NCBI GenBank assembly: GCA_009837185.1
Contig: VXUA01000083.1
Span: 56,371 to 120,370, forward strand
Direction: 5' to 3'
Origin: Gammaproteobacteria bacterium
GTDB lineage: Bacteria > Pseudomonadota > Gammaproteobacteria > Pseudomonadales > Azotimanducaceae
DNA: 64,000 nucleotides
Shown: one piece after another, positions 1-64,000 of the stretch
How the letters are laid out: each line of letters starts with the position of its first letter
Numbering within the stretch: position 1 is the stretch's first letter
Program-made: the position numbers and the translations under genes
Notes under the pieces: model-generated
Told to the model about the DNA's origin: nothing
What the model saw: the letters and a program-made list of their open reading frames with translations, nothing else
Database searches by the model: none

Positions 1-1
1 A

Positions 2-754
2 AAGCGTATCAAAGAACGCACACTTCCTTCAGCCGTACCCACGACCAAGAGGGACAACGCACACAAAGATCGTGTAAAGGGTACTGCTAAAAGAGATACT
101 GCCAAAAGAGATGCGAAGGCGGATACGCCACAAAGTGGCGAGCCAAAGAAAAAAGGTGGTAAAAAACCAAGTGGAACTAAAACTGCTGATACACCTACTT
201 CAAAGGAAAGGACGAAAAGCAAAACACACGCGCCGCTAAAAGTAGAAAAAGCAGTAACGAAACAAAAAGCAGACCAGAAACCAAGTCTCGAAAAAAGACC
301 CGTCGCTAAAACAGATGCACCAGAAGAAAAGAGCACACCTCAGCGTGCGGAAGCATCACAGGTAGAAGACTCACCCTCCCAGTCCAAGTCGCCGGGAAAG
401 ACCAAGAGTCATCACAAGCACGAAAAGCAGAAATTCGAGTACCTGAGTGCCCCTCCTTCAGAAGGATTACCAAACAACGACGAGAATCGAACGATACAAA
501 CATCAATGGAGTCGTCAGAAGAGATACCTACTAGTTCTGAAATGGAATCTCCGGAGACAGAAACGATGCCATCATCGAGTGTAGAGTCTGATCACACGAG
601 TAGTAACGATCTATACGGATCAAGCGACCGAACCAAAACTGATGTCGATGCTATGCTTATGGATGACGACTCATCCGACAGTAAAGCTCGAGCTTCAAAC
701 GATCCTCGTATTCGACCTAAGGAGAACCGACCGAGACCCGTAGTGTCTCAGTAG
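2..754 (+). CDS. 3' part of a CDS cut by the window edge. It has a Lys-rich basic segment followed by a Ser/Glu/Asp-rich acidic tail. Possibly the non-catalytic C-terminal scaffold of RNase E (synteny guess only).
   Basis: Frame 2 is open from nt 2 to the TAG at 752-754, 250 codons with no stop. The listed ORF 506..754 is only its last part. The translation runs KRIKERTLPS...KKKGGKKPSG...SMESSEEIPTSSEMESPETE...RIRPKENRPRPVVSQ. It is convergent with murB, the position rne occupies in Pseudomonas-type gene order as I remember it. Confidence 0.55.
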   Translation, partial: KRIKERTLPSAVPTTKRDNAHKDRVKGTAKRDTAKRDAKADTPQSGEPKKKGGKKPSGTKTADTPTSKERTKSKTHAPLKVEKAVTKQKADQKPSLEKRPVAKTDAPEEKSTPQRAEASQVEDSPSQSKSPGKTKSHHKHEKQKFEYLSAPPSEGLPNNDENRTIQTSMESSEEIPTSSEMESPETETMPSSSVESDHTSSNDLYGSSDRTKTDVDAMLMDDDSSDSKARASNDPRIRPKENRPRPVVSQ

Positions 755-777
755 TTCGCGGTACGGCAGCGAACTAC
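751..777. terminator. Hairpin between two convergent genes; candidate bidirectional terminator
   Basis: Perfect 9-bp stem, gtagttcgc (751-759) pairing with gcgaactac (769-777), and a 9-nt loop. It lies between the TAG at 752-754 and the murB stop at 779-781. There is no clear U-run on either side. Confidence 0.4.
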
Positions 778-778
778 T

Positions 779-1798
779 TCAACGATCGCTTCCCATAATC
801 ACCGGTTCGAGTACGAGACGAATGTCGTAATGACGTTCTACATCGTCGGACACGCGCGCGGCAACATCCAAAAACTCGGCCGCGCTCGCGCCCCCACAGT
901 TAACTAAAACAAGTGGTTGTCGATACCAGACCAGAACATTGCCAACTTGCTTTCCTTTCCACTTTTGCGCATCAATGAGCCTCGCAGCGGGTACCCGAAT
1001 CGATTCTCCTTGTGAAAATCCAACAATATCGATTTTGCCTCGTAAGCGATCATATTCTTCCTTCGATAGGGTAGGATTTTTAAAGAAGCTTCCGACATTT
1101 GGAAATTCGTCGAGATCGGGAAGTTTGCTTTGTCGTATGTCGATGACTGTTTCCGCGATTAGATCGTGATCTATTTCCTCAGATGAATACCCACTGAGTG
1201 TTTCGCGAACATCTCGATACTCTGTCATCAGTGGAAGTCTTCCGAGCAAAAAGGTTACATGAGTAATGATGACATTTGATACAACCTTGGTACGAAACAC
1301 ACTTTCGCGGTAGGAAAATTGACACTCTTCGTTGGATAAGACGCGAATTTCTTTCGTTGCTAAATCGAACACTTCTACAGTGTGCACAAGTTCCGAGAGT
1401 TCTCGACCGTAAGCGCCAATGTTTTGATACGGTGCTCCGCCAACATTTCCTGGAATCAGTGCTAGATTCTCTAAACCTCCAATACTCGCCTTGAGCGTGT
1501 GCATCACGAACTTGTGCCAGTTCTCTCCAGCACCAACTCGTACTAAGTGTTTATCTTCGCCTACCTGAGTAACGGAAATCCCTTCGATGCCGATATGGAG
1601 CAAGCGTCCTTCGATTCTAGATTGGAGGAGGAGATTTGATCCGCCACCCAAAAAATTTACCGGTCCTGAAAAATTTGAAGCCTCGACGAGTTGAGCAAGT
1701 GAAGAAATATGTACATATTCTTCGACATAGCTCTCTAACTTAAGGCTATTGAACGCGAAAAGCGAAAAGTTGCGTAAAACGGAAATGGGACGCGTCAG
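779..1798 (-). CDS. murB: UDP-N-acetylenolpyruvoylglucosamine reductase MurB
   Basis: Motifs GGGSNLL, VGAGENW, LENLALIPGNVGGAPYQNIGAYG, GSFFKNP and YRQPLVLVN match MurB. MurB-like sequence (LRNFSLFAFNSLKLESYVEEYVHISSLAQLVEA) continues upstream of the first canonical start (TTG at 1651) in the same open frame. I therefore extend the 5' end to a CTG at 1796-1798, which lies 8 nt downstream of a GGGAGG Shine-Dalgarno sequence. Confidence 0.85.
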   Translation of the reverse strand: MTRPISVLRNFSLFAFNSLKLESYVEEYVHISSLAQLVEASNFSGPVNFLGGGSNLLLQSRIEGRLLHIGIEGISVTQVGEDKHLVRVGAGENWHKFVMHTLKASIGGLENLALIPGNVGGAPYQNIGAYGRELSELVHTVEVFDLATKEIRVLSNEECQFSYRESVFRTKVVSNVIITHVTFLLGRLPLMTEYRDVRETLSGYSSEEIDHDLIAETVIDIRQSKLPDLDEFPNVGSFFKNPTLSKEEYDRLRGKIDIVGFSQGESIRVPAARLIDAQKWKGKQVGNVLVWYRQPLVLVNCGGASAAEFLDVAARVSDDVERHYDIRLVLEPVIMGSDR

Positions 1799-1819
1799 AT
1801 TGGCAACCTCCCGTTCAGT

Positions 1820-2590
1820 TTACTCGATTCCGGTCGCGAACAATTCTCTGACTCTTGCCAAGTCGTCGGGTGTGTCAACACCTGCTGGTACCGGTTCGTT
1901 AACGTGATCCAACACAATCGAAATTCCGTTCTCAAGAAATCGAAGTTGCTCCAAGCGTTCTACTTGTTCCAAGCGCGAGGGACTCCAAGACGCAAACTTC
2001 TGGAGCGCCCACACTCGATACCCATAGATTCCCAGATGACGATACCAATGGGATTCGACTTCAGCAGGTTCACCGTCTGCAAAGTTACTTCGGTCCCAAG
2101 GCATCGGAGCGCGTGAAAAGTACAGCGCGTGCGATTCGGAATTTAACACAACTTTCACGACGTTCGGATCAAAGATCTCTTGAACATTTGAGATAGTCGA
2201 ATACAAACTCGCTACGCCGTTTGTTGGTCTATCAATCAAAAGTCGAGCAACCTGATTTACGACTTGGGACGGAATTAAGGGTTCGTCGCCTTGCACATTG
2301 ACAACTATGTCATTCGGTCCAAATTCAAGGTCTTGGATTGCTTCTACGATGCGATCTGTACCAGACGCATGATCTAAGGAAGTCACGACCGAAATTGCGT
2401 CAGTGTCAACCAACGTATCGATAAGCTGCTGGTCGTCGGCCGCAACGTAAACATGTTTCGCATCGGACGAGAGAGCTCGTTCAACAACGTGTCTTAGCAT
2501 TGACTTACCCGCGATCGGTAAAAGTAACTTGCTAGGGAGCCGCGTGGAATTTAGCCTTGCTGGAATGATTACGGAAAAGGAACTATTCAA
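1820..2590 (-). CDS. kdsB: 3-deoxy-manno-octulosonate cytidylyltransferase (CMP-KDO synthetase) KdsB
   Basis: VIIPARLNSTRLPSKLL, VNVQGDEPLI and HLGIYGYR match the KdsB family. The TTG start overlaps the lpxK stop (TTGA). Confidence 0.9.
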   Translation of the reverse strand: MNSSFSVIIPARLNSTRLPSKLLLPIAGKSMLRHVVERALSSDAKHVYVAADDQQLIDTLVDTDAISVVTSLDHASGTDRIVEAIQDLEFGPNDIVVNVQGDEPLIPSQVVNQVARLLIDRPTNGVASLYSTISNVQEIFDPNVVKVVLNSESHALYFSRAPMPWDRSNFADGEPAEVESHWYRHLGIYGYRVWALQKFASWSPSRLEQVERLEQLRFLENGISIVLDHVNEPVPAGVDTPDDLARVRELFATGIE

Positions 2591-3585
2591 GTTCTAGCCT
2601 TTACGTTGATTCCGTGCTTGTAGAACAGTGACGTGAGGAATTCATCCATGTCCTCATTAAATTTCACGTTCACCTTTAGGTACCAAAAGTGACTTGTATC
2701 TATGGGTAACTCACGAATTTTTTGAGCATCTTTTTCGGTTACGATGATAACACTTCCGTTATGCTTAAGTTCATCTGTGCGAAAATGATGATGATCACGA
2801 AAGGGCTTTACTCTTGCTTGAATTTGGATTTGGTCTAACGTGTTCTGAAAACTGCTTGGATTACCGATCGCAGCGATTGCACGAAGTTGTCCAGCCTGCT
2901 GTCCCCTAAACTCATGAATAGATAACACTGAATTGTTCGATACGTTTACAAATTCAACGGGTTCAAGGTGCATAACAGATGTTGGCAAGTCATTGCAACT
3001 AGGTTCGCCTTTCACAACCAACCACTGAACGTCTTGCAACCTCGACTTCGGTTCGCGTAGAGGACCAAATGGCAACTGTAAGCCGTTACCCACGCCACGG
3101 GCACCGTCTAAAACCGAGATTTCAATATCTCGAGCTAATTTGTAGTGCTGCAGACCATCGTCGGCAATAATGAGGTCGATCGAATGATTGTCTATAAGGA
3201 ATTGGGTCGCGCGTACCCTGTTTGGATCTACTACGATTGGAACTCCTGTTCTTCTGCGCAACAAGACATTCTCTTCCCCCACGTCGCGACACAGAGATTG
3301 TTGACTGACCATCATTGGATATTGGGACGCTTTACCTCCATAGCCACGACTCACTATCCCAACCTTGATTCCTCTTCGAGTAAGCCACTCGCACAACCAT
3401 ATAACCAGTGGAGTCTTACCCGTTCCACCAACAGTAATGTTGCCGACAACACATACCGGTACAGAAGCTTTCCAAGCTCTATTCGTATCGCTCTTGTATC
3501 GCGCTCGACGATACTCGACTACTCTCCGCAAGATCCATGAAACAGGAGTAAAAACTTTCAGCCAACTATGCTTGGAATACCACAA
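2587..3585 (-). CDS. lpxK: Tetraacyldisaccharide 4'-kinase LpxK
   Basis: P-loop VVGNITVGGTGKTPLVIWL, VSRGYGGK and DDGLQH motifs. It sits in the msbA-lpxK-kdsB order. Confidence 0.9.
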   Translation of the reverse strand: MWYSKHSWLKVFTPVSWILRRVVEYRRARYKSDTNRAWKASVPVCVVGNITVGGTGKTPLVIWLCEWLTRRGIKVGIVSRGYGGKASQYPMMVSQQSLCRDVGEENVLLRRRTGVPIVVDPNRVRATQFLIDNHSIDLIIADDGLQHYKLARDIEISVLDGARGVGNGLQLPFGPLREPKSRLQDVQWLVVKGEPSCNDLPTSVMHLEPVEFVNVSNNSVLSIHEFRGQQAGQLRAIAAIGNPSSFQNTLDQIQIQARVKPFRDHHHFRTDELKHNGSVIIVTEKDAQKIRELPIDTSHFWYLKVNVKFNEDMDEFLTSLFYKHGINVKART

Positions 3586-3630
3586 CTTCCTTACCCCAAT
3601 ACACTTTAGTACCGAGCAACACCAACAGAC

Positions 3631-5469
3631 TTATTCGGCGTTGCGAAATTGCGATGCATGGAGCGTCGCATATCGACCCTGCTTCGCCAATAGTTCCTGA
3701 TGCGATCCTAGTTCAACGATTCGTCCGTGTTCGAGAACCGCAATGATATCAGCGTTTATGACGGTCGATAGTCGGTGTGCAACCACCAAAGTTGTCCGTC
3801 CTAACATCATTTCATCAAGAGCTGCTTGGATCAATCTCTCGGATTCAGTATCAAGCGATGAAGTTGCTTCGTCAAGGATCAACACAGGTGCGTCTTTCAG
3901 TATCGCACGAGCGATGAGTATGCGCTGTCTTTCTCCTTGTGATAGATTTGTACCACGATCGCCGACATTACTATCCAAACCGTTCTGCATCCTTTGCGTG
4001 AATATATCGACTCGAGCGCGTTGAACCGCACTCTCAATCTGCTCAGGAGTAGAGTTTCGAAGTCTCCCAAATGCAATATTGTTGCGAATCGTGTCATTGA
4101 AAAGAACAACTTCCTGACTCACAAAGGCGATGTGATTCCGTAGCGAATCTTTTGTATAACTTGAGAGAGGTTCGTCGTTAAGCAGTATTTGTCCTGACTC
4201 CGGTTCGTAAAAACGTAGTAATAGTTGAATTAGCGTAGTCTTACCGGCCCCCGTTGCACCAACGATCGCCAACGTTTGACCAGGAGCTACGTCCACCGAA
4301 ATATCGGTCAACGTTTGTTTGTCCGAGTTCTGGTACGAAAAGTCCACGTGATTGAACTGAATAGCCGCCTGCGTGGCTTGAAGTTCTTCTCGTCCGTTGT
4401 CGAGTTCGGTATCGCGGTCAATGTGGTCAAATATTTCACTTGCTGCGGCGAGTCCTATCTGTAGTCGTGCGTTCAAATCGGAAAGACGTTTTATAGGACT
4501 GGCCAATGCGCCTGCTAATCCAATATATGTGATGATGCCTGCCGCATCCATCCCACCTTTGATTTGATCAATGAAAAGGACTCCGACAAGCGCAGCTATC
4601 GCAAACGCGACTAGCAATTGAATGAACTGTGCACTCGTTGCTTTTGTAGCAACCATTTTCAAGTGCTGTTGACGATTCTTTGTGCTCGCGTCCTGAAAGG
4701 CTTGAGACTGTTGTTGCTGCGCGCCGTACGCTCGAATCGTCTTATGTAGGAGAACAGTTTCCTGCCCAAAGTGAGTTACCTCGCCCATGGAAGATTGAAT
4801 TCTGATGCTGAGTTCTCGAAATCTGCGCGATGCATAGTGGACGATCACGGCAACAATGGGAGCTAGGACAAAAAACAGTAGCGTCAGCCACAGATTGATC
4901 AGCAGCATCGCACCCAACATGAACATAAGCTTGCCACCGTCCTGCATCAAGATACGCAATACCTCCGTGGCGGTATCTCTTAGTTTGGAGGTCGTGTCCG
5001 TAAGACGGTTAGAAATGTCCCCTTGCCTACTCTCGTCGAAATACGAACAAGGTAACAGGAGCAATCGATCATGTAGCTCGCAACGAATCGTGTGTACCAC
5101 AAAGAACGACACTCGGGACAGCAAAAACTCGCCCACAACATTGGACAAAGCGCGTACAAAAGCAGCAACACCGATCATGCATGCAAACAATATTGGTATC
5201 GGCCAGGGAACGTAGTCAAGGAAGTAATTCGGTATCCAAAACCAAGACTTTGTCGCGGCGGTGTTCGTTGCGATGTCGCTGGCGGACGTGTCGGAACTTG
5301 CCTCAAACGAGCTTACGACTGAACCGAGAATCTGGGCAAAAAACACTTCCGCTATAGCTGCCAGAAAAAATGCCAATAGGGCAATCACGAAATACCAAGC
5401 TCGACTCCGCACATAAGAAGTTAGCCGGCCGTAAGTCTGCCAGTCGTTTCTTTCAGATTCAGTAACCAC
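3631..5469 (-). CDS. msbA: Lipid A export ABC transporter (fused permease/ATPase), MsbA-like
   Basis: N-terminal six-helix ABC exporter domain, Walker A GATGAGKTT, signature LSQGERQRI and Walker B LILDEATSSLD. It lies directly upstream of lpxK, as in E. coli. Confidence 0.8.
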   Translation of the reverse strand: MVTESERNDWQTYGRLTSYVRSRAWYFVIALLAFFLAAIAEVFFAQILGSVVSSFEASSDTSASDIATNTAATKSWFWIPNYFLDYVPWPIPILFACMIGVAAFVRALSNVVGEFLLSRVSFFVVHTIRCELHDRLLLLPCSYFDESRQGDISNRLTDTTSKLRDTATEVLRILMQDGGKLMFMLGAMLLINLWLTLLFFVLAPIVAVIVHYASRRFRELSIRIQSSMGEVTHFGQETVLLHKTIRAYGAQQQQSQAFQDASTKNRQQHLKMVATKATSAQFIQLLVAFAIAALVGVLFIDQIKGGMDAAGIITYIGLAGALASPIKRLSDLNARLQIGLAAASEIFDHIDRDTELDNGREELQATQAAIQFNHVDFSYQNSDKQTLTDISVDVAPGQTLAIVGATGAGKTTLIQLLLRFYEPESGQILLNDEPLSSYTKDSLRNHIAFVSQEVVLFNDTIRNNIAFGRLRNSTPEQIESAVQRARVDIFTQRMQNGLDSNVGDRGTNLSQGERQRILIARAILKDAPVLILDEATSSLDTESERLIQAALDEMMLGRTTLVVAHRLSTVINADIIAVLEHGRIVELGSHQELLAKQGRYATLHASQFRNAE

Positions 5470-5535
5470 GGTGACTGTTCAAGCCCAGAGTTGTTAAGAA
5501 ATAGTGCAACGACTGTGCATCAACGAACAGCAAAC

Positions 5536-5955
5536 CTAGTCGCGAGTTGCTTCTCGAACCAAGATGGACACATTCTTAATACCCAGTTCTGACAACGCGT
5601 CCAAAACCAGTACTATGGTTGCGTGTCGCACGTCGGCATCACCTCCGAGCACTACTTGAGCTTCGGGATAGTTCTGAAACGTAGCGGTGATATGTTTCAT
5701 CACAGCGTCTCGAGAGAAGGTTTCTAAACGCACATCGTTGACCATAACGACACCTTCACTGGAAACTAGTATTTGAATGTTGTCATGATCTTGCGTGGCT
5801 AGTTCACCCTGTGCTTCTGGGAGTACGATCGCAAGAATGTTTTCTCGAACGGTGGTCGAAGTGACCATAAAAAAGATCAGTAACAGAAAAACAACATCAA
5901 TTAATGGCGTGATTTCAATTGATACGTCTCGTCTTTGTGGCCGGTGGAACTTCAT
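5536..5955 (-). CDS. exbD: ExbD/TolR family biopolymer transport protein
   Basis: 139 aa with a single N-terminal transmembrane helix (ITPLIDVVFLLLIFFM), typical of ExbD/TolR. It overlaps exbB by 4 nt. Confidence 0.8.
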   Translation of the reverse strand: MKFHRPQRRDVSIEITPLIDVVFLLLIFFMVTSTTVRENILAIVLPEAQGELATQDHDNIQILVSSEGVVMVNDVRLETFSRDAVMKHITATFQNYPEAQVVLGGDADVRHATIVLVLDALSELGIKNVSILVREATRD

Positions 5956-6575
5956 TGTTTAGACTCGACATCGAAACCTACAACCATTACATCAACAAGT
6001 CGGCTCGCTTGCCACTCCAAGTGTACGATCAGATGGTCCACTCGACGCAGGAAGTACCGGTAGCCAATGAGTGCCAGAATGGCTACTCCCAACCCAAAAG
6101 CTGTCGTTATCAACGCTTGCGAAATTCCACCCGATAGTTGGGACGGATCACCACCTCCTGTCGATACCAGTTCAGTAAATACTTGAATCATGCCGATGAC
6201 GGTTCCCAACAATCCAAGTAATGGAGATATGGATGCGATCGTCCCTAGTACGGTGAGAAACCGTTGTAAGTCAAATATGACCGTGTTTGCGGTCTCTTCC
6301 ATAACGTTTTTGACAGCATCTATCCCGAAGTCGGTCTTCCGCAATCCAGCCGCCAAAATTTTCCCGGAGGGTGATTGCTCAAGTTGACCAAGAAACTCGG
6401 TATCAATGTAGCCTTCTTCTTTAATTCTCGCTTCAATTTTTGGAAGTAACCAAGTCGGTGCAATTGCTGTTCTCCGCAAAACCCAAGCACGTTCAATGCA
6501 CACCATGAACGCGATTACGCTGCAGGCGAGAATTGGCACCATAAGCCACCCCTCAGCTTGAATCAAGTCAATCAC
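5952..6575 (-). CDS. exbB: MotA/TolQ/ExbB proton-channel family protein
   Basis: 207 aa with three transmembrane helices and the conserved PLLGLLGTVIGMI segment. Confidence 0.8.
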   Translation of the reverse strand: MIDLIQAEGWLMVPILACSVIAFMVCIERAWVLRRTAIAPTWLLPKIEARIKEEGYIDTEFLGQLEQSPSGKILAAGLRKTDFGIDAVKNVMEETANTVIFDLQRFLTVLGTIASISPLLGLLGTVIGMIQVFTELVSTGGGDPSQLSGGISQALITTAFGLGVAILALIGYRYFLRRVDHLIVHLEWQASRLVDVMVVGFDVESKQ

Positions 6576-6616
6576 AATCTACGCTAGTCTTAAATTGAAA
6601 TTTCGACGGCGAAGAG

Positions 6617-9600
6617 CTACTCTCCGGTTCCAACTTGAACCCATCGAATCGCATCGCCAAATAGTTTCCCGTCGCTATTGCTTGGCTCCACACTGACAAC
6701 GGTGGTTCCTTGGTCCAATTGAGTTTCAGTAATGTATATCCAACCAAAATCACTCTCGCTGACATTCACGTCAATCACCTTAGAAACATCGCCAGCTTCA
6801 ACAGTGAACTTGTACTCTCCGGCTATGCTCTGCCAAAAAAAGTTATTCAAGTTAGCCGTTCCAATTCGACCTCGTGGTAATAACCCCCGAGGATAGTCAC
6901 CAAATTGACCTCGAAAATCGGGAAGATGAAACTCTAATAGCCACATCCCGGCACTTGGTAGGTCTGTTTGAAACGCAATGCTCTTTGGGTTTTCACTCTC
7001 ACTGTACACCATGGTTCGACGGGGACTCCCCCAGGCACTTGGGTAGTCGACACGCCGCCAAGTTTTGACATCATCGACGTGCCTGCCGTTTTCAACTGAA
7101 ACAGTTGAGTCTAGGTCATCAATCACAATACCAATTTCAGGTGGAGGGGAAGGTTTCCAATCGCTCGTTCGAAAACCGTGAAATTCTTCTAGTAGGTCTG
7201 GGTCGACGTTTCGAGTGTCTTGAACTAGTTTAGTGGGTACTGCGACCCGCCCCCCGCCAATCTTCAAGTTTAGAGGCTCCACGATTACGCGAATCGGCTC
7301 GCGCTCACTCACGATTCCTACTTCAACGCTTTCGCCGGGTTGTATGTAGACTACTGGTCCCTGACCAAATCCACCCATCCTCATATTCTGTGTGTCAAAG
7401 CTAGCCTGTAAGCCGATGTCGGCACCCAGGGCACCATACCCTTGAAATTCGGTAGTTACAGATGTTCGAAAGACTCCGGTGCCCTCACCGCTATTGAATA
7501 CATGAAACAAAATTTGATATTCGTCTTCAAGCTCATCGGGCACTGCTCGCTTGTAGGTCTGAGCGGATGAAACCTCCAATTGTGGTTGTTTATTTCCAGA
7601 AAACCAATTACCGAGTACTTCTTTTACGGGCAGCCCTAAGTCTGCACTAGTCTCGTACAGATCTTCGAGATTGAAATTGGAGTGTCTGTATCGAACCAAC
7701 AGCTCGTCCAACAGCAGCTTCGTGTCATCTCTACCCAAAACCTGAAACAGTTGGAAACTCAAATGAGCACAACGCAACCGGAGGGATTCGGCTAGGAAAG
7801 GGTTTAGATTTGACTTTATAGTCTGCTGAATCGACGACCCCAATGCTGCATTTTGAACTGCCTCCGTATTTAATCGTTTGCCCACAACGTCCTCTACGAC
7901 GTCAACATGTCTTAAAAGAGGTTTTAGTCTTCCAAAGATGCGAAGACCGGTTCGACCCATTCTGTTCCGACCTTGCCAACTCCAAAAACCTTGATTAGAC
8001 TCGCTTTGGGACGGTCTCATTTCTTTTGGAAAGTACCCGCTAGCGGAAAAACCATCCATGCTTGCATACCAGAACAAGTCATTCAGGTAGGACAATACTA
8101 AACTCAAAGCTTCAGCTTCTGGGCCAACGACACCAACTTCATGGTCCCAGTACGTATTGAACAGGTCAAGATGAAAATTAAATCCTTGAACATTTAATCG
8201 AAAATACTGCCTCAGAATCGTCACTAAATAGCTTCCCTGAGTCATGTCCATCTGTTCGAATAACGGGTACATGTACTCCGGAATGGTCTTCTGCCAGTCG
8301 ATTGAGATTACGTCAAATTCGCGTAGTAAATAGGAGCACTTGTCAGAAATCGACAAATTTAAAAACGTGCCTCCTCCGTACACTCGATAGTGTTGCGGTA
8401 CTGATATAAACCGGTAATCGCTACATGGGAACTCATAACCATCGGTTGAATTTGCTTCTAACTGTTCGGCTAGCGCGTCAGCAAGATCCTCTACGGATTC
8501 ACCAAGGAGACTTAGCCGGTTCAAATGGTGCTCTGAAATTAGAACTTCAAAATTGGTACCACTAATTTCTCGACTCAGTACCCTGAGAGGTCCCGCGTAT
8601 AAGCCGATAGAAGAGACAGGTACATCTGTAGTGAATTCATAGGTCTTGCTCGTTAATGGCGAGCCTTCCTCTTCTAACAAACGTCTCTTACCTGGTAGTG
8701 CGGGCTCCCAGTGTTTCGGTAATGTCAATTTAATACTTGAAGTAAAGAAGTCCTTGTGTTCTCGTAATTCGTGCAAAGGCAGAAATGCAGAAGGAAGCCA
8801 AGCAACTTCCTGTGGAAGCGCGACAAAATTAGAGCTGAAAATTCCGTGGGCATTCCCCATATAAGACAAAAGTTGATCCCAATATGGAATCTGTCTTATA
8901 TCGGTGGAACTATCGAAGTAACCATAAGCTAAGTCCGGTTTGCCCTGATATGTGATAGACAGGCTTATCCTCTGATCTTGTTTGAGTGGTTGTGTTAACT
9001 CCACTCGTAGCGCTCCTTTTGCGTCCAATTCCGAATTGACTTGGACCTCGTCAAGCTGGACCTCCGATACGACAAAACCAGGATTCAACCAAATGGTCAA
9101 GGGGTCATCGTCCGTATCTGCCAGCACAATTGCAGAGAGTTCGGTCGTAACAGAAAGGTGGTGCTTAGGATTGAGATTCACTATTGCATGAACGTCAATT
9201 ACGTCAATCTGTGGAACGATTGTTTCTGTACTGCGATCGCGCAAATCCGTCCATTGTCGGACCTTCGATGCTTGTTGCATAGCAATTGTGAAAGAAGTTC
9301 CGATACATACGACAAAGACTAGCCCGCACATTGATCCCACAATTAAATCTCGCCGCTTGAATACGTCCCGTCTCTGGTAGAACACAACAGCTAACAAAAA
9401 CAAACAAAAAATCGCTGAGAAGTAGCCGGAGTAGCGAACAATATCAAGAATTCCTAGTTGTTCAGGATCCAGATCTGAACCGAACGTCCCTATTAGTGGC
9501 AATCCCTCGAAGAGCACGTGCTGAGACAAAGAGAATTGCGTAATCAGGAAATAGCCTCCGATAACAGTTCCTAAAAGTGCGCTCATAGTCAGTAAATTGT

Positions 9601-10126
9601 TCCTGAACAAGACGTTAAACAATAATGAAAGAACCGCAACGAAGCTTAGCATAACAGGGCAAGTAAACAGCAAAAACTCTAACACTGACGCGGTCGAAAA
9701 GCTCTCAGCGATATTGAAGTCAATGAAGTTTTGTAAGAACCCACACAGTTGGATGGTGCCCAAGAAAGCTGCCATCGGTACCCAACCGACAATGACTAAC
9801 GCAAGGATCTTTGAAGCTAGTAGCTTCATATTTGAAAGCGGGTGAGTATCGACTACCTCGTGTATTCTGAAAAATTTGTCCCGCGTCAGTAGGTTCCGCC
9901 CCATGAAACATAGAAAACACGACATTAGTAAAAGGGGATAACCACCTAGGACTAGTAGCATGTGCTTCGGCGGCGGAGACATTACGTTATAATACTGTGA
10001 GGTGACATAATCCTCATAATACATTAAATACAGTGCTATAGATAGCAGTATAATAAGTGCAAATATTAGCCAGTAATAATACTGTTTAATGTATAATTTT
10101 ATATTATGTATAGTAAAATTTATCAA
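6617..10126 (-). CDS. Large polytopic membrane protein. The N-terminal ~280 aa have multiple transmembrane helices and look like an ABC-2 permease. The remaining ~880 aa form an extracytoplasmic region. Function unknown.
   Basis: 1169-aa ORF. The hydrophobic N-terminal third has about 6-7 predicted helices. There is no HEXXH zinc motif anywhere and no adjacent ABC ATPase gene. The start is uncertain because the first ~40 codons are extremely AT-rich. Confidence 0.6.
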   Translation of the reverse strand: MINFTIHNIKLYIKQYYYWLIFALIILLSIALYLMYYEDYVTSQYYNVMSPPPKHMLLVLGGYPLLLMSCFLCFMGRNLLTRDKFFRIHEVVDTHPLSNMKLLASKILALVIVGWVPMAAFLGTIQLCGFLQNFIDFNIAESFSTASVLEFLLFTCPVMLSFVAVLSLLFNVLFRNNLLTMSALLGTVIGGYFLITQFSLSQHVLFEGLPLIGTFGSDLDPEQLGILDIVRYSGYFSAIFCLFLLAVVFYQRRDVFKRRDLIVGSMCGLVFVVCIGTSFTIAMQQASKVRQWTDLRDRSTETIVPQIDVIDVHAIVNLNPKHHLSVTTELSAIVLADTDDDPLTIWLNPGFVVSEVQLDEVQVNSELDAKGALRVELTQPLKQDQRISLSITYQGKPDLAYGYFDSSTDIRQIPYWDQLLSYMGNAHGIFSSNFVALPQEVAWLPSAFLPLHELREHKDFFTSSIKLTLPKHWEPALPGKRRLLEEEGSPLTSKTYEFTTDVPVSSIGLYAGPLRVLSREISGTNFEVLISEHHLNRLSLLGESVEDLADALAEQLEANSTDGYEFPCSDYRFISVPQHYRVYGGGTFLNLSISDKCSYLLREFDVISIDWQKTIPEYMYPLFEQMDMTQGSYLVTILRQYFRLNVQGFNFHLDLFNTYWDHEVGVVGPEAEALSLVLSYLNDLFWYASMDGFSASGYFPKEMRPSQSESNQGFWSWQGRNRMGRTGLRIFGRLKPLLRHVDVVEDVVGKRLNTEAVQNAALGSSIQQTIKSNLNPFLAESLRLRCAHLSFQLFQVLGRDDTKLLLDELLVRYRHSNFNLEDLYETSADLGLPVKEVLGNWFSGNKQPQLEVSSAQTYKRAVPDELEDEYQILFHVFNSGEGTGVFRTSVTTEFQGYGALGADIGLQASFDTQNMRMGGFGQGPVVYIQPGESVEVGIVSEREPIRVIVEPLNLKIGGGRVAVPTKLVQDTRNVDPDLLEEFHGFRTSDWKPSPPPEIGIVIDDLDSTVSVENGRHVDDVKTWRRVDYPSAWGSPRRTMVYSESENPKSIAFQTDLPSAGMWLLEFHLPDFRGQFGDYPRGLLPRGRIGTANLNNFFWQSIAGEYKFTVEAGDVSKVIDVNVSESDFGWIYITETQLDQGTTVVSVEPSNSDGKLFGDAIRWVQVGTGE

Positions 10127-10195
10127 CTATAACTCTAAGAATTTAAGCATGTAATACTTAGGAGTTTCTCTTGGCTACGCGCATAGTTTATGCGG

Positions 10196-11017
10196 CTATC
10201 TTGGTAGTTTCTCATAACAATAGTTCGTGGCTGCGACGAAGCCTTCTATTGATCCGCAGTCAAAACGAATGCCTTCAAAGCGACAAGCAACGACTTTCTC
10301 TCGTCGAGCAATCGCGCCCAACGCGTCAGTCAGCTGAATTTCTCCGCCGTATCCAGGGGAAGTTCGTTCTAGTTCGCTAAAAATCTCTGGTATCAGAATA
10401 TACCGACCCACCACCCCTAAGTTGCTTGGCGCTTCATTCACGGGAGGTTTTTCAATCAAGTTGTGAACCAAGTAAGTACCGTCCTCTTGCTTGGTAGCAT
10501 CTATGATACCATAGCGTTCGGTCAACTCTGCCGGTACTTCCTCTACTGCGACGACGCAACACTGATGTTGCTGGAAGACTTCCACCATCTGTTCAAGGAC
10601 GCCTTTGGATGGATGCAAGCACAGGTCGTCTGACAGAACTACCGCAAACGGCGAATCTCCAACGATGATCTTCCCCGTAAGTATAGCATCACCCGTACCG
10701 CGCATTTCTTTCTGTCGGGTATAGGCAATTCGACAGGAATCAGTCAATCTCGTTAGTGCTTGCAACTTGGTCTCTCGCGCCGATCCTTGAAGGTGATGTT
10801 CTAACTCAAAATTAACGTCGAAATAGTCTTCGATCGCGCGTTTTCCGCGTCCGGTTACGACTCCAATTTCAGTTAGTCCTGCGGCGACAGCTTCTTCAAC
10901 TCCGTACTGGATCAACGGCTTATCAAGTATCGGCAACATTTCTTTGGGCATCGCCTTTGTCGCGGGTAGGAAACGCGTTCCGTATCCCCCCGCTAAAAAC
11001 AGGCATTTATTGAGCAC
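10196..11017 (-). CDS. galU: UTP-glucose-1-phosphate uridylyltransferase GalU
   Basis: AGGYGTRFLPATKAMPKEMLPILDKPLIQY and VGRYIL motifs. GTG start preceded by a GAGGA Shine-Dalgarno sequence. Confidence 0.9.
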   Translation of the reverse strand: MLNKCLFLAGGYGTRFLPATKAMPKEMLPILDKPLIQYGVEEAVAAGLTEIGVVTGRGKRAIEDYFDVNFELEHHLQGSARETKLQALTRLTDSCRIAYTRQKEMRGTGDAILTGKIIVGDSPFAVVLSDDLCLHPSKGVLEQMVEVFQQHQCCVVAVEEVPAELTERYGIIDATKQEDGTYLVHNLIEKPPVNEAPSNLGVVGRYILIPEIFSELERTSPGYGGEIQLTDALGAIARREKVVACRFEGIRFDCGSIEGFVAATNYCYEKLPR

Positions 11018-11087
11018 TATTTCCTCACCACTGTGCCAAAATCTATCTCAAAGATTTTAGTAAAGCACAGGTATGGTTAGATGTGTG

Positions 11088-11099
11088 TTGACTAGTCAA
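11088..11099. promoter_or_regulatory. Perfect 12-bp palindrome TTGACTAGTCAA upstream of galU
   Basis: Read directly from the sequence. It lies about 70 bp upstream of the galU GTG start, in the lolE-galU spacer. Any function as an operator or hairpin is unproven. Confidence 0.2.
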
Positions 11100-11145
11100 A
11101 GTTACAAAGCTAGCGAACCCTGTTAACTACCTGAAACAGTCGTGT

Positions 11146-12366
11146 TTAAGCGACTCTGTTAAGAGACTCTACTGGATCCTTCTTGAAAACGAGACGAAGT
11201 GGACGAAGAATTGCTACGAATCCTACAATCAACACTGCTAATATCGTCCAAATCAAGTCTTGTACCGCGACGTTTGCGCTCTCTAAGTACACAGTTAAGT
11301 CTGGTATGTTTCTTTCGTCCTCTTGGAACCGTTGGATGAAATGCATGATGTCGTGCGCATAGTGTGCCACAACGCATCCAAGGATCGCTCCCACGACGAT
11401 ACCACTGACTACGATAATCGCTCCTTGGCACATGAAGACAATGGAGACCCATCGCAACTCCGCTCCCAAAGTTTGTAAGATTGCAATGTCGCTACTCTTT
11501 CTATTGATGAACATCGCTTGACCGGAAATTACACTCATAATCACCAAACCGATGACAAACAATAGCAAAACGAACAGGATCGTTTTTTCCATCGCCAGAG
11601 CTTGATAGAGACTTCCAAAACGCTCCATCCAAGTTACTACCTCAGGATACTGACCCAAAATATTCCTTGCTCTTTTAGGTTCGTCCAACGTGATTCGATG
11701 ATGCACTTGATCTTCGGTGACGATTCCATGAGCTATGAGATCAGAAATTCGAACGTATAAGATCTTGGAATATGTTCCTTTGGAATCATTAGAGAGCCAC
11801 AGAGGACCAGCGTAGCGAAACGCTACGGTCTTGGAATGCACGCCACGTGAATTTACCAGAGGTACAGTCAACGAAAATGTGTCTCCCCTAGACAGCCCCC
11901 ACGCGCTTGCCTCATAGTAGTCCATGCCTGCAAGTGGAAGATCGCGCGGTTCTTTAAGAGCCGTATACATTTGACGAAACGTACGATTGGAACTGTCGGC
12001 ACTGAAACCATACACTGCTATACCTGATTCAGGCGTCAGGGCGCGGCCTCGTACGCTGAGCGATCCGTACAAATCCACAAACGGTTCTATCGAGGTGACG
12101 CCCGGTAAGGACTGCAACTCATCCAATAACTGAACTTGATCGGAATTTACGCGCGCGATCGCATGCGGGTAAACGCTAAATATGTAATCGTCAATTTCGT
12201 TTCGATTGCCATTCAATACTGCAAGAACAACTAAAAGAAGCGTAAGACCTAACACGAGGCCAATAAACGATATTACGTTGATGAGCCGGCTATTACCACT
12301 ACGTTTTGACAATAGATATCGGCTACTTACCCGCAGGATAAACAGAACTCGAGACTTATTCGTCAT
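11146..12366 (-). CDS. lolE: Lipoprotein-releasing system permease LolE
   Basis: FtsX-like permease of 406 aa with a large periplasmic loop. It is the third gene of a lolC-lolD-lolE arrangement. Confidence 0.8.
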   Translation of the reverse strand: MTNKSRVLFILRVSSRYLLSKRSGNSRLINVISFIGLVLGLTLLLVVLAVLNGNRNEIDDYIFSVYPHAIARVNSDQVQLLDELQSLPGVTSIEPFVDLYGSLSVRGRALTPESGIAVYGFSADSSNRTFRQMYTALKEPRDLPLAGMDYYEASAWGLSRGDTFSLTVPLVNSRGVHSKTVAFRYAGPLWLSNDSKGTYSKILYVRISDLIAHGIVTEDQVHHRITLDEPKRARNILGQYPEVVTWMERFGSLYQALAMEKTILFVLLLFVIGLVIMSVISGQAMFINRKSSDIAILQTLGAELRWVSIVFMCQGAIIVVSGIVVGAILGCVVAHYAHDIMHFIQRFQEDERNIPDLTVYLESANVAVQDLIWTILAVLIVGFVAILRPLRLVFKKDPVESLNRVA

Positions 12367-13048
12367 AGGGATTTAATGTACCTCGATCTAACCATAGTCG
12401 ACGATCCATTTGATTCGCCACAGCGTGATCGTGAGTTACTAGCACAAACGCCGTGTTGAGTTCCTGTCTTACCGAAACGATGATTTGTAAGACTCTCTCT
12501 GCATTTTCTACGTCCAAATTTCCGGTTATTTCGTCACCAAGTACTATAGCGGGATCACCTACAAGTGCACGGGCGACCGCTACGCGTTGTTTTTCACCAC
12601 CGGAAAGTTGGTGGGGGTAATGCTTCGCACGATCTACGAGGTCCATCAGCTCGAGAAGAGTTTGTGCTTTAGTTTTTGCGTTCTTCGCATCCTTTCCTCC
12701 ACGAATCCACAGCGGCATAGCAACATTCTCTAATGCTGTAAACTCTGGGAGAAGGTGATGAAATTGGTAGACGAATCCCATAGATTCATTTCGAATACGA
12801 CCTTGTTCCCGAACGCTAGCGCGACTCATCTCCCTCCCGGCAATATACACCTCGCCTTCATCCAAGCGCAGAAGTCCTCCCAAAATGTGCAAGAGTGTAC
12901 TTTTGCCACTACCAGAGCGACCAAGAATTACTACCTGATCACCACTCTGTACCTCTAAGTCCACGTGTTGAAGAATCTGCAGAGTCCGACTTCCGTCGTG
13001 GAAGGACTTAGAGACGCTTCGAGCTAATACGACTCCGGCGTCAGTCAC
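12356..13048 (-). CDS. lolD: Lipoprotein-releasing system ATP-binding protein LolD
   Basis: Walker A GRSGSGKST, signature LSGGEKQRVAVARAL and Walker B. It overlaps both flanking permease genes. Confidence 0.9.
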   Translation of the reverse strand: MTDAGVVLARSVSKSFHDGSRTLQILQHVDLEVQSGDQVVILGRSGSGKSTLLHILGGLLRLDEGEVYIAGREMSRASVREQGRIRNESMGFVYQFHHLLPEFTALENVAMPLWIRGGKDAKNAKTKAQTLLELMDLVDRAKHYPHQLSGGEKQRVAVARALVGDPAIVLGDEITGNLDVENAERVLQIIVSVRQELNTAFVLVTHDHAVANQMDRRLWLDRGTLNPYDE

Positions 13049-14327
13049 GACGAAGAACCTCTGCTGGGTCTAATTTCATTGCGCGCCAAGCCGGATAAAG
13101 AGAAGCTAAGACTGACAAACTCAACCCGATAATCACGACTAGCGCGAAGTCTGAAAGGACAAATTCAACATTGAGCGTTTTAGAGAAATATGCTTGCAAC
13201 AGATTTCTTCCGAAAAGATCATTGAAAACCGGAAAACCGATCTCCAAACCAATACCTAGCAACACGCCGAGAACACTCCCGAACAGTAATCCTAAAGACG
13301 AAATCATAAGTCCAGAAATGAGGAATAATGATCCAATGAACACTCTTCCGCCACCTAACGTTCGTAGTACCGCGATGTCTTGTTTGCGTTCGTTCACAAA
13401 CACAACGACGGAGGAAACTAAATTGAACGCGGCAATCGCTACCATCAACGAGAAAATCAAAACTAGCATATTGCGCGAAGCGACAATGCTTCGCACGAGA
13501 TATCCATAGTGTTCCGACCAAGCGGAGACGTTGTACCGACTGATATTACGGTATCGCCTAGGTACCAGATCATCGACCAAATTTTGAGCTTCAAAAGGAT
13601 CTTCTATCTGAAGCTTGTAGGTTGTAATACCCTTGGAAATCCGACTCAAGCGAGCCGCGTCCTCAACGTGAATGTAAACAAGTTCCGCGTCCAGAAACGT
13701 AAGGGTGTCAATTATTCCTGCAACTCGAAATCGTTTTTGACGGGGAATCGCACCTACAAGAGTGAGAGTTGGTTCCATTGTTACAACAGTAATAAAATCG
13801 CCTTCTGTTACCCCTAGTTCTCGAGCTTTATCTCGACCGACCAAAATTTGAAAGGAACCTGGTGCCAGTCGCGACATTGCTTCAGCTTCAACAAAGAGTC
13901 CCAGGGCTGAAGCGCGCAAGTGTCTGTCCGGATCAATTCCAATCAACCGCGCTGCTTCCACGCGTCCTTGCGACGGCTGTGCAGAAGTTGTGTCGAGTCC
14001 GGTTTGTGATTGCACCGCCAGTAAGACATTGCTTTCAATTTCGGGACTCCCTCGATATTCAATAGACAGTGCGTCCAGCTCTGCTTCGATATCGTCTACT
14101 TCCATGGTGCCACTACGACTTTGGATGGTGACATGAGGAACCAAATTAAGCACTCGGCTTCCTAATTCAGTTTCAAACCCTGACAGAATCGCTTGGGTAA
14201 CCACTAAGATCGCGATCGAAAACGCAAATCCTAGCATTGCGATAGATGCCACAGACCTAAGGAAATCTCGAGACGAACAGAAATATCGCCAACCGATACG
14301 TTGTGCTAGAGGTAACTTCACTGCCAA
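13041..14327 (-). CDS. lolC: Lipoprotein-releasing system permease LolC
   Basis: FtsX-like permease of 428 aa. It is the first gene of the lolCDE operon. Confidence 0.8.
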   Translation of the reverse strand: MAVKLPLAQRIGWRYFCSSRDFLRSVASIAMLGFAFSIAILVVTQAILSGFETELGSRVLNLVPHVTIQSRSGTMEVDDIEAELDALSIEYRGSPEIESNVLLAVQSQTGLDTTSAQPSQGRVEAARLIGIDPDRHLRASALGLFVEAEAMSRLAPGSFQILVGRDKARELGVTEGDFITVVTMEPTLTLVGAIPRQKRFRVAGIIDTLTFLDAELVYIHVEDAARLSRISKGITTYKLQIEDPFEAQNLVDDLVPRRYRNISRYNVSAWSEHYGYLVRSIVASRNMLVLIFSLMVAIAAFNLVSSVVVFVNERKQDIAVLRTLGGGRVFIGSLFLISGLMISSLGLLFGSVLGVLLGIGLEIGFPVFNDLFGRNLLQAYFSKTLNVEFVLSDFALVVIIGLSLSVLASLYPAWRAMKLDPAEVLRRD

Positions 14328-14601
14328 ATCTTCAAAGTAGTATTTGAATTAAAGCCGAGACATCGCATGCAGTGGCGATGGATCTATCACGCTCAAGAAA
14401 GATTCCACTTTTTCTTCATCAGTCTTGCAATATCGCGCGACAAAATATTGTTAGTGATTCTCCTTGGGTAGGGATACTGTCGTGGTAGGTACATGGAAAT
14501 CTCTCCTCCTATTCCACCTTCCAAATCGCAACCTTGCGAATCATGTTGTTCCAAGCACCATGACCTACCATGACAATCCCTTGGAATCCCACTGAGAATC
14601 A

Positions 14602-15651
14602 TCAATTCCCCTCTTTAATCAAGGCTCTCATCGCGGTTGAATAGCTAGCATTGTGTTTTTCTGAATCCGCGTCCCAAGTCGTCAACGCTACGGCAATGTC
14701 GTGCGATTCAGCAAATTCTAAAGCGTCGTCAAAACCCATAACGAAGAGAGCAGTCGCTAACGCATCTGCTTCGGTCGCGGTCGAACGATACACAGTAACT
14801 GCGGTTAAATTATGTGAAGTGGGGTAACCTGAACGTGGATCAATGACGTGCGTATACGACTTTTCATTAAAAACCCGATAGTTTCGATAACTGCCCGACG
14901 TCGCTAGAGCTCCAGAGGATAGCCTAAGAAAAACTTCTGATTGCCCAGTTCCGTCTGGTACTTCAAAGCCTATTCGCCAAGAATGACTTAACGCGTTGTG
15001 CCCTCGCACCCGAATTTCACCCCCGATATCGATCAAGAAGTCCGAACAGCGTTGATCTGCTAATACTTCTGCGATGTGATCGACCCCATAACCTTTTCCT
15101 ATTCCCGACAAGTCCAGTTTTATATTTGACAACTTTCGCAGTGTGTTGTCACTCTCATTTAACTCGAGCAACCTGTAATTCACACGACGCAACTCGCGCG
15201 CGATTGATTCGGCCGAAGGCGGCTGCGAGACTTCCTTCACTCCGAATCCCCACAACTCGACCAATGGCGCGACAGTAACGTCAAACGCACCGTTAGTTTG
15301 TTCGCTGATCGTTTGAGCCTTAGCAAGCACGTGTACTAATGTCTCGGGTACCGGTACCCACTCTCCTATATTTTCCGAGAGGTTAAATACGCTAATTTCA
15401 GATTCCACGTCATAGTTCGATAGAACAGACGTTAGCGAGAGAAGTTCAGACTCCAGGAGTTGATACGTAAGCGAATCCCTGCACTGTCCGATCACGCGAT
15501 AGTAAGTGCCCATCGTATCTCCCCGGAGTGATTTATAAAAAGACGCTTCACACCCATGCAGCAGTATCACAATCAGAAGCGACCCAATACCCTGAACAAT
15601 AGGTTTCACAAGGCTCTGTCTTACCCGTTTTCTTAAGGAACTTTCACACAC
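14602..15651 (-). CDS. apbE: FAD:protein FMN transferase ApbE (flavinylates the Rnf/Nqr subunits)
   Basis: ApbE motifs FDVTVAPL, GIGKGYGVD, ATSGSYRN and HVIDPRSG. N-terminal signal/lipoprotein-like sequence. Confidence 0.85.
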   Translation of the reverse strand: MCESSLRKRVRQSLVKPIVQGIGSLLIVILLHGCEASFYKSLRGDTMGTYYRVIGQCRDSLTYQLLESELLSLTSVLSNYDVESEISVFNLSENIGEWVPVPETLVHVLAKAQTISEQTNGAFDVTVAPLVELWGFGVKEVSQPPSAESIARELRRVNYRLLELNESDNTLRKLSNIKLDLSGIGKGYGVDHIAEVLADQRCSDFLIDIGGEIRVRGHNALSHSWRIGFEVPDGTGQSEVFLRLSSGALATSGSYRNYRVFNEKSYTHVIDPRSGYPTSHNLTAVTVYRSTATEADALATALFVMGFDDALEFAESHDIAVALTTWDADSEKHNASYSTAMRALIKEGN

Positions 15652-15711
15652 TATTACTGTCCTTAAAATGAGCCTCCAATTAACTAAATTACCAAGGAAT
15701 TACATTGACCG

Positions 15712-16332
15712 ATGAGAAAACATCGCTTGCTAATCTTATTGTTGTCGTTAGGGTATATGGTTAACTTGGCCGCGCAGGATACCGAAGACGACAACGAAAC
15801 TTCCGACGAGGAAACTGAAAATCCCAAAGTCTTGTTTGACACCTCGTTAGGCACATTTATGGTTGAGCTTTACCCCGACGAAGCTCCCTTGACCGTACAA
15901 CACTTTCTGAAACTAATCGACGAAGACTACTATGACGGATTGATCTTTCATCGTGTCATCAAAGATTTCGTCATTCAAACAGGTAGTTTTAATCAAGAAC
16001 TTGAACATCAAAACGTTGAAGACACTGTGAAAAACGAAGCAGATAGCGGCCTCTCGAACGAAAAAGGCACTATCGCCATGGCACGAGGGGATGATCCAGA
16101 TTCCGCTTCATCGGACTTTTACGTAAACTTGAAGGACAATTTAGGTCTAGATCCCGAAGGTCATCCAGAGAATCCTCACGGCTATACAGTATTCGGCAAA
16201 GTTATTCGCGGAATGGACGTAGTCGAAAAGATTGCGGAAGTGGAGACGGAAACTAAAGATCTAAACGACTATGATTGGGAAGACTTTCCCGTTGACAATG
16301 TCGTGATTAAACAAGCGTCGACCTACGAATAG
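15712..16332 (+). CDS. ppiA: Periplasmic cyclophilin-type peptidyl-prolyl cis-trans isomerase
   Basis: Signal peptide followed by the cyclophilin core FHRVIKDFVIQTG, GTIAMAR and YTVFGKVIRGMDVV. Confidence 0.85.
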   Translation: MRKHRLLILLLSLGYMVNLAAQDTEDDNETSDEETENPKVLFDTSLGTFMVELYPDEAPLTVQHFLKLIDEDYYDGLIFHRVIKDFVIQTGSFNQELEHQNVEDTVKNEADSGLSNEKGTIAMARGDDPDSASSDFYVNLKDNLGLDPEGHPENPHGYTVFGKVIRGMDVVEKIAEVETETKDLNDYDWEDFPVDNVVIKQASTYE

Positions 16333-16393
16333 ATCGACCGATCCAGTTTTCAAACTTTTCATTTTCTAGTCATCGAATAACCTAGGCTAATAC

Positions 16394-17092
16394 ATGTCTA
16401 AACGCGTCCTATTGCTTCTTGCGATCATTGGTTCAGCACTCTTTTGGGCAGCGCTGATTTCAGAAATTTCCTTTCGGTATGTAGACATGTCAGGTTCGGG
16501 TGATAGTCTGGAAGCCGCTTTGGACATTAAAGAGGAATCAGAAGGACTCCCACCGAGTGCAACAAGAAACGGCTTTTTAGTACTGTTCGCGCTTGTTTCC
16601 CTCGCTGTTGCTTCTTCCTCCTTCCTCACCTACCAAATCGCTAAACGAAATCTGCTGACTACACCTTCTAGTAATAAAGTAACAAACCGACGGCAAACGA
16701 AGAGACAGTCTCAAGGGAGTAAAACGTCTTTCAAAACGACTCAAGAACGTACGGGTCATAAAAAGGTTTCCAAACTTCCTAAAAACAAAAACACAGCTCC
16801 TTCAAAGCAATCGGTACGAACAGGTAGAGCTCCAAATACGGTTGATCCATCTAGTTCATCCAAAGGGCCAGCGATCAGCGGAGAGCGAGTCAAGGGGCGC
16901 GTTCGTGTGTACTACACTCGCAGATCCTACGGTTTCGTGGAAGACGAGAGTAAGCAAACTATTTTCTTCCATAAATCGGCTGTTGATCAAGACATAAACG
17001 AACGCGATCTGACTAAGAAACCGAGTGTCAGCTATATCGTTACACCAAGCGATCGTGGTCCCATCGCTACTGACATCCAGTTAGAGCAGTGA
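16394..17092 (+). CDS. Membrane-anchored protein with a basic low-complexity linker and a C-terminal cold-shock-like (CSD/S1-like) domain
   Basis: Two N-terminal hydrophobic helices, a Lys/Ser/Thr/Arg-rich linker (NRRQTKRQSQGSKTSFKTTQERTGHKK...), then GRVRVYYTRRSYGFVEDESKQTIFFHKSAV, which resembles the CspA-type G-x-V-KWF-x-GYGFI/FVH pattern. Confidence 0.55.
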   Translation: MSKRVLLLLAIIGSALFWAALISEISFRYVDMSGSGDSLEAALDIKEESEGLPPSATRNGFLVLFALVSLAVASSSFLTYQIAKRNLLTTPSSNKVTNRRQTKRQSQGSKTSFKTTQERTGHKKVSKLPKNKNTAPSKQSVRTGRAPNTVDPSSSSKGPAISGERVKGRVRVYYTRRSYGFVEDESKQTIFFHKSAVDQDINERDLTKKPSVSYIVTPSDRGPIATDIQLEQ

Positions 17093-17101
17093 GAGCTCCC
17101 A

Positions 17102-18814
17102 ATTAACCTAAGGCAATTACTCACCGAATATCTCGACAAGAGTTTTACCAGTCTAGGAGTCGAGAACCCTAGTGCTCTCGTTTTTGCTACTGCCAATGAA
17201 GAATTTGGTGACTACCAGGCCAATGGTGCAATGGCGATTGCCAAAAAACTTGGTCGAAATCCTCAAAGCATCGCACAGGAAATTGTCGATCGCGAGCCAC
17301 TAGCCGATTTAAAAGCAAATTTAGATATCGGCGGGCCTGGTTTCATAAACATTCGCCTCGATGACGACTTCTTAGCAACCACTCTATCACAGTCGACGCT
17401 GTCTCAGCCTTTGGAGTGCGCAGAAACAATCGTCGTCGATTATTCTTCCCCGAACATTGCGAAGGAACTCCATGTAGGACATCTACGAAGTACTGTAATT
17501 GGTGACGCATTAGTACGTCTCTTTGAGTTCGTCGGACATAGGGTTATTCGACAAAACCATGTTGGTGATTGGGGTACGGCGTTCGGCAAACTAATCGCCT
17601 ACGTTAACTCGGATCAAGACTCTAGTAACCTTTCCATAGGTGGTATTGAAAAGCTGTATGTCGCCGCGAGTCAGGAATTTGATGCAAATCTCGACTTCGC
17701 CCAGAAGGCTCGGAATGAAGTTATCAAACTCCAACAACAAGATCCCGTTACACTCAAGACGTGGGAACATATCGTTCGTGCGTCGCTTGAAGACGTACAA
17801 CGCATTTACTCGGAACTTGACATTTCACTACAACTGTCGGATGTTCGTGGTGAAAGCTCGTATAACTCTGGATTACCTTCGGTAGTGAATGATCTTGAAA
17901 ATGCAGGCCTCATTGTGGAATCAGAAGGTGCGAAATGTGTATTCGTCAATGGTTTTCAACGCAAGGATGGCTCGCCACTTCCAATGATCGTCCAAAAATC
18001 TGACGGCGGTTACCTCTACCACACGACAGATTTAGCAGCCCTGAAGCACCGAACACAAGAGTTAGACGCTGATCGAATCATCTATCTCACAGACTCTAGG
18101 CAGATACACCACTTTCAAATTCTGTTCGCTGTTGGCAGACTTGTTGGCTACATTCCGAAAGAAGTTTCAACCGAACACCTTGTGTTTGGTTCAGTTCTGA
18201 ACAAAGACGGGGAACCATTCCGAACCCGCAGCGGCGACAATGTACTGTTGCGACAACTTATAGAAGAAGGCGTTGAACGTGCGTTGGATATCGTAAGTTC
18301 GAAGAGTGAGCATTTGACCAAAGATGAACAGCAACAAGTTGCCCGTCAAGTAGCTGTAGGTGCGATCAAGTATGCGGATTTATCGAAAAATCGCACAAAT
18401 GACTACCGATTTGATTGGGAAGTGATGCTTTCCCTTGATGGCAATACGGCTCCTTACCTTCAATACGCGCATGCGCGCATCTGTTCCATATTCACTCGTG
18501 CTAAAAAAGATGTGAGCGAGTTTCTTGAAGGAGAGATCGAGCTGCAACACCCGAGTGAGCGCTCGCTCGCGCTAAGGCTCTTAAGATTCGCTGAGACTCT
18601 GGAACAGTGTCTCGACGAACGTAAGCCTCACTATTTATGCAACTATCTTTACGAGTTAACGGTGCACTTTATGCGATTCTACGAGAACTGCCCAGTTCTT
18701 AAGGCGCAAACGCCAAAGTTGATGGATAGCAGACTTTGCCTTTGTGCTAAAACCGCGCAGGTTCTGCGGGTCGGACTGGAGAATTTAGGTATTTCGCTAC
18801 CGTTACGTATGTAA
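17102..18814 (+). CDS. argS: Arginyl-tRNA synthetase ArgS
   Basis: Motifs SSPNIAKELHVGHLRS and MSTR-like (FRTRSGD), plus the conserved N-terminal FGDYQANGAMAIAKKLG. This N-terminal domain lies upstream of the first ATG (17231), and there is no ATG, GTG or TTG between the in-frame TGA (17090-17092) and 17231. I place the start at ATT 17102, where INLRQLL aligns with E. coli MNIQALL. The exact start is uncertain. Confidence 0.85.
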   Translation: MNLRQLLTEYLDKSFTSLGVENPSALVFATANEEFGDYQANGAMAIAKKLGRNPQSIAQEIVDREPLADLKANLDIGGPGFINIRLDDDFLATTLSQSTLSQPLECAETIVVDYSSPNIAKELHVGHLRSTVIGDALVRLFEFVGHRVIRQNHVGDWGTAFGKLIAYVNSDQDSSNLSIGGIEKLYVAASQEFDANLDFAQKARNEVIKLQQQDPVTLKTWEHIVRASLEDVQRIYSELDISLQLSDVRGESSYNSGLPSVVNDLENAGLIVESEGAKCVFVNGFQRKDGSPLPMIVQKSDGGYLYHTTDLAALKHRTQELDADRIIYLTDSRQIHHFQILFAVGRLVGYIPKEVSTEHLVFGSVLNKDGEPFRTRSGDNVLLRQLIEEGVERALDIVSSKSEHLTKDEQQQVARQVAVGAIKYADLSKNRTNDYRFDWEVMLSLDGNTAPYLQYAHARICSIFTRAKKDVSEFLEGEIELQHPSERSLALRLLRFAETLEQCLDERKPHYLCNYLYELTVHFMRFYENCPVLKAQTPKLMDSRLCLCAKTAQVLRVGLENLGISLPLRM

Positions 18815-20008
18815 CGGTTTGACACTTTTTGGAACTGTATAGATCCTCAAGTCTCGCACAAATAAGCGCAAGTGTTCTAAGCCGGTTTCTTCGGCTTCTC
18901 GGCACCAAGTACGAAACTGCGCCAGCATTTCGTCCGCGTTCCCGCTTCGCTTAGCCAAAATAGCGATCAGCGATAGTCGTAACTCGTAGATACGTTTGAG
19001 TGCAGGACTTCTTTCGGTGATTTGATTGATGCGGTTCTTATCTCGTTCATGTAATACCACTTCATGTGCGTTCATTGCCTTTCTTCCGCGGCGCAGCAAC
19101 TTGCGGAAGTAACTGTCAGCACCTCGACGTTCTTGCTTAATCGTCGGATGAATGACCTGGCTTGCATAGGTCGACATTACTCGAAACCGGTCATTGATCA
19201 CGGCCCAAAGTGTATCCATATCTATCGAGGACTTTCCAGTAATCGTCGTGGCTACAGGTTGAGTGTGAACTGGTCGAGCAAGTTTGAAAAGACTGAGGAC
19301 GCGAATGTAGAACCACCCGATGTCGAACTCCCAAGGTTTCACAGCAAAGCGGGCTGAATTTGGGTAGGTGTGGTGATTGTTATGCAATTCCTCACCACAG
19401 ATAAATATTCCGATCGGGCAAATATTGCGAGAATTGTCTGGAGATTCAAAGTTGCGATAGCCGATCGCATGACCAATACCGTTTACCACTCCAGCACCCC
19501 AAAAAGGAGTCCAAATCATTTGTAAAGCCCAAACAACTACTCCAAGAATCCCGAATAGTGCGACATCGACAAGTAATAGACCAGCCACACCAAACCAGGT
19601 GAACTTTGAGTACACATTGCGTTCCACCCAATCATCGGGAGTTCCTTTACCATAGCGCTTTAACGTTTCTTCATCAATCGCGTCGCGGTAATATTCAACG
19701 CCTTGGAGAAGAATTGCACTCAAGCCGTGTATGACTGGACTATGAGGATCTTCATCCGTTTCTGTTTTTGCATGATGTTTGCGATGAACTGCAGTCCACT
19801 CCTTCGTGACCATGCCTGTAGTCATCCATAAGACAAAACGAAAGAAATGACTTACAGCGGGGTGCAAATCAAGTGACCGGTGGGCGGAATGTCGGTGTAA
19901 ATATAACGTGATTGCGATAAAAGTGACATGGGTAAAAACAAGAAAATATACCAATGCCCAAAGAGGCGAGAATCCGACAACGCCGAATGCCCAGTCAAAA
20001 TAATTCAC
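18803..20008 (-). CDS. Membrane acyl-CoA/acyl-lipid delta-9-type fatty-acid desaturase
   Basis: Three histidine boxes, HRHSAHR, HRKHHAKTE and HNNHHTYP, with N-terminal transmembrane helices. The 3' end overlaps the argS 3' end by 12 nt (convergent). Confidence 0.8.
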   Translation of the reverse strand: MNYFDWAFGVVGFSPLWALVYFLVFTHVTFIAITLYLHRHSAHRSLDLHPAVSHFFRFVLWMTTGMVTKEWTAVHRKHHAKTETDEDPHSPVIHGLSAILLQGVEYYRDAIDEETLKRYGKGTPDDWVERNVYSKFTWFGVAGLLLVDVALFGILGVVVWALQMIWTPFWGAGVVNGIGHAIGYRNFESPDNSRNICPIGIFICGEELHNNHHTYPNSARFAVKPWEFDIGWFYIRVLSLFKLARPVHTQPVATTITGKSSIDMDTLWAVINDRFRVMSTYASQVIHPTIKQERRGADSYFRKLLRRGRKAMNAHEVVLHERDKNRINQITERSPALKRIYELRLSLIAILAKRSGNADEMLAQFRTWCREAEETGLEHLRLFVRDLRIYTVPKSVKPLHT

Positions 20009-20215
20009 TAAATATGAAGCCTGCTGAGTAATGTAAAAATAAAGGTGAAATTGATCCCACTCATAGTAAACACACGAATGCTTGAGGGAACAACGAAATT
20101 GTATGGAAGAGCGAAGATAGAGTGCAGAGGGCGTTCCTAGAATGCATAGTTTAAAGTCCCAAACGCATACAGCGGAAGGTAGGGACGTAATCGAAAGCTC
20201 AAGTTTGGAGGAAGC

Positions 20216-20572
20216 ATGAAAGAGTCTAGATACACGGTAAAAATGTCAGTTGCGGCAGCACTTAGATTTCGCGTGATGTTTCATTTTTTTCGGTTCCTAC
20301 AGATAGTCATAGCACCAGTACTGCTTTATGTCATGCTGTTTTACAAGAATACACGTGAAATTCATAAGTTCGATCTACCATCAAATTGTCTATTTACCGC
20401 TATCGATCAAACACCTTGGTGGAACATACCACCCTACGGGTTGATTCTGGTGGGCTTTCTGTTGTACGGTGTCATTGTCTGGATCTTTCATGACAGAAAT
20501 AATGAAAGCGGAATCGTAAATCTTGTGAACAAAAACATAAACAGTGATGAATCGATCGAGGTCAAAATATAA
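20216..20572 (+). CDS. Small hypothetical membrane protein (two predicted transmembrane helices)
   Basis: 118-aa ORF with two hydrophobic segments. No recognisable family. It lies just outside the left island repeat. Confidence 0.35.
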   Translation: MKESRYTVKMSVAAALRFRVMFHFFRFLQIVIAPVLLYVMLFYKNTREIHKFDLPSNCLFTAIDQTPWWNIPPYGLILVGFLLYGVIVWIFHDRNNESGIVNLVNKNINSDESIEVKI

Positions 20573-20586
20573 CATTATCGCCTGGA

Positions 20587-20597
20587 AAACAGTACAT
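20587..20597 (+). repeat. Left copy of an exact 11-bp direct repeat (AAACAGTACAT) bounding the accessory island
   Basis: Identical 11-mer at 27500-27510. A third partial copy, AACAGTAC, is at 27516-27523. CCGATT follows within about 15 nt in both flanks. Confidence 0.4.
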
Positions 20598-20681
20598 CCG
20601 ATTGGCAGTTTTGTTAGGATTCAGTACTTCAAATGTAAAACGATGTCTCCTTCGTTAAGTAATCTAATCTGCGCAACTTAA

Positions 20682-21356
20682 TTATTGTTGCACTAGAACC
20701 GAGAGTGTCTCCAATCCCTTTTTTACAATCACCCGCTCAATGTGATTCTGAATATCGGGAACAGCGTAAACCACAGTGAGTTCGACTACTCTTTCACCTC
20801 TTCGACGTCGCGTTTTCCAATGTGAGTATTTATACTCTTGAATTCTTGTAAAGCTTGCGTCGTCGCGGCTATGAGGCATCGGTTTGGTACACCCACTATT
20901 TATAGGACACAACCAAATGTTTGAGAAGTGAGCGTCAATCAATGATCTCGTATTCACTTCTAATATCTCATGTTCTCGGAGATGGTATTCCCTCGATGTT
21001 GTCATTCGATGAAGTCGTTCCTCACTCAACCAAAAAAACACTTTTGAATTTAGTAAAGCATACCAATCAGACGGTGTGATGTGGGACGGTAGACAACGAT
21101 ACAGTCCTGAGTCGCTCATGGCTTTTTGATCACGAATTACGGCATCATACAATCCTGGAGAACTTATAGTCGTACTTGATGGGCGATGTTCACGTTCAAG
21201 TGCTTCTCGCTTTGCTCCTCTTACGTCGTATAGGTCTAAGAGAGCCGAAGTACTACGTAAACCGTGCTTTCTAATGGAAGGCCAGGAGTGTCTCTCCGCC
21301 ATATGGTAGAGGATTGGGGAATCCTCAAGAAGTTCCTCTAGCTCTTGACTGGTCAC
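20682..21356 (-). CDS. Candidate DarT-like ADP-ribosyltransferase-fold protein (putative toxin/effector; may correspond to the family annotated DUF7002)
   Basis: N-terminal ILYHMAERHSWPSIRKHGL resembles the DarT/DUF4433 motif (YH-x-T-x-x-NL-x-SIL-x-x-GL, with the NAD-binding His). KVFFWLS resembles the DarT YVPFYF strand. C-terminal GERVVELTVVYAVPDI resembles the catalytic-Glu strand (AEFLVYEAFP). It overlaps the upstream gene by 4 nt. Motif-level similarity from memory only. Confidence 0.45.
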   Translation of the reverse strand: MTSQELEELLEDSPILYHMAERHSWPSIRKHGLRSTSALLDLYDVRGAKREALEREHRPSSTTISSPGLYDAVIRDQKAMSDSGLYRCLPSHITPSDWYALLNSKVFFWLSEERLHRMTTSREYHLREHEILEVNTRSLIDAHFSNIWLCPINSGCTKPMPHSRDDASFTRIQEYKYSHWKTRRRRGERVVELTVVYAVPDIQNHIERVIVKKGLETLSVLVQQ

Positions 21357-22987
21357 CAGGTTCTCCTGTCAATAATATTGCGCCAACCAAACCCAGTAGA
21401 CAATAGCGACACGGGTCGACCTGACACTCTCTCAATTTCTTCAACAAATCGAATGGTCTCTTCACTGAGTTGTTCAAACCGGTATGCTCTTCTATTCTCA
21501 ACCCCTAAGTAGTCTACAAACGTCAGGGCAATGTCGGTTGGTCCGTTTAACTGTATGGAATCCTTGAACTGTTCCCAATCGAATTCGGCGATACGTCGAG
21601 ACCTCTTTGTTGTAGTTGTGGTCTCAGTTGCTCTAAGCTCTTCCAAATCAATCTTACTACGTTCGTTTAGCTCTTCAATGTTTATTTCATATTTCAATGG
21701 TCCTGAAGGTCCGGCGACACGAATAGGATATGTACGACACACCATCACTATGTTTCTAACATTTGAAGGAGCGATACCAGCGTCTGAAAGGCATCCAGCA
21801 ACAGTGGTGTCTCGTGAGGTAACATACGGATATTGACCATGATGTAGACTCAACGTGGTACCCTGTGTTCCTTCTAACAAAATTTTTTTGTTCCTAACGA
21901 ATGCTTCGGCTAGCACCTCCCGGGCACTTCCAATATAGGGTTTCAACGCGTTGATATCTCGTGCTAATGCGCGTATAGTGTGGTTTTCATATCCAGATCT
22001 CCCTGTCACTTTGTGTGCAGTAGCCACTCCGACACCTTGCGCAGTAGAACCGATGTTTGAAAAGTTCTCTTCTTCGTACTTGATGTCCTCTTCTTGTATA
22101 GTCATGGCTTGGTGATCGATTGTAAGACGGTCGACGGTCACCTTGTGCTGTGCGATCTCTTGGAGCAGTTTGGTCGGATTTATAACCATGCCTGGACCTA
22201 GGAGCAATTTCGCCTCCGGAGCGCGTTGAGTACCCGATGGTAAGTGAAAGTATTTTTCTGGCGTGGGTTCAGCGTATACTTGGTGGCCTGCGTTCGGTCC
22301 GCCAGTTCGAATTAATAGGTTGTATTCAGGAGAAAGATATCCGACTATGTTTCCCTTTCCTTCACTGCCGTATTGTCCACCCACCAGCACGTCCACGATG
22401 TTTGTGTTAGACCGAGGGTATAGATTTAGAAGCGCTGTCGCTCGGATGAGTACATCCTCTTTACTACATCTGTCTGTAGGTACGACCGTATCGGCAATAG
22501 TTGCTAGTTGTTCGACTTTACGTTCAGTTTGGTTCCGAATTGCATCTACATAGTTAGTATTCGTGTCAGAAGTACGATCGCGTTCGTGATAACGTTCTTC
22601 CAAAACATTTGAAGCCGCTGTCAAATGAATATGATGGACACAATTCCCGTACGCACTACGAATAGCTTCTACTTGACCGGAGTTTCTTACACAGTCCACT
22701 ACAAACAACCCACTGGGTACCACGGAATTACTTGTCGCGAAGTCAATTTCACGTTGTATGTGATGAGCTAACCATTGACCTCCATCCCTTCTGTCTAGAC
22801 GATCACCAGCGCGTTGAAGAGCTAATCTATTAGACTGAATACGTGGACTACGACTTTTAATGAAGTCTTTAGTTTTTAAAACTGTTGCACCATATTGGCT
22901 TTCCAATTCCTTAGAAAGGATGGACTTCCCAGAACATATGGGACCAGAAATGAGAACTATACGAAGGGCGTCATCTCGGTGGTTCAA
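21353..22987 (-). CDS. Fusion protein: N-terminal P-loop nucleotide-kinase-like domain plus C-terminal short (archaeal/PurZ-like) adenylosuccinate-synthetase-family domain
   Basis: Residues 1-190 carry Walker A LISGPICSGKS and a Walker-B-like FVVDCVR. Residues about 195-544 align with PurA landmarks. GGQYGSEGKGN corresponds to GDEGKGK, with the catalytic Asp replaced by Ser. GGPNAGH corresponds to GGHNAGH and IGSTAQGVG to IGTTGRGIG. LEGTQGTTLSLHHGQYPYVTSR corresponds to [22 protein letters not shown], and TTTTKRSRR to TTGRRRR. Confidence 0.75.
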   Translation of the reverse strand: MNHRDDALRIVLISGPICSGKSILSKELESQYGATVLKTKDFIKSRSPRIQSNRLALQRAGDRLDRRDGGQWLAHHIQREIDFATSNSVVPSGLFVVDCVRNSGQVEAIRSAYGNCVHHIHLTAASNVLEERYHERDRTSDTNTNYVDAIRNQTERKVEQLATIADTVVPTDRCSKEDVLIRATALLNLYPRSNTNIVDVLVGGQYGSEGKGNIVGYLSPEYNLLIRTGGPNAGHQVYAEPTPEKYFHLPSGTQRAPEAKLLLGPGMVINPTKLLQEIAQHKVTVDRLTIDHQAMTIQEEDIKYEEENFSNIGSTAQGVGVATAHKVTGRSGYENHTIRALARDINALKPYIGSAREVLAEAFVRNKKILLEGTQGTTLSLHHGQYPYVTSRDTTVAGCLSDAGIAPSNVRNIVMVCRTYPIRVAGPSGPLKYEINIEELNERSKIDLEELRATETTTTTKRSRRIAEFDWEQFKDSIQLNGPTDIALTFVDYLGVENRRAYRFEQLSEETIRFVEEIERVSGRPVSLLSTGFGWRNIIDRRTW

Positions 22988-24325
22988 TCAAAACAGCTCC
23001 ACTTTGGGCTTCGAAGGTGGAGAGTCGTACACGTTTACAGTCAGTCCCGCTCTAATAAGAGTGTCGTCCAATATTTCCTCAATTACTTCCCACTTTCCCT
23101 GTGCGCTACCCGTACCAATTCTCGGCATGTGGACACTTGCACCGTTTGTCAATGCAATCTCAGATAATGTGTCTAAACAGCATTCCAATGCAGCGTAGCG
23201 AATTCTGGGAAACATTGACTTTCCATATCCTTCTTGCGCGATTAAGCTCGCTATCGTGGTTTCTTCGTCTACCTTGGTTAGGATTACTTGACCCAACCGT
23301 TTGTCACGAGGAATAGCTCGAATCGCTAGCGAGAAATCACTCTCAGCATCAGGATACATTGATGCCATTTGTTTCGCAACACCTCCTCCCCATCGTCCTG
23401 CTTGATCGTTAACGAGTTGGCAGAGAATCCTCGGAGCATCTCCTCTTGGAGTCAGAACGTTGCCATGAAAATACTCGACTGATGCTAAAGAACTCGTAGT
23501 CGGTTGGAATCCAACAAGTGTAGCAACACGAGGATAGGTTCTTCCGGGATATGCTGGAATTCCAACGCACTCAATAAGACTCCTCGTACCTACAACCCAG
23601 CTTTCTTCGGCTCGATTAGTGTAACCAATGGCCGTGCATTGGGTTACGACACTCTCGTCGGGTACAGGTCGGTTTGATAAGTGGACAGCGGGGGCATTTC
23701 GAGACGCTACGAAATAGTCTATGCGGTAACTCCTTGATGTATCGCTATCACCTCTAGGAGACGCAAAGAACACTATGGTAGGCTGGGCAGAAACCTTTAC
23801 TAGTCGAATGAAAAAGGCCTCCACAGATACGTCGTAGGCACAACATTGTTGCATGAGATCTTCAATTGGTGCAATTTGGGTATTTGGTGTCAAACTTCCG
23901 ATGGGGAGAACAAATTCTGCGGCAGCTAAATTACAAAGCAACTCGAGCTGCCAGGTATCGTCGGAATCTCTGTCGCCGCTGCGATTACGGGTTCGGCAAT
24001 GCCAATCCGAAAACAACAAATGTGCAACTTCGTGTGCAATAGAAAATCGAACCCTAGCTCTAACTTGGTGGGGGTTAAATTCAATGATCGGTTGTGCCTC
24101 ACTCCCAATTAACCTTGCATCTGAAATACTAGAATTTGCTCTGATTTTTGCGTTTAGCATTTCCGCGATAAAGGTCGGATTGAAGGGAGGACCTTCCCAG
24201 CCTGTTTCTTGTGCTTTCAGAACCAAATCTTGTGATCTCTCCTTAATCTTGTGTATTGGATCAGCATTGCCAGCGAATGCGAGAACCGATTCGTTCGTCC
24301 AGTTTATATTGGAATCTTTATCCAT
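22988..24325 (-). CDS. Fusion protein: N-terminal ImmA/IrrE-type (COG2856/M78) zinc metalloprotease, an unassigned middle region, and a C-terminal TARG1/DarG-like macrodomain
   Basis: HEXXH within FSIAHEVAHLLFSD in an ImmA-like N-terminal context. The C-terminal sequence ILCQLVNDQAGRWGGGVAKQMASMY...VHMPRIGTGSAQGKWEVIEEIL...VNVYD parallels TARG1 ([23 protein letters not shown]...[25 protein letters not shown]...ITVYT). The stop abuts the next gene's start (22988/22987). Confidence 0.75.
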   Translation of the reverse strand: MDKDSNINWTNESVLAFAGNADPIHKIKERSQDLVLKAQETGWEGPPFNPTFIAEMLNAKIRANSSISDARLIGSEAQPIIEFNPHQVRARVRFSIAHEVAHLLFSDWHCRTRNRSGDRDSDDTWQLELLCNLAAAEFVLPIGSLTPNTQIAPIEDLMQQCCAYDVSVEAFFIRLVKVSAQPTIVFFASPRGDSDTSRSYRIDYFVASRNAPAVHLSNRPVPDESVVTQCTAIGYTNRAEESWVVGTRSLIECVGIPAYPGRTYPRVATLVGFQPTTSSLASVEYFHGNVLTPRGDAPRILCQLVNDQAGRWGGGVAKQMASMYPDAESDFSLAIRAIPRDKRLGQVILTKVDEETTIASLIAQEGYGKSMFPRIRYAALECCLDTLSEIALTNGASVHMPRIGTGSAQGKWEVIEEILDDTLIRAGLTVNVYDSPPSKPKVELF

Positions 24326-24447
24326 AAATTAACGTCTAATTCTAAAATGCACGTCCTACCTTTCATGATTCGACCAGTCTAGAGTCGTTTGGTCAGAACA
24401 ACTTTTGGAACTGACATGTGACAACTCCAGTAGTGAGCAGTTTCGGG

Positions 24448-27400
24448 CTAATCTTTTTCAACCGTAACGATGCCTATTGCGACTTTATCTATAGCCTGCT
24501 TCATCGACACCGATAAATTCTCTCGTATGAACTTACTCAGCCGTCTCTGATTCCAATCTTCATGTTTACTGACAATATCAAGTGCACTCTCTTCAGCTTG
24601 TATTACTAACTTAACAAGATCTCGATGTCGAGAATTTTCAGTGTCAAAGATCGGAATTGGTACTTTCTTCCAAAATTGAGCATGAAAGTGACGATCAGTT
24701 TCCCGTGTAGCAGAAAATCGATCCTTCAACGACTCCGCATTCAATATCCCCACTAAATATTGAGCCTCCTCTTCGCTAGAAGCATCGAAATAGAAACAAG
24801 ACTCATCTACTAACAGATTGTTCGGAACTCGCGCGGCTCGCAGAATCTTACCGCCTTCGTTGTAGACAACACGAGAACCTTCATTCTTTGACCAAAATTG
24901 CGAAGTAACTTTGTTATAGTGGTTCAGATTCTCGATCAATGTTCTCGGCGTGCCGGCACCTTTGTTGCTCGGACTATCTTCCCATCTTGAACACGCGTTT
25001 CGCCAAAAAGGCACTTGCATTGCGCTCTCATTGTTCACCAAAGTAAACTGCTCAGAGTCCAAAGGTATGATGACCTTTGAGCAAACTGGTCTCACTGAAT
25101 AAGGAAAGAGGTCATAAGAGCGAACAACTGAGTGAATCCATCCTTCAGGTACTTCGAATTCTATCGGTGGATAGTTTTTCCAATGACTCTGTTTTGAAGA
25201 AACCGTCCAACCTCGCGCAGTTCCGTTGTGGTTCAGTCGTAGCGTTGAAGGATTAACGAGTACTAATACATGGGGTCGAAAACATGCACCCTGACGAAAG
25301 ACTGATTTCGCGGTTTTTTCAGAAAAATACTCTGATACGTCTGTGTCATATTGTTGTACGGATTGAGGTACCCGAACAACTTGATCTTGAACAATGTACC
25401 ACGGATCGTTGGGTTTGATTCTCGCCTTTTCAGTACTCATTCGCAGACTTTCATTCTTCTTTCCAATACCAATATACCACACACATGAAGCAGCGGTCGT
25501 AAAAGGTGGCTTTCTAGTCATTAATTCAAGTGAAGAAACGAGTGAATAGTCGTCGCGGAGCCGTTCGCGAAATTTCGCCCAAGTACCGGCACTCAAGGAG
25601 GCAGCATTCAAAACCCACCCAGCTCGGCTAGATTCGTTTGATAAATACATTTGTGAGCACTGTAGGACAAAAGTGCCTGCAACGTCAAAACTTGAAGCAC
25701 GTCTCCCACCGACCCAGAGTTTTAGTCGTTCCGCCAGATCCTTAAAAGTTGTTTTTCGATGTGGATTCTGGACAGTGTTTAATGTGATCCAAGGTGGGTT
25801 TGCGAGTATTCGATTGACTTTACGTTCCGCCAATAGTATCGGTGATATCCAGTTGTTGACATGGTACGCCCAAATACCATTTCCATCGAAATGACAAATA
25901 TCTTTTAACTCGCCAAAACTCTGTTCCAGTAGTTCGGAGTCGACCAAAGACAAATCCACAAACAAATCTGATGGAAATTTCTTCTGAGCGTTCGCTAAAT
26001 CGGTGAACCGTTTCATATCGCGAGCAAAATCCGCACGAGTAACGAACGAGCGAGGTAGGGTGAAAGATCGACCACTCTTTGGGGATCGAAACGTAAAGCT
26101 CTCTTGGCCAGGACGCACTCTCATGAAATCTAGTTCTTGCATTCCCTGACCCCATTCAGCTAAGAGCGAGTCACCCTGCCAAACGTTCAATGCTGAATCC
26201 CCTAGTGTGGGTGGCGCGGGCAGACTTCGTAGTAACGTAGTCTGGGCAAATTCCACTGCCACAGGATGTATATCGATTCCGAAGACTAATCGAGCCACGA
26301 CATCTGCTTGTTCTTCACGCGTCAACTCCATCTCTCTAAGTTTTGATACTTCAACGATTCGCCGAACCGCGTGGTACAGAAATGTCCCTGAACCACAGGT
26401 AGGATCTAGTACTCCCCAAGGCCGTACAATTTCCGATTTCTTCGTACGTCCACAACGCAAAGAGGCTTGAACCGCTTGCCGACACCAATCCTCGTCGAGC
26501 ACCTCTTCCGCAAGCATTTCTGCCAACCAATCGGGAGTGTAATATTCCCCATATATCTTTCGTTGGTCTTTCGGCACAATCTCTTGATACAACACCTGTA
26601 AGATATCGCCTTTTCTTTTACGCCAATCGAACATGTCCGTTTTATCCTGTACAGTCAGCAGCCAAGAATGTCCTTCTTGCACCTGACAAATCCAGTTGAT
26701 GAATCCCTCCGTTTGTAGACGCTCGCGTTCGTGCGAATCATGTGCATCTGGATCTACAAGAGCATTTCGTACAGCACGAGCAAAAGACACTAGCGCACAA
26801 TGACGTACAAACATAGTTTGTGCTTCTGATTCGTTACCATAGTCCATACCTGAAGCACGTATTGCATCCCACCAAAGATTAAACTGAATTTGGGCACCGC
26901 GCAGTTCTCTAGCTTGCTCCCAAATAGTCTGTAGTTGAGTCGCGTCATTAGCATACAGAATGTGAGGATTGAGCGGCGCTAACGGTTTACTTCCGTCTGA
27001 GCCTAATAAACGTAAGAACTCAACAATCGAACTTGGATCATTTCTAACATCCAATCGGACGGGTTCTGGCGAAAGTGGTTCCATTGCTCCAGGAGCATCT
27101 TGCCATTTCCACACCAACCATTGCTGGCCATCGGTAAGCACCACCGTCCACTCAAGTCTCTGCGCACTTTCAAGTTGTAGGTAACTAGCCTCCAACTGAC
27201 GAATACTTACTACGTAGCGTCGTACTTGTTCGAATTGAGTACCACCTGTTTGAAGTTGCGACTTCACGATCTTTCCAGTCGGTTTGCATTCAATCAATGT
27301 CCGATGCCCATGTAAATAGATGTCTACCGGGCCATCCCCCGTTTCCCATTGTTGCTCTGGTGAGAGTTTTAGTTCCTCGCAGAGATTGACTAGTGCTGTC

Positions 27401-27510
27401 TCCAACGATGCTTCTTTCGCATGTTTCTTACTCACCACGCTCAACAAGTCAACGAGCTTTTCTGAAATTTCTAATTGCAATTTATGCTGTCGAGTGTTTA
27501 AACAGTACAT
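24448..27510 (-). CDS. Type IIG/IIL-like (MmeI-like architecture) fused restriction endonuclease / N6-adenine DNA methyltransferase / target-recognition protein
   Basis: 1020 aa. N-terminal PD-(D/E)xK-like motif VDIYLHGHRTLIECKP. Gamma-class methyltransferase motifs in the order X, I, IV: YGEYYTPDWLAEML, VLDPTCGSGTFLYHAV and ILANPPWITL. The C-terminal ~400 aa would serve as the specificity domain. No separate S, R or BREX genes are nearby. Confidence 0.65.
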   Translation of the reverse strand: MYCLNTRQHKLQLEISEKLVDLLSVVSKKHAKEASLETALVNLCEELKLSPEQQWETGDGPVDIYLHGHRTLIECKPTGKIVKSQLQTGGTQFEQVRRYVVSIRQLEASYLQLESAQRLEWTVVLTDGQQWLVWKWQDAPGAMEPLSPEPVRLDVRNDPSSIVEFLRLLGSDGSKPLAPLNPHILYANDATQLQTIWEQARELRGAQIQFNLWWDAIRASGMDYGNESEAQTMFVRHCALVSFARAVRNALVDPDAHDSHERERLQTEGFINWICQVQEGHSWLLTVQDKTDMFDWRKRKGDILQVLYQEIVPKDQRKIYGEYYTPDWLAEMLAEEVLDEDWCRQAVQASLRCGRTKKSEIVRPWGVLDPTCGSGTFLYHAVRRIVEVSKLREMELTREEQADVVARLVFGIDIHPVAVEFAQTTLLRSLPAPPTLGDSALNVWQGDSLLAEWGQGMQELDFMRVRPGQESFTFRSPKSGRSFTLPRSFVTRADFARDMKRFTDLANAQKKFPSDLFVDLSLVDSELLEQSFGELKDICHFDGNGIWAYHVNNWISPILLAERKVNRILANPPWITLNTVQNPHRKTTFKDLAERLKLWVGGRRASSFDVAGTFVLQCSQMYLSNESSRAGWVLNAASLSAGTWAKFRERLRDDYSLVSSLELMTRKPPFTTAASCVWYIGIGKKNESLRMSTEKARIKPNDPWYIVQDQVVRVPQSVQQYDTDVSEYFSEKTAKSVFRQGACFRPHVLVLVNPSTLRLNHNGTARGWTVSSKQSHWKNYPPIEFEVPEGWIHSVVRSYDLFPYSVRPVCSKVIIPLDSEQFTLVNNESAMQVPFWRNACSRWEDSPSNKGAGTPRTLIENLNHYNKVTSQFWSKNEGSRVVYNEGGKILRAARVPNNLLVDESCFYFDASSEEEAQYLVGILNAESLKDRFSATRETDRHFHAQFWKKVPIPIFDTENSRHRDLVKLVIQAEESALDIVSKHEDWNQRRLSKFIRENLSVSMKQAIDKVAIGIVTVEKD
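27500..27510 (+). repeat. Right copy of the exact 11-bp direct repeat (AAACAGTACAT); overlaps the start codon of the methyltransferase gene
   Basis: Identical to 20587-20597. AACAGTAC recurs 6 nt further on, at 27516-27523. Confidence 0.4.
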
Positions 27511-27722
27511 ATTCTAACAGTACCCGAAACCGATTTTACTACTATTCACGTTTATCTTGTTAGTTTAGACGATATCGGAACGTGATACAAATGCTTCCCC
27601 TAAAATTGTTACCGTTCGTGACTAAGATCACACGTGTCGTCAGTCGGCGCGAAAATAGAATATTCGTTTAGTTGTCCAGAGATTGAACAATGAAACTTTT
27701 GAAAAGAACTAGTGAGTAAAAA

Positions 27723-28265
27723 ATGCTCAATCGACGAAAATTCACTATCGCATCCACTACTATTCCGCTTTCCATCGTAATGACTCGATCTATGATCGGA
27801 CAAACAGAGGACGAGACCACTGAGGTCGATGTAGCCGAGTCTGAAGAAGAATCTTTAAAAACTGAAATACCAGAAGAACTCGAGACTGCAAAGCTTATTT
27901 ATCTCACCCCTATTAAAACAGATGGAGAAGAAAGCAAGTGTCAAGGCGAAGTCTGGTTCGTGTATTTAGATTCCAAACTTTATATAACGACTGCATCTGA
28001 TGCATGGCGAGCTGAGGCAATTCGTAAAGACCTAAAAGACACGCGTATTTGGATAGGTGATTACGGAGTTTGGACTCGAGCAAAGGAAAAGTACAAAGAA
28101 GGGCCAGAACTCATGCTAGAAGGTTCGATCTTTGACGACGAAGACAAACTCCCTGAGATTCTTGAAGCGTTTACCGAAAAATACGGTACCGGTCGATATC
28201 CTCGCGTTTTCAAAGAGGAAATCGAAGAGGAGAAGCGAGTCGTATTGGAATATGAGGTAAAGTAG
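27723..28265 (+). CDS. Hypothetical exported protein with a Tat-type signal peptide
   Basis: N-terminal LNRRKFTIASTTIPLSIVM has the twin-arginine pattern. An acidic linker and a ~120-aa globular domain follow. I did not recognise a family. Confidence 0.5.
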   Translation: MLNRRKFTIASTTIPLSIVMTRSMIGQTEDETTEVDVAESEEESLKTEIPEELETAKLIYLTPIKTDGEESKCQGEVWFVYLDSKLYITTASDAWRAEAIRKDLKDTRIWIGDYGVWTRAKEKYKEGPELMLEGSIFDDEDKLPEILEAFTEKYGTGRYPRVFKEEIEEEKRVVLEYEVK

Positions 28266-28266
28266 A

Positions 28267-29088
28267 TTGATGTGGAGACCCGAAGATAATGTCATCTCGG
28301 TTGACGAATTAGTCGCAATCCAGGACGACCCAAAAACTGTAATTTTCGACTGTAGCTACGAACTAACAAATCCGGATGCCGGCCACAAACTGTATACCCA
28401 AGGGCACATCCCGAACTCGATTTTCGCACATGTCACAGGTGATCTTGCAGAGCCTCCAGGTGAGCGAGGACGACACCCTCTCCCGACACGTGCGATGTTC
28501 CTTGAAACCGTACGTTCTTGGGGAGTTAAAAACGATTCTCACGTAATTTCGTACGATCAAGGGCTTGCGATTTTCGCGTGCCGATTGTGGTGGATGTTTC
28601 GTTGGCTTGGACACGAAAAAGTGTCAGTTCTCGATGGAGGATTGAGTGCATGGAAGGCTGCTGGGCAACCGCTCAGTACCGATGTAAACGAACTTTGTCG
28701 AAGTACGTTCGAACCAAAACCGTCTCTAACGAGCCTTGTCGATGCCAATGATGTCTTAAATCACAACGGGGTATTGATCGACGCGCGTGCTGAGAACCGG
28801 TTCCGCGGAGAGATTGAACCGATTGATCATACGGCGGGGCATATTCCCGGTGCTATATGTCGACCGAGTAGCAAAAACTTAGACGAATCGTTCAAATTTA
28901 CACGAGACGGATCGCGGTTTGATGTTCTGACTGAGGATGCAAGGGTCATCTGCTATTGTGGTTCAGGAATTAGCGCCACCCATAACATTTTGTCAATATT
29001 GCTTGCCGGACACAAAGAGCCCTCGCTTTACTCAGGGTCCTGGAGTGAATGGATCGAAGATCCCTCTCGACCCGTCGTTACCGGATGA
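28267..29088 (+). CDS. sseA: 3-mercaptopyruvate/thiosulfate sulfurtransferase (tandem rhodanese)
   Basis: Two rhodanese repeats. The active-site loop is CYCGSGISATH (MST-type CGSG). HIPNS and HIPGA motifs are present. Confidence 0.8.
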   Translation: MMWRPEDNVISVDELVAIQDDPKTVIFDCSYELTNPDAGHKLYTQGHIPNSIFAHVTGDLAEPPGERGRHPLPTRAMFLETVRSWGVKNDSHVISYDQGLAIFACRLWWMFRWLGHEKVSVLDGGLSAWKAAGQPLSTDVNELCRSTFEPKPSLTSLVDANDVLNHNGVLIDARAENRFRGEIEPIDHTAGHIPGAICRPSSKNLDESFKFTRDGSRFDVLTEDARVICYCGSGISATHNILSILLAGHKEPSLYSGSWSEWIEDPSRPVVTG

Positions 29089-30845
29089 GACCGGCCGTCG
29101 CACGTTTTGTCGACGGCAGACTCTTTTCACCTAATTTCAACGACTACTACGCGGCGCGAGATCCCGTCGCGGAAACCTTTCACGTTCACATCCAGCCAGC
29201 TAATCTCGTGGAGAGAATGTGCCGTGCTAGAACATTCACAATTTTTGAGTTTGGTTTCGGCGCAGGGATTAATTTCCTTACAACGGGTTCAGCGTTCCTA
29301 AAGCATGCGGATTCCAATACTCGGTTGCGTTTTATTAGTTGTGAAGCGCTTCCGCTTTCGAGTGCCCTCATTTCCGAAGCACATGCTATTACATCTGTTG
29401 ATCGAACTCTATCCGAACAGTTTTTAGACTTCTACCCGCCATTAGTTTCTGGCATCTACCGTCGGTTATTCGCGAGCGACCAAATTGAACTTACCCTCTT
29501 CTTTGCTGATGCAAAAACGGCTTTGAATGAATTTCTTGATCAAGACTCGTTGGGTGTCGACGCGTGGATTCTCGACGGGTTTGCGCCCGATCGGAATCCA
29601 GAGATGTGGGATCTTGATCTTCTTTCAAAACTCGAGAAGTGTACAAAACCTAACGGAACAGTTACGACTTTTAGTTCCGCTAGTAGCGTGCGTCAAAGTT
29701 TAGAAAGAAACGGTTTTGCTGTTCGTCGAATTGAAGGAACTCCGTTTAAGCGACAAACCTCACTCGCGACGCTGAACAAACCCGGTCTTGCAGGCAGAGA
29801 ACCACCGACGAAAACTACCATCGTAGGAGGTGGTTTTGCCGGCACTGCGACTGCACGTGCCCTCGCTCGACGTGGTGTGCAAGTTAGATTGATAACTCCC
29901 ACAGGGACAGTTGGCGATGCTACGTCCGGGATACCAACGGCTGTCCTACATCCTCGATTGAGCGCAAGCATGGATGTCCCCGCATATTTCAGAACACAAA
30001 CCTACTTCTTCTCTGCGGCGATGAAGGGCTACCCTCTTCCAACAGCTATGTCTGGTGCTGTACAACTTACTGGTAAAAACATGGCAGCAAGTAGATTAAG
30101 AGATATTTCTGATTTATTAGGTGAAAAATGGGCACAGTGGATGGACACTAACGAACTAAATGAACTTACTGGTATTAAGCACGATCATGATGCAGCGTTC
30201 TTCCCGAAGTCGTTTGTAGTCGAAGGTGAAAAATTTTGTCATTCGCTAACCCAGCATCCGAACATTGACGTCGTCGCTCAGGAACTTACAGAACCATTAC
30301 TTGATGAACGGACGATCTACGCTACGGGCTCAGCATCTCTACTTGGCGACCAAGCAGACTCTTGGGAAGTTCTAACGATTGAGGGACAACTTGATACATT
30401 CACTCACACGAACGAACTTGCTGTACCACGACGGGTACTTATTCAAGATGGTTACGTTGTACCAAATCAATCAGTTTGTGAGGTGGGGTCCACCTACGAA
30501 TATGCGAAGTGGGAGCCTGGCATAGCAACGGCAACAAATCTAGAAAAATTGCAAACACTGACGAACGAAGAAAATTGGACTCACTTGCGATCTTTTCGTG
30601 GTCACCGCACAGTCACCTCCGACAAACTGCCTATCGTAGGGCAGATTAGCCCCAATTCTTGGGTAAATCTTGCCCATGGAAGTGCAGGTACGGCAAGCAC
30701 TCCCTACTGCGCAGAGATTCTCGCAAGCCAATATTTAGGTGAACTTGCTCCGCTTTGGCTGGAGTGCATTGATCGATTACATCCTAACAGATTTAGCGAA
30801 AGACAAGTTCGCCGACCTAATCCATTACAGCGGTACCGAAAGTAA
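29085..30845 (+). CDS. mnmC: Bifunctional tRNA mnm5s2U34 methyltransferase / FAD-dependent cmnm5s2U34 oxidoreductase MnmC
   Basis: DAWILDGFAPDRNPEMW methyltransferase motif and the FAD motif IVGGGFAGTATARALARRG. I chose the ATG at 29085, which overlaps the sseA stop (ATGA), because FSPNFNDYYAA aligns with the MnmC N-terminus. The listed ORF start at 29049 is probably too early. Confidence 0.85.
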   Translation: MRPAVARFVDGRLFSPNFNDYYAARDPVAETFHVHIQPANLVERMCRARTFTIFEFGFGAGINFLTTGSAFLKHADSNTRLRFISCEALPLSSALISEAHAITSVDRTLSEQFLDFYPPLVSGIYRRLFASDQIELTLFFADAKTALNEFLDQDSLGVDAWILDGFAPDRNPEMWDLDLLSKLEKCTKPNGTVTTFSSASSVRQSLERNGFAVRRIEGTPFKRQTSLATLNKPGLAGREPPTKTTIVGGGFAGTATARALARRGVQVRLITPTGTVGDATSGIPTAVLHPRLSASMDVPAYFRTQTYFFSAAMKGYPLPTAMSGAVQLTGKNMAASRLRDISDLLGEKWAQWMDTNELNELTGIKHDHDAAFFPKSFVVEGEKFCHSLTQHPNIDVVAQELTEPLLDERTIYATGSASLLGDQADSWEVLTIEGQLDTFTHTNELAVPRRVLIQDGYVVPNQSVCEVGSTYEYAKWEPGIATATNLEKLQTLTNEENWTHLRSFRGHRTVTSDKLPIVGQISPNSWVNLAHGSAGTASTPYCAEILASQYLGELAPLWLECIDRLHPNRFSERQVRRPNPLQRYRK

Positions 30846-30923
30846 TTTCTCAAGAAATTCCCGGCTCCGTGCAAAATTAATAATTCGTTGCATTTTGAAC
30901 ACCCAACTGGGAGGGATCCTTTC

Positions 30924-32669
30924 ATGCGCCGCGTTCCAGCAATCGTACTGCTTGCTTTACCCACCTTGTTTCTCGCTTCATGTTCTCAAGAATCGACATC
31001 TGAAGCTCCTGTTGACGCGGAAGTCACAGAAACTACTCAAGATAGAAATCTGAAAATCCTTTACTGGCAAGCTCCGTCAAAGTTAAATCCGTATCAATCT
31101 AGTGGCACCAAAGATATTGAGGCTTCGTCAATCGTTGTCGAGCCGTTAGCTCACTACGATGTTGATGCAAACATGGTACCCATACTTGCGGCTGAGATTC
31201 CAACCTCTGAGAACGGGGGAGTAGCAGAAGATCATAGGAGCATCACTTGGAAGTTGAAAAAAGATGTTCTTTGGTCCGACAGCACACCTCTAACTGCGGC
31301 AGATGTCGTTTTTACATGGGAATACTGCACGGCCGAAGGTGGTGGTTGTGCGGCACTAAATGCATTCGAATATGTTGAGCAGGTAGTAGCACTTGACGAC
31401 CATACGGTTCGCGTCGAATTTATCAAACCAACACCGTTTCCATACGGTCCTTTCGTTGGCTCTGCGAGTCCTATTATTCAACGAGAACAGTTCAAAGATT
31501 GTCTTGGAATGCGTGCGAATCAGTGTGTGGAGGAGAATTCATTTCCTGTAGGTACAGGTCCATATATGGTTGACGAGTTCAGGGCGCAGGATACAGCACA
31601 ATTTCGAGCCAATCCCCTTTATCGAGAGCAAGGAAAACCTTACTTTCAAACCGTTTTGCTTAAGGGTGGTGGCGATGCCGCCGCTGCGGCCCGCACTGTA
31701 CTACAAACAGGTGAATTCGACTATGCGTGGAACTTACAAGTTGAACCCGAGATCCTCGAAAACATGAGAAACGCAGGCAAAGGCGAAATCCTCACTGGCT
31801 TTGGTTCGCAAGTAGAACGTATTATGGTTAATCAAACAAATCCAGATCCGAAGCTTGATGCCGAGCAACGCTCGATCAACATAGACGGTACAAACCCACA
31901 TCCAATACTTTCAGATATCCGAGTCCGACGCGCCCTTACGTTAGCAATCGACCGTGAAATCTTGGTCGAAGTAGGTTATGGGATAACGGGTCAACCTACT
32001 TGTAACGTCATTCCTCTTCCTGAGAAGTATGTTTCGTCAAACAACGACGAGTGTTTAACTCAAAACCTTGAAGAGGCAAACCGGCTACTCGACGAAGCCG
32101 GGTGGGTACTCGGATCAGACGACGTACGAGTAAAAGATGGTATACGTTTAAGTCTACTATACCAGACATCAACGAATCCCGTAAGACAGGGAGCTCAGTC
32201 TCTGATAAAGGGCTGGTGGAAAGAGATTGGTGTTGAGACTGAGTTAAAAAATATAGACGGCAGTGTATTCTTCGGTACTGATGCCGCAAGCCCGTTTACG
32301 TTGTATAAATTTTATTCTGATGTTCAAATGTATACTAACAGTTTTGAAGGAAACGATCCGTCTAATTACGTAGAAGCTTGGAAATGTGACAAAGCACCTG
32401 GACCTCACAATGCATGGCTTGGCACAAACATTTCTCGTGGCTGTTCCGAAGAACTAGATGCGCTCCTCGACACCCTGTCCGAAACTTTTGATGCTGATGA
32501 ACGCGTAGAAATTATTAAACAAATCAACGATACAGTCGTTCAAAACGTATACGAAATTCCTCTAATTCACCGCGCCAGGGTGTCTGCTAGAGCAAATGAT
32601 TTAAAAGGTGTCGTGATGAACGGATGGGATTCTGAACTTTGGAGCATTGCCGACTGGTATCGAGAATAG
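30924..32669 (+). CDS. ABC transporter substrate-binding lipoprotein, family 5 (peptide/nickel, Dpp/Opp-like)
   Basis: Lipobox LFLASC after MRRVPAIVLLALPT. The ~580-aa family-5 binding-protein fold is recognised by length and motifs. A GGGAGGGA Shine-Dalgarno sequence precedes the ATG at 30924. Confidence 0.85.
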   Translation: MRRVPAIVLLALPTLFLASCSQESTSEAPVDAEVTETTQDRNLKILYWQAPSKLNPYQSSGTKDIEASSIVVEPLAHYDVDANMVPILAAEIPTSENGGVAEDHRSITWKLKKDVLWSDSTPLTAADVVFTWEYCTAEGGGCAALNAFEYVEQVVALDDHTVRVEFIKPTPFPYGPFVGSASPIIQREQFKDCLGMRANQCVEENSFPVGTGPYMVDEFRAQDTAQFRANPLYREQGKPYFQTVLLKGGGDAAAAARTVLQTGEFDYAWNLQVEPEILENMRNAGKGEILTGFGSQVERIMVNQTNPDPKLDAEQRSINIDGTNPHPILSDIRVRRALTLAIDREILVEVGYGITGQPTCNVIPLPEKYVSSNNDECLTQNLEEANRLLDEAGWVLGSDDVRVKDGIRLSLLYQTSTNPVRQGAQSLIKGWWKEIGVETELKNIDGSVFFGTDAASPFTLYKFYSDVQMYTNSFEGNDPSNYVEAWKCDKAPGPHNAWLGTNISRGCSEELDALLDTLSETFDADERVEIIKQINDTVVQNVYEIPLIHRARVSARANDLKGVVMNGWDSELWSIADWYRE

Positions 32670-32718
32670 TATTTCTCTCTCAATGAGTTAAAACCTTCAC
32701 ACACCGGGGTAGTTCCAA

Positions 32719-33732
32719 TTGCTTAAATACGTGAGCAAGCGATTGTTTTTTGCAATCCCAACGCTCATCATAATTAGTTTCGCACTCTTCGCGATCTTGG
32801 ATTTAGCACCCAACGACCCGACTAGTGACCTACCCATTACGATTCCACCTGAAGTGCGACAGGAAATTCGAGAGTCCCTAGGTCTCGATAAACCTTTCCA
32901 CGTTCGCTATTTCAAATGGATGGAGCAATTCTTCATCAACGAACCGCTTAACTTGATTGAAGGAGTAACGGGACTGCAGATCGGTGATTCGGAGTCGCGG
33001 TTGCGCGTGACTTCCTGGTCTTCATATCGACCCGTGGTGGATTTGATCATCGAAAGACTCCCACAGACTCTGTGGGTCGTTGGTTTATCGTATGTCGTTG
33101 GAATAATGATCGCACTCCCGATCGGGGTCATCTCAGCTTTCAAACAATATAGTATGTTTGACCAAATAGGAACCTTTATCTCAATGGTTGGGTTCTCCAT
33201 ACCAACGTTCTTCACAGGACTGGTCATGATTATTGTGTTTAGCGTGTGGCTAGGTTGGTTGCCGTCTACATACGATACGACGCATGTGGTGAAAGATTTT
33301 CCCTCTTTTTGGGTCCAAGTAAAACAAATGATCATGCCTGTATTGGTATTGGCGTTCTACAACGCTGCGCAGCTTAGTAGATTCATGCGCGCTTCCGTAC
33401 TTGAAAATCTGAATTTGGACTACGTTCGTACTGCTCGTGCCAAAGGTTTGCGGGATCGTGCAATACTGCTAAAACACGTTCTTCGCAATAGTTTGCTCCC
33501 GGTAGTTACGATGATAGCACTCGGGGTTCCGACAATTTTTACAGGCGCGATAATTACAGAACAAATCTTTCGTGTAAACGGAATTGGACAGCTGCTTATC
33601 GCGGGAATAAACAGTGCAGACATACCTCTCGTTCAGTCTCTTTCTTTTCTATTTGCGGTACTAATTGTCACATTCAATCTTCTCGCTGACATTATTTATG
33701 GATTTTTGGACCCAAGGATAAAGTACGAGTAA
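32719..33732 (+). CDS. ABC peptide transporter permease (DppB/OppB-like)
   Basis: Six transmembrane helices and the EAA-type loop YVRTARAKGLRDRAILLKHVLRNSLLP. Confidence 0.85.
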   Translation: MLKYVSKRLFFAIPTLIIISFALFAILDLAPNDPTSDLPITIPPEVRQEIRESLGLDKPFHVRYFKWMEQFFINEPLNLIEGVTGLQIGDSESRLRVTSWSSYRPVVDLIIERLPQTLWVVGLSYVVGIMIALPIGVISAFKQYSMFDQIGTFISMVGFSIPTFFTGLVMIIVFSVWLGWLPSTYDTTHVVKDFPSFWVQVKQMIMPVLVLAFYNAAQLSRFMRASVLENLNLDYVRTARAKGLRDRAILLKHVLRNSLLPVVTMIALGVPTIFTGAIITEQIFRVNGIGQLLIAGINSADIPLVQSLSFLFAVLIVTFNLLADIIYGFLDPRIKYE

Positions 33733-33734
33733 TT

Positions 33735-34670
33735 ATGAAAGTCGAAAAGTTAGCTCAAGCTAATCAATCCATCCAAGAAGCTCGAGAACATCCATCTCCA
33801 TGGATGATCGTTTGGATTGCGCTAAGGAACCATAAAGGAGCAATGGTAGGTGCTGGTGTATTCACCGTGATCGTTTTAGGAGTGCTGCTTGGGCCTTTTA
33901 TATACACCGTTGATCCACAATTTACCGATATCGAGGCGCGCAATCTGGGAATGTCCTGGCAACACCCGCTAGGCACTGACAACTACGGACAAGACATGCT
34001 CGCGCGGTTGCTTTGGGGGGGTAGAACTGCAATTGCAGTTGGATTCGCTGCGATGTTTCTCTCTCTCGGATTAGGTACTACAATCGGATTGATTGCTGGC
34101 TATTACAAGCGACTTGATGGACTGCTAATGAGATTAACTGATTTGTTCCTCGCGCTGCCGCTATTACCGTTATTGCTTGTTATCATCTTGGTCTTCCGCG
34201 AACCACTAGATGAACTGTTTCCTGGCAATCCCGAAATTGGGACCTTCTTATTGATTGTGTTTGTGATCGGGATCACGAGTTGGATGCAAACTGCAAGAAT
34301 CGTTCGAAGCGAGACTCTCGCACTAAAAGAGCGCGAGTTTGTGTTAGCTGCAACCAGTATAGGAACCTCAGGTCCGCATATCATTACCACACATATTCTT
34401 CCCAATATATTGAGTCCGATAATGGTGTCAGCGACTCTGGGTGTTGCTAGTGCGATCATTACCGAGTCAGCGCTGTCGTTCCTCGGACTAGGATTCCCTC
34501 CTGACTTTCCTACTTGGGGAAGATTACTCTATGACGGAGCTAACTTCATGGAAATTGCACCAGCTCGAGTGATCTGGCCAGGATTAGCAATTTCATTGAC
34601 AGTATTGAGTGTTAATTACATAGGTGATGCATTGCGCGACGCGATTGACCCTCGAGTACGAAATCAGTGA
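33735..34670 (+). CDS. ABC peptide transporter permease (DppC/OppC-like)
   Basis: HPLGTDNYGQDMLARLLWG N-terminal motif and the EAA-type loop EFVLAATSIGTSGPHIITTHILPN. Confidence 0.85.
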   Translation: MKVEKLAQANQSIQEAREHPSPWMIVWIALRNHKGAMVGAGVFTVIVLGVLLGPFIYTVDPQFTDIEARNLGMSWQHPLGTDNYGQDMLARLLWGGRTAIAVGFAAMFLSLGLGTTIGLIAGYYKRLDGLLMRLTDLFLALPLLPLLLVIILVFREPLDELFPGNPEIGTFLLIVFVIGITSWMQTARIVRSETLALKEREFVLAATSIGTSGPHIITTHILPNILSPIMVSATLGVASAIITESALSFLGLGFPPDFPTWGRLLYDGANFMEIAPARVIWPGLAISLTVLSVNYIGDALRDAIDPRVRNQ

Positions 34671-34739
34671 GGGCTGAGCTTCGGTAAAAATTTCTATTTC
34701 GTGGAGTGTCATAGTGGAACAAACCCGCTGAGAAAATTC

Positions 34740-35885
34740 TCAGCCATAACGCCCTTCCCAAAGGTAGTCCAGAAATGTCATATAGGGCAACACTTCGATA
34801 CCATCGACTTGCTTCGGTAGAGATCCCATATACACACAGACGAAATTTTTAAAAATCTCTTCCTCTTTAAGTGCTTTTAACGATCGGAGATCACGTAGTC
34901 CGACATTTGGCTTAGCTTTAACTTCGATCGCAGTATGATCATGGATAAGAAAATCTACCTCGTAGCCGGATTTCGATTTCCAGTAGTGTAAAGCATCGTC
35001 GCGTTCGTTGTAGTTGATCCAACATCTTATCTCATGCAACATCCAAGTTTCGAACGAGAATCCTTCCGATTGTGCAAAGCGAAAGGCACTACGACTTTGA
35101 ATTGCGTTCACTACGCCAATGTCAAACAGGTAGTACTTCGAACTAACAATGGGTTTACGTTTGGGGGAGTGTCGCCAAGCCTGTAGTTCAAATGCAATTA
35201 GTGTGTCCTTAAGAATATCGAAGTAGTTGTAGACGGTATTGCGAGAAACTTGAGCGTCGCTTGCCAAGTTTTCATAGTTAACTATAGTGGCGTTACAGTG
35301 TGAAGCTAGGTCGAGGAAACGCACAAAGGCAGGGAGGTCACGCACGACTCCTTCAGCGGCTATCTCCTGTCGAAGGTAATTGCCAATGTAATCTCGAAGG
35401 ACGCGACTAGGCTCATCAGAACAGTACACAGCAGGCACGGTGCCATAGCGCAAAGCGCGTTTAAGCTTGAAGTCATCTCCTAATTCCCGGGCTATAAATG
35501 GATGAAAGTGCACGGTTCCTGCGCGACCGCCCAAGAGGTTCACTCCTCCTCGTCTGAGTTTACGAGCACTAGACCCTGTGAGTAAAAAGCGTATACCCTT
35601 CAACTCGATCAGTCGATGCACTTCGTCAAGTAGTTGAGGTGCTTTCTGAATCTCGTCGATCACCACGATTTCCGTATTCGCAGAAACCACATTTTCGAGC
35701 GAAAATGATTTTTCGAGTAGAGAAAAGTAGACGTCGTTACTTAAAAGATCAAAAACTAAGGCATCTGGAATGGTTTCATGAATCAGTGTGGACTTCCCGG
35801 TCAAGCGTGGTCCTAAGAAAAAACAGGATCTAGAATTCAGAATAGACGACAAGTCCAACGCTCGAGGGTAAATTTTTTGCGTCAT
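34740..35885 (-). CDS. AAA+ ATPase with a C-terminal DUF4143 / PD-(D/E)xK-like domain (COG1373 family)
   Basis: Walker A GPRLTGKST, Walker B VVIDEIQ, and C-terminal GYEVDFLIHDHTAIEVKAK (D...E-x-K). The start is ambiguous among ATG 35885, ATG 35897 and TTG 35930. Confidence 0.7.
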   Translation of the reverse strand: MTQKIYPRALDLSSILNSRSCFFLGPRLTGKSTLIHETIPDALVFDLLSNDVYFSLLEKSFSLENVVSANTEIVVIDEIQKAPQLLDEVHRLIELKGIRFLLTGSSARKLRRGGVNLLGGRAGTVHFHPFIARELGDDFKLKRALRYGTVPAVYCSDEPSRVLRDYIGNYLRQEIAAEGVVRDLPAFVRFLDLASHCNATIVNYENLASDAQVSRNTVYNYFDILKDTLIAFELQAWRHSPKRKPIVSSKYYLFDIGVVNAIQSRSAFRFAQSEGFSFETWMLHEIRCWINYNERDDALHYWKSKSGYEVDFLIHDHTAIEVKAKPNVGLRDLRSLKALKEEEIFKNFVCVYMGSLPKQVDGIEVLPYMTFLDYLWEGRYG

Positions 35886-35891
35886 TTTAGT

Positions 35892-35921
35892 TGTCATTTG
35901 ACACGTTAAATGACAATTATA
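35892..35921 (-). promoter_or_regulatory. Candidate promoter/operator of the AAA+/DUF4143 gene
   Basis: On the minus strand there is a perfect TATAAT (35921-35916). It is followed immediately by a perfect 8-bp inverted repeat, TGTCATTT-N8-AAATGACA (35892-35915), which covers one candidate ATG. Confidence 0.3.
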
Positions 35922-36542
35922 TTGACACAACTCGTCGAAGTGATGGAATCCTACAGAATATGCTCTGTGATTAACCTACTCAAAATGTACATATTTAATG
36001 TGCGTGTTTTTCAGGGACCGTATATTGAAGCAATCCACGATATACCGGACAGAAAGATTAGCCAGATTGCACAAACAGTATCCGCAAATGTGAGAAACTC
36101 TCAATGAGCTTCAATTCGTATCGAGGAAGATAGACCTGTTTAGGCGAGTCGAACTGACAGGTTCCGCTCTCGATTTGGGAGCTGATCTAGTATGGAAAAA
36201 TTTAGGTACCGCCCGGAGCTACGTGGAGGTAAGTGATCGTCGAATTTGATGTCGAAGAGCAGGGATTTGTGAACTGGCCTAAAATTGAGGCTTCAATTCT
36301 CAAACAGTATTTCAGTGCCCTATCACAAGTGTTAATCAAAAACTCTCGCTACTACCGGTTGATCATAGCCGGTGAGCATGTTGCAGTACTCGGATTAGGA
36401 AATTGTTTACTTTGAAGATTACAACATCAACGATTCTTATAGGATTCACATTCACGATCAAAAACTGCGTTTGGGAATCAGTTCAATCGAATCACGTAGC
36501 ACGAATACTTAGCCTCTGCAATAAAAAGGCCTGTCTAACCAA

Positions 36543-37871
36543 ATGAAACTCTACGTCAAGACTTACGGTTGCCAAATGAATGACTACGACTCTCAGCGTA
36601 TGTCAGAGTTGTTGCAACAGAGCCATGACGCGGAAGGTACCAACACACCGGATGACGCAGATGTCATCTTAGTCAACACTTGTTCAATTCGTGAGAAAGC
36701 ACAAGAGAAAGTGTTCCACGAACTCGGTCGCTATCGCAAGTTGAAAATTAAAAAGCCGAATCTGTTAATCGGTGTCGGTGGATGTGTAGCTTCGCAAGAA
36801 GGAGAAGAAATCACCAAACGCGCACCCTACGTTGATCTCGTGTTCGGACCGCAAACACTCCACCGATTGCCTGCGATGATCGAGCAAACCCGACAACTCA
36901 AAAAACCGGTAATAGACATCAGCTTCCCCGAAATCGAAAAGTTCGACCACCTCCCTACCCCCATCACCAGCCAAGTTTCCGCCTATGTTTCAGTCATGGA
37001 GGGATGTAGTAAGTTTTGCACATTCTGCGTCGTCCCATACACTCGTGGACCCGAGGTTAGTCGGCCCGTGAATGACGTGATGAGAGAAGTAGTTTCTTTG
37101 GTCGATCAAGGTGTTCGAGAAATTCACTTTTTGGGGCAGAACGTCAATGCATATCGAGGTGAATTCAAAGGAAGCACTGCAGATCTCGCGGAATTGATCT
37201 ATTACACCTCGCTTGTTGAGGGCGTGGAAAGAATTCGATTTACTACCTCGCATCCAGTTGAGTTTTCTGAGACGCTCATCGAAGCGTACCGAACTGTTCC
37301 TAAACTTGTAAGTCATTTACACTTGCCGGTGCAGTCCGGGTCCGACCGAGTGTTAGCGATGATGAAGCGAGGCCATACAGTGTTGGAGTACAAGTCAAAA
37401 ATACGTCGATTGCGCGACGCGCGACCTGAAATCGCTCTTTCTTCCGACTTCATCGTCGGATTCCCAGGTGAGACGGATGCAGACTTTGAAGGCACGATGA
37501 ATTTAATTCGAGAACTTGACTATGACATCTCCTTTAGCTTCATCTACAGTGCTCGACCAGGAACCCCTGCTGCGTCAATGCCGGACCCCACTCCTCAGAA
37601 TGTCAAACAAGAACGTCTTGAACGATTACAGGCGCAACTGCGCATGCAATCCGAAACGCACGCCCGAAGGATGGTTGGTACCACTCAGCGGGTGTTGGTT
37701 ACAGGCCCTTCACGCAGAACTGAGGGTGCGGTGCAAGGACGGACTGAGAACAATCGAGTCGTAAATTTCTTCGCACAGGCGGATTCCCTACCGTTGGTGG
37801 ATGTTAAGATCAAAGAAGCACTACCCAACTCGCTACGTGGCGAACTGGTAGCGGAAGAGGAGTACGCTTAG
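36543..37871 (+). CDS. miaB: tRNA-2-methylthio-N6-dimethylallyladenosine synthase MiaB
   Basis: N-terminal TYGCQMN, radical-SAM motif [15 protein letters not shown] and a TRAM C-terminus. Confidence 0.9.
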
Positions 37872-39088
37872 AGTTCGTTTGAGTTCCTGCGTCCTAAGGC
37901 GCGTACTCGAACAACGTTTGGCACTGAAAGCAGCTCCGTTCTGAGTGAGTCAGTAACCTCGCCATCGACTTCGAGGATGTTGTACGCGACGTTTTCCCTG
38001 CTCTTGTTAATCATGTCTGTTATGTTGAGTCCGACATTTGAACAAACGGCCAAGATTTCCTGCAATACACCTGGCTGGTTCCAGTTAGTTATCGTGAAGC
38101 GATAGTCTAAAGATCGCTCTAGTTTGACAGATGGAAAGTTAACCGAATTTTCGATATTTCCATTGATCAAGAAATCTTGTATTTGTCGCACTGCCATAAC
38201 AGCACAATTCTCTTCCGCTTCAGCTGTACTCGCACCGAGATGGGGTGTCGTAAAGACCTTCGGATGGTTAAGAAATTCCCTCCGAGGAAAGTCGATGAAA
38301 TACTTAGATAGCTGACCGTGGTCTAGAGCTCGCAAAATCGCGTCAGGGGCGACCACTTCAGATCGCGCAAAGTTCAATATACACGTACCCTCGTGACAGT
38401 AGTTCAGTAATTCATCATTGACGAACGCGTTTGTTTTGGGGCTCAGTGGTACGTGAAGAGATATAAACTGTGCTCTCGCAAACAAATCTTTGAGTTCGTC
38501 TACCAATTCGACGCGTGAGTCAACATTCTGTCTGGATGTTTCTGAGAGAAATGGGTCGTACCCAAGAACTTGCATCCCTAGCGTACAAGCAATATTCGCA
38601 ACGGGCGTCCCAATCGCGCCCAGTCCGACAACACCCAAGGTCCTGCCGGACAATTCTCTGCCAGCAAAACGACGCTTGCCTTCCTCTACATGTTGTTTTA
38701 AGTCACCCTCGGGAATTACGTTCGGTAAATTGTTTACATATTCGATGCCTCCAATCACGTCTCGAGCACACAACAAGAGTGCTGCTATAACAAGTTCTTT
38801 GACCGAATTGGCGTTGGCACCAGGAGTGTTGAACACCAAAATTCCTTGCTTGGTGCACTCGTCGACAGGAACATTGTTTACTCCTGCTCCTGCTCGTGCA
38901 ATCGCTAACAAGTTAGAAGACAAGTGGTCTGTAGTGAGTGGAAAACTCCGAAGTATGATCGCATGTGGAGAGTGCTGATTTTCTCGGACACTGTACTGAG
39001 GCGTCGTCAGCAATTTGAGCCCGCGCGGTGCGATTTGATTGAACGTCTGGATTCGAAACTTTTCGGTACGCGGTTTAGGTTCTACCAA
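37868..39088 (-). CDS. serA: D-3-phosphoglycerate dehydrogenase SerA (with a C-terminal ACT domain)
   Basis: NAD motif [13 protein letters not shown], catalytic HLGAST and an ACT-like C-terminus. I prefer the TTG at 39088, which follows GGAGAGAGG, over the ORF-track start at 39175. The stop overlaps the miaB stop by 4 nt (convergent). Confidence 0.8.
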
Positions 39089-39188
39089 TAGCCTCTCTCC
39101 TTCATCTCTAAAACTCGGTTCCCTGAACCACTCAAAATATACATCAGAAGTTCGCCAATGAACTGACCAAAGCAACCAAATAGCTACA

Positions 39189-40256
39189 CTACTTCAGAAC
39201 TTGATCAAGTTCTGCGACAATTAAGCTTGCACTATCCTTGACTTCAAAAGTTTGTAATTTTGCTTGCCATTGCGTCAAATTTTCAAAGATCGATGAAATT
39301 TTTGCAATGAGTGTTTCTTGATTACACTCATCTTGGGGGAGTACTACGCTCCATCCGCTAGTTTCCGCGAGTTCTGCGTTTTCTATCTGGTCCCCGCGAC
39401 TTTGTGCCAAAGGTAAGGGAATTAATAAGTTGGGTTTACGCATCGATAGCAGTTCAAATAAAGCGTTCGCCCCAGACCTCGAAACAACAACATCAGCTAG
39501 AGCTAATACATCACCCCATTGCTCGTCGATATATTCAAACTGAAAATAGTTTTTGACGGTACGCAAATTTTCATCGAGATTTCCCTTACCACATACGTGA
39601 ATCACCACAAATTCTTGCGCGAGCTCTTTGATGCTCGAGTGTATGACTTGGTTGATTGCCTCCGCACCAAGACTACCACCGACCACGACTAATACGTGCG
39701 ATCTCGTGTCTAACTTGAGCCAAGACTTTGCTCTCTCTGCATCTCCTGCTAAGAGTTCGGCACGTATTGGTGTACCGGTAACTACTACTCGTTTCGCGTT
39801 CGTTTTTGTTTGATCGAACGACACACATTGAGTCATCACAAATCGTGTACACATTCGGGTCGCCAAACCGGGCGACAAATCAGATTCGTGGGCAACCACG
39901 GGAATCCGCAATAACCATGCTGCAGCCACCACCGGAAATGCCACATACCCGCCTTTAGAAAAGACGGCGTTCGGCTTGAGTTTTAATAGCAAAAACAGAG
40001 CTTGCAATATTCCGATCGGTACGCGAAACGCATCTATGACATTCTCGAATGACAAATACCGGCGAAGTTTTCCAGCCGTAATGTCGTAGAATTCAACATC
40101 CCAGTCTTCGACAAGCCGACGTTCTAATCCACTCTTAGAGCCAATAAAGACAACACGGTCTCCGCGATGTTGGCACCTCTCTATGACAGGCTTTGTTGGT
40201 AGTACATGACCGGCAGTACCCCCGCCAGTAAATACTATCGTACGGGAAGCATTCAC
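39189..40256 (-). CDS. MurG-family (GT28) UDP-GlcNAc transferase, Firmicutes-like subtype
   Basis: FTGGGTAGHV, GKLRRY, FSKGGYV, HESDLSPGLA, SRSGANALFE and QSRGDQIENA closely follow the Staphylococcus-type MurG pattern as I remember it. The gene is not in a dcw cluster context here. Confidence 0.7.
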   Translation of the reverse strand: MNASRTIVFTGGGTAGHVLPTKPVIERCQHRGDRVVFIGSKSGLERRLVEDWDVEFYDITAGKLRRYLSFENVIDAFRVPIGILQALFLLLKLKPNAVFSKGGYVAFPVVAAAWLLRIPVVAHESDLSPGLATRMCTRFVMTQCVSFDQTKTNAKRVVVTGTPIRAELLAGDAERAKSWLKLDTRSHVLVVVGGSLGAEAINQVIHSSIKELAQEFVVIHVCGKGNLDENLRTVKNYFQFEYIDEQWGDVLALADVVVSRSGANALFELLSMRKPNLLIPLPLAQSRGDQIENAELAETSGWSVVLPQDECNQETLIAKISSIFENLTQWQAKLQTFEVKDSASLIVAELDQVLK

Positions 40257-40897
40257 AGGCTGAATACTTCCTTTACAAGTGGTATAGAAATGGTTCGATT
40301 GCGAAAAATCGATTCCTCATTTAGCCGACTTACTGCTTGAACCAACCCGAACTGCGAACGCGTGACATGCCGAAGTAAATATCGCCCGACTTCCGTACTC
40401 AGCGTTGCTCCCTTTTTCTTCACTAGGTCTTGCAAAAAACCTAATTGCTCTTCTGGTGGTAGCGGCAACATGTGATAACAGCTGAACATATTAAATCGAG
40501 ACTTTAGGTCGGGCAGTACAAATTCGAGTCTTTCTAGCTTCCACCCAGAAGTTATTACGAGTCTGTGTTTTGCTCGTACTAAACGTTCATACAAACCAAA
40601 TATTTGAAGTTCCTTTTCCGCGCTACCAATCCATTGGCCAATACCATCGAGAACAACTGTAGAGAACGCTTCCAACCCAGTCAGTTCATATTCATCGTCG
40701 GTAACAAGGATCGCGGAGTCAAGTTCTGACACCAATATGTGCATCGCGTGAGTCTTACCCACCGCAGAATCTCCGTGTACCCAAAGATGGTCCGGTGAAA
40801 ATAGAGCCGAGAACAAATTTTGATTAACCCCGAGACGAAATCCTTCGCGCGTGTAGGTCTCGTTCGGTTCTAGAGGTAATACGAAACTATCTATCAA
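40253..40897 (-). CDS. hda: DnaA-inactivating protein Hda (DnaA family AAA+)
   Basis: Walker A HGDSAVGKTH, a Walker-B-like VVLDGI, LKSRF, and the N-terminal clamp-binding-like SFVLPL. I chose the TTG at 40897, which overlaps the upstream stop (TTGA). The longer ORF-track start would overlap the upstream gene by 130 nt. Confidence 0.75.
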   Translation of the reverse strand: MIDSFVLPLEPNETYTREGFRLGVNQNLFSALFSPDHLWVHGDSAVGKTHAMHILVSELDSAILVTDDEYELTGLEAFSTVVLDGIGQWIGSAEKELQIFGLYERLVRAKHRLVITSGWKLERLEFVLPDLKSRFNMFSCYHMLPLPPEEQLGFLQDLVKKKGATLSTEVGRYLLRHVTRSQFGLVQAVSRLNEESIFRNRTISIPLVKEVFSL

Positions 40898-41487
40898 GGT
40901 AGTTCGTCGGTATCGGTCGAACTCTGTTTCTTGTGTTCCAAGTATGCGCGGTGTCCCCACAATCGAACATAATCTAACCCCGAGGTGATTGAGAACAGTG
41001 CAACGAGTCCATATCCACCCCACACATCTAAGCCTCGAGCAGCAATTGCCTGATACTTGAAATCGATTTGCGCGATCACTTCGAGCACGATCACGCTGAC
41101 CAGTATGATGGTATTGGTTTTACTCAACAGTGTTGGTTCAATGTCCAATCGTTTATACAACAACTTGTAGGCTGCTGCACCGCCGAGAATCACGCCCTCT
41201 CGAGCTAGGACGATAGTTAATAGCCATAGGGGCCAAAGTCCCTCTAGAGTAAGCAACACACACGCGCCACCAAAGGTCACTTTATCGGCAATTGGATCCA
41301 CAATCTCCCCGAATCTTGAAGTCCATTCGAAGCGACGTGCTACATAACCATCGAGTAAATCGGTTAACCCGGCAATGACAAGCATGATCAACACAAACTC
41401 CCAGTGTTTATACAGGATACCATAGGCTACCGGCACAATTAAAAAGAGTCTGAGTACCGAAATAATGTTTGGGATCTGATCAATCAC
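40894..41487 (-). CDS. CDP-alcohol phosphatidyltransferase family protein (PgsA-like)
   Basis: Family signature DLLDGYVARRFEWTSRFGEIVDPIADK (D-x2-DG-x2-AR...G-x3-D-x3-D) and multiple transmembrane helices. Confidence 0.8.
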   Translation of the reverse strand: MIDQIPNIISVLRLFLIVPVAYGILYKHWEFVLIMLVIAGLTDLLDGYVARRFEWTSRFGEIVDPIADKVTFGGACVLLTLEGLWPLWLLTIVLAREGVILGGAAAYKLLYKRLDIEPTLLSKTNTIILVSVIVLEVIAQIDFKYQAIAARGLDVWGGYGLVALFSITSGLDYVRLWGHRAYLEHKKQSSTDTDELP

Positions 41488-42545
41488 TTCGGTGGTGCCC
41501 AGGAGAATAGCTGCATGATTTTCTTATCGGTTATAGGTTCTTCGAGATCCACCGCTTCAAGTGAATCTGTCGCATCAACCAGTTCCACGAAAAGCTCCGC
41601 AGATGAGGGTGTGTACACGTCAAAAATCAATACCTCTTTATGGAGTGAAACAAGCACGAAGTCATCAACGAAATCTAACCCATTCAGCAGTTTTAATACT
41701 GCTGCATAAGACTCTACGCTCTCGACATTTACAACCCCGATACGATGAATTTCTTCGTGTTCGCGAACGATAGCATGTTTGGTAACGAGAACATCTACGA
41801 TGTGATCGACTACGTTAATCGGTATGTCCTCCCGTGCTCGCAAAATGCGATGATCGAATTGCTCCGTTCCTTGATACCAATAGGTTATATCGGTTTGATA
41901 GCGACCGAAAAAGTCTTTCTGGCAAGAGACTGCGGCGACGAACTCTGCGTTATACCGTGCTGATACCGTGGCGAGATCAGACCAAAATCGACCTACCAAA
42001 GACGACGAAGTGATTGTGGTATGTTCTTGCAGATCCATGATGGGAATAACCAGTTCGATACCGCGTTCTAAAGCTCTCCTTCGAAGTTCTAAAGCCACCT
42101 GTGTCCCATCCCGGACTAATTCAGATTCAGATGTTTCATGAATGGACAGCCAAAGTAGAACCGACGGTCGGTCTGCAGGCCATACTGGAAATCTCGCCTC
42201 TTTGATTAGTTCTCGAATCAGGGAACTATTAAATCGAGCGACTAGTGCGTCACCGATCCCTATCGGAGAATTCACCGGAAGCTTCGTAAATTCATACTGT
42301 TTCACAAAGGAGTTGAGATTCGCAAACGCAGTTTGTACTTCTGGAATTCTTGGAATATCTGCAAGACCAGTTAAGCGCATTAGCAGAACTTCGATGCAAC
42401 GGGGAAGTACTTTTTCTGCCTCTGCTTGAGTTCGCTCGCTTACTGGTATCTTTACATCGTACAACCAATCTACCGGTTCAGCGCGCAAACTCTCTATCGT
42501 AAACACGAACACGAGCAGCACTAGTGGTAGACGAATGATGGGCAT
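41484..42545 (-). CDS. Exported hypothetical protein, probably the DUF2066 family
   Basis: Signal peptide. It lies divergent from purM and upstream of hda, the place the DUF2066 gene occupies in Pseudomonas-like genomes. Assignment rests on synteny and size, not on motifs. Confidence 0.45.
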   Translation of the reverse strand: MPIIRLPLVLLVFVFTIESLRAEPVDWLYDVKIPVSERTQAEAEKVLPRCIEVLLMRLTGLADIPRIPEVQTAFANLNSFVKQYEFTKLPVNSPIGIGDALVARFNSSLIRELIKEARFPVWPADRPSVLLWLSIHETSESELVRDGTQVALELRRRALERGIELVIPIMDLQEHTTITSSSLVGRFWSDLATVSARYNAEFVAAVSCQKDFFGRYQTDITYWYQGTEQFDHRILRAREDIPINVVDHIVDVLVTKHAIVREHEEIHRIGVVNVESVESYAAVLKLLNGLDFVDDFVLVSLHKEVLIFDVYTPSSAELFVELVDATDSLEAVDLEEPITDKKIMQLFSWAPPK

Positions 42546-42639
42546 GCTATGTCAGTTGAGAGGCTATAAGAGAACGGAAATTCATGTATATATTGGTAAA
42601 TATGGTACCCACGTGCTGTTTATCCCGATAATTCGCGTT

Positions 42640-43650
42640 ATGGGAATTACATATCAACAGAGCGGGGTCGACATTGATGCAGCTAACCGTTTGATCAATC
42701 GCATCAAAGAACCGATCAAGCAGACCAACCGACCGGAAATCTTGACAGATGTAGGCGGATTTGCGGCACTAGCGACGCTGCCCACAAAATTCCAGCAGCC
42801 CGTTTTAGTCTGTGGCACGGACGGTGTCGGAACGAAAGTGGAACTAGCGATCGAACATGATCGACATGAAGTGATCGGACAGGATCTCGTGGCTATGTGC
42901 GTTAACGACATCTTAGTGTACGGAGCCGAACCACTGTTATTTCTAGACTACTTTGCAACCGCGAAACTGGATATCGCGATCGCTGAGAGAGTTATCTCGG
43001 GTATTGCTGATGCATGTAAGCAAGTCGGTTGCGCACTGGCAGGCGGCGAGACGGCAGAACTACCGGGCTTATATGCTCCAAACATTTATGACCTCGCTGG
43101 ATTCTGTGTCGGCGTCGTCGAAAAAGAGACATTAGATGTTCGCAAAAACGTGCAAGTTGGAGATATTCTGCTCGGACTTGCAAGCGACGGACCACATTCA
43201 AACGGCTACTCGCTTATCCGCGCTTTGTTGCGAGAACACAAAGCACCGGACTCGATTCTTGAAGAAATGCTGACTCCTACTCGTCTTTACGGTCCCGCGG
43301 TACTAAGTATCGCGGATTCGGCCACCGGTATGGCTCACATAACAGGTGGTGGTCTCATCGAAAATCCACCTCGCATGCTCACCGAGGACCTCGCGATCGA
43401 ACTCAGTCCAAATGTCTGGGAACAACCCGAGAGTTTCAAGTGGATTAATGCGAAAGGACAACTTGAACCCATTGAAATGTTGCGTACTTTTAACTGTGGT
43501 ATTGGCTTTGTCATCGCAACTCGGGCGGAAGATTCAGCTCAGGTGAAATCTAAATTGGAGGGAGGCGGAGAACGAGTCTACAACATCGGTCGAGTCGTCG
43601 CCAGCGGTGCCAGACCAAGTTCAGATTCGATAATTCTGACTAGAGAGTAG
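42640..43650 (+). CDS. purM: Phosphoribosylformylglycinamidine cyclo-ligase PurM
   Basis: YQQSGVDIDA, GGFAAL, DGVGTK and GGETAE motifs. The ATG at 42640 matches the family N-terminus; the ORF-track start at 42535 is an upstream extension. Confidence 0.9.
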   Translation: MGITYQQSGVDIDAANRLINRIKEPIKQTNRPEILTDVGGFAALATLPTKFQQPVLVCGTDGVGTKVELAIEHDRHEVIGQDLVAMCVNDILVYGAEPLLFLDYFATAKLDIAIAERVISGIADACKQVGCALAGGETAELPGLYAPNIYDLAGFCVGVVEKETLDVRKNVQVGDILLGLASDGPHSNGYSLIRALLREHKAPDSILEEMLTPTRLYGPAVLSIADSATGMAHITGGGLIENPPRMLTEDLAIELSPNVWEQPESFKWINAKGQLEPIEMLRTFNCGIGFVIATRAEDSAQVKSKLEGGGERVYNIGRVVASGARPSSDSIILTRE

Positions 43651-43668
43651 CCCCCGTCGCAGGGCTAC
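43647..43668. terminator. Hairpin spanning the two convergent stop codons of purM and dcd
   Basis: 7-bp stem, gtagccc (43647-43653) pairing with gggctac (43662-43668), and an 8-nt loop. The purM TAG and the dcd stop lie in opposite arms. Confidence 0.35.
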
Positions 43669-44231
43669 AACTTCGGTAAAGTGACTCCGACCTGACCCTG
43701 ATACTTACCGTTCCGATCCTTGTAGGACATTTCACAAGGCTCATCAGCTTGGAAAAAGAGCATCTGGGCGACGCCTTCGTTCGCATAGATTTTTGCTGGA
43801 AGATTCGTCGTATTTGAAAACTCAAGCGTCACATGCCCTTCCCACTCAGGTTCTAGTGGGGTTACATTTACTATGATTCCGCAACGTGCATAGGTTGACT
43901 TGCCGACGCAGATTGTCAGCACGTCTCGAGGAATCCGAAAGTACTCTATGGTACTGGCAAGGACGAATGAGTTTGGAGGAATGACACACGTCTCGCCCTC
44001 GGTCGGTACGAAGCTCCTTTCATCAAACTCTTTGGGATCTACCGTTGCCGAAAAAATGTTGGTGAACACCTTGAATTGAGGTGCACAACGTACGTCATAA
44101 CCGTACGACGAAGTTCCCCACGACACCACTCTGTTGTTCCCGACCGTACGGACTTGGTTCGGTTCATAGGGATCGATCATACCATGCTCTTTAGCCATGC
44201 GTCGTATCCAACTGTCTGCTTTAATTGTCAT
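43665..44231 (-). CDS. dcd: dCTP deaminase Dcd
   Basis: 188 aa with the typical N-terminus ([11 protein letters not shown]), GWEGHVTLE-like [12 protein letters not shown] and [11 protein letters not shown]. Confidence 0.9.
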
Positions 44232-44233
44232 TT

Positions 44234-45268
44234 CTAAGTCATCTTAATGGTTGGTGGAGGAGCAGCATGCAACCCGTGCACCCAGAGTTGCGCTGCAACC
44301 AAACGCGCGCAGTCGATGAAAGACTCCGTAATCGCACTCGAGGGATCGGCAACAACCGGCGGTGCACCATTGTCCATGTATTCCCGTAACTGGGAATCGA
44401 GTGGAAATGTACCTAGTAATTTCGTCCCATATTCTTCTGCGACTCGACTGCCCCCTTCTGCCGCAAAAATTGTGTGGGACTTCCCACATTGGTCGCAAAC
44501 GAAATAGCTCATATTTTCGATGACTCCAAGAATAGGTACATTCACCTTAGCAAACATTTCGATTCCTTTCCGTGCATCAGAGAGCGCAATATCTTGTGGC
44601 GTAGTCACAATAACCGCCCCGGCCAAAGCGACCTGCTGAGAGAGCGTCAGTTGAATATCTCCAGTACCCGGCGGCATATCGACGATCAGATAGTCTAAAT
44701 CGTTCCAAAGAGTTTGAGTCAGCATCTGTTGTAATGCGCCTGATGCCATCGGTCCGCGCCACACCATCGGTGTTTTATCTGACACCAACATACTCATCGA
44801 CATTACTTCAATACCAGAAACCTTTATTGGCTCGAAATACTTCTCGTCTCGTACTTTGGGTCGACGGTCAGGTTCAATTCCCAACATAACCCCTTGGCTA
44901 GGACCGTAAATATCCGCATCAAGGAGTCCCACCTTACTACCTGCTCGCTCCAATCCAAGTGCAAGGTTAACTGCGATGGTAGATTTGCCGACACCGCCTT
45001 TCCCGGACGCGACAGCAACTACGTTTCTGGTACCGGGTAATTTGCACGTTCTCGGGGAGCGAAATTCCAACTCTAAGTTGAGCTCGGTTTCGTTCAGCCA
45101 AGTAGTAAGAGACTCGCGAAGTCTCTTCTCGATACCCGCCACGGGATAGCCCAGTTCAGCACGAATATGCGTCTTGTTGTCAATAGACTTCGACTTAGTC
45201 GCAGTCGGCAACTCTCCCCAAGTCTTTTCAAGAATGGGGTCTAGAAAGTTTGAAATCGTTTGGGTCAT
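44234..45268 (-). CDS. apbC: Fe-S cluster carrier ATPase ApbC/Mrp
   Basis: Deviant Walker [21 protein letters not shown] and the CxxC motif (CDQCG). Confidence 0.85.
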
Positions 45269-45371
45269 GCAAAATTTAACAGTTGGACGCAGGTTCTATT
45301 GTAAGATTGGAACCCTGTGCCATTAAATACTTCCTTAATCGAATATCGCCACCAAGGCTTCTAAGCTCGTT

Positions 45372-47369
45372 ATGAGACGAATACTGGTCACAGCAGCACT
45401 ACCTTACTCGAACGGTTCGATCCACCTAGGACACTTGCTCGAGCACATCCAAACGGACATTTGGGTTCGCTTTCAAAAACTTCGTGGCCACGAATGTTAC
45501 TTCATCTGTGCAGAAGACACTCACGGTACCGCGACCATGATTGGAGCGGAAGAAGCTGGAGTCACACCAGAAGTGTGGGTTGAAGAGCTCCGACAACAGC
45601 ACATCACTGACTTTGACGCATTCGCGATCAGCCACGACAACTACTACACTACTCACTCGCCAGAAAACGAGCATTTCGCCCGTGAAATATATAAAAAGCT
45701 AAAGGCTAATGACGCGATTTACACGGCTACGGTCGAACAACTCTATGACTCTGAGAAGAAGCTGTTTCTGGCAGATAGGTATGTTCGAGGGACCTGTCCA
45801 CGTTGTGGCGCAGAAGACCAGCCCGGTGATAACTGTGACAATTGTGGGGCGACTTATGCGGCCACTGAACTAAAGAATCCGCGCTCAGCACACTCCAACA
45901 CCACTCCCGTCTTGCGATCTTCAACCCACTATTTCTTCAATCTTCCCAAGTTTGAAGACTTTTTGCGTACATGGACCGAAAGCGGTACCGTACGACCCGA
46001 AATTGCCAACAAACTAAAGGAATGGCTAGACGGTGGAATGAAAGCGTGGGACATCAGTCGCGATGCGCCCTATTTCGGCTTTCGCATACCCGATACAGAC
46101 GACAAGTATTTCTATGTGTGGCTAGACGCACCCATGGGATATATGGCTAGTTTCCAAAATTGGTGTGATCGAGCTGGGATAAATTTCGATGATTTTTGGA
46201 ACAAGGACAGCCTTGCGGAAGTTCATCATTTCATCGGCAAAGACATCGTAAACTTTCACGCTTTGTTTTGGCCCGCAGTACTCCATTGCGCGGGATATCG
46301 CACACCGACCTCGGTTCGCGTTCACGGTATGATCACGGTGAACGGAGAAAAAATGTCAAAGTCTCGCGGAACGTTTATTAACGCTTCGATTTTTCGCGAA
46401 GTCTTAGATCCGGATACGCTCCGTTACTACTACGGAGCTCGACTGAATGCTTCAATGGGGGACATTGACATCAGCTTTGAGGATTTCGTTAATCGAGTCA
46501 ATTCGGATTTAATTGGGAAGTTTGTAAATATCCCTTCTCGGTGCGCTAATTTCTTACTGAGACACTTCGATTCAACACTCTCGACGAAGTTATCGCAGCC
46601 AGAGCTCTATGAAGAATTCTCCGCAAAACAGCAACTGATTGAAGAACTCTACGAAGAAGGCGAAACTAGTAGAGTTGTGCGGGAAATCATGGCATTGGCG
46701 GATCGTGCGAATCAATATATTGCAAACAATCCTCCCTGGGAACTTGCAAAGACGGCCGGCCGCGAACAAGAAGTACAAGCAATCTGTACCATGGCTATCA
46801 ATCTATTTCGCACTCTATGTGTATACCTGAAACCGATCGTACCTGGGCTCATAGCCCGTAGCGAGCAGTATCTCAACGCGGGTGAGCTCAAATGGGGTGA
46901 TGCAAATCAACCGTTGCTTGGGCATCAACTAGCTCCTTTCAAGCGACTGATGTCCCGGATTGACCTAAAGCAGATCGACAAGATTGTTAAAGCATCAAGA
47001 GATTCAAGTGCTGACGACTCCGACAGCGAACAAAGCACTTCCCAGACAATAGAGTTAGCTGAATTTCAAAAAGTTGATCTCCGAGTAGCGCAGATTGATA
47101 GTGCTAGTGTTGTGGAAGGAGCTGATAAACTACTCAAGTTAGAGCTCAAGGTAGGTGGTGAGAGTCGTACAGTGTTTGCAGGTATTCGTTCCGCGTATGA
47201 TCCAGTTGATTTGGTCGGTCGATATGTCGTCGTCGTCGCGAATTTGAAACCGCGCAAAATGCGTTTTGGCACTTCCGAAGGTATGGTGCTCGCCGCCGGG
47301 CCGGGCGATAAAGACATCTTCCTCTTATCGCCGGACGAAGGCGCAGTCGCCGGAATGGAAGTGAGTTGA
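45372..47369 (+). CDS. metG: Methionyl-tRNA synthetase MetG (with a C-terminal tRNA-binding domain)
   Basis: PYSNGSIHLGH, the zinc knuckle CPRCG...CDNCG, KMSKS and a C-terminal EMAPII/Trbp111-like domain. Confidence 0.9.
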   Translation: MRRILVTAALPYSNGSIHLGHLLEHIQTDIWVRFQKLRGHECYFICAEDTHGTATMIGAEEAGVTPEVWVEELRQQHITDFDAFAISHDNYYTTHSPENEHFAREIYKKLKANDAIYTATVEQLYDSEKKLFLADRYVRGTCPRCGAEDQPGDNCDNCGATYAATELKNPRSAHSNTTPVLRSSTHYFFNLPKFEDFLRTWTESGTVRPEIANKLKEWLDGGMKAWDISRDAPYFGFRIPDTDDKYFYVWLDAPMGYMASFQNWCDRAGINFDDFWNKDSLAEVHHFIGKDIVNFHALFWPAVLHCAGYRTPTSVRVHGMITVNGEKMSKSRGTFINASIFREVLDPDTLRYYYGARLNASMGDIDISFEDFVNRVNSDLIGKFVNIPSRCANFLLRHFDSTLSTKLSQPELYEEFSAKQQLIEELYEEGETSRVVREIMALADRANQYIANNPPWELAKTAGREQEVQAICTMAINLFRTLCVYLKPIVPGLIARSEQYLNAGELKWGDANQPLLGHQLAPFKRLMSRIDLKQIDKIVKASRDSSADDSDSEQSTSQTIELAEFQKVDLRVAQIDSASVVEGADKLLKLELKVGGESRTVFAGIRSAYDPVDLVGRYVVVVANLKPRKMRFGTSEGMVLAAGPGDKDIFLLSPDEGAVAGMEVS

Positions 47370-47381
47370 TCAAGGAACCTT

Positions 47382-47951
47382 TTGTTCGATCTCGTAACAA
47401 TCCTAGGGGGTGCTGCCCTAGTAAATAATTTCGTTCTCGTCCAACTTCTCGGCTTGTGTCCCTTCATGGGAGTGTCGAATCGACTAGCCACTGCACTACC
47501 GATGGGGATTACAACGACATTCGTAATAACAATTTCTACACTCTTAACGAATCTTCTTAACAATTACTTGTTAATACCTTATAACATTGAATTTCTGCGA
47601 CTCGTCCTATTCATCACTGTTATTGCAAGCGTAGTCCAACTTACCGAACGATACATTAAATACACCAGTAAGCTACTGCATCAAATGCTGGGTATCTACC
47701 TACCATTGATTACCAGTAATTGCGCGATTCTTGGTGTAGTGCTAACCGTCGCGGACCTGTCTCTCATTCAATCGCTAGCTATAGGGATTGGATCCGCTAT
47801 TGGGTTCACATTAGTGCTCGTTCTTTTTTCCGGATTACGAGCTCGTTTAGACGAACAGCATGTTCCGAAGGCATTCCAAGGAGCTCCCATTGCTTTTATA
47901 ACGGTCGGCATGTTAGCACTAGCTTTTCTAGGTTTTAAAGGTATGTTGTGA
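47382..47951 (+). CDS. rnfA: Rnf/Rsx electron transport complex subunit A
   Basis: LVNNFVLVQLLGLCPFMGVS matches the RnfA/RsxA N-terminus. TTG start after an AAGGAA Shine-Dalgarno sequence. Confidence 0.9.
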   Translation: MFDLVTILGGAALVNNFVLVQLLGLCPFMGVSNRLATALPMGITTTFVITISTLLTNLLNNYLLIPYNIEFLRLVLFITVIASVVQLTERYIKYTSKLLHQMLGIYLPLITSNCAILGVVLTVADLSLIQSLAIGIGSAIGFTLVLVLFSGLRARLDEQHVPKAFQGAPIAFITVGMLALAFLGFKGML

Positions 47952-48481
47952 TCGCACCAATCGTTATACCGACACTAGTGCTCAGTTCGAGCGCATTCTT
48001 ACTCGCTTGTTCTGTAGTCTTAACCGAGCGCGTATTGCGAAATAAACAAAAGCCCGACAATCTAATTACCCTAATCAACGAATTATTACCACAAACACAG
48101 TGTGCTCAGTGCGGTTATCCTGGTTGTTTACCCTATGCCGAAGCAGTTGCACACGGAGAAAGCATCAGTCTGTGTAAACCCGGTGGCGTAACAACTCAAA
48201 ATGCCCTCAGTACGCTGCTAAACCGACCGATTGAGGACGAGTTTCAAAGCGATCCGAACCCTCCCCTCGCTCGTATTCGAGAATCCGAGTGCATCGGTTG
48301 TGGACTGTGTGTTGCTGCGTGTCCTGTGGATGCAATAATAGGTGCTCCTAACTATCTTCACACTGTACTGGAATTGCACTGCACCGGATGCGAACTCTGT
48401 CTACCCCCATGTCCCGTAGACTGTATTGATCTAATCCAGTCAAACGATGTAGATCGAGTCCGAAACTATGCCGCGTCCTAG
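47948..48481 (+). CDS. rnfB: Rnf complex subunit B (Fe-S)
   Basis: N-terminal transmembrane helix, CAQCGYPGC cluster motif and two ferredoxin-type motifs (CIGCGLCVAACP, CTGCELCLPPCP). Confidence 0.9.
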   Translation: MIAPIVIPTLVLSSSAFLLACSVVLTERVLRNKQKPDNLITLINELLPQTQCAQCGYPGCLPYAEAVAHGESISLCKPGGVTTQNALSTLLNRPIEDEFQSDPNPPLARIRESECIGCGLCVAACPVDAIIGAPNYLHTVLELHCTGCELCLPPCPVDCIDLIQSNDVDRVRNYAAS

Positions 48482-49517
48482 TTTTACACCCATAAATTGG
48501 GTACGCGCGACTCCAGACAGCCTTTTGGACCGTATCGCTGAAGCAAACATTGTCGGCATGGGGGGCGCGGGATTTCCTACAGCCGAAAAAATCGCACTTG
48601 CTCGAAAACACGCTCCTAACTTCGTTATCGCGAATGGCATGGAAACCGATCCCGGTGTAAATGCAGACAAAGTACTGTTAGAACGACACTTGAACGATGT
48701 GCTCACTGGCTTGAGGATAGTTGCCAAAATTCTTTCAGCCGTACACAGTTTTGTCGCAACATCCCGCGAAAGAACCGGTCAGGTTGCACAAAGTCTGCTA
48801 AACGACAATGAGACCGTGCATTACATGAAGCCAACATATCAAAACGGTGCCGAAAGAGAACTCATTCAAATCCTTACCGGTCATGTAATAAAAGACAACA
48901 GTTTTCCTGCATTTGAGGGATATCTAGTCTTAAACGTCCACACTCTGTTTGCGATCGCGCAAGCGATTGCGGGCAAACCATTGACTAAACGACTGGTAAC
49001 GGTCAACGACGAAACTCATTGGATCGATATTGGTACACCTGTTGAAGCGATACTGGCATCAAGTGATCCAATTCGTGTCGGTTGTTATGCGACTGGACAC
49101 CGCCCCCGAGCGAACGAAGTGTTGACCGCACCGGTAAACGCTATTTCCACCGACAAATCTGTACAGGCACTACCGTGTATCCATTGTGGGTGGTGTGATG
49201 AAGCGTGTCCACGCGATGTTCCGGTAGAGTTGCTGTTTGTGTTGGCCGAACAACTAAAGCCGAATTTGGACGCGCAGGATGCGTTGAACCGTTGTAATGA
49301 CTGTGGAGCTTGCGTTGTAGCTTGTCCAAGCAACATTCATCTCCTTGACCACGTACGAGCATTACGCCAGCGAAATGACACTAAACGGGAGCGAATATCG
49401 AGAGCAACGCAGGCTCGAATACGCGTCGATGCGCGCGAGCATCGTATGCGCTCAGATGTCATCAGGTCCGATACCAAGCGCTCCGAACGTATGCAACAGC
49501 AACACAAGTGGCAGTAA
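48468..49517 (+). CDS. rnfC: Rnf complex subunit C, short form lacking the usual N-terminal ~130-aa domain
   Basis: GMGGAGFPTAEKI and two ferredoxin-type motifs (CIHCGWCDEACP, CNDCGACVVACP). Only 349 aa. Confidence 0.8.
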   Translation: MPRPSFTPINWVRATPDSLLDRIAEANIVGMGGAGFPTAEKIALARKHAPNFVIANGMETDPGVNADKVLLERHLNDVLTGLRIVAKILSAVHSFVATSRERTGQVAQSLLNDNETVHYMKPTYQNGAERELIQILTGHVIKDNSFPAFEGYLVLNVHTLFAIAQAIAGKPLTKRLVTVNDETHWIDIGTPVEAILASSDPIRVGCYATGHRPRANEVLTAPVNAISTDKSVQALPCIHCGWCDEACPRDVPVELLFVLAEQLKPNLDAQDALNRCNDCGACVVACPSNIHLLDHVRALRQRNDTKRERISRATQARIRVDAREHRMRSDVIRSDTKRSERMQQQHKWQ

Positions 49518-50392
49518 CCGACCGCCCTAAATTCCAAACTACAGGGATCATGGTCCACGTAGTGATTGCTCTTCTGCCTGGTCTAGGAGTCAGTGCTTGG
49601 TTCTTAGGTCCCAAAGTGTTTTTGGTGGTGCTAGTCTCGATTCTTGCGGCAGTTGCCACCGAAGCGATTGGCACTAGGTCAGTTCAGACTCTCCGCGATG
49701 GAAGTGCAGTGGTTACCGGAATGTTAATCGGGTTGTGTCTACCTCCCAGTGTCGCAATCTGGGTGCCGATTGTCGCGTCGGTGAGCGCAATCGCGCTGGG
49801 CAAACTGGTATTCGGAGGACTTGGTAAGAACCTCTTTAACCCAGCGATGGTGGGATATGCTCTCGTCCTAATCGCTTTTCCAATGCAGCTAGTTTATCTC
49901 GATGGATTGACCGGAGCGACGGCATTAGACGTACTAAAACATCAAGAGAAGGAATCACTTGACCTACTCGTTAATCATCCTGCTTTCGGTTTAGTCGGTG
50001 CGAAACACTTTGAATGGATGAATTTGGCGTTTTTGGTCGGCGGTCTCTATCTCGTATTACTCCGAATCGTGCCATGGTTACTCCCACTGAGTGTGCTCCT
50101 CGGAATCGCGGTTCCAGCACTCGTTTTTCTCCCTCTTGGCGATGCAACGTACAGTTTTGGTCCTCCATGGTTTCATTTATTTGCGGGAGGAACAATGCTA
50201 ACGGCTTTCTTTATAGCGACAGATCCAGTTACCTCGCCTTCAGCAAAATTACCCCAAATAGTCTACGGTTTTTTTGTTGGAAGCGTCGCATTTTTTATTC
50301 GATATTTCGGCACTTGGGCTGATGGATTCGCGTTTGCAATCCTGTTGGCAAATGCGTTTTTACCTCTTTTGGAACCAAAAAAGTTGCCTTAG
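49508..50392 (+). CDS. rnfD: Rnf complex subunit D (short, 294 aa)
   Basis: NPAMVGYALVLIAFP, the FMN-attachment-type TGAT (LTGATALD), ATDPVTSP and LLANA. Confidence 0.85.
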   Translation: MAVTDRPKFQTTGIMVHVVIALLPGLGVSAWFLGPKVFLVVLVSILAAVATEAIGTRSVQTLRDGSAVVTGMLIGLCLPPSVAIWVPIVASVSAIALGKLVFGGLGKNLFNPAMVGYALVLIAFPMQLVYLDGLTGATALDVLKHQEKESLDLLVNHPAFGLVGAKHFEWMNLAFLVGGLYLVLLRIVPWLLPLSVLLGIAVPALVFLPLGDATYSFGPPWFHLFAGGTMLTAFFIATDPVTSPSAKLPQIVYGFFVGSVAFFIRYFGTWADGFAFAILLANAFLPLLEPKKLP

Positions 50393-50396
50393 ACAA

Positions 50397-50840
50397 ATGA
50401 AGGCGATTGCCACACTTACACTACTAGCACTTGTCGCAGGCTGTTTGCTTGCGTTGTTGCAACTATTCACAGCAGACCGAATTGAACAAAACCAACGCGC
50501 TGCCGAGAAACAAATACTCGCAGGTTTAGTGGATTCAACAGATCCAGAGATTCTCCGCGAACAGGGTATTGAGTTAGTAAACACTGAGATTAGAGGATAC
50601 GGAGGTACCATGAAAATTGTTGTTGCGTTTCGCGGCGAGGAAATACTGGGTGTTCGCGTTCTCAGTCATGGAGAAACACCCGGATTTTCTGAGGTATTGA
50701 AACCTAATGACTGGATCGGTCGATTCGAAAGGCAATCAGTACATGAAGTTGATGCAGTTAGTGGCGCGACGATTACCACCAATGCATTAATTCGTGCAGT
50801 TAAAGACTCATTGCGCGGACGCGAGGGTAGTAAGCCGTGA
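50397..50840 (+). CDS. rnfG: Rnf complex subunit G (short, 147 aa)
   Basis: N-terminal transmembrane helix MKAIATLTLLALVAG and FMN-attachment motif VDAVSGATITTNA. The ORF-track start at 50274 lies inside rnfD and is rejected. Confidence 0.8.
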   Translation: MKAIATLTLLALVAGCLLALLQLFTADRIEQNQRAAEKQILAGLVDSTDPEILREQGIELVNTEIRGYGGTMKIVVAFRGEEILGVRVLSHGETPGFSEVLKPNDWIGRFERQSVHEVDAVSGATITTNALIRAVKDSLRGREGSKP

Positions 50841-51457
50841 CGCTTACTCAGAGACTTATCGATGGTCTGTGGACTCGAAACGTCGCTACGACGCAACTGT
50901 TAGGTCTTTGCCCACTACTCGCTGTTAGCTATAACGTTAAGAATGCTGTGGGTTTAGCCGTCGCGAGCACGTTTGTTTTGGTGTCCTCTTCCTGTTTGAT
51001 CTCACTGTTCAGGAAGGGAATTCCAGAAAACATCAGGTTGCCCTGCTTTGTTCTAGTCATTGCGACGTTCACAACGATCGCGCACATGATCATGCAAGCT
51101 TATGCGTGGGATGTGTATCAGCAAATCGCACTGTTCGTCCAAATCATCGTTACCAACTGTATGATTCTTGGTCATGTCGAGTCCGTAGCATCAAAGAAAG
51201 ACGTGAAAACGTCTGTGGTGATCGCAATGGGTACTGCTTTAGGATTTTCGCTTGTACTCATTATGCTAGGTGGTATACGGCAGTTGCTCGGTCTGTTGAC
51301 ACCGTTTGCAACTCAACCAGTCGGTTCTTTTTTTGTTATCGGAATTGCACTGGCTATGATCAACTATCTGAAGGGTTATTCTCCTCAAGGGCGCACCGAC
51401 GAACGGCAACAAGAACCAGACTATATGCAACCGGATAATGAACGAGCCGCTGAGTAG
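50837..51457 (+). CDS. rnfE: Rnf complex subunit E
   Basis: GLWTRNVATTQLLGLCPLLAVS matches the RnfE/RsxE N-terminus. Confidence 0.9.
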   Translation: MTLTQRLIDGLWTRNVATTQLLGLCPLLAVSYNVKNAVGLAVASTFVLVSSSCLISLFRKGIPENIRLPCFVLVIATFTTIAHMIMQAYAWDVYQQIALFVQIIVTNCMILGHVESVASKKDVKTSVVIAMGTALGFSLVLIMLGGIRQLLGLLTPFATQPVGSFFVIGIALAMINYLKGYSPQGRTDERQQEPDYMQPDNERAAE

Positions 51458-52136
51458 ATCTGAAGTCCTTAGTGATCTAGTTCGAAGCTACCGCATATTC
51501 GGAGCATTGGGCTGGGGCGATCTGGGCGATGGGCACATAAGCGCGAGGGACCCGGAGCACACAGAGTGTTTCTGGCTCCTTAGAAATGGAGTTCCCTTTA
51601 CTCAAGCGACAGTTGACGATATGGTGTTGTTAGACCAATCCGGAGACACAGTGCTTGGAGAGGGAAACGTGAATTCGCCAGCTTTCAACATCCACTGTCC
51701 AATCTTAACAGCTCGAACCGACCTAAACTCTGCCGCGCATACACACACTCCTTGGGGAACCCCTTTCTCTGCAGAAGTTCGACCCATATTGCCGATCACG
51801 CAAGAAGCTTGTATCTTCGTAGACGATTGCGCACTCTTTGATGATGAAGAAGTTCAAATTCGAGATTTAGCTGGCGGCACCCGAATCGCCCAGTGTTTAG
51901 GACACAAACATGCCATTATTCTTCGCAATCATGGGTTACTGACAGCAGGAGCTTCTGTAGCCAGCGCAGTTGTACGGTTCGTCACCTTAGAGCGCGTCGC
52001 TGAGGCGCATTTAAAGGTACAGAACCCAGTACCGATATCCGACGAGTCTGCCAAACAAGCACAAGGTGGACTATTTCGCGAGGCTCGTGTTCGTGCTAAG
52101 TTTGAATACTTGGCAAAATCTCATGGGATCACATAG
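51438..52136 (+). CDS. Class II aldolase/adducin-family protein
   Basis: GHISARDP, a zinc-ligand-type HTHTP segment and RNHGLLTAG are typical of the family. It is inserted between rnfE and nth. Confidence 0.7.
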   Translation: MNEPLSRSEVLSDLVRSYRIFGALGWGDLGDGHISARDPEHTECFWLLRNGVPFTQATVDDMVLLDQSGDTVLGEGNVNSPAFNIHCPILTARTDLNSAAHTHTPWGTPFSAEVRPILPITQEACIFVDDCALFDDEEVQIRDLAGGTRIAQCLGHKHAIILRNHGLLTAGASVASAVVRFVTLERVAEAHLKVQNPVPISDESAKQAQGGLFREARVRAKFEYLAKSHGIT

Positions 52137-52153
52137 TTCTAGGCCCAGTTGAA

Positions 52154-52795
52154 ATGAACCACGACAAACGCAGACAAATATTCGAGCGTTTCCGCGAGAA
52201 AGATAGTGACCCGGACACCGAACTCCATTACCAATCTCCATTTCAATTATTAGTCGCGGTAATACTCTCAGCACAAGCGACCGATGTAAGCGTCAACTTA
52301 GCAACAAAAGAGTTGTTTTCCGTCGCACCTACCCCAAGCAAAATGTTTGCACTTGGCGTTGACGGTCTGAAGGAGTACATTAGAACGATCGGACTCTACA
52401 ACGCAAAAGCAGAGAACGTACACAGTACATGCAAGATCCTGCTAACAGATCATAATGGAAAAGTGCCTAGCACCCGAGAAGAACTAGAGCGACTACCAGG
52501 TGTGGGTCGCAAGACAGCCAATGTCGTACTCAACACTGCATTCGACCATCCGGTGATAGCCGTCGACACTCACATTTTCCGTGTTGCAAATCGTACAAAT
52601 ATTGCTCGAGGCAAGAATCCCAGAGAAGTGGAAGACCGATTAACCAAGTGGATCCCGATTGAATTCAAGAAGGGAGCACATCACTGGTTGATACTCCACG
52701 GACGATACGTCTGTACGGCACGAAAACCAAAGTGTTATCTGTGTGAAATCGAAGATCTCTGCGAATTCAGAGACAAGACACCTTTGCCTGACTAA
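52154..52795 (+). CDS. nth: Endonuclease III Nth
   Basis: The HhH-GPD region LPGVGRKTANVVL, DTHIFRV, and the C-terminal 4Fe-4S motif CTARKPKCYLCEIEDLC. Confidence 0.9.
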   Translation: MNHDKRRQIFERFREKDSDPDTELHYQSPFQLLVAVILSAQATDVSVNLATKELFSVAPTPSKMFALGVDGLKEYIRTIGLYNAKAENVHSTCKILLTDHNGKVPSTREELERLPGVGRKTANVVLNTAFDHPVIAVDTHIFRVANRTNIARGKNPREVEDRLTKWIPIEFKKGAHHWLILHGRYVCTARKPKCYLCEIEDLCEFRDKTPLPD

Positions 52796-52933
52796 TCTCT
52801 ATTTGTCTAATTTAGCGAGAAAAAGCCCAAATTGACAAGATGTTGCGTATAACGATAGAGAAGCGTCGCGCGGATCCACCTAAGACTCTCCGCAAGCACG
52901 CGAAACAAATCTTGTTGAAAAAGTTACAGACCT

Positions 52934-53554
52934 ATGGAGTTAAAAGATCGATTTCGCGGCTATCTGCCCGTTGTACTTGATCTCGAAACCGGCGGGGTTG
53001 ATCCCTACAACCACGCGATCATAGAAATTGCTATCGTTTTTCTTGATTGGCGCGACGACATGTTATACCCAAGCAAACACCATCGATGGGCAGTTCTTCC
53101 ACATCCAGATACATGCATAGAGGACTCATCATTAGATTTGATTGGAATCGATCCTTTTGACCCCGCTCGCGGTGCTGAACTAGAAGAAACTTGCCTGAGA
53201 GATTGTTTTCGTACCATTCGGAAGAAGCTAAAAGCAACATCCTGTACTCGAGCTTATTTAGTTGGACACAACGCTTATTTTGACCACAACTTTATTAGAG
53301 CCGCCGCACAACGTAATAATGTTGGGCAAAATCCTTTTCACCTCTTCACGGTAATCGATACAGCCTCTTTAGCAGCAGTAAATTTTGGGCACTCTGTGCT
53401 ATCTGTAGCGTGCACCCGGGCTGGAATCGAGTTCGACGATAAAAAAGCGCACTCTGCGCTATACGATGCGACCGTTACCGCTCAACTCTTCTGTATGATC
53501 GTAAATGATTGTGAATTAAATCCAGATTGGATCAATCTCAACACTGCCGACTAA
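52934..53554 (+). CDS. rnt: Ribonuclease T
   Basis: DEDDh exonuclease motifs: VVLDLETGG, GHNAYFDHNF and HSALYDA. Confidence 0.85.
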   Translation: MELKDRFRGYLPVVLDLETGGVDPYNHAIIEIAIVFLDWRDDMLYPSKHHRWAVLPHPDTCIEDSSLDLIGIDPFDPARGAELEETCLRDCFRTIRKKLKATSCTRAYLVGHNAYFDHNFIRAAAQRNNVGQNPFHLFTVIDTASLAAVNFGHSVLSVACTRAGIEFDDKKAHSALYDATVTAQLFCMIVNDCELNPDWINLNTAD

Positions 53555-53576
53555 ATACGGCTCTTCACATCGTAGC

Positions 53577-53912
53577 TTAGGGCGAACCTTGATCCTCGGT
53601 CGCGGACTCTAAGAGTGGTTGTAGTTCACCTTGAGCGTGCATTTCGCTCACGATGTCGCACCCACCAACGAGTTCACCATTCACATACAGCTGAGGAAAC
53701 GTCGGCCAATTTGCGATCGCTGGTAACTCTTGTCGGATCGCCGGATTACTCAGAATATCGACATATGAGAAACGCTGATTGCACTCCATCAAACACTGCA
53801 CGGTTCGTGCTGAAAAACCACACTGTGGAGCATTGGGCGAACCTTTCATATATAACAAAATTGGATTATTCGCGATTTGCTCTTTAATTGCCGTAGCAAT
53901 ATCTTCGGTCAT
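53577..53912 (-). CDS. grxD: Monothiol glutaredoxin Grx4/GrxD
   Basis: Active site CGFS, WPTFPQLYVNGELVGGCDI. Confidence 0.9.
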   Translation of the reverse strand: MTEDIATAIKEQIANNPILLYMKGSPNAPQCGFSARTVQCLMECNQRFSYVDILSNPAIRQELPAIANWPTFPQLYVNGELVGGCDIVSEMHAQGELQPLLESATEDQGSP

Positions 53913-54137
53913 TCGAGTATCTCATCACTAATTAATAGAAGGATTATTGTAATCTGAGTGTCGTGCTCGATTCACGTAGAGAAAAACTCAGGACAACCAA
54001 CCCTCGATAACATTTATTCTTGAGTCATAGTGTCGATCACCGACTAATTCGACTTGAGCGCGTCGAAAATCCACAATTTGATAACGCGCAAACCCTAATT
54101 TTTCAACTGTCCATTTCACCAATTAGGAGGAGCAACA

Positions 54138-55280
54138 TTGAATTTCGACTTTGATACTGTTATCGACCGACGAGCGTGGCACAGCATTAAATGGGATAAG
54201 TATCGCGATCTTGATGTTTTACCGCTTTGGATTGCAGACATGGATTATCCGACCCCAGAGTTTATAGTTCAAGCAATACGTAAACGATTGGAGCATCCAA
54301 TTCTGGGATGTTCATCAATCCCGGATGATCTGAATGAAACCTTCATCCAATGGGCAGAGAGAAAATTTGGTTGGCAAATCGATGTCGATTGGCTTGTGTG
54401 GATGCACTCCGTGATGACAGGTGTCGACATTGCAGTTCGCATAATTGGAAATCGGGGCGATCAGTGTGTTATGACCGTACCGACCTATCCACCCTTCATT
54501 GCTGTACCAAAACGGCAGGATAGAGTTCCAGTGTTTTCTCCGCTACTTCAACTTGAAGGTGGGTGGGAGATGAACTTTGATGACATCCGACGTGCTACGA
54601 CGACCGCACCAACGTTCTTGTTCTCCAATCCACAAAACCCTACTGGTCGAGTGTACAACGCACGGGAATTAAAAGAACTAGCATCCACATGTATGCAGAA
54701 CGACACGATCTTGATTTCCGATGATGTTCACTGGGGGCTAGTATTAGAAGAGGAACTAGTGTACACTCCCATAGCTAGTCTGGATACCGAGATCGCCGAA
54801 AGGACCATCTCTCTATTCTCTCATACCAAAACTTACAACGTCGCGGGAGCTTCCGCCGCCGTCGCAGTAATTCCTGACCCTGAAATTCGTCAAGCCTTCA
54901 GATCGGAGGCTCTAAGAATTCATCCTACCATCTCACCTTTAGCGCTTGCCGGGGCTACGGCAGCCTACGGCGATGAATCATCATGGCTAAGTGAGTTGAA
55001 TTCCTATCTTCGTCAGAATCGCGATTTACTGCGGCAGGTGATTGAAGATTCGGAATTATTGCGAACAACAAACGTCGAAGGTACGCATCTCATGTGGATC
55101 GACGCGACACGACTACCCGTTTCAAATCCACAAAAACACTTCGAATCGTTTGGACTAGGACTGTCCGATGGCATTGAATTTCATGGATCGGGCTTTGTTC
55201 GTTTGAACTTTGCGATACCAAGATCGCTGTTGGACAAGTGTCTCGAGAAACTCCTCGAAGCGTGTACAACTTTTTGTTGA
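54138..55280 (+). CDS. PLP-dependent class I/II aminotransferase-fold C-S lyase (MalY/PatB-like cystathionine beta-lyase)
   Basis: WIADMDYPTP, NPQNPTGRVY and the PLP-lysine segment FSHTKTYNVAG. TTG start after an AGGAGG Shine-Dalgarno sequence. Confidence 0.75.
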   Translation: MNFDFDTVIDRRAWHSIKWDKYRDLDVLPLWIADMDYPTPEFIVQAIRKRLEHPILGCSSIPDDLNETFIQWAERKFGWQIDVDWLVWMHSVMTGVDIAVRIIGNRGDQCVMTVPTYPPFIAVPKRQDRVPVFSPLLQLEGGWEMNFDDIRRATTTAPTFLFSNPQNPTGRVYNARELKELASTCMQNDTILISDDVHWGLVLEEELVYTPIASLDTEIAERTISLFSHTKTYNVAGASAAVAVIPDPEIRQAFRSEALRIHPTISPLALAGATAAYGDESSWLSELNSYLRQNRDLLRQVIEDSELLRTTNVEGTHLMWIDATRLPVSNPQKHFESFGLGLSDGIEFHGSGFVRLNFAIPRSLLDKCLEKLLEACTTFC

Positions 55281-55780
55281 ATTACGTCAGAACGCGCCTT
55301 CGCTGCAAACTTTAAACTGTAAATATGTATAATATTTAACATTGATGAAAATCTTGGTTCAAATCTCGACGGGCTGTATTCTCCAGCGCGCTTGTCTTGC
55401 CAGTCAATTACGGAGGTCTCTTGACGAGAAACCTGGACGACAACCGGTCACATTTGAGATTACCCCTCAAGGTGAAAACTGATCACACACTAGCCAGCTA
55501 TAGAAAACGAAAAATTTACTTCACTAGACATATTTTTTAAAATATACAATTATTCAGTATATTAAATTATTCTTCATTGATACCATAGGATCAACTGAAA
55601 CAGGAATCTGATCAGCATTCAATTGGAATTTAGTTTACTCTATAGTTCGTAACTCCAGGAAAAGAGATTTGGCAGGACACTGGTAGGTTGATCGAGATTA
55701 GTAGAGTCGAACTCTTCGTACCCGCTCACCCTATGAAATCGAACGATTATCGAGACAATTTTTAGAACGAATCGCCTCTC

Positions 55781-55827
55781 ATCTAGTTGTTAGTAGAATG
55801 TCACTTATTCAAATCTAACAAGTAGTA
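55781..55827. promoter_or_regulatory. Two copies of ATCTA-N5-TAGTA spaced 32 bp apart in the nrdA leader (possible NrdR-type or other operator pair)
   Basis: ATCTAGTTGTTAGTA at 55781-55795 and ATCTAACAAGTAGTA at 55813-55827. The central pentamers are near reverse complements. The 32-bp centre-to-centre spacing equals three helical turns, as for paired NrdR boxes. The half-site spacing differs by 1 bp from the NrdR consensus I remember. Confidence 0.25.
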
Positions 55828-56042
55828 AATAATTTGAAGAATTTCTAATTTTCGGTGCATTTTCACGCATAAAGTCGGAAAATATTTGTAAGATTATGAC
55901 TTGTTAGAGAGCGCGCTACTGCTTGTACCAAATTTGTGAGAACCAGGTTGGGTAGCGACGGGAATCGCCCAGAAGCGGACTGACTAGAATCGCCAGGGAT
56001 TGGCTAAACCCAAAGGATTATCAAGGAAGATATTGAAGGAGA

Positions 56043-58934
56043 GTGGGAGAATTGAACGAAGCAGGAACTAATCGAGTCATCAAACGCGACGGTAGTGTCG
56101 TAGCATTTGACGAAGCAAAAATTCACAATGCTATTTCAAAGGCTTTTGTCGAAGTCGAAGGACCGGCTTCGTCAAGTTCACAAAAAATACGAGACCAAAT
56201 ACACGAACTTGCCGAAAGTGTAACTTCTCGGATTCATCGAGGTAATCCCGAAAGGGCTGCCGTCGATATAGAAGATATTCAAGATCAGGTTGAACTGGCC
56301 CTCATGAGGGCTGGTCTCCAACGGATAGCGCGCGCGTACGTAATTTATCGAGAGGAACGAGCCCAGGCACGGAAGCAAGAGCAGGTAGACTCTTTTGAGC
56401 TCACCGATACGACTATCAATTACCTCCGTTCTGACGGTGTTGAAGTGCCTTTGGAACAAAAGTCTTGGTCTATCGTACTGGACCAAGTTTGTAGTGATTT
56501 GGAAGACGTAGACTCCGAACGACTGTTCTCGCAAACTCTGAGTGACGCTTTCAACGGGATCACTGAAGAGGAAGTGCTGCAATCGTTGACTCTGGCAGCG
56601 AAAACACTTATCGAAAACGAACCTAACTATGGATACGTGGCGGCGCGACTGCTCATGCTACGTCTCCGCAGAGAGGCTACTGCCTTCTTATTCCCAGAGC
56701 TCGGTGAACAATCGATTATGTCTCTACCGGCAGACATGTCGAAACTCTATAAAGAAACATTTTCGGTCTATATTGACAAAGCCGTAGAGCTTGGTTTCTT
56801 ATCCCCAGAACTCGCACAATTCGACCTCGTGAAGCTGGGCGACCATCTGGTTGCTGAACGCGACAAGCAATTTTCCTATTTAGGCATTCAAAATCTGTAC
56901 GACCGCTACTTCCTTCACTCCGATGGTGTCCGATTTGAATTACCGCAGATCTTCTTCATGCGGATTGCTATGGGATTAACAATCAATGAAACCAATCGAG
57001 AAACGAGGGCGATTGAGTTTTACAACCAATTGTCGTCGTTCGACTTTATGAGTTCGACACCTACCCTGTTTAACTCTGGTACAGTGCGTCCTCAATTGTC
57101 GTCGTGCTACATATCCACAGTACCCGATGATCTACACGGTATCTTTTCTTCGATGCGCGATAACGCGTTGCTCAGCAAGTGGGCCGGTGGTCTGGGGAAC
57201 GATTGGACCCGAGTACGGGCAATGGGATCTTACATTCAAGGTACTAATGGTAAATCGCAAGGAGTCGTACCGTTTCTCAAGATCGTTAACGACACTGCTG
57301 TTGCGGTCAATCAAGGTGGCAAGAGAAAAGGAGCAGTGTGTTCTTATTTAGAAACGTGGCACATGGATATTGAGGAATTCCTCGATCTGAGAAAAAACAC
57401 TGGTGACGATCGACGCCGAACGCATGACATGAACACCGCAAATTGGATTCCTGACCTCTTTATGGAACGCGTCATGCAAAAGGATCAATGGACACTCTTT
57501 TCACCTTCGGACGTTCCTGAATTACACGATCTTTGCGGGAATGATTTCCGTAGTGCATACGAAGCGGCGGAGGCAAAAACACGTAGTGGTGAAATTACCA
57601 ATTTCCGCGTCGTGAATGCGGAAACGCTTTGGCGCAAGATGCTGGAATCGCTGTACGAAACAGGTCATCCATGGATGACTTTCAAAGACCCGTGTAATGT
57701 ACGATCACCACAACAACATGTTGGCGTCGTGCACTCTTCCAATTTGTGCACCGAAATTACTCTAAACACATCCGACAACGAAATTGCCGTCTGTAATCTG
57801 GGTTCGATAAACCTATCAAACCACGTCACAGAGAACGGAGAAATTGATCACGATAAATTAAGATCAACCGTACGTACCGCTATTCGCATGTTGGACAACG
57901 TAATTGACATTAATTACTATGCGGTTAGAGCGGCGCGAGACTCAAACATAAGACATCGACCAATTGGGCTAGGACTCATGGGCTTTCAGGATGCGTTGTA
58001 TAAGAAACGCGTTCCTTATGGTAGTCTCTCTGCGATACAGTTTGCTGACGAAAGTATGGAAGCAGTCTCTTACTACGCGATAGAAGCATCATCCGATCTT
58101 GTCGTTGAGCGGGGTGTATATTCGACGTATCAAGGTTCGCTGTGGAGTCGAGGAATCCTACCGATCGATTCACTCAAGGTGCTAGCGGAACAAAGGAGTT
58201 CGGAAGAGTTCGCGACCTTTGACTTTAATACAACCTTGGACTGGGATGAATTACGCGAGAAAGTGAAACAACAGGGCATGCGCAATTCCAATGTCATGGC
58301 AATCGCTCCTACAGCAACGATCGCAAATATCGTTGGCATCACCCAGTCTATTGAACCAGCGTATCAAAATCTCTACTCAAAACAGAACATCTCCGGAGAT
58401 TTTGTCGTGTTGAACCCCTATCTGATCGAAGACTTGAAGAAACTAGGGGTATGGGATCAGTGGATGGCTGTCGACTTGAAAGCGAAAAACGGTAGTGTTC
58501 AAGAAATGGAGCGAGTACCCGCAAACTTACAGGAGCTTTATAAGACAGCATTTGAAATTGAACCCCATTGGATCATTGCCGCAGCAGCGCGCCGACAAAA
58601 ATGGATCGACCAATCACAATCTCTCAACCTTTACATGGCCGAAGCCAGCGGTCGCGTACTAGACCAAATGTATCGTGAAGCATGGAAGAGCGGTCTAAAG
58701 ACGACCTACTATCTCAGGTCACTTGGAGCAACGGATTCTGAGAAATCCACAATTGAAGAAGATCACGCGCTAGCGGCAGTACCACGGCATCAATTACAAG
58801 CCGAGAGTACTCCGACGCCAACGGAAGCACCAACAAGTAAAGCACATGCGCCAGAAGAGTTTGCTTTAGGGACGGCTGCTCCCGTTCCGGATGCGTGCGA
58901 CATCGATGATCCGGATTGCGAGGCATGCCAGTAA
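56043..58934 (+). CDS. nrdA: Class Ia ribonucleotide reductase alpha subunit NrdA (Pseudomonas-like long form)
   Basis: ATP-cone VIKRDGSVVAFDEAKI, catalytic NLCTEI and the C-terminal redox pair CEAC. GTG start after an AAGGAG Shine-Dalgarno sequence. Confidence 0.9.
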   Translation: MGELNEAGTNRVIKRDGSVVAFDEAKIHNAISKAFVEVEGPASSSSQKIRDQIHELAESVTSRIHRGNPERAAVDIEDIQDQVELALMRAGLQRIARAYVIYREERAQARKQEQVDSFELTDTTINYLRSDGVEVPLEQKSWSIVLDQVCSDLEDVDSERLFSQTLSDAFNGITEEEVLQSLTLAAKTLIENEPNYGYVAARLLMLRLRREATAFLFPELGEQSIMSLPADMSKLYKETFSVYIDKAVELGFLSPELAQFDLVKLGDHLVAERDKQFSYLGIQNLYDRYFLHSDGVRFELPQIFFMRIAMGLTINETNRETRAIEFYNQLSSFDFMSSTPTLFNSGTVRPQLSSCYISTVPDDLHGIFSSMRDNALLSKWAGGLGNDWTRVRAMGSYIQGTNGKSQGVVPFLKIVNDTAVAVNQGGKRKGAVCSYLETWHMDIEEFLDLRKNTGDDRRRTHDMNTANWIPDLFMERVMQKDQWTLFSPSDVPELHDLCGNDFRSAYEAAEAKTRSGEITNFRVVNAETLWRKMLESLYETGHPWMTFKDPCNVRSPQQHVGVVHSSNLCTEITLNTSDNEIAVCNLGSINLSNHVTENGEIDHDKLRSTVRTAIRMLDNVIDINYYAVRAARDSNIRHRPIGLGLMGFQDALYKKRVPYGSLSAIQFADESMEAVSYYAIEASSDLVVERGVYSTYQGSLWSRGILPIDSLKVLAEQRSSEEFATFDFNTTLDWDELREKVKQQGMRNSNVMAIAPTATIANIVGITQSIEPAYQNLYSKQNISGDFVVLNPYLIEDLKKLGVWDQWMAVDLKAKNGSVQEMERVPANLQELYKTAFEIEPHWIIAAAARRQKWIDQSQSLNLYMAEASGRVLDQMYREAWKSGLKTTYYLRSLGATDSEKSTIEEDHALAAVPRHQLQAESTPTPTEAPTSKAHAPEEFALGTAAPVPDACDIDDPDCEACQ

Positions 58935-59035
58935 AGATTCGATTTTTCGCAAAATTTTTGACGATATGTTAGAAATTGTTGATAATAAGTTCCTTGAAAG
59001 GAACTCAACTTAACATACCTAGGGAGAGGTAAATT

Positions 59036-60292
59036 ATGGGACTGCTTTGGGACGAAGACAAGGATGTGACGACCAAACCAACAGAGTCTGACTCAACCAG
59101 CGCGACCGCGCAACCAACAAACACAACTACACAACAAACACCACCGGGTTCAGATACCACCACGAAGTCGTGGGTAACCGAACTCAAACCTTACGACGAA
59201 GGATTACGTCTAAACAAGCAAGCTGAACAACATCGAAACGTAACAGGAATCGCTCCTCCGCAAGGAGAAAGTTACGATCGTGTAACGGTTGATCAGAAGA
59301 AGATCATTAATTGTCGTGCTGACTTAAATCAGTTAGTACCGTTTAAATATATGTGGGCATGGCAAAAGTATCTCAATGGGTGCGCGAACCACTGGATGCC
59401 TCAAGAAGTAAGCATGAACGATGATGTGGAACTATGGAAGAGTCCAAACGGCCTGACGGAAGACGAGCGACGCGTAGTGAAACGTAGTCTCGGGTTTTTC
59501 TCAACCGCGGATTCTCTAGTCGCGAACAATCTGGTGCTAGCGATTTATCGTTTGATCACGAATCCGGAATGCCGGCAATACCTTTTGCGACAAGCGTTTG
59601 AAGAAGCCATTCACACGCACGCCTATCAGTACTGCATTGAATCTCTCGGCATGGACGAAGGTGAGATCTTCAACATGTACCATGAGATACCATCAGTAGA
59701 AGCCAAAGCTACGTGGGCGTTGAATTACACTAAAGAATTATGCGATCCGAATTTCACAACAGGAACTGTGGAAACAGACAAAATATTGTTAAAGAATTTG
59801 ATCGCCTTCTACTGCGTGTTGGAGGGAATTTTCTTCTACTGCGGCTTTTCGCAGATCCTATCCATGGGCCGACGTAACAAGATGACCGGGACTACGAAGC
59901 AGTTTCAGTTCATCTTACGCGATGAATCCATGCATCTCAACTTCGGTATCGACGTGATTAATACGATTGTCGCTGAGAATCCGCATGTTTGGGACGATGA
60001 AATGCAGCAATTGGCGACTGATATGATTATCGAAGGAACGGAGTTAGAAATCGCGTACGCCGAAGACACGATGCCTCGAGGCATTCTTGGGATGAATGCA
60101 CGCGAAATGACTAAATTCCTTAAATATATTGCCAACCGACGACTCAACAGTATTGGGTTGCCGAAGCACTACAGTGACGCTTCCAACCCATTCCCGTGGA
60201 TGGCTGAAATGATGGATTTGAAGAAAGAAGAAAATTTCTTCGAAACTAGTGTCACACAGTATCAAGATCGAAGTATGCTGAACTGGGACTAA
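59036..60292 (+). CDS. nrdB: Class Ia ribonucleotide reductase beta subunit NrdB (with a Thr/Gln-rich N-terminal extension)
   Basis: [22 protein letters not shown] matches the Pseudomonas-type NrdB N-terminal region. Diiron motifs EEAIHTHAY and RDESMH are present. Confidence 0.9.
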
Positions 60293-60302
60293 ACTCTGTC
60301 CC

Positions 60303-60321
60303 TAGTCGTCTGCAACGACTA
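60303..60321 (+). terminator. Hairpin 10 nt after the nrdB stop
   Basis: 7-bp stem, tagtcgt pairing with acgacta, and a 5-nt loop. No U-run follows, so this is not a canonical intrinsic terminator. Confidence 0.25.
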
Positions 60322-60549
60322 CTAAACTAGACACTGACGCTTTATTGGTGCGCCTTGACGCGCCGAGTTCGAATACTTCCGACTCTTGCGCTCGCCGTCG
60401 CTATCGAACCTGGCGGTTGGAGGTATATCGAAAGTATCACCGTTGATTCGTCATCTTACGATATCGTTCTTTTCAAAGATTTACGAAATTTACAACACAA
60501 TGCGAAATCTCGCTTCATTTCCCATATTTAATTTACAGAGGAATTAACA

Positions 60550-60774
60550 ATGGGTACCGATTGGGAGTCTTGTCCCGCGGTGGAACGAAAACCAGAAAGA
60601 GTCAGTGGTGCGTGGGTGTTTACTGGGACACGCATTCCTCTGGTAGCGTTATACGAAAATCTTGCCGATGGTGCTACTATTGACGACTTCGTTGAGTGGT
60701 TTCCTGGGGTTAATAGAGAACAAGTTCGCGTGGTACTCGAATTTGAAACACAAGCATGCCGCTCAATAGTGTAG
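60550..60774 (+). CDS. DUF433-domain protein (antitoxin-like small DNA-binding protein)
   Basis: 74 aa. RVSGAWVFTGTRIPLVALYENLADGATIDDFVEWFPGVNREQV fits the DUF433 pattern as I remember it (G-x-P-x-x-x-GTRIPV...G-x-S-x-E-E-I-x-x-x-YP). Confidence 0.65.
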   Translation: MGTDWESCPAVERKPERVSGAWVFTGTRIPLVALYENLADGATIDDFVEWFPGVNREQVRVVLEFETQACRSIV

Positions 60775-61061
60775 CATTAGCGGCACTACTTGATCGAGGC
60801 ATCTCTGCTTCTTCGATTACATTACATACTCCAAGGACTCACACAGACGGTTTGACGGACGCATCTCGTTGTTCGACTATCTACCGCTCAGCTGCACAGA
60901 AGATCCGCGAGAATTATGCGAAACATTTTGTAATAAATTGACATAAAACTCGAAATTTTGAGCGCGATTGCTTCCAAAAATTCTTCTGTCGTAGTGTAGA
61001 AAGATTAGAATTCATTCTCCCATAAATAGCTTCCAGAAATAGATAGGGGCGAAGCCCCAAT

Positions 61062-63806
61062 ATGCTCAAAAATCTGTTCAAACGCAAACCAAGCGTTGAC
61101 GATCCAAATCCTGCCGTTCGTAAAGAGGTAGTCGAACGGTCGAAAGATCTCTCACGCGACAAATTCGCAGAAATCGCGCGTACTGACGCCGATGTCGAAA
61201 CGCGAAAGTCGGCGCTTGCTCGCGTAAATTCCGTCGATCTGTACGCTGAATTCTTGGATCATGATCAACTAGGTACGTTCTGTCGTACAAAAATCGCAGA
61301 AAAAATTGATGAACAGCACCATCTAGCACGCGATTTAAGAATCCTTCCTCTTCGGCTATCCACGCGTGCCGACCCTCAACAGGTGCTTGCAGATTTGAAC
61401 AAAATCGAATCTTCGGTCGATCAAGCTAGAGTTCTCGTAGGTATGCCACTTCGAGCGTTGCGCTTGGACGTGACCAATTTAATTCATAGTGAGCGCACCC
61501 TTGTCGAAATTGAAAAGTCTAGCCGTGCTAAAGACAAAAACTTAAACCGACTCGTTCGAGATAAATTACAAGATCTGAAGACTCTCGAAGGATCACGGAA
61601 TGATTTATTGGAACGAGCGGAACGAGCGATTAACACGGCACAGAGCATCAACGCGGCAGATGCCCATTACGACGCGCAACGGACCGCTATTGAACAAGAA
61701 TGGGAAAGCTGTCTCCAACAAGTTCGTTCCCTCAATCAGCAGTTAACTACATTCCAGCGTGAATTGATTGCCATTGAACCGCTGGAACAACGTTTCCCAG
61801 CGCGACTTACCGCTGAACAAGCAGATTCCACACAGCGACCACAATTTGACTTTATTCTTAAACATTTGAAAGAGAGTCCTGTGAGCGAGAGTTCGATCGA
61901 AGAATGTGAGAAAGCGTGGTTAAATGCTCTAAAGATTGAACCCGCACCAAAAGCTATCGCAGACCAGTTTTATCAGTTAGCGAACGCGAAACGGCGTGAA
62001 CTGAAAAAGATAAAAGATCAAGACAGCGAACGCACCGAAATTGAGAAATTGGTCTCTCCAATGAAATTTCAAGAGCCCGATGCTCGAACTCGAAGTTGGC
62101 GCTATGTCTGGAGACTTCAATCAGATGCTAAATCACGATTGCGTGACGTTCAGCAATGCCAGAAGAAGCTACGAGCTCGACCAACCAACGACGAAACAGA
62201 GGAGTTCTTGAAACGACTGGACGAGGCAGAGAACCATTTGACGAACAACGTCCTCGATCGAATCAGTCAGCTTCGTCAAGATATTGTGGTGCAAATCGAG
62301 AGTAATTTCGCTTCTTTAAGCAAATTTTTGGAAGGCGGCGAACTCCAGCGCGCGCAGTCAGCCGAACGCAACATCGCGGCCATGATTCAACGATTGCCTC
62401 GTCCGGCACAAGGAAAATACAAGACTCAACTCGCACCTATCTCCGCTGAGATTAAGCAACTTCTTGGTTGGCAACAATTCGCCGAATCACCAAAGCGACA
62501 GGTGCTCTGTGAAGAGGTCGAAGAACTAGTAGAAAACCCACTCGCTCCGCAAGAGCAATTTAACCGAATTCGTGATCTACGAGAGGCTTGGAACCAGTTG
62601 GGACCACCGAGATCCAGGGAAGACCGAGATTTTCAAACCCGCTACGAAGAGGCGGCTGCTGCTGCTTTTAAAGTTTGTGAGGCTTGGTTTCAAAAACTTG
62701 CCGAGGTACGAGCTAAAAATCTTGTGGAACGTACATCAATTTGCGAATCTCTGGAATCCTTTTTAGAAGAATACGATTGGGACCAAGCAGACTGGAAAGC
62801 CGTTAATAAGACCCTTCGTACCGCGCAAAGCGAATGGCGAAAACTGATCCCGATCGACAAAAGATACGCTAAAAAAATCAACACTCGCTTCCGACAAATT
62901 ACTGGAGAACTTGAGTCGCGCTTAGAAGCAAATTGGACTGCGCGCGCAGAAGAGAAACAAGCACTCATCGATGAAGTAAAAGAGGCTCTAGCCGACGAGA
63001 ATTCCTCGGTTGGGGAACTCATTGATTTTGTAAAGGCGGCACAGGAACGCTGGCGCAATATAGGATCTGCCGGAAACCAAAGAGAACAACCGCTGTGGGA
63101 AGATTTTCGAAATTGTTGCAATGAAGCTTTCGATCTACGTACGACCCAACGCGAACAACGTCGATCGGAGATCAACGAAAACATTGAGCAAGGTGAAAAA
63201 ATCGTTGGCGACCTTGAATCAAAAGTGTTTACCGACGATGCGACGTTAAACGATCTCGACATGTCACACGTCAATCAGATTCGAAACCAGCTCACTCAGT
63301 TAGATTTGTCCCAACGGGTGCAAGGGCGTCTGAATGAGAAGCTCAAAGATATCGCCGGCGAGTTAAAGCGTAAAGTAGCCTTGTTGGAAACACAACAAAC
63401 AACGACTACTCTGCGAGATCTCCTTGACCTCGACGATCAAATAGCTCGTTTAGAACAAGAAGGCAAGCAAGTAAGTGAAGAGTTAATTGATTCAATACCT
63501 GGTGCATCAAATTTGTTTCGGATTCGCAGTGCGGACGTTGCCAATAAGAGTGCTATCACGATACACGAACTCGTTCTTCGCGCGGAAGTGCTAGCCGATA
63601 TCCCGTCGCCCACTGAGGATAGCGGCAAGCGCATGCAAGTCCAAGTAGCTCGACTTCAACACGGTCTAACACGTGGTGGAGAGTCCGATGAACAGCGTGT
63701 AGAACATTTAATTCAAGAGTGGTGCAAACTCGCCCATGGTGAGCATCCACTGCGCGAACGTTTTCAAACGGCGATCCGCAAACATCTAGACTCTTTGGTT
63801 TCTTGA
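61062..63806 (+). CDS. DUF349-repeat protein (large all-helical, Glu/Arg/Gln-rich)
   Basis: 914 aa with repeated modules of the form L...AW..LG/IG...R...LW..F. Examples are IRDLREAWNQLGPP, LRTAQSEWRKLIPI and VKAAQERWRNIGSAGNQREQPLWEDF, which are characteristic of DUF349. Confidence 0.6.
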   Translation: MLKNLFKRKPSVDDPNPAVRKEVVERSKDLSRDKFAEIARTDADVETRKSALARVNSVDLYAEFLDHDQLGTFCRTKIAEKIDEQHHLARDLRILPLRLSTRADPQQVLADLNKIESSVDQARVLVGMPLRALRLDVTNLIHSERTLVEIEKSSRAKDKNLNRLVRDKLQDLKTLEGSRNDLLERAERAINTAQSINAADAHYDAQRTAIEQEWESCLQQVRSLNQQLTTFQRELIAIEPLEQRFPARLTAEQADSTQRPQFDFILKHLKESPVSESSIEECEKAWLNALKIEPAPKAIADQFYQLANAKRRELKKIKDQDSERTEIEKLVSPMKFQEPDARTRSWRYVWRLQSDAKSRLRDVQQCQKKLRARPTNDETEEFLKRLDEAENHLTNNVLDRISQLRQDIVVQIESNFASLSKFLEGGELQRAQSAERNIAAMIQRLPRPAQGKYKTQLAPISAEIKQLLGWQQFAESPKRQVLCEEVEELVENPLAPQEQFNRIRDLREAWNQLGPPRSREDRDFQTRYEEAAAAAFKVCEAWFQKLAEVRAKNLVERTSICESLESFLEEYDWDQADWKAVNKTLRTAQSEWRKLIPIDKRYAKKINTRFRQITGELESRLEANWTARAEEKQALIDEVKEALADENSSVGELIDFVKAAQERWRNIGSAGNQREQPLWEDFRNCCNEAFDLRTTQREQRRSEINENIEQGEKIVGDLESKVFTDDATLNDLDMSHVNQIRNQLTQLDLSQRVQGRLNEKLKDIAGELKRKVALLETQQTTTTLRDLLDLDDQIARLEQEGKQVSEELIDSIPGASNLFRIRSADVANKSAITIHELVLRAEVLADIPSPTEDSGKRMQVQVARLQHGLTRGGESDEQRVEHLIQEWCKLAHGEHPLRERFQTAIRKHLDSLVS

Positions 63807-63813
63807 TTCTCTT

Positions 63814-63829
63814 GACCGGGTTGCCGGTC
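63814..63829. terminator. Hairpin between two convergent genes
   Basis: GACCGG-GTTG-CCGGTC, a perfect 6-bp stem with a 4-nt loop, 8 nt after the DUF349 gene stop. No U-run. Confidence 0.2.
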
Positions 63830-63880
63830 GGAGGATCTATCGAATTGCCCGATGACCGGCTATACTGGTTAAGATCTTTT

Positions 63881-64000
63881 TTAGTCTCGTTTCGATAGTG
63901 GGTACTGTGTGACGATCCCATAGTCCGGCAAGGAATCGAAAATGCGTTTACCGTAGTTTCTCTTCACTACCCGAATGTCCAAAATCGTAATTTGACCAAA
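63881..64000 (-). CDS. 3' end of an unidentified CDS that enters from the right window edge
   Basis: The minus-strand frame is open from nt 64000 to a TAA (63883-63881). It translates as FGQITILDIRVVKRNYGKRIFDSLPDYGIVTQYPLSKRD. Too short to identify. Confidence 0.35.
   Translation of the reverse strand, partial: FGQITILDIRVVKRNYGKRIFDSLPDYGIVTQYPLSKRD

Follow-up and report, generated by a model that had tools for sequence, protein, structure and literature searches.

The window analyzed here (the whole stretch of 64,000 nucleotides) carries a cassette of three genes on the reverse strand, the features of which are collected in Table 1. The first gene encodes a protein in which an ImmA/IrrE-type protease is covalently fused to a macrodomain of the ALC1 class. 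This arrangement, announced in the preliminary description of this DNA, was found again by Pfam M78, Foldseek and phmmer. The reading frame begins with ATG and runs without interruption in the ORF listing of the window, and the strings quoted in that description (FSIAHEVAHLLFSD, LIAQEG and HMPRIGTGSAQGKWEVIEEIL) are all found in its translation. The stop codon of the first gene is immediately followed by the start of the second, which the third overlaps by 4 nt. Upstream of the fusion gene, a candidate promoter matched 9 of 12 consensus positions, in a region that the consensus scan found no richer in such sites than shuffled sequence.

Table 1. Position of the genes, domains and candidate promoter of the cassette in the window.
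Feature	Position	Strand	Description and evidence
M78-macrodomain fusion gene	22988..24325	-	445 aa, first gene of the cassette; ORF, full-length homologs, model
M78 zinc-peptidase domain	23876..24325	-	aa ~1-150; Pfam M78, PADLOC capP
Helical and GAF-like beta-rich domain	23501..23875	-	aa ~151-275; model secondary structure, Foldseek
Macrodomain, ALC1-like class, SCO6735/BT1257 subclass	23012..23479	-	aa 283-438; phmmer, Foldseek
Partner gene 2, kinase-PurA/PurZ-like fusion	21353..22987	-	544 aa; Pfam, NCBIfam and PDB matches
Partner gene 3, DUF7002, predicted DarT-like ADP-ribosyltransferase fold	20682..21356	-	224 aa; Pfam, Foldseek of the model
Candidate sigma-70-like promoter, ATGAAA-16-TAGAAT	24339..24366	-	in the 122-nt gap upstream of the fusion gene; weak

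The preliminary description had raised the possibility that an assembly or frameshift artefact joined two separate genes. This explanation can practically be dismissed. Hundreds of assemblies obtained independently, closed chromosomes among them, show the same full-length architecture, and the junction aligned without gaps across 48 sequences, with a few decayed copies as the exceptions. A survey of other genomes, suggested in the same description, gave relatives of the fusion in 189 of the 185,579 species genomes scanned, in both bacteria and archaea and including complete chromosomes. Because the fusion is conserved at full length in these 189 genomes, we consider it genuine.

The best 120 database relatives were all 369-503 aa long, with a query coverage of 92-100% in all of them except the first, a 369-aa fragment (83%). 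The AlphaFold model of the fusion protein had a pLDDT of 85.2 and a pTM of 0.84. The linker between the GAF-like domain and the macrodomain displayed no sequence conservation among relatives, and a search of the fusion for a conserved cleavage motif found none. The decayed copies lie at loci L043, L050 and L081.

The protease module

The peptidase domain was recognized by Pfam Peptidase_M78 (PF06114; 24.1 bits for a cut-off of 22) and by the PADLOC capP model (1.2e-17, aa 38-235). Its zinc motif, HEVAH, occupies aa 98-102 (nt 24020-24034, checked on the translation), and Glu128 is the third zinc ligand. In 76 relatives, H98 is conserved in 75 sequences, and E99, H102, E128 and R91 in all 76. 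These motifs align with 'RFTLAHEISH ... IETLCN' of IrrE.

The middle region of about 150 aa, which had been left unassigned in the preliminary description, turned out by Foldseek to be the helical and GAF-like part carried by all IrrE/PprI/CapP peptidases. In the model, helices span residues 154-177 and strands residues 183-272. PprI (8slm/8sln), IrrE (3dti) and CapP (7t5t) were matched with a probability of 1.0 over 275-288 columns covering both the peptidase and the middle region. The overall rmsd of these matches is high (7-9 Å), and therefore the orientation of the domains may differ from that in PprI, IrrE and CapP. In the model, an M78 peptidase, a helical part and a GAF-like domain make up the first ~275 aa, which is the full set of parts of an IrrE/PprI/CapP-type module.

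The same architecture is found in the peptidases of the CapP/CapH, IrrE(PprI)/DdrO and ImmA/ImmR pairs, and the numbering of the zinc site is nearly the same in the fusion (H98/E99/H102/E128) and in E. coli CapP (H97/E98/H101/E128). However, unlike these pairs, the fusion has no Xre/HTH substrate gene and possesses an extra enzyme domain. The lack of an Xre partner, already pointed out from the sequence of the window, was confirmed: none is encoded in the window, small ORFs included, and clustering of the flanking ORFs in 80 related loci gave no conserved flanking gene family. Among 141 neighboring ORFs, the only recurrent HTH family listed was HTH_17 (5 ORFs), with no Xre-type HTH_3 among those listed.

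A second difference from CapP concerns its cysteine switch. An acidic loop of low confidence at aa 105-124 of the M78 domain is similar in length to the cysteine-switch loop of CapP. At position 110 of this loop, 67 of the 76 sequences have an acidic residue (Glu or Asp) and the window protein alone has Cys, so that the fusion family has no conserved cysteine switch. RosmerTA RmrA and the spr1629 family (Xre-COG2856, HTH and M78) likewise carry an M78 domain within the non-toxic partner of a toxin-antitoxin or defence operon. Matches of the fusion to PADLOC RmrA and NCBIfam spr1629 were restricted to the HExxH core and fell far under the family cut-offs, and the fusion has a macrodomain in place of the HTH domain of the Xre-COG2856 antitoxins.

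Both IrrE and CapP are stimulated by ssDNA (10.64898/2026.05.16.725639; PDB 8sln), which binds between their peptidase and GAF domains (10.64898/2026.05.16.725639). The invariant R91 of the fusion is the equivalent of the DNA-contacting residues R90 of CapP and R85 of IrrE. By likeness to these two enzymes, the fusion protease may also be activated by ssDNA, R91 being the one residue that points this way.

The macrodomain

The Pfam Macro model remained sub-threshold on the fusion (16.6 bits for a cut-off of 22), although PF01661 is recorded for about half of its homologs. Hence, of the two domain assignments that profile searches were expected to support, M78 passed its Pfam cut-off and the macrodomain did not, but the macro fold was backed by phmmer and Foldseek. 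Against the PDB, phmmer returned BT1257 (5e-21 to 3e-20), SCO6735 (1.5e-18 to 1.6e-17), ALC1 (1.5e-8) and TARG1 (only 0.02-0.08). Foldseek gave TM values of 0.90 for BT1257 and 0.87 for SCO6735, with 29-32% identity in the structural alignments. The NCBIfam DarG model scored 13.1 bits for a cut-off of 250, and the PADLOC DarG match (4e-4) was limited to the macro part. These matches place the C-terminal macrodomain in the ALC1 class and, within it, in the SCO6735/BT1257 subclass. The earlier assignment to a TARG1/DarG-like domain therefore stands at the level of the class, to which TARG1 and DarG are related, but not of the subclass (E 1e-20 for SCO6735/BT1257).

The key features of the domain are Asn306, the WGGG loop (312-315), Gln364 (nt 23234-23236) and the PRIGTGSAxG loop (401-410). 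Asn306, Gln364 and both Gly-rich loops are kept in 73-76 of 76 relatives, Gln364 in all 76. As the preliminary description had noticed, the catalytic Lys and Asp of TARG1 are truly substituted, by Gln364 and by Ala408 (Ala in 71/76). It had suggested on this ground that the domain may be a sensor rather than a hydrolase, a suggestion that finds no support in the closest relatives. SCO6735 has this Gln and this Ala as well, and is a highly active hydrolase that strips ADP-ribose off DNA at a higher rate than either DarG or TARG1 (PMC9411070). Its Gln85, with which Gln364 is aligned, is needed for this, as the Gln85Ala substitution abolishes activity (PMC9411070). Thus, loss of the TARG1 dyad is no sign of a non-catalytic sensor.

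SCO6735 and its closest structural homologue, BT1257 (PMC9411070), are the best matches of the macrodomain in both sequence and structure. They have in common with it the Gln, the Ala, the Asn, the Gly-rich loops and a lengthened mobile loop, which in the fusion has one residue fewer than in SCO6735 and about four more than in TARG1 and DarG. In contrast to these stand-alone proteins, the macrodomain sits here behind a protease module. Moreover, SCO6735 is encoded by a solitary gene, whereas the fusion has a DUF7002 transferase and a PurZ-like enzyme as genomic partners. Judging from the conserved residues, we infer that the macrodomain is a hydrolase.

It could conceivably be a non-catalytic binder or gate instead, as Gln364 is also found in ALC1, which only binds. 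The fusion would then be a ligand-gated protease: a non-hydrolysing macrodomain would bind a ligand containing ADP-ribose, which the DUF7002 transferase would produce, perhaps by modifying a nucleotide that comes from the kinase-PurZ-like enzyme. This binding would activate the M78 protease allosterically, and cleavage of a target would be the effector step. In ThsA of type II Thoeris, a macrodomain reportedly acts as a pure sensor, which would favor this scheme. ALC1, whose macrodomain is reported to act as an allosteric gate (10.1101/2021.06.24.449738), belongs to the same macro class (1.5e-8) and has the Gln at position 364 in common. The pTM of 0.84 would also suggest a fixed packing of the three domains, and the DNA-binding lysines of SCO6735 are absent from the fusion. 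However, by far the nearest kin are SCO6735 and BT1257 (1e-17 to 1e-21, TM 0.87-0.90), the former being a proven hydrolase, and Asn306 and the second Gly-rich loop are as in SCO6735, where ALC1 has Asp and His-Ala-Thr-Lys. In addition, if the protease were the effector, the two partner genes should not persist without the fusion, and they do (see below). We therefore regard a ligand-gated protease as unlikely.

SCO6735 de-ADP-ribosylates thymidine in ssDNA and rescues cells from DarT (PMC9411070). It contacts and holds the ssDNA through Lys34 and Lys89 (PMC9411070). Both are replaced in the fusion, K34 by G314 (Gly or Ala in 75/76) and K89 by G368 (Gly in 76/76). As the DNA-holding lysines are replaced by glycine, the substrate may not be ADP-ribosylated DNA.

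Partner genes and conservation of the cassette

The protein encoded by gene 2 is itself a fusion, in which residues ~10-175 form a P-loop kinase and residues ~198-542 a PurA/PurZ-like synthetase of the archaeal type. This protein was matched by Pfam Adenylsucc_synt (1e-57) and AAA_18/AAA_33, by PurA of P. horikoshii in the PDB (2e-51), and by the NCBIfam PurZ model with an E-value of 4.5e-63 but only 213 bits for a cut-off of 300. In its GSEGKG motif, Ser208 occupies the position of Asp13 in 69 of 69 sequences. Asp13, essential in true PurA, is conserved in 99% of the 251 sequences that make up the E. coli PurA clade, and all of 147 phage PurZ have Ser at this position (PMC12884076). Gene 2 thus carries the substitution that is diagnostic of PurZ. 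It has in common with PurZ and archaeal-type PurA the short archaeal-type PurA fold. In contrast to PurZ, it is cell-encoded and fused to an N-terminal P-loop kinase. No PurZ-pathway partner was found beside gene 2 in the window.

Gene 3 was identified by Pfam DUF7002 (3.7e-70). A fold comparison was needed for this protein, because a direct sequence search gave no match to solved structures. Its model had a pLDDT of 82.8, and 49 of the 50 listed Foldseek matches were ADP-ribosyltransferases (ARTs). DarT1 (8baq) had the best TM (0.49/0.52, E 6.5e-3), with weak statistics. Across 16 diverse sequences, H18, F107/W109 and E192 do not vary. DUF7002 looks DarT-like and is a predicted ADP-ribosyltransferase with a His/aromatic/Glu triad.

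DUF7002 also carries the Hxx, FFW and xxE motifs of the 'Lmac_3114' family. According to a Legionella ART survey, 60% of the ART-like members of this family adjoin an adenylosuccinate synthetase gene, and the pairing was taken as metabolic regulation (PMC12522546). The DUF7002 gene of the window likewise adjoins a PurA-like gene, but the family account, as far as available, makes no mention of an M78-macro fusion, of a kinase fusion or of the PurZ-type Ser (PMC12522546).

The linkage of the three genes was examined in 80 loci. The kinase-PurA gene lies directly downstream of the fusion in practically all loci that are long enough to contain it, and virtually no complete locus lacks a transferase, be it DUF7002 or a divergent 'RPYLYHLT' one. 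The identities of the three proteins co-vary in 53 loci (r = 0.90-0.95). The three-gene operon, of which the preliminary description had spoken, is strictly conserved and horizontally mobile, with the fusion as its first gene. The 1020-aa type IIG methyltransferase/restriction-like gene upstream was also considered as a part of the system and rejected, as it is absent from the 80 loci save for one weak, non-adjacent match.

Loci in metagenomes were surveyed by a single-protein scan for DUF7002, for which PADLOC 2.0 has no model. On plasmids and in metagenomes, loci were found in which the kinase-PurA and DUF7002 pair occurs without the fusion. They branch outside the single clade that carries it, and the fusion was apparently gained once. 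Since the pair exists without it, the fusion is an accessory control subunit rather than a core component. In these loci its place is taken by a YfbR-type HD protein and, in a Pseudomonas variant reported in the survey, by a NUDIX protein (PMC12522546). Both replacements are other nucleotide or ADP-ribose hydrolases. A ~460-aa protein of a sister architecture, tried as a remote M78-macro homologue, was discarded (hhalign probability of 4%).

These data bear on two further explanations. In the first, the fusion would be a DNA-directed analogue of DarG: the transferase would mark ssDNA, the IrrE/CapP-like groove would supply the ssDNA binding lost by the macrodomain, and the protein would scan and repair ADP-ribosylated ssDNA, with proteolysis secondary. 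The DUF7002 fold is indeed closest to DarT1 and DarT, SCO6735-type macrodomains act on thymidine in ssDNA, and IrrE and CapP bind ssDNA between peptidase and GAF domains, with the equivalent Arg91 invariant in the fusion. Yet the HExxH and Glu128 catalytic set is also invariant, which argues that proteolysis matters. K34 and K89 of SCO6735 are lost, and the NUDIX and YfbR-type HD proteins of sister loci have free nucleotides rather than DNA adducts as substrates. The odds are thus clearly against this explanation.

In the second, the cassette would serve housekeeping in the manner of DraT/DraG, the transferase reversibly marking the PurA-like enzyme or another metabolic protein and the macrodomain erasing the mark, for purine control rather than conflict. 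Writer, eraser and enzyme are together in one operon, and a link between purine synthesis and transferase activity was proposed in the Legionella survey (PMC12522546). Nevertheless, the cassette is sporadic, being present in ~0.1% of species scattered over phyla and archaea, in variable mobile contexts. Furthermore, the synthetase has Ser where true PurA needs Asp13, and a protease of the CapP/IrrE type suits stress or defence circuits. We consider a housekeeping role very doubtful.

Possible function of the fusion protein

In the window, the cassette has a type IIG restriction-modification-like gene and an ISL3 transposase remnant as neighbors. Related loci lie among integrases, resolvases and PIN, CHAT, HEPN, type I restriction-modification and MADS genes, and one copy of the fusion is in a prophage, adjoining a Lit-like peptidase. 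A phage-borne counter-defence gene was considered unlikely, as it was found on just 2 of 2.9 million viral contigs, one of which is a prophage cargo region. Roles in the stress responses of bacteria and in defence against phages are established for DarTG-type ART/macrodomain pairs as well as for proteases of the IrrE/CapP type. In the searchable literature, we found neither a description of an M78-macro fusion, or of a DUF7002 or PurA-like defence system, nor a link of the cassette to defence. The only account found of a pairing of ART and PurA is that of PMC12522546.

DarTG is a close parallel. It too has an ALC1-class macrodomain in an operon with an H-Y-E DarT-like transferase, in a mobile, defence-like setting. 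However, in contrast to DarG, the fusion lacks Lys80 and the C-terminal DarT-binding domain and has an N-terminal M78 protease instead. The transferase differs from DarT in being DUF7002 rather than DUF4433, with a Foldseek TM of ~0.5 and E ~6e-3 only, and the obligatory third gene (kinase-PurZ-like) has no counterpart in DarTG.

Altogether, the reading we favor, with a probability of roughly 45%, is that the fusion is a protease-gated ADP-ribose eraser or antidote of a mobile ART module, which would probably be toxin-antitoxin-like or anti-phage. The transferase, possibly together with the nucleotide enzyme, would form an ADP-ribosylated product that is either harmful or a signal. The macrodomain would hydrolyse this product and keep the module silent, as DarG does for DarT. 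By analogy with the ssDNA-stimulated IrrE and CapP, the peptidase module would be the switch: a cue from infection or DNA damage would turn on proteolysis of the fusion itself or of a partner protein. Erasure would then end, the product of the transferase would accumulate, and the outcome would be that of a toxin-antitoxin-like or abortive-infection anti-phage module. Because the kinase-PurA/transferase pair survives without any macrodomain, the transferase may not be a constitutive toxin in need of an antidote.

A more specific form of the protease-gated eraser can be envisaged. The cellular PurZ-type synthetase-kinase would act jointly with the DarT-like transferase to make a purine nucleotide bearing ADP-ribose, which would serve as a poison or an alarm. 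The M78-macro protein would have two roles, erasing this nucleotide and, as a protease gated by a ligand or by ssDNA, firing the system. Such an undescribed immune or toxin module is, in this full form, rather improbable.

The fusion, the PurZ-like enzyme and the DarT-like transferase form an uncharacterised mobile module, which resembles a toxin/antidote or anti-phage system of a kind not yet described. A union of ART/macrodomain and IrrE/CapP-type parts in one polypeptide, or their tie to a PurZ-like nucleotide enzyme, is not known from earlier descriptions. More generally, a macrodomain that lacks the catalytic residues of TARG1 and DarG need not be inactive. If the protease-gated reading is true, proteolysis that responds to damage would directly control an antidote enzyme, and the IrrE/CapP switch would have been reused without its repressor substrate. 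If an ADP-ribosylated nucleotide is indeed made, the cassette would represent a new coupling of ADP-ribose chemistry to proteolysis, and its synthetase would be a cellular relative of the PurZ enzymes of phages and perhaps even their source. The cassette points to a cellular family of adenylosuccinate synthetase homologues of the Ser (PurZ-like) type, which bears on the origin of PurZ in Z-genome phages and on nucleotide-based immunity.

Architecture of the M78-macro fusion

The gene for the M78-macro fusion is one uninterrupted ORF with an ATG start, at exactly the coordinates first proposed, and its product contains all three motif strings quoted in the preliminary description. Among 5.8 billion proteins searched, 1,748 matched the fusion. 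The window's own sequence excepted, the best 120 of these were 369-503 aa long with 53-60% identity, and covered 92-100% of the query, the sole exception being the first match, a 369-aa fragment. The survey of other genomes for the same architecture found relatives in 189 of 185,579 (one genome per species, closed chromosomes included), and a 48-sequence alignment was collinear across all domain junctions. Full-length homologues, spread and collinear junctions rule out an assembly or frameshift artefact joining two genes, the probability of which we consider negligible. Decayed copies also occur: truncated in locus L043, split by an insertion in L050 and frameshifted in L081.

Profile searches gave uneven support to the two domain assignments. 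In Pfam, Peptidase_M78 exceeded its gathering score (24.1 vs 22 bits, aa 71-141), whereas Macro fell below threshold (16.6 vs 22 bits, aa 309-418). With PADLOC, the match to the CBASS-associated peptidase CapP was far stronger than the Pfam M78 match (1.2e-17, aa 38-235), and that to DarG was weak (4e-4, aa 283-434). The AlphaFold2 model built on the 48-sequence alignment (pLDDT 85.2, pTM 0.84) displayed a helical N-terminus to about aa 177, followed by a beta-rich middle (183-272) and, at the C-terminus, an alpha/beta domain (283-434). Its N-terminal ~280 residues aligned by Foldseek, over 275-288 columns, with four peptidase structures in the PDB: Deinococcus PprI/IrrE (8slm), the PprI-ssDNA complex (8sln), IrrE (3dti) and Thauera CapP (7t5t). 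Therefore the ~150-aa middle region, initially left unassigned, is the helical and GAF-like portion constant in IrrE/PprI/CapP peptidases.

The zinc site, H98/E99/H102/E128, aligns to IrrE "AHEISH...ETLCN" and is numbered nearly as in E. coli CapP (H97/E98/H101/E128). The 76 bacterial and archaeal relatives compared (39-60% identity) kept H98 in 75 cases, and E99, H102, E128 and R91 in all; R91 is the counterpart of the DNA-contacting residues R90 of CapP and R85 of IrrE. Between HExxH and E128, the model contains a low-confidence acidic loop similar in length to the "cysteine-switch loop" of CapP, but the conserved Cys is absent from the fusion family. At position 110, 67/76 relatives have Glu or Asp, and Cys is confined to the window protein, where it may mimic the CapP switch or be incidental.

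The macrodomain was compared with PDB sequences by phmmer and its model by Foldseek. The E-value was 5e-21 for BT1257 (TM 0.90), 1.6e-17 for SCO6735 (TM 0.87), 1.5e-8 for ALC1/CHD1L, ~1e-7 for Poa1p, 0.02 for TARG1 and 0.19 for DarG. The BT1257 and SCO6735 values thus place the C-terminus in the SCO6735/BT1257 subclass of ALC1-class macrodomains; the original TARG1/DarG-like label was right for the class but not for the subclass. The suspected substitutions are real: Gln364 lies at the position of TARG1 Lys84 and DarG Lys80, and Ala408 at that of TARG1 Asp125. They had been taken to indicate a sensor rather than a hydrolase, a reading left unsupported since SCO6735, with Gln at the same position and both TARG1 residues missing, hydrolyses. 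Indeed, the SCO6735 subclass lacks Lys84 and Asp125; Gln85 of SCO6735 occupies the Lys position, and Gln85Ala kills activity (PMC9411070). SCO6735 outpaces DarG and TARG1 in removing thymidine-linked ADP-ribose from ssDNA, and rescues DarT-exposed cells (PMC9411070). Residue counting along the 5e3b alignment matched the published numbering (Val25, Lys34, Gln85, Lys89; PMC9411070) and put Gln85 on Q364.

Q364 was found in 76/76 relatives and N306 in 75/76. The WGGG and PRIGxGxxxG loops were kept in 73-76 of the 76, except for the middle Gly314 (Gly in 59, Ala in 16). Judged by sequence, both halves of the fusion have intact and conserved catalytic sites, and the macrodomain resembles an active hydrolase of the SCO6735 type. 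Gln at position 364 is shared with the non-catalytic ALC1 macrodomain, as a ligand-gated protease with a sensor-type macrodomain would allow, but ALC1 carries Asp in place of Asn306 and lacks the second Gly-rich loop kept in the fusion; such a protease seems unlikely. The DNA-holding lysines of SCO6735 are Gly in the fusion (K34 to G314, K89 to G368), and the substrate possibly differs from that of SCO6735. This change speaks against a DNA-directed activity, and we consider an ssDNA-tethered DarG analogue rather improbable.

The linked kinase-PurA and DUF7002 proteins

Of the 80 loci taken from the species scan, all those on long enough contigs had kinase-PurA directly downstream of the fusion, and most had DUF7002 next. 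Three independently retrieved contexts had the same order of fusion, ~534-aa AAA/adenylosuccinate-synthetase protein and ~222-aa DUF7002 protein: a chromosome, adjoining Ku/LigD; a prophage-like region; and a MAG, where the cassette is accompanied by an HNH-methylase and an IS element. Identity to the window copies co-varied among the three proteins (r = 0.90-0.95, 53 loci). In the window, gene 2 starts directly after the gene 1 stop codon, and genes 2 and 3 overlap by 4 nt. The fusion is obligatorily linked to both partners, the DarT-like transferase and the PurZ-like kinase-synthetase. Beyond the cassette, no conserved flanking ORF family recurred across the 80 loci, and no Xre/HTH_3 gene was among the recurrent families listed for neighbouring ORFs; therefore the earlier remark that the protease has no Xre partner holds.

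A divergent ~210-aa transferase-like relative with the motif RPYLYHLT replaces DUF7002 in mainly planctomycete-type loci, either downstream (L052, L058, L073, L076) or divergently upstream on the opposite strand (L062, L066, L068, L070, L074, L077). Locus L071 carries two kinase-PurA copies, tail to tail.

Features of the window and of related loci
Feature	Coordinates	Strand	Remarks
M78-macro fusion	22988-24325	-	445 aa
Codon 110 of the fusion	23996-23998	-	Cys in the window protein
Kinase-PurA	21353-22987	-	544 aa
DUF7002 protein	20682-21356	-	224 aa
Type IIG restriction-modification-like protein	24448-27510	-	1020 aa; PADLOC 4e-38; directly upstream of fusion
Fatty-acid desaturase ORF	18803-20008	-	DDE_Tnp_ISL3 match in C-terminal third (aa 270-388)
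118-aa ORF	20216-20572	+	Between desaturase and DUF7002, opposite strand; no family match; called as gene on the window's source metagenome contig (L099)
Lit-like peptidase gene (loci L012, L014, L016, L017, L046)	about 10629-11790		Roseibium prophage copy included
Rhizobium-plasmid-type locus, example (L088)	4395-8860		

Walker A of kinase-PurA was intact in 69/69 sequences, and the synthetase part has the short archaeal-type PurA fold (2e-51 vs P. horikoshii PurA). In its GSEGKG motif, all 69 sequences have Ser208 where PurA has Asp13; phage PurZ 6fm1 ("GSTGKG") aligned with the same Ser. PurA requires Asp13, which 99% of the 251 sequences in the E. coli PurA clade retain, and all 147 phage PurZ enzymes have Ser instead (PMC12884076). 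Here this Ser, diagnostic of phage PurZ, belongs to a cellular protein with a P-loop kinase fused to it. The substitution suggests that kinase-PurA may act on a 2-amino-6-oxopurine (guanine) nucleotide.

The DUF7002 sequence had no match in the PDB. Among the Foldseek matches listed, its model (pLDDT 82.8) matched almost exclusively ADP-ribosyltransferases: cholera toxin A1, DarT1 (8baq; TM 0.49/0.52), M. tuberculosis and Thermus DarT, pertussis S1 and KptA, all with modest statistics (E from 2.5e-3 upward). The predicted fold is thus that of an ADP-ribosyltransferase, closest to DarT1. His18, Phe107/Trp109 and Glu192 were invariant in 16 diverse members and fit the motifs (Hxx/FFW/xxE) that characterise the DarT-like family "Lmac_3114", to which DUF7002, a family without assigned function, corresponds on these motifs. 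In the 2025 Legionella ART survey that defined "Lmac_3114", a PurA gene is reported in 60% of neighbourhoods (PMC12522546).

Mobile setting and loci without the fusion

Few species have the cassette (about 0.1% in the species-genome scan), and these are dispersed among Alphaproteobacteria, Binatia, Chloroflexota, Planctomycetota, Acidobacteriota, Verrucomicrobiota, Actinomycetota and archaea. Its neighbours are heterogeneous and rich in integrases, resolvases, PIN, CHAT and HEPN genes, with type I restriction-modification, MADS, PbeA and Lit-like peptidase genes also frequent. Among 2.9 million viral contigs the cassette was present in only 2, and one copy is the cargo of a Roseibium prophage. 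The setting is mobile. In several alphaproteobacterial copies, a Lit-like peptidase gene (Peptidase_U49 / PADLOC peptidase_U41) lies directly 3' of DUF7002.

The window cassette is flanked by housekeeping genes, in a stretch of slightly lower GC, and adjoins the type IIG-like gene and an ISL3 transposase remnant. The ISL3 match in the desaturase ORF looks like such a remnant read in frame at the island edge. The type IIG-like protein combines an N6-adenine methylase core with an N-terminal motif, 'DIYLHGHRTLIECK', that resembles PD-(D/E)xK; it was rejected as a cassette member, not being conserved beside it in the 80 related loci.

Plasmids contained 13 full-length DUF7002 genes, with PurA annotated beside at least 5, and no full-length M78-macro gene was found on them. 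Metagenome relatives of the Rhizobium plasmid copy carry kinase-PurA and DUF7002, with no M78-macro within the about 1-4.4 kb of sequence available upstream. All 8 loci of this Rhizobium-plasmid type (L088, L091-L097) have a convergent conserved ~460-aa protein that lacks a Pfam match and looks like an ATP-grasp enzyme, and 6/8 a YfbR/DatZ-family HD protein (nucleotidase). An hhalign probability of 4% shows this ~460-aa protein to be unrelated to the fusion. Nothing but the kinase-PurA and DUF7002 pair is present in L089, a Burkholderia plasmid locus. The Legionella survey describes a Pseudomonas variant with a NUDIX gene (PMC12522546). In a neighbour-joining tree of kinase-PurA, all M78-macro-linked copies formed one clade, with unlinked copies outside it. 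Sister loci without the fusion, together with this single clade, indicate that the synthetase/transferase pair is the core; apparently, the fusion was gained a single time and is one alternative among several accessory hydrolases.

A possible protease-gated eraser

The macrodomain would erase the ADP-ribose product of the transferase, in a DarG-like antidote or reset role, and the IrrE/CapP-type module would, by analogy, be a proteolytic switch responsive to damage or infection. Activation by ssDNA is established for IrrE and CapP (10.64898/2026.05.16.725639; PDB 8sln). We give this protease-gated eraser a probability of about 0.45. Since the accessory genes of other loci (NUDIX, YfbR-type HD) target free nucleotides, and the fusion lacks the lysines by which SCO6735 binds DNA, its substrate may be a small nucleotide carrying ADP-ribose and not DNA. 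Metabolic regulation of the DraT/DraG kind appears highly improbable.

Fusion relatives are named in databases only "ImmA/IrrE family metallo-endopeptidase" or "macro domain-containing protein". Full-text literature searches for DUF7002, an M78-macro fusion or a defence system with adenylosuccinate synthetase found no paper, PADLOC 2.0 has no DUF7002 model, and the sole prior remark these searches brought up is on the ART and PurA pairing (PMC12522546). The cassette would combine DarTG-like writer/eraser logic with a CapP/IrrE-type switch, and the PurZ-like third enzyme is an interesting addition.
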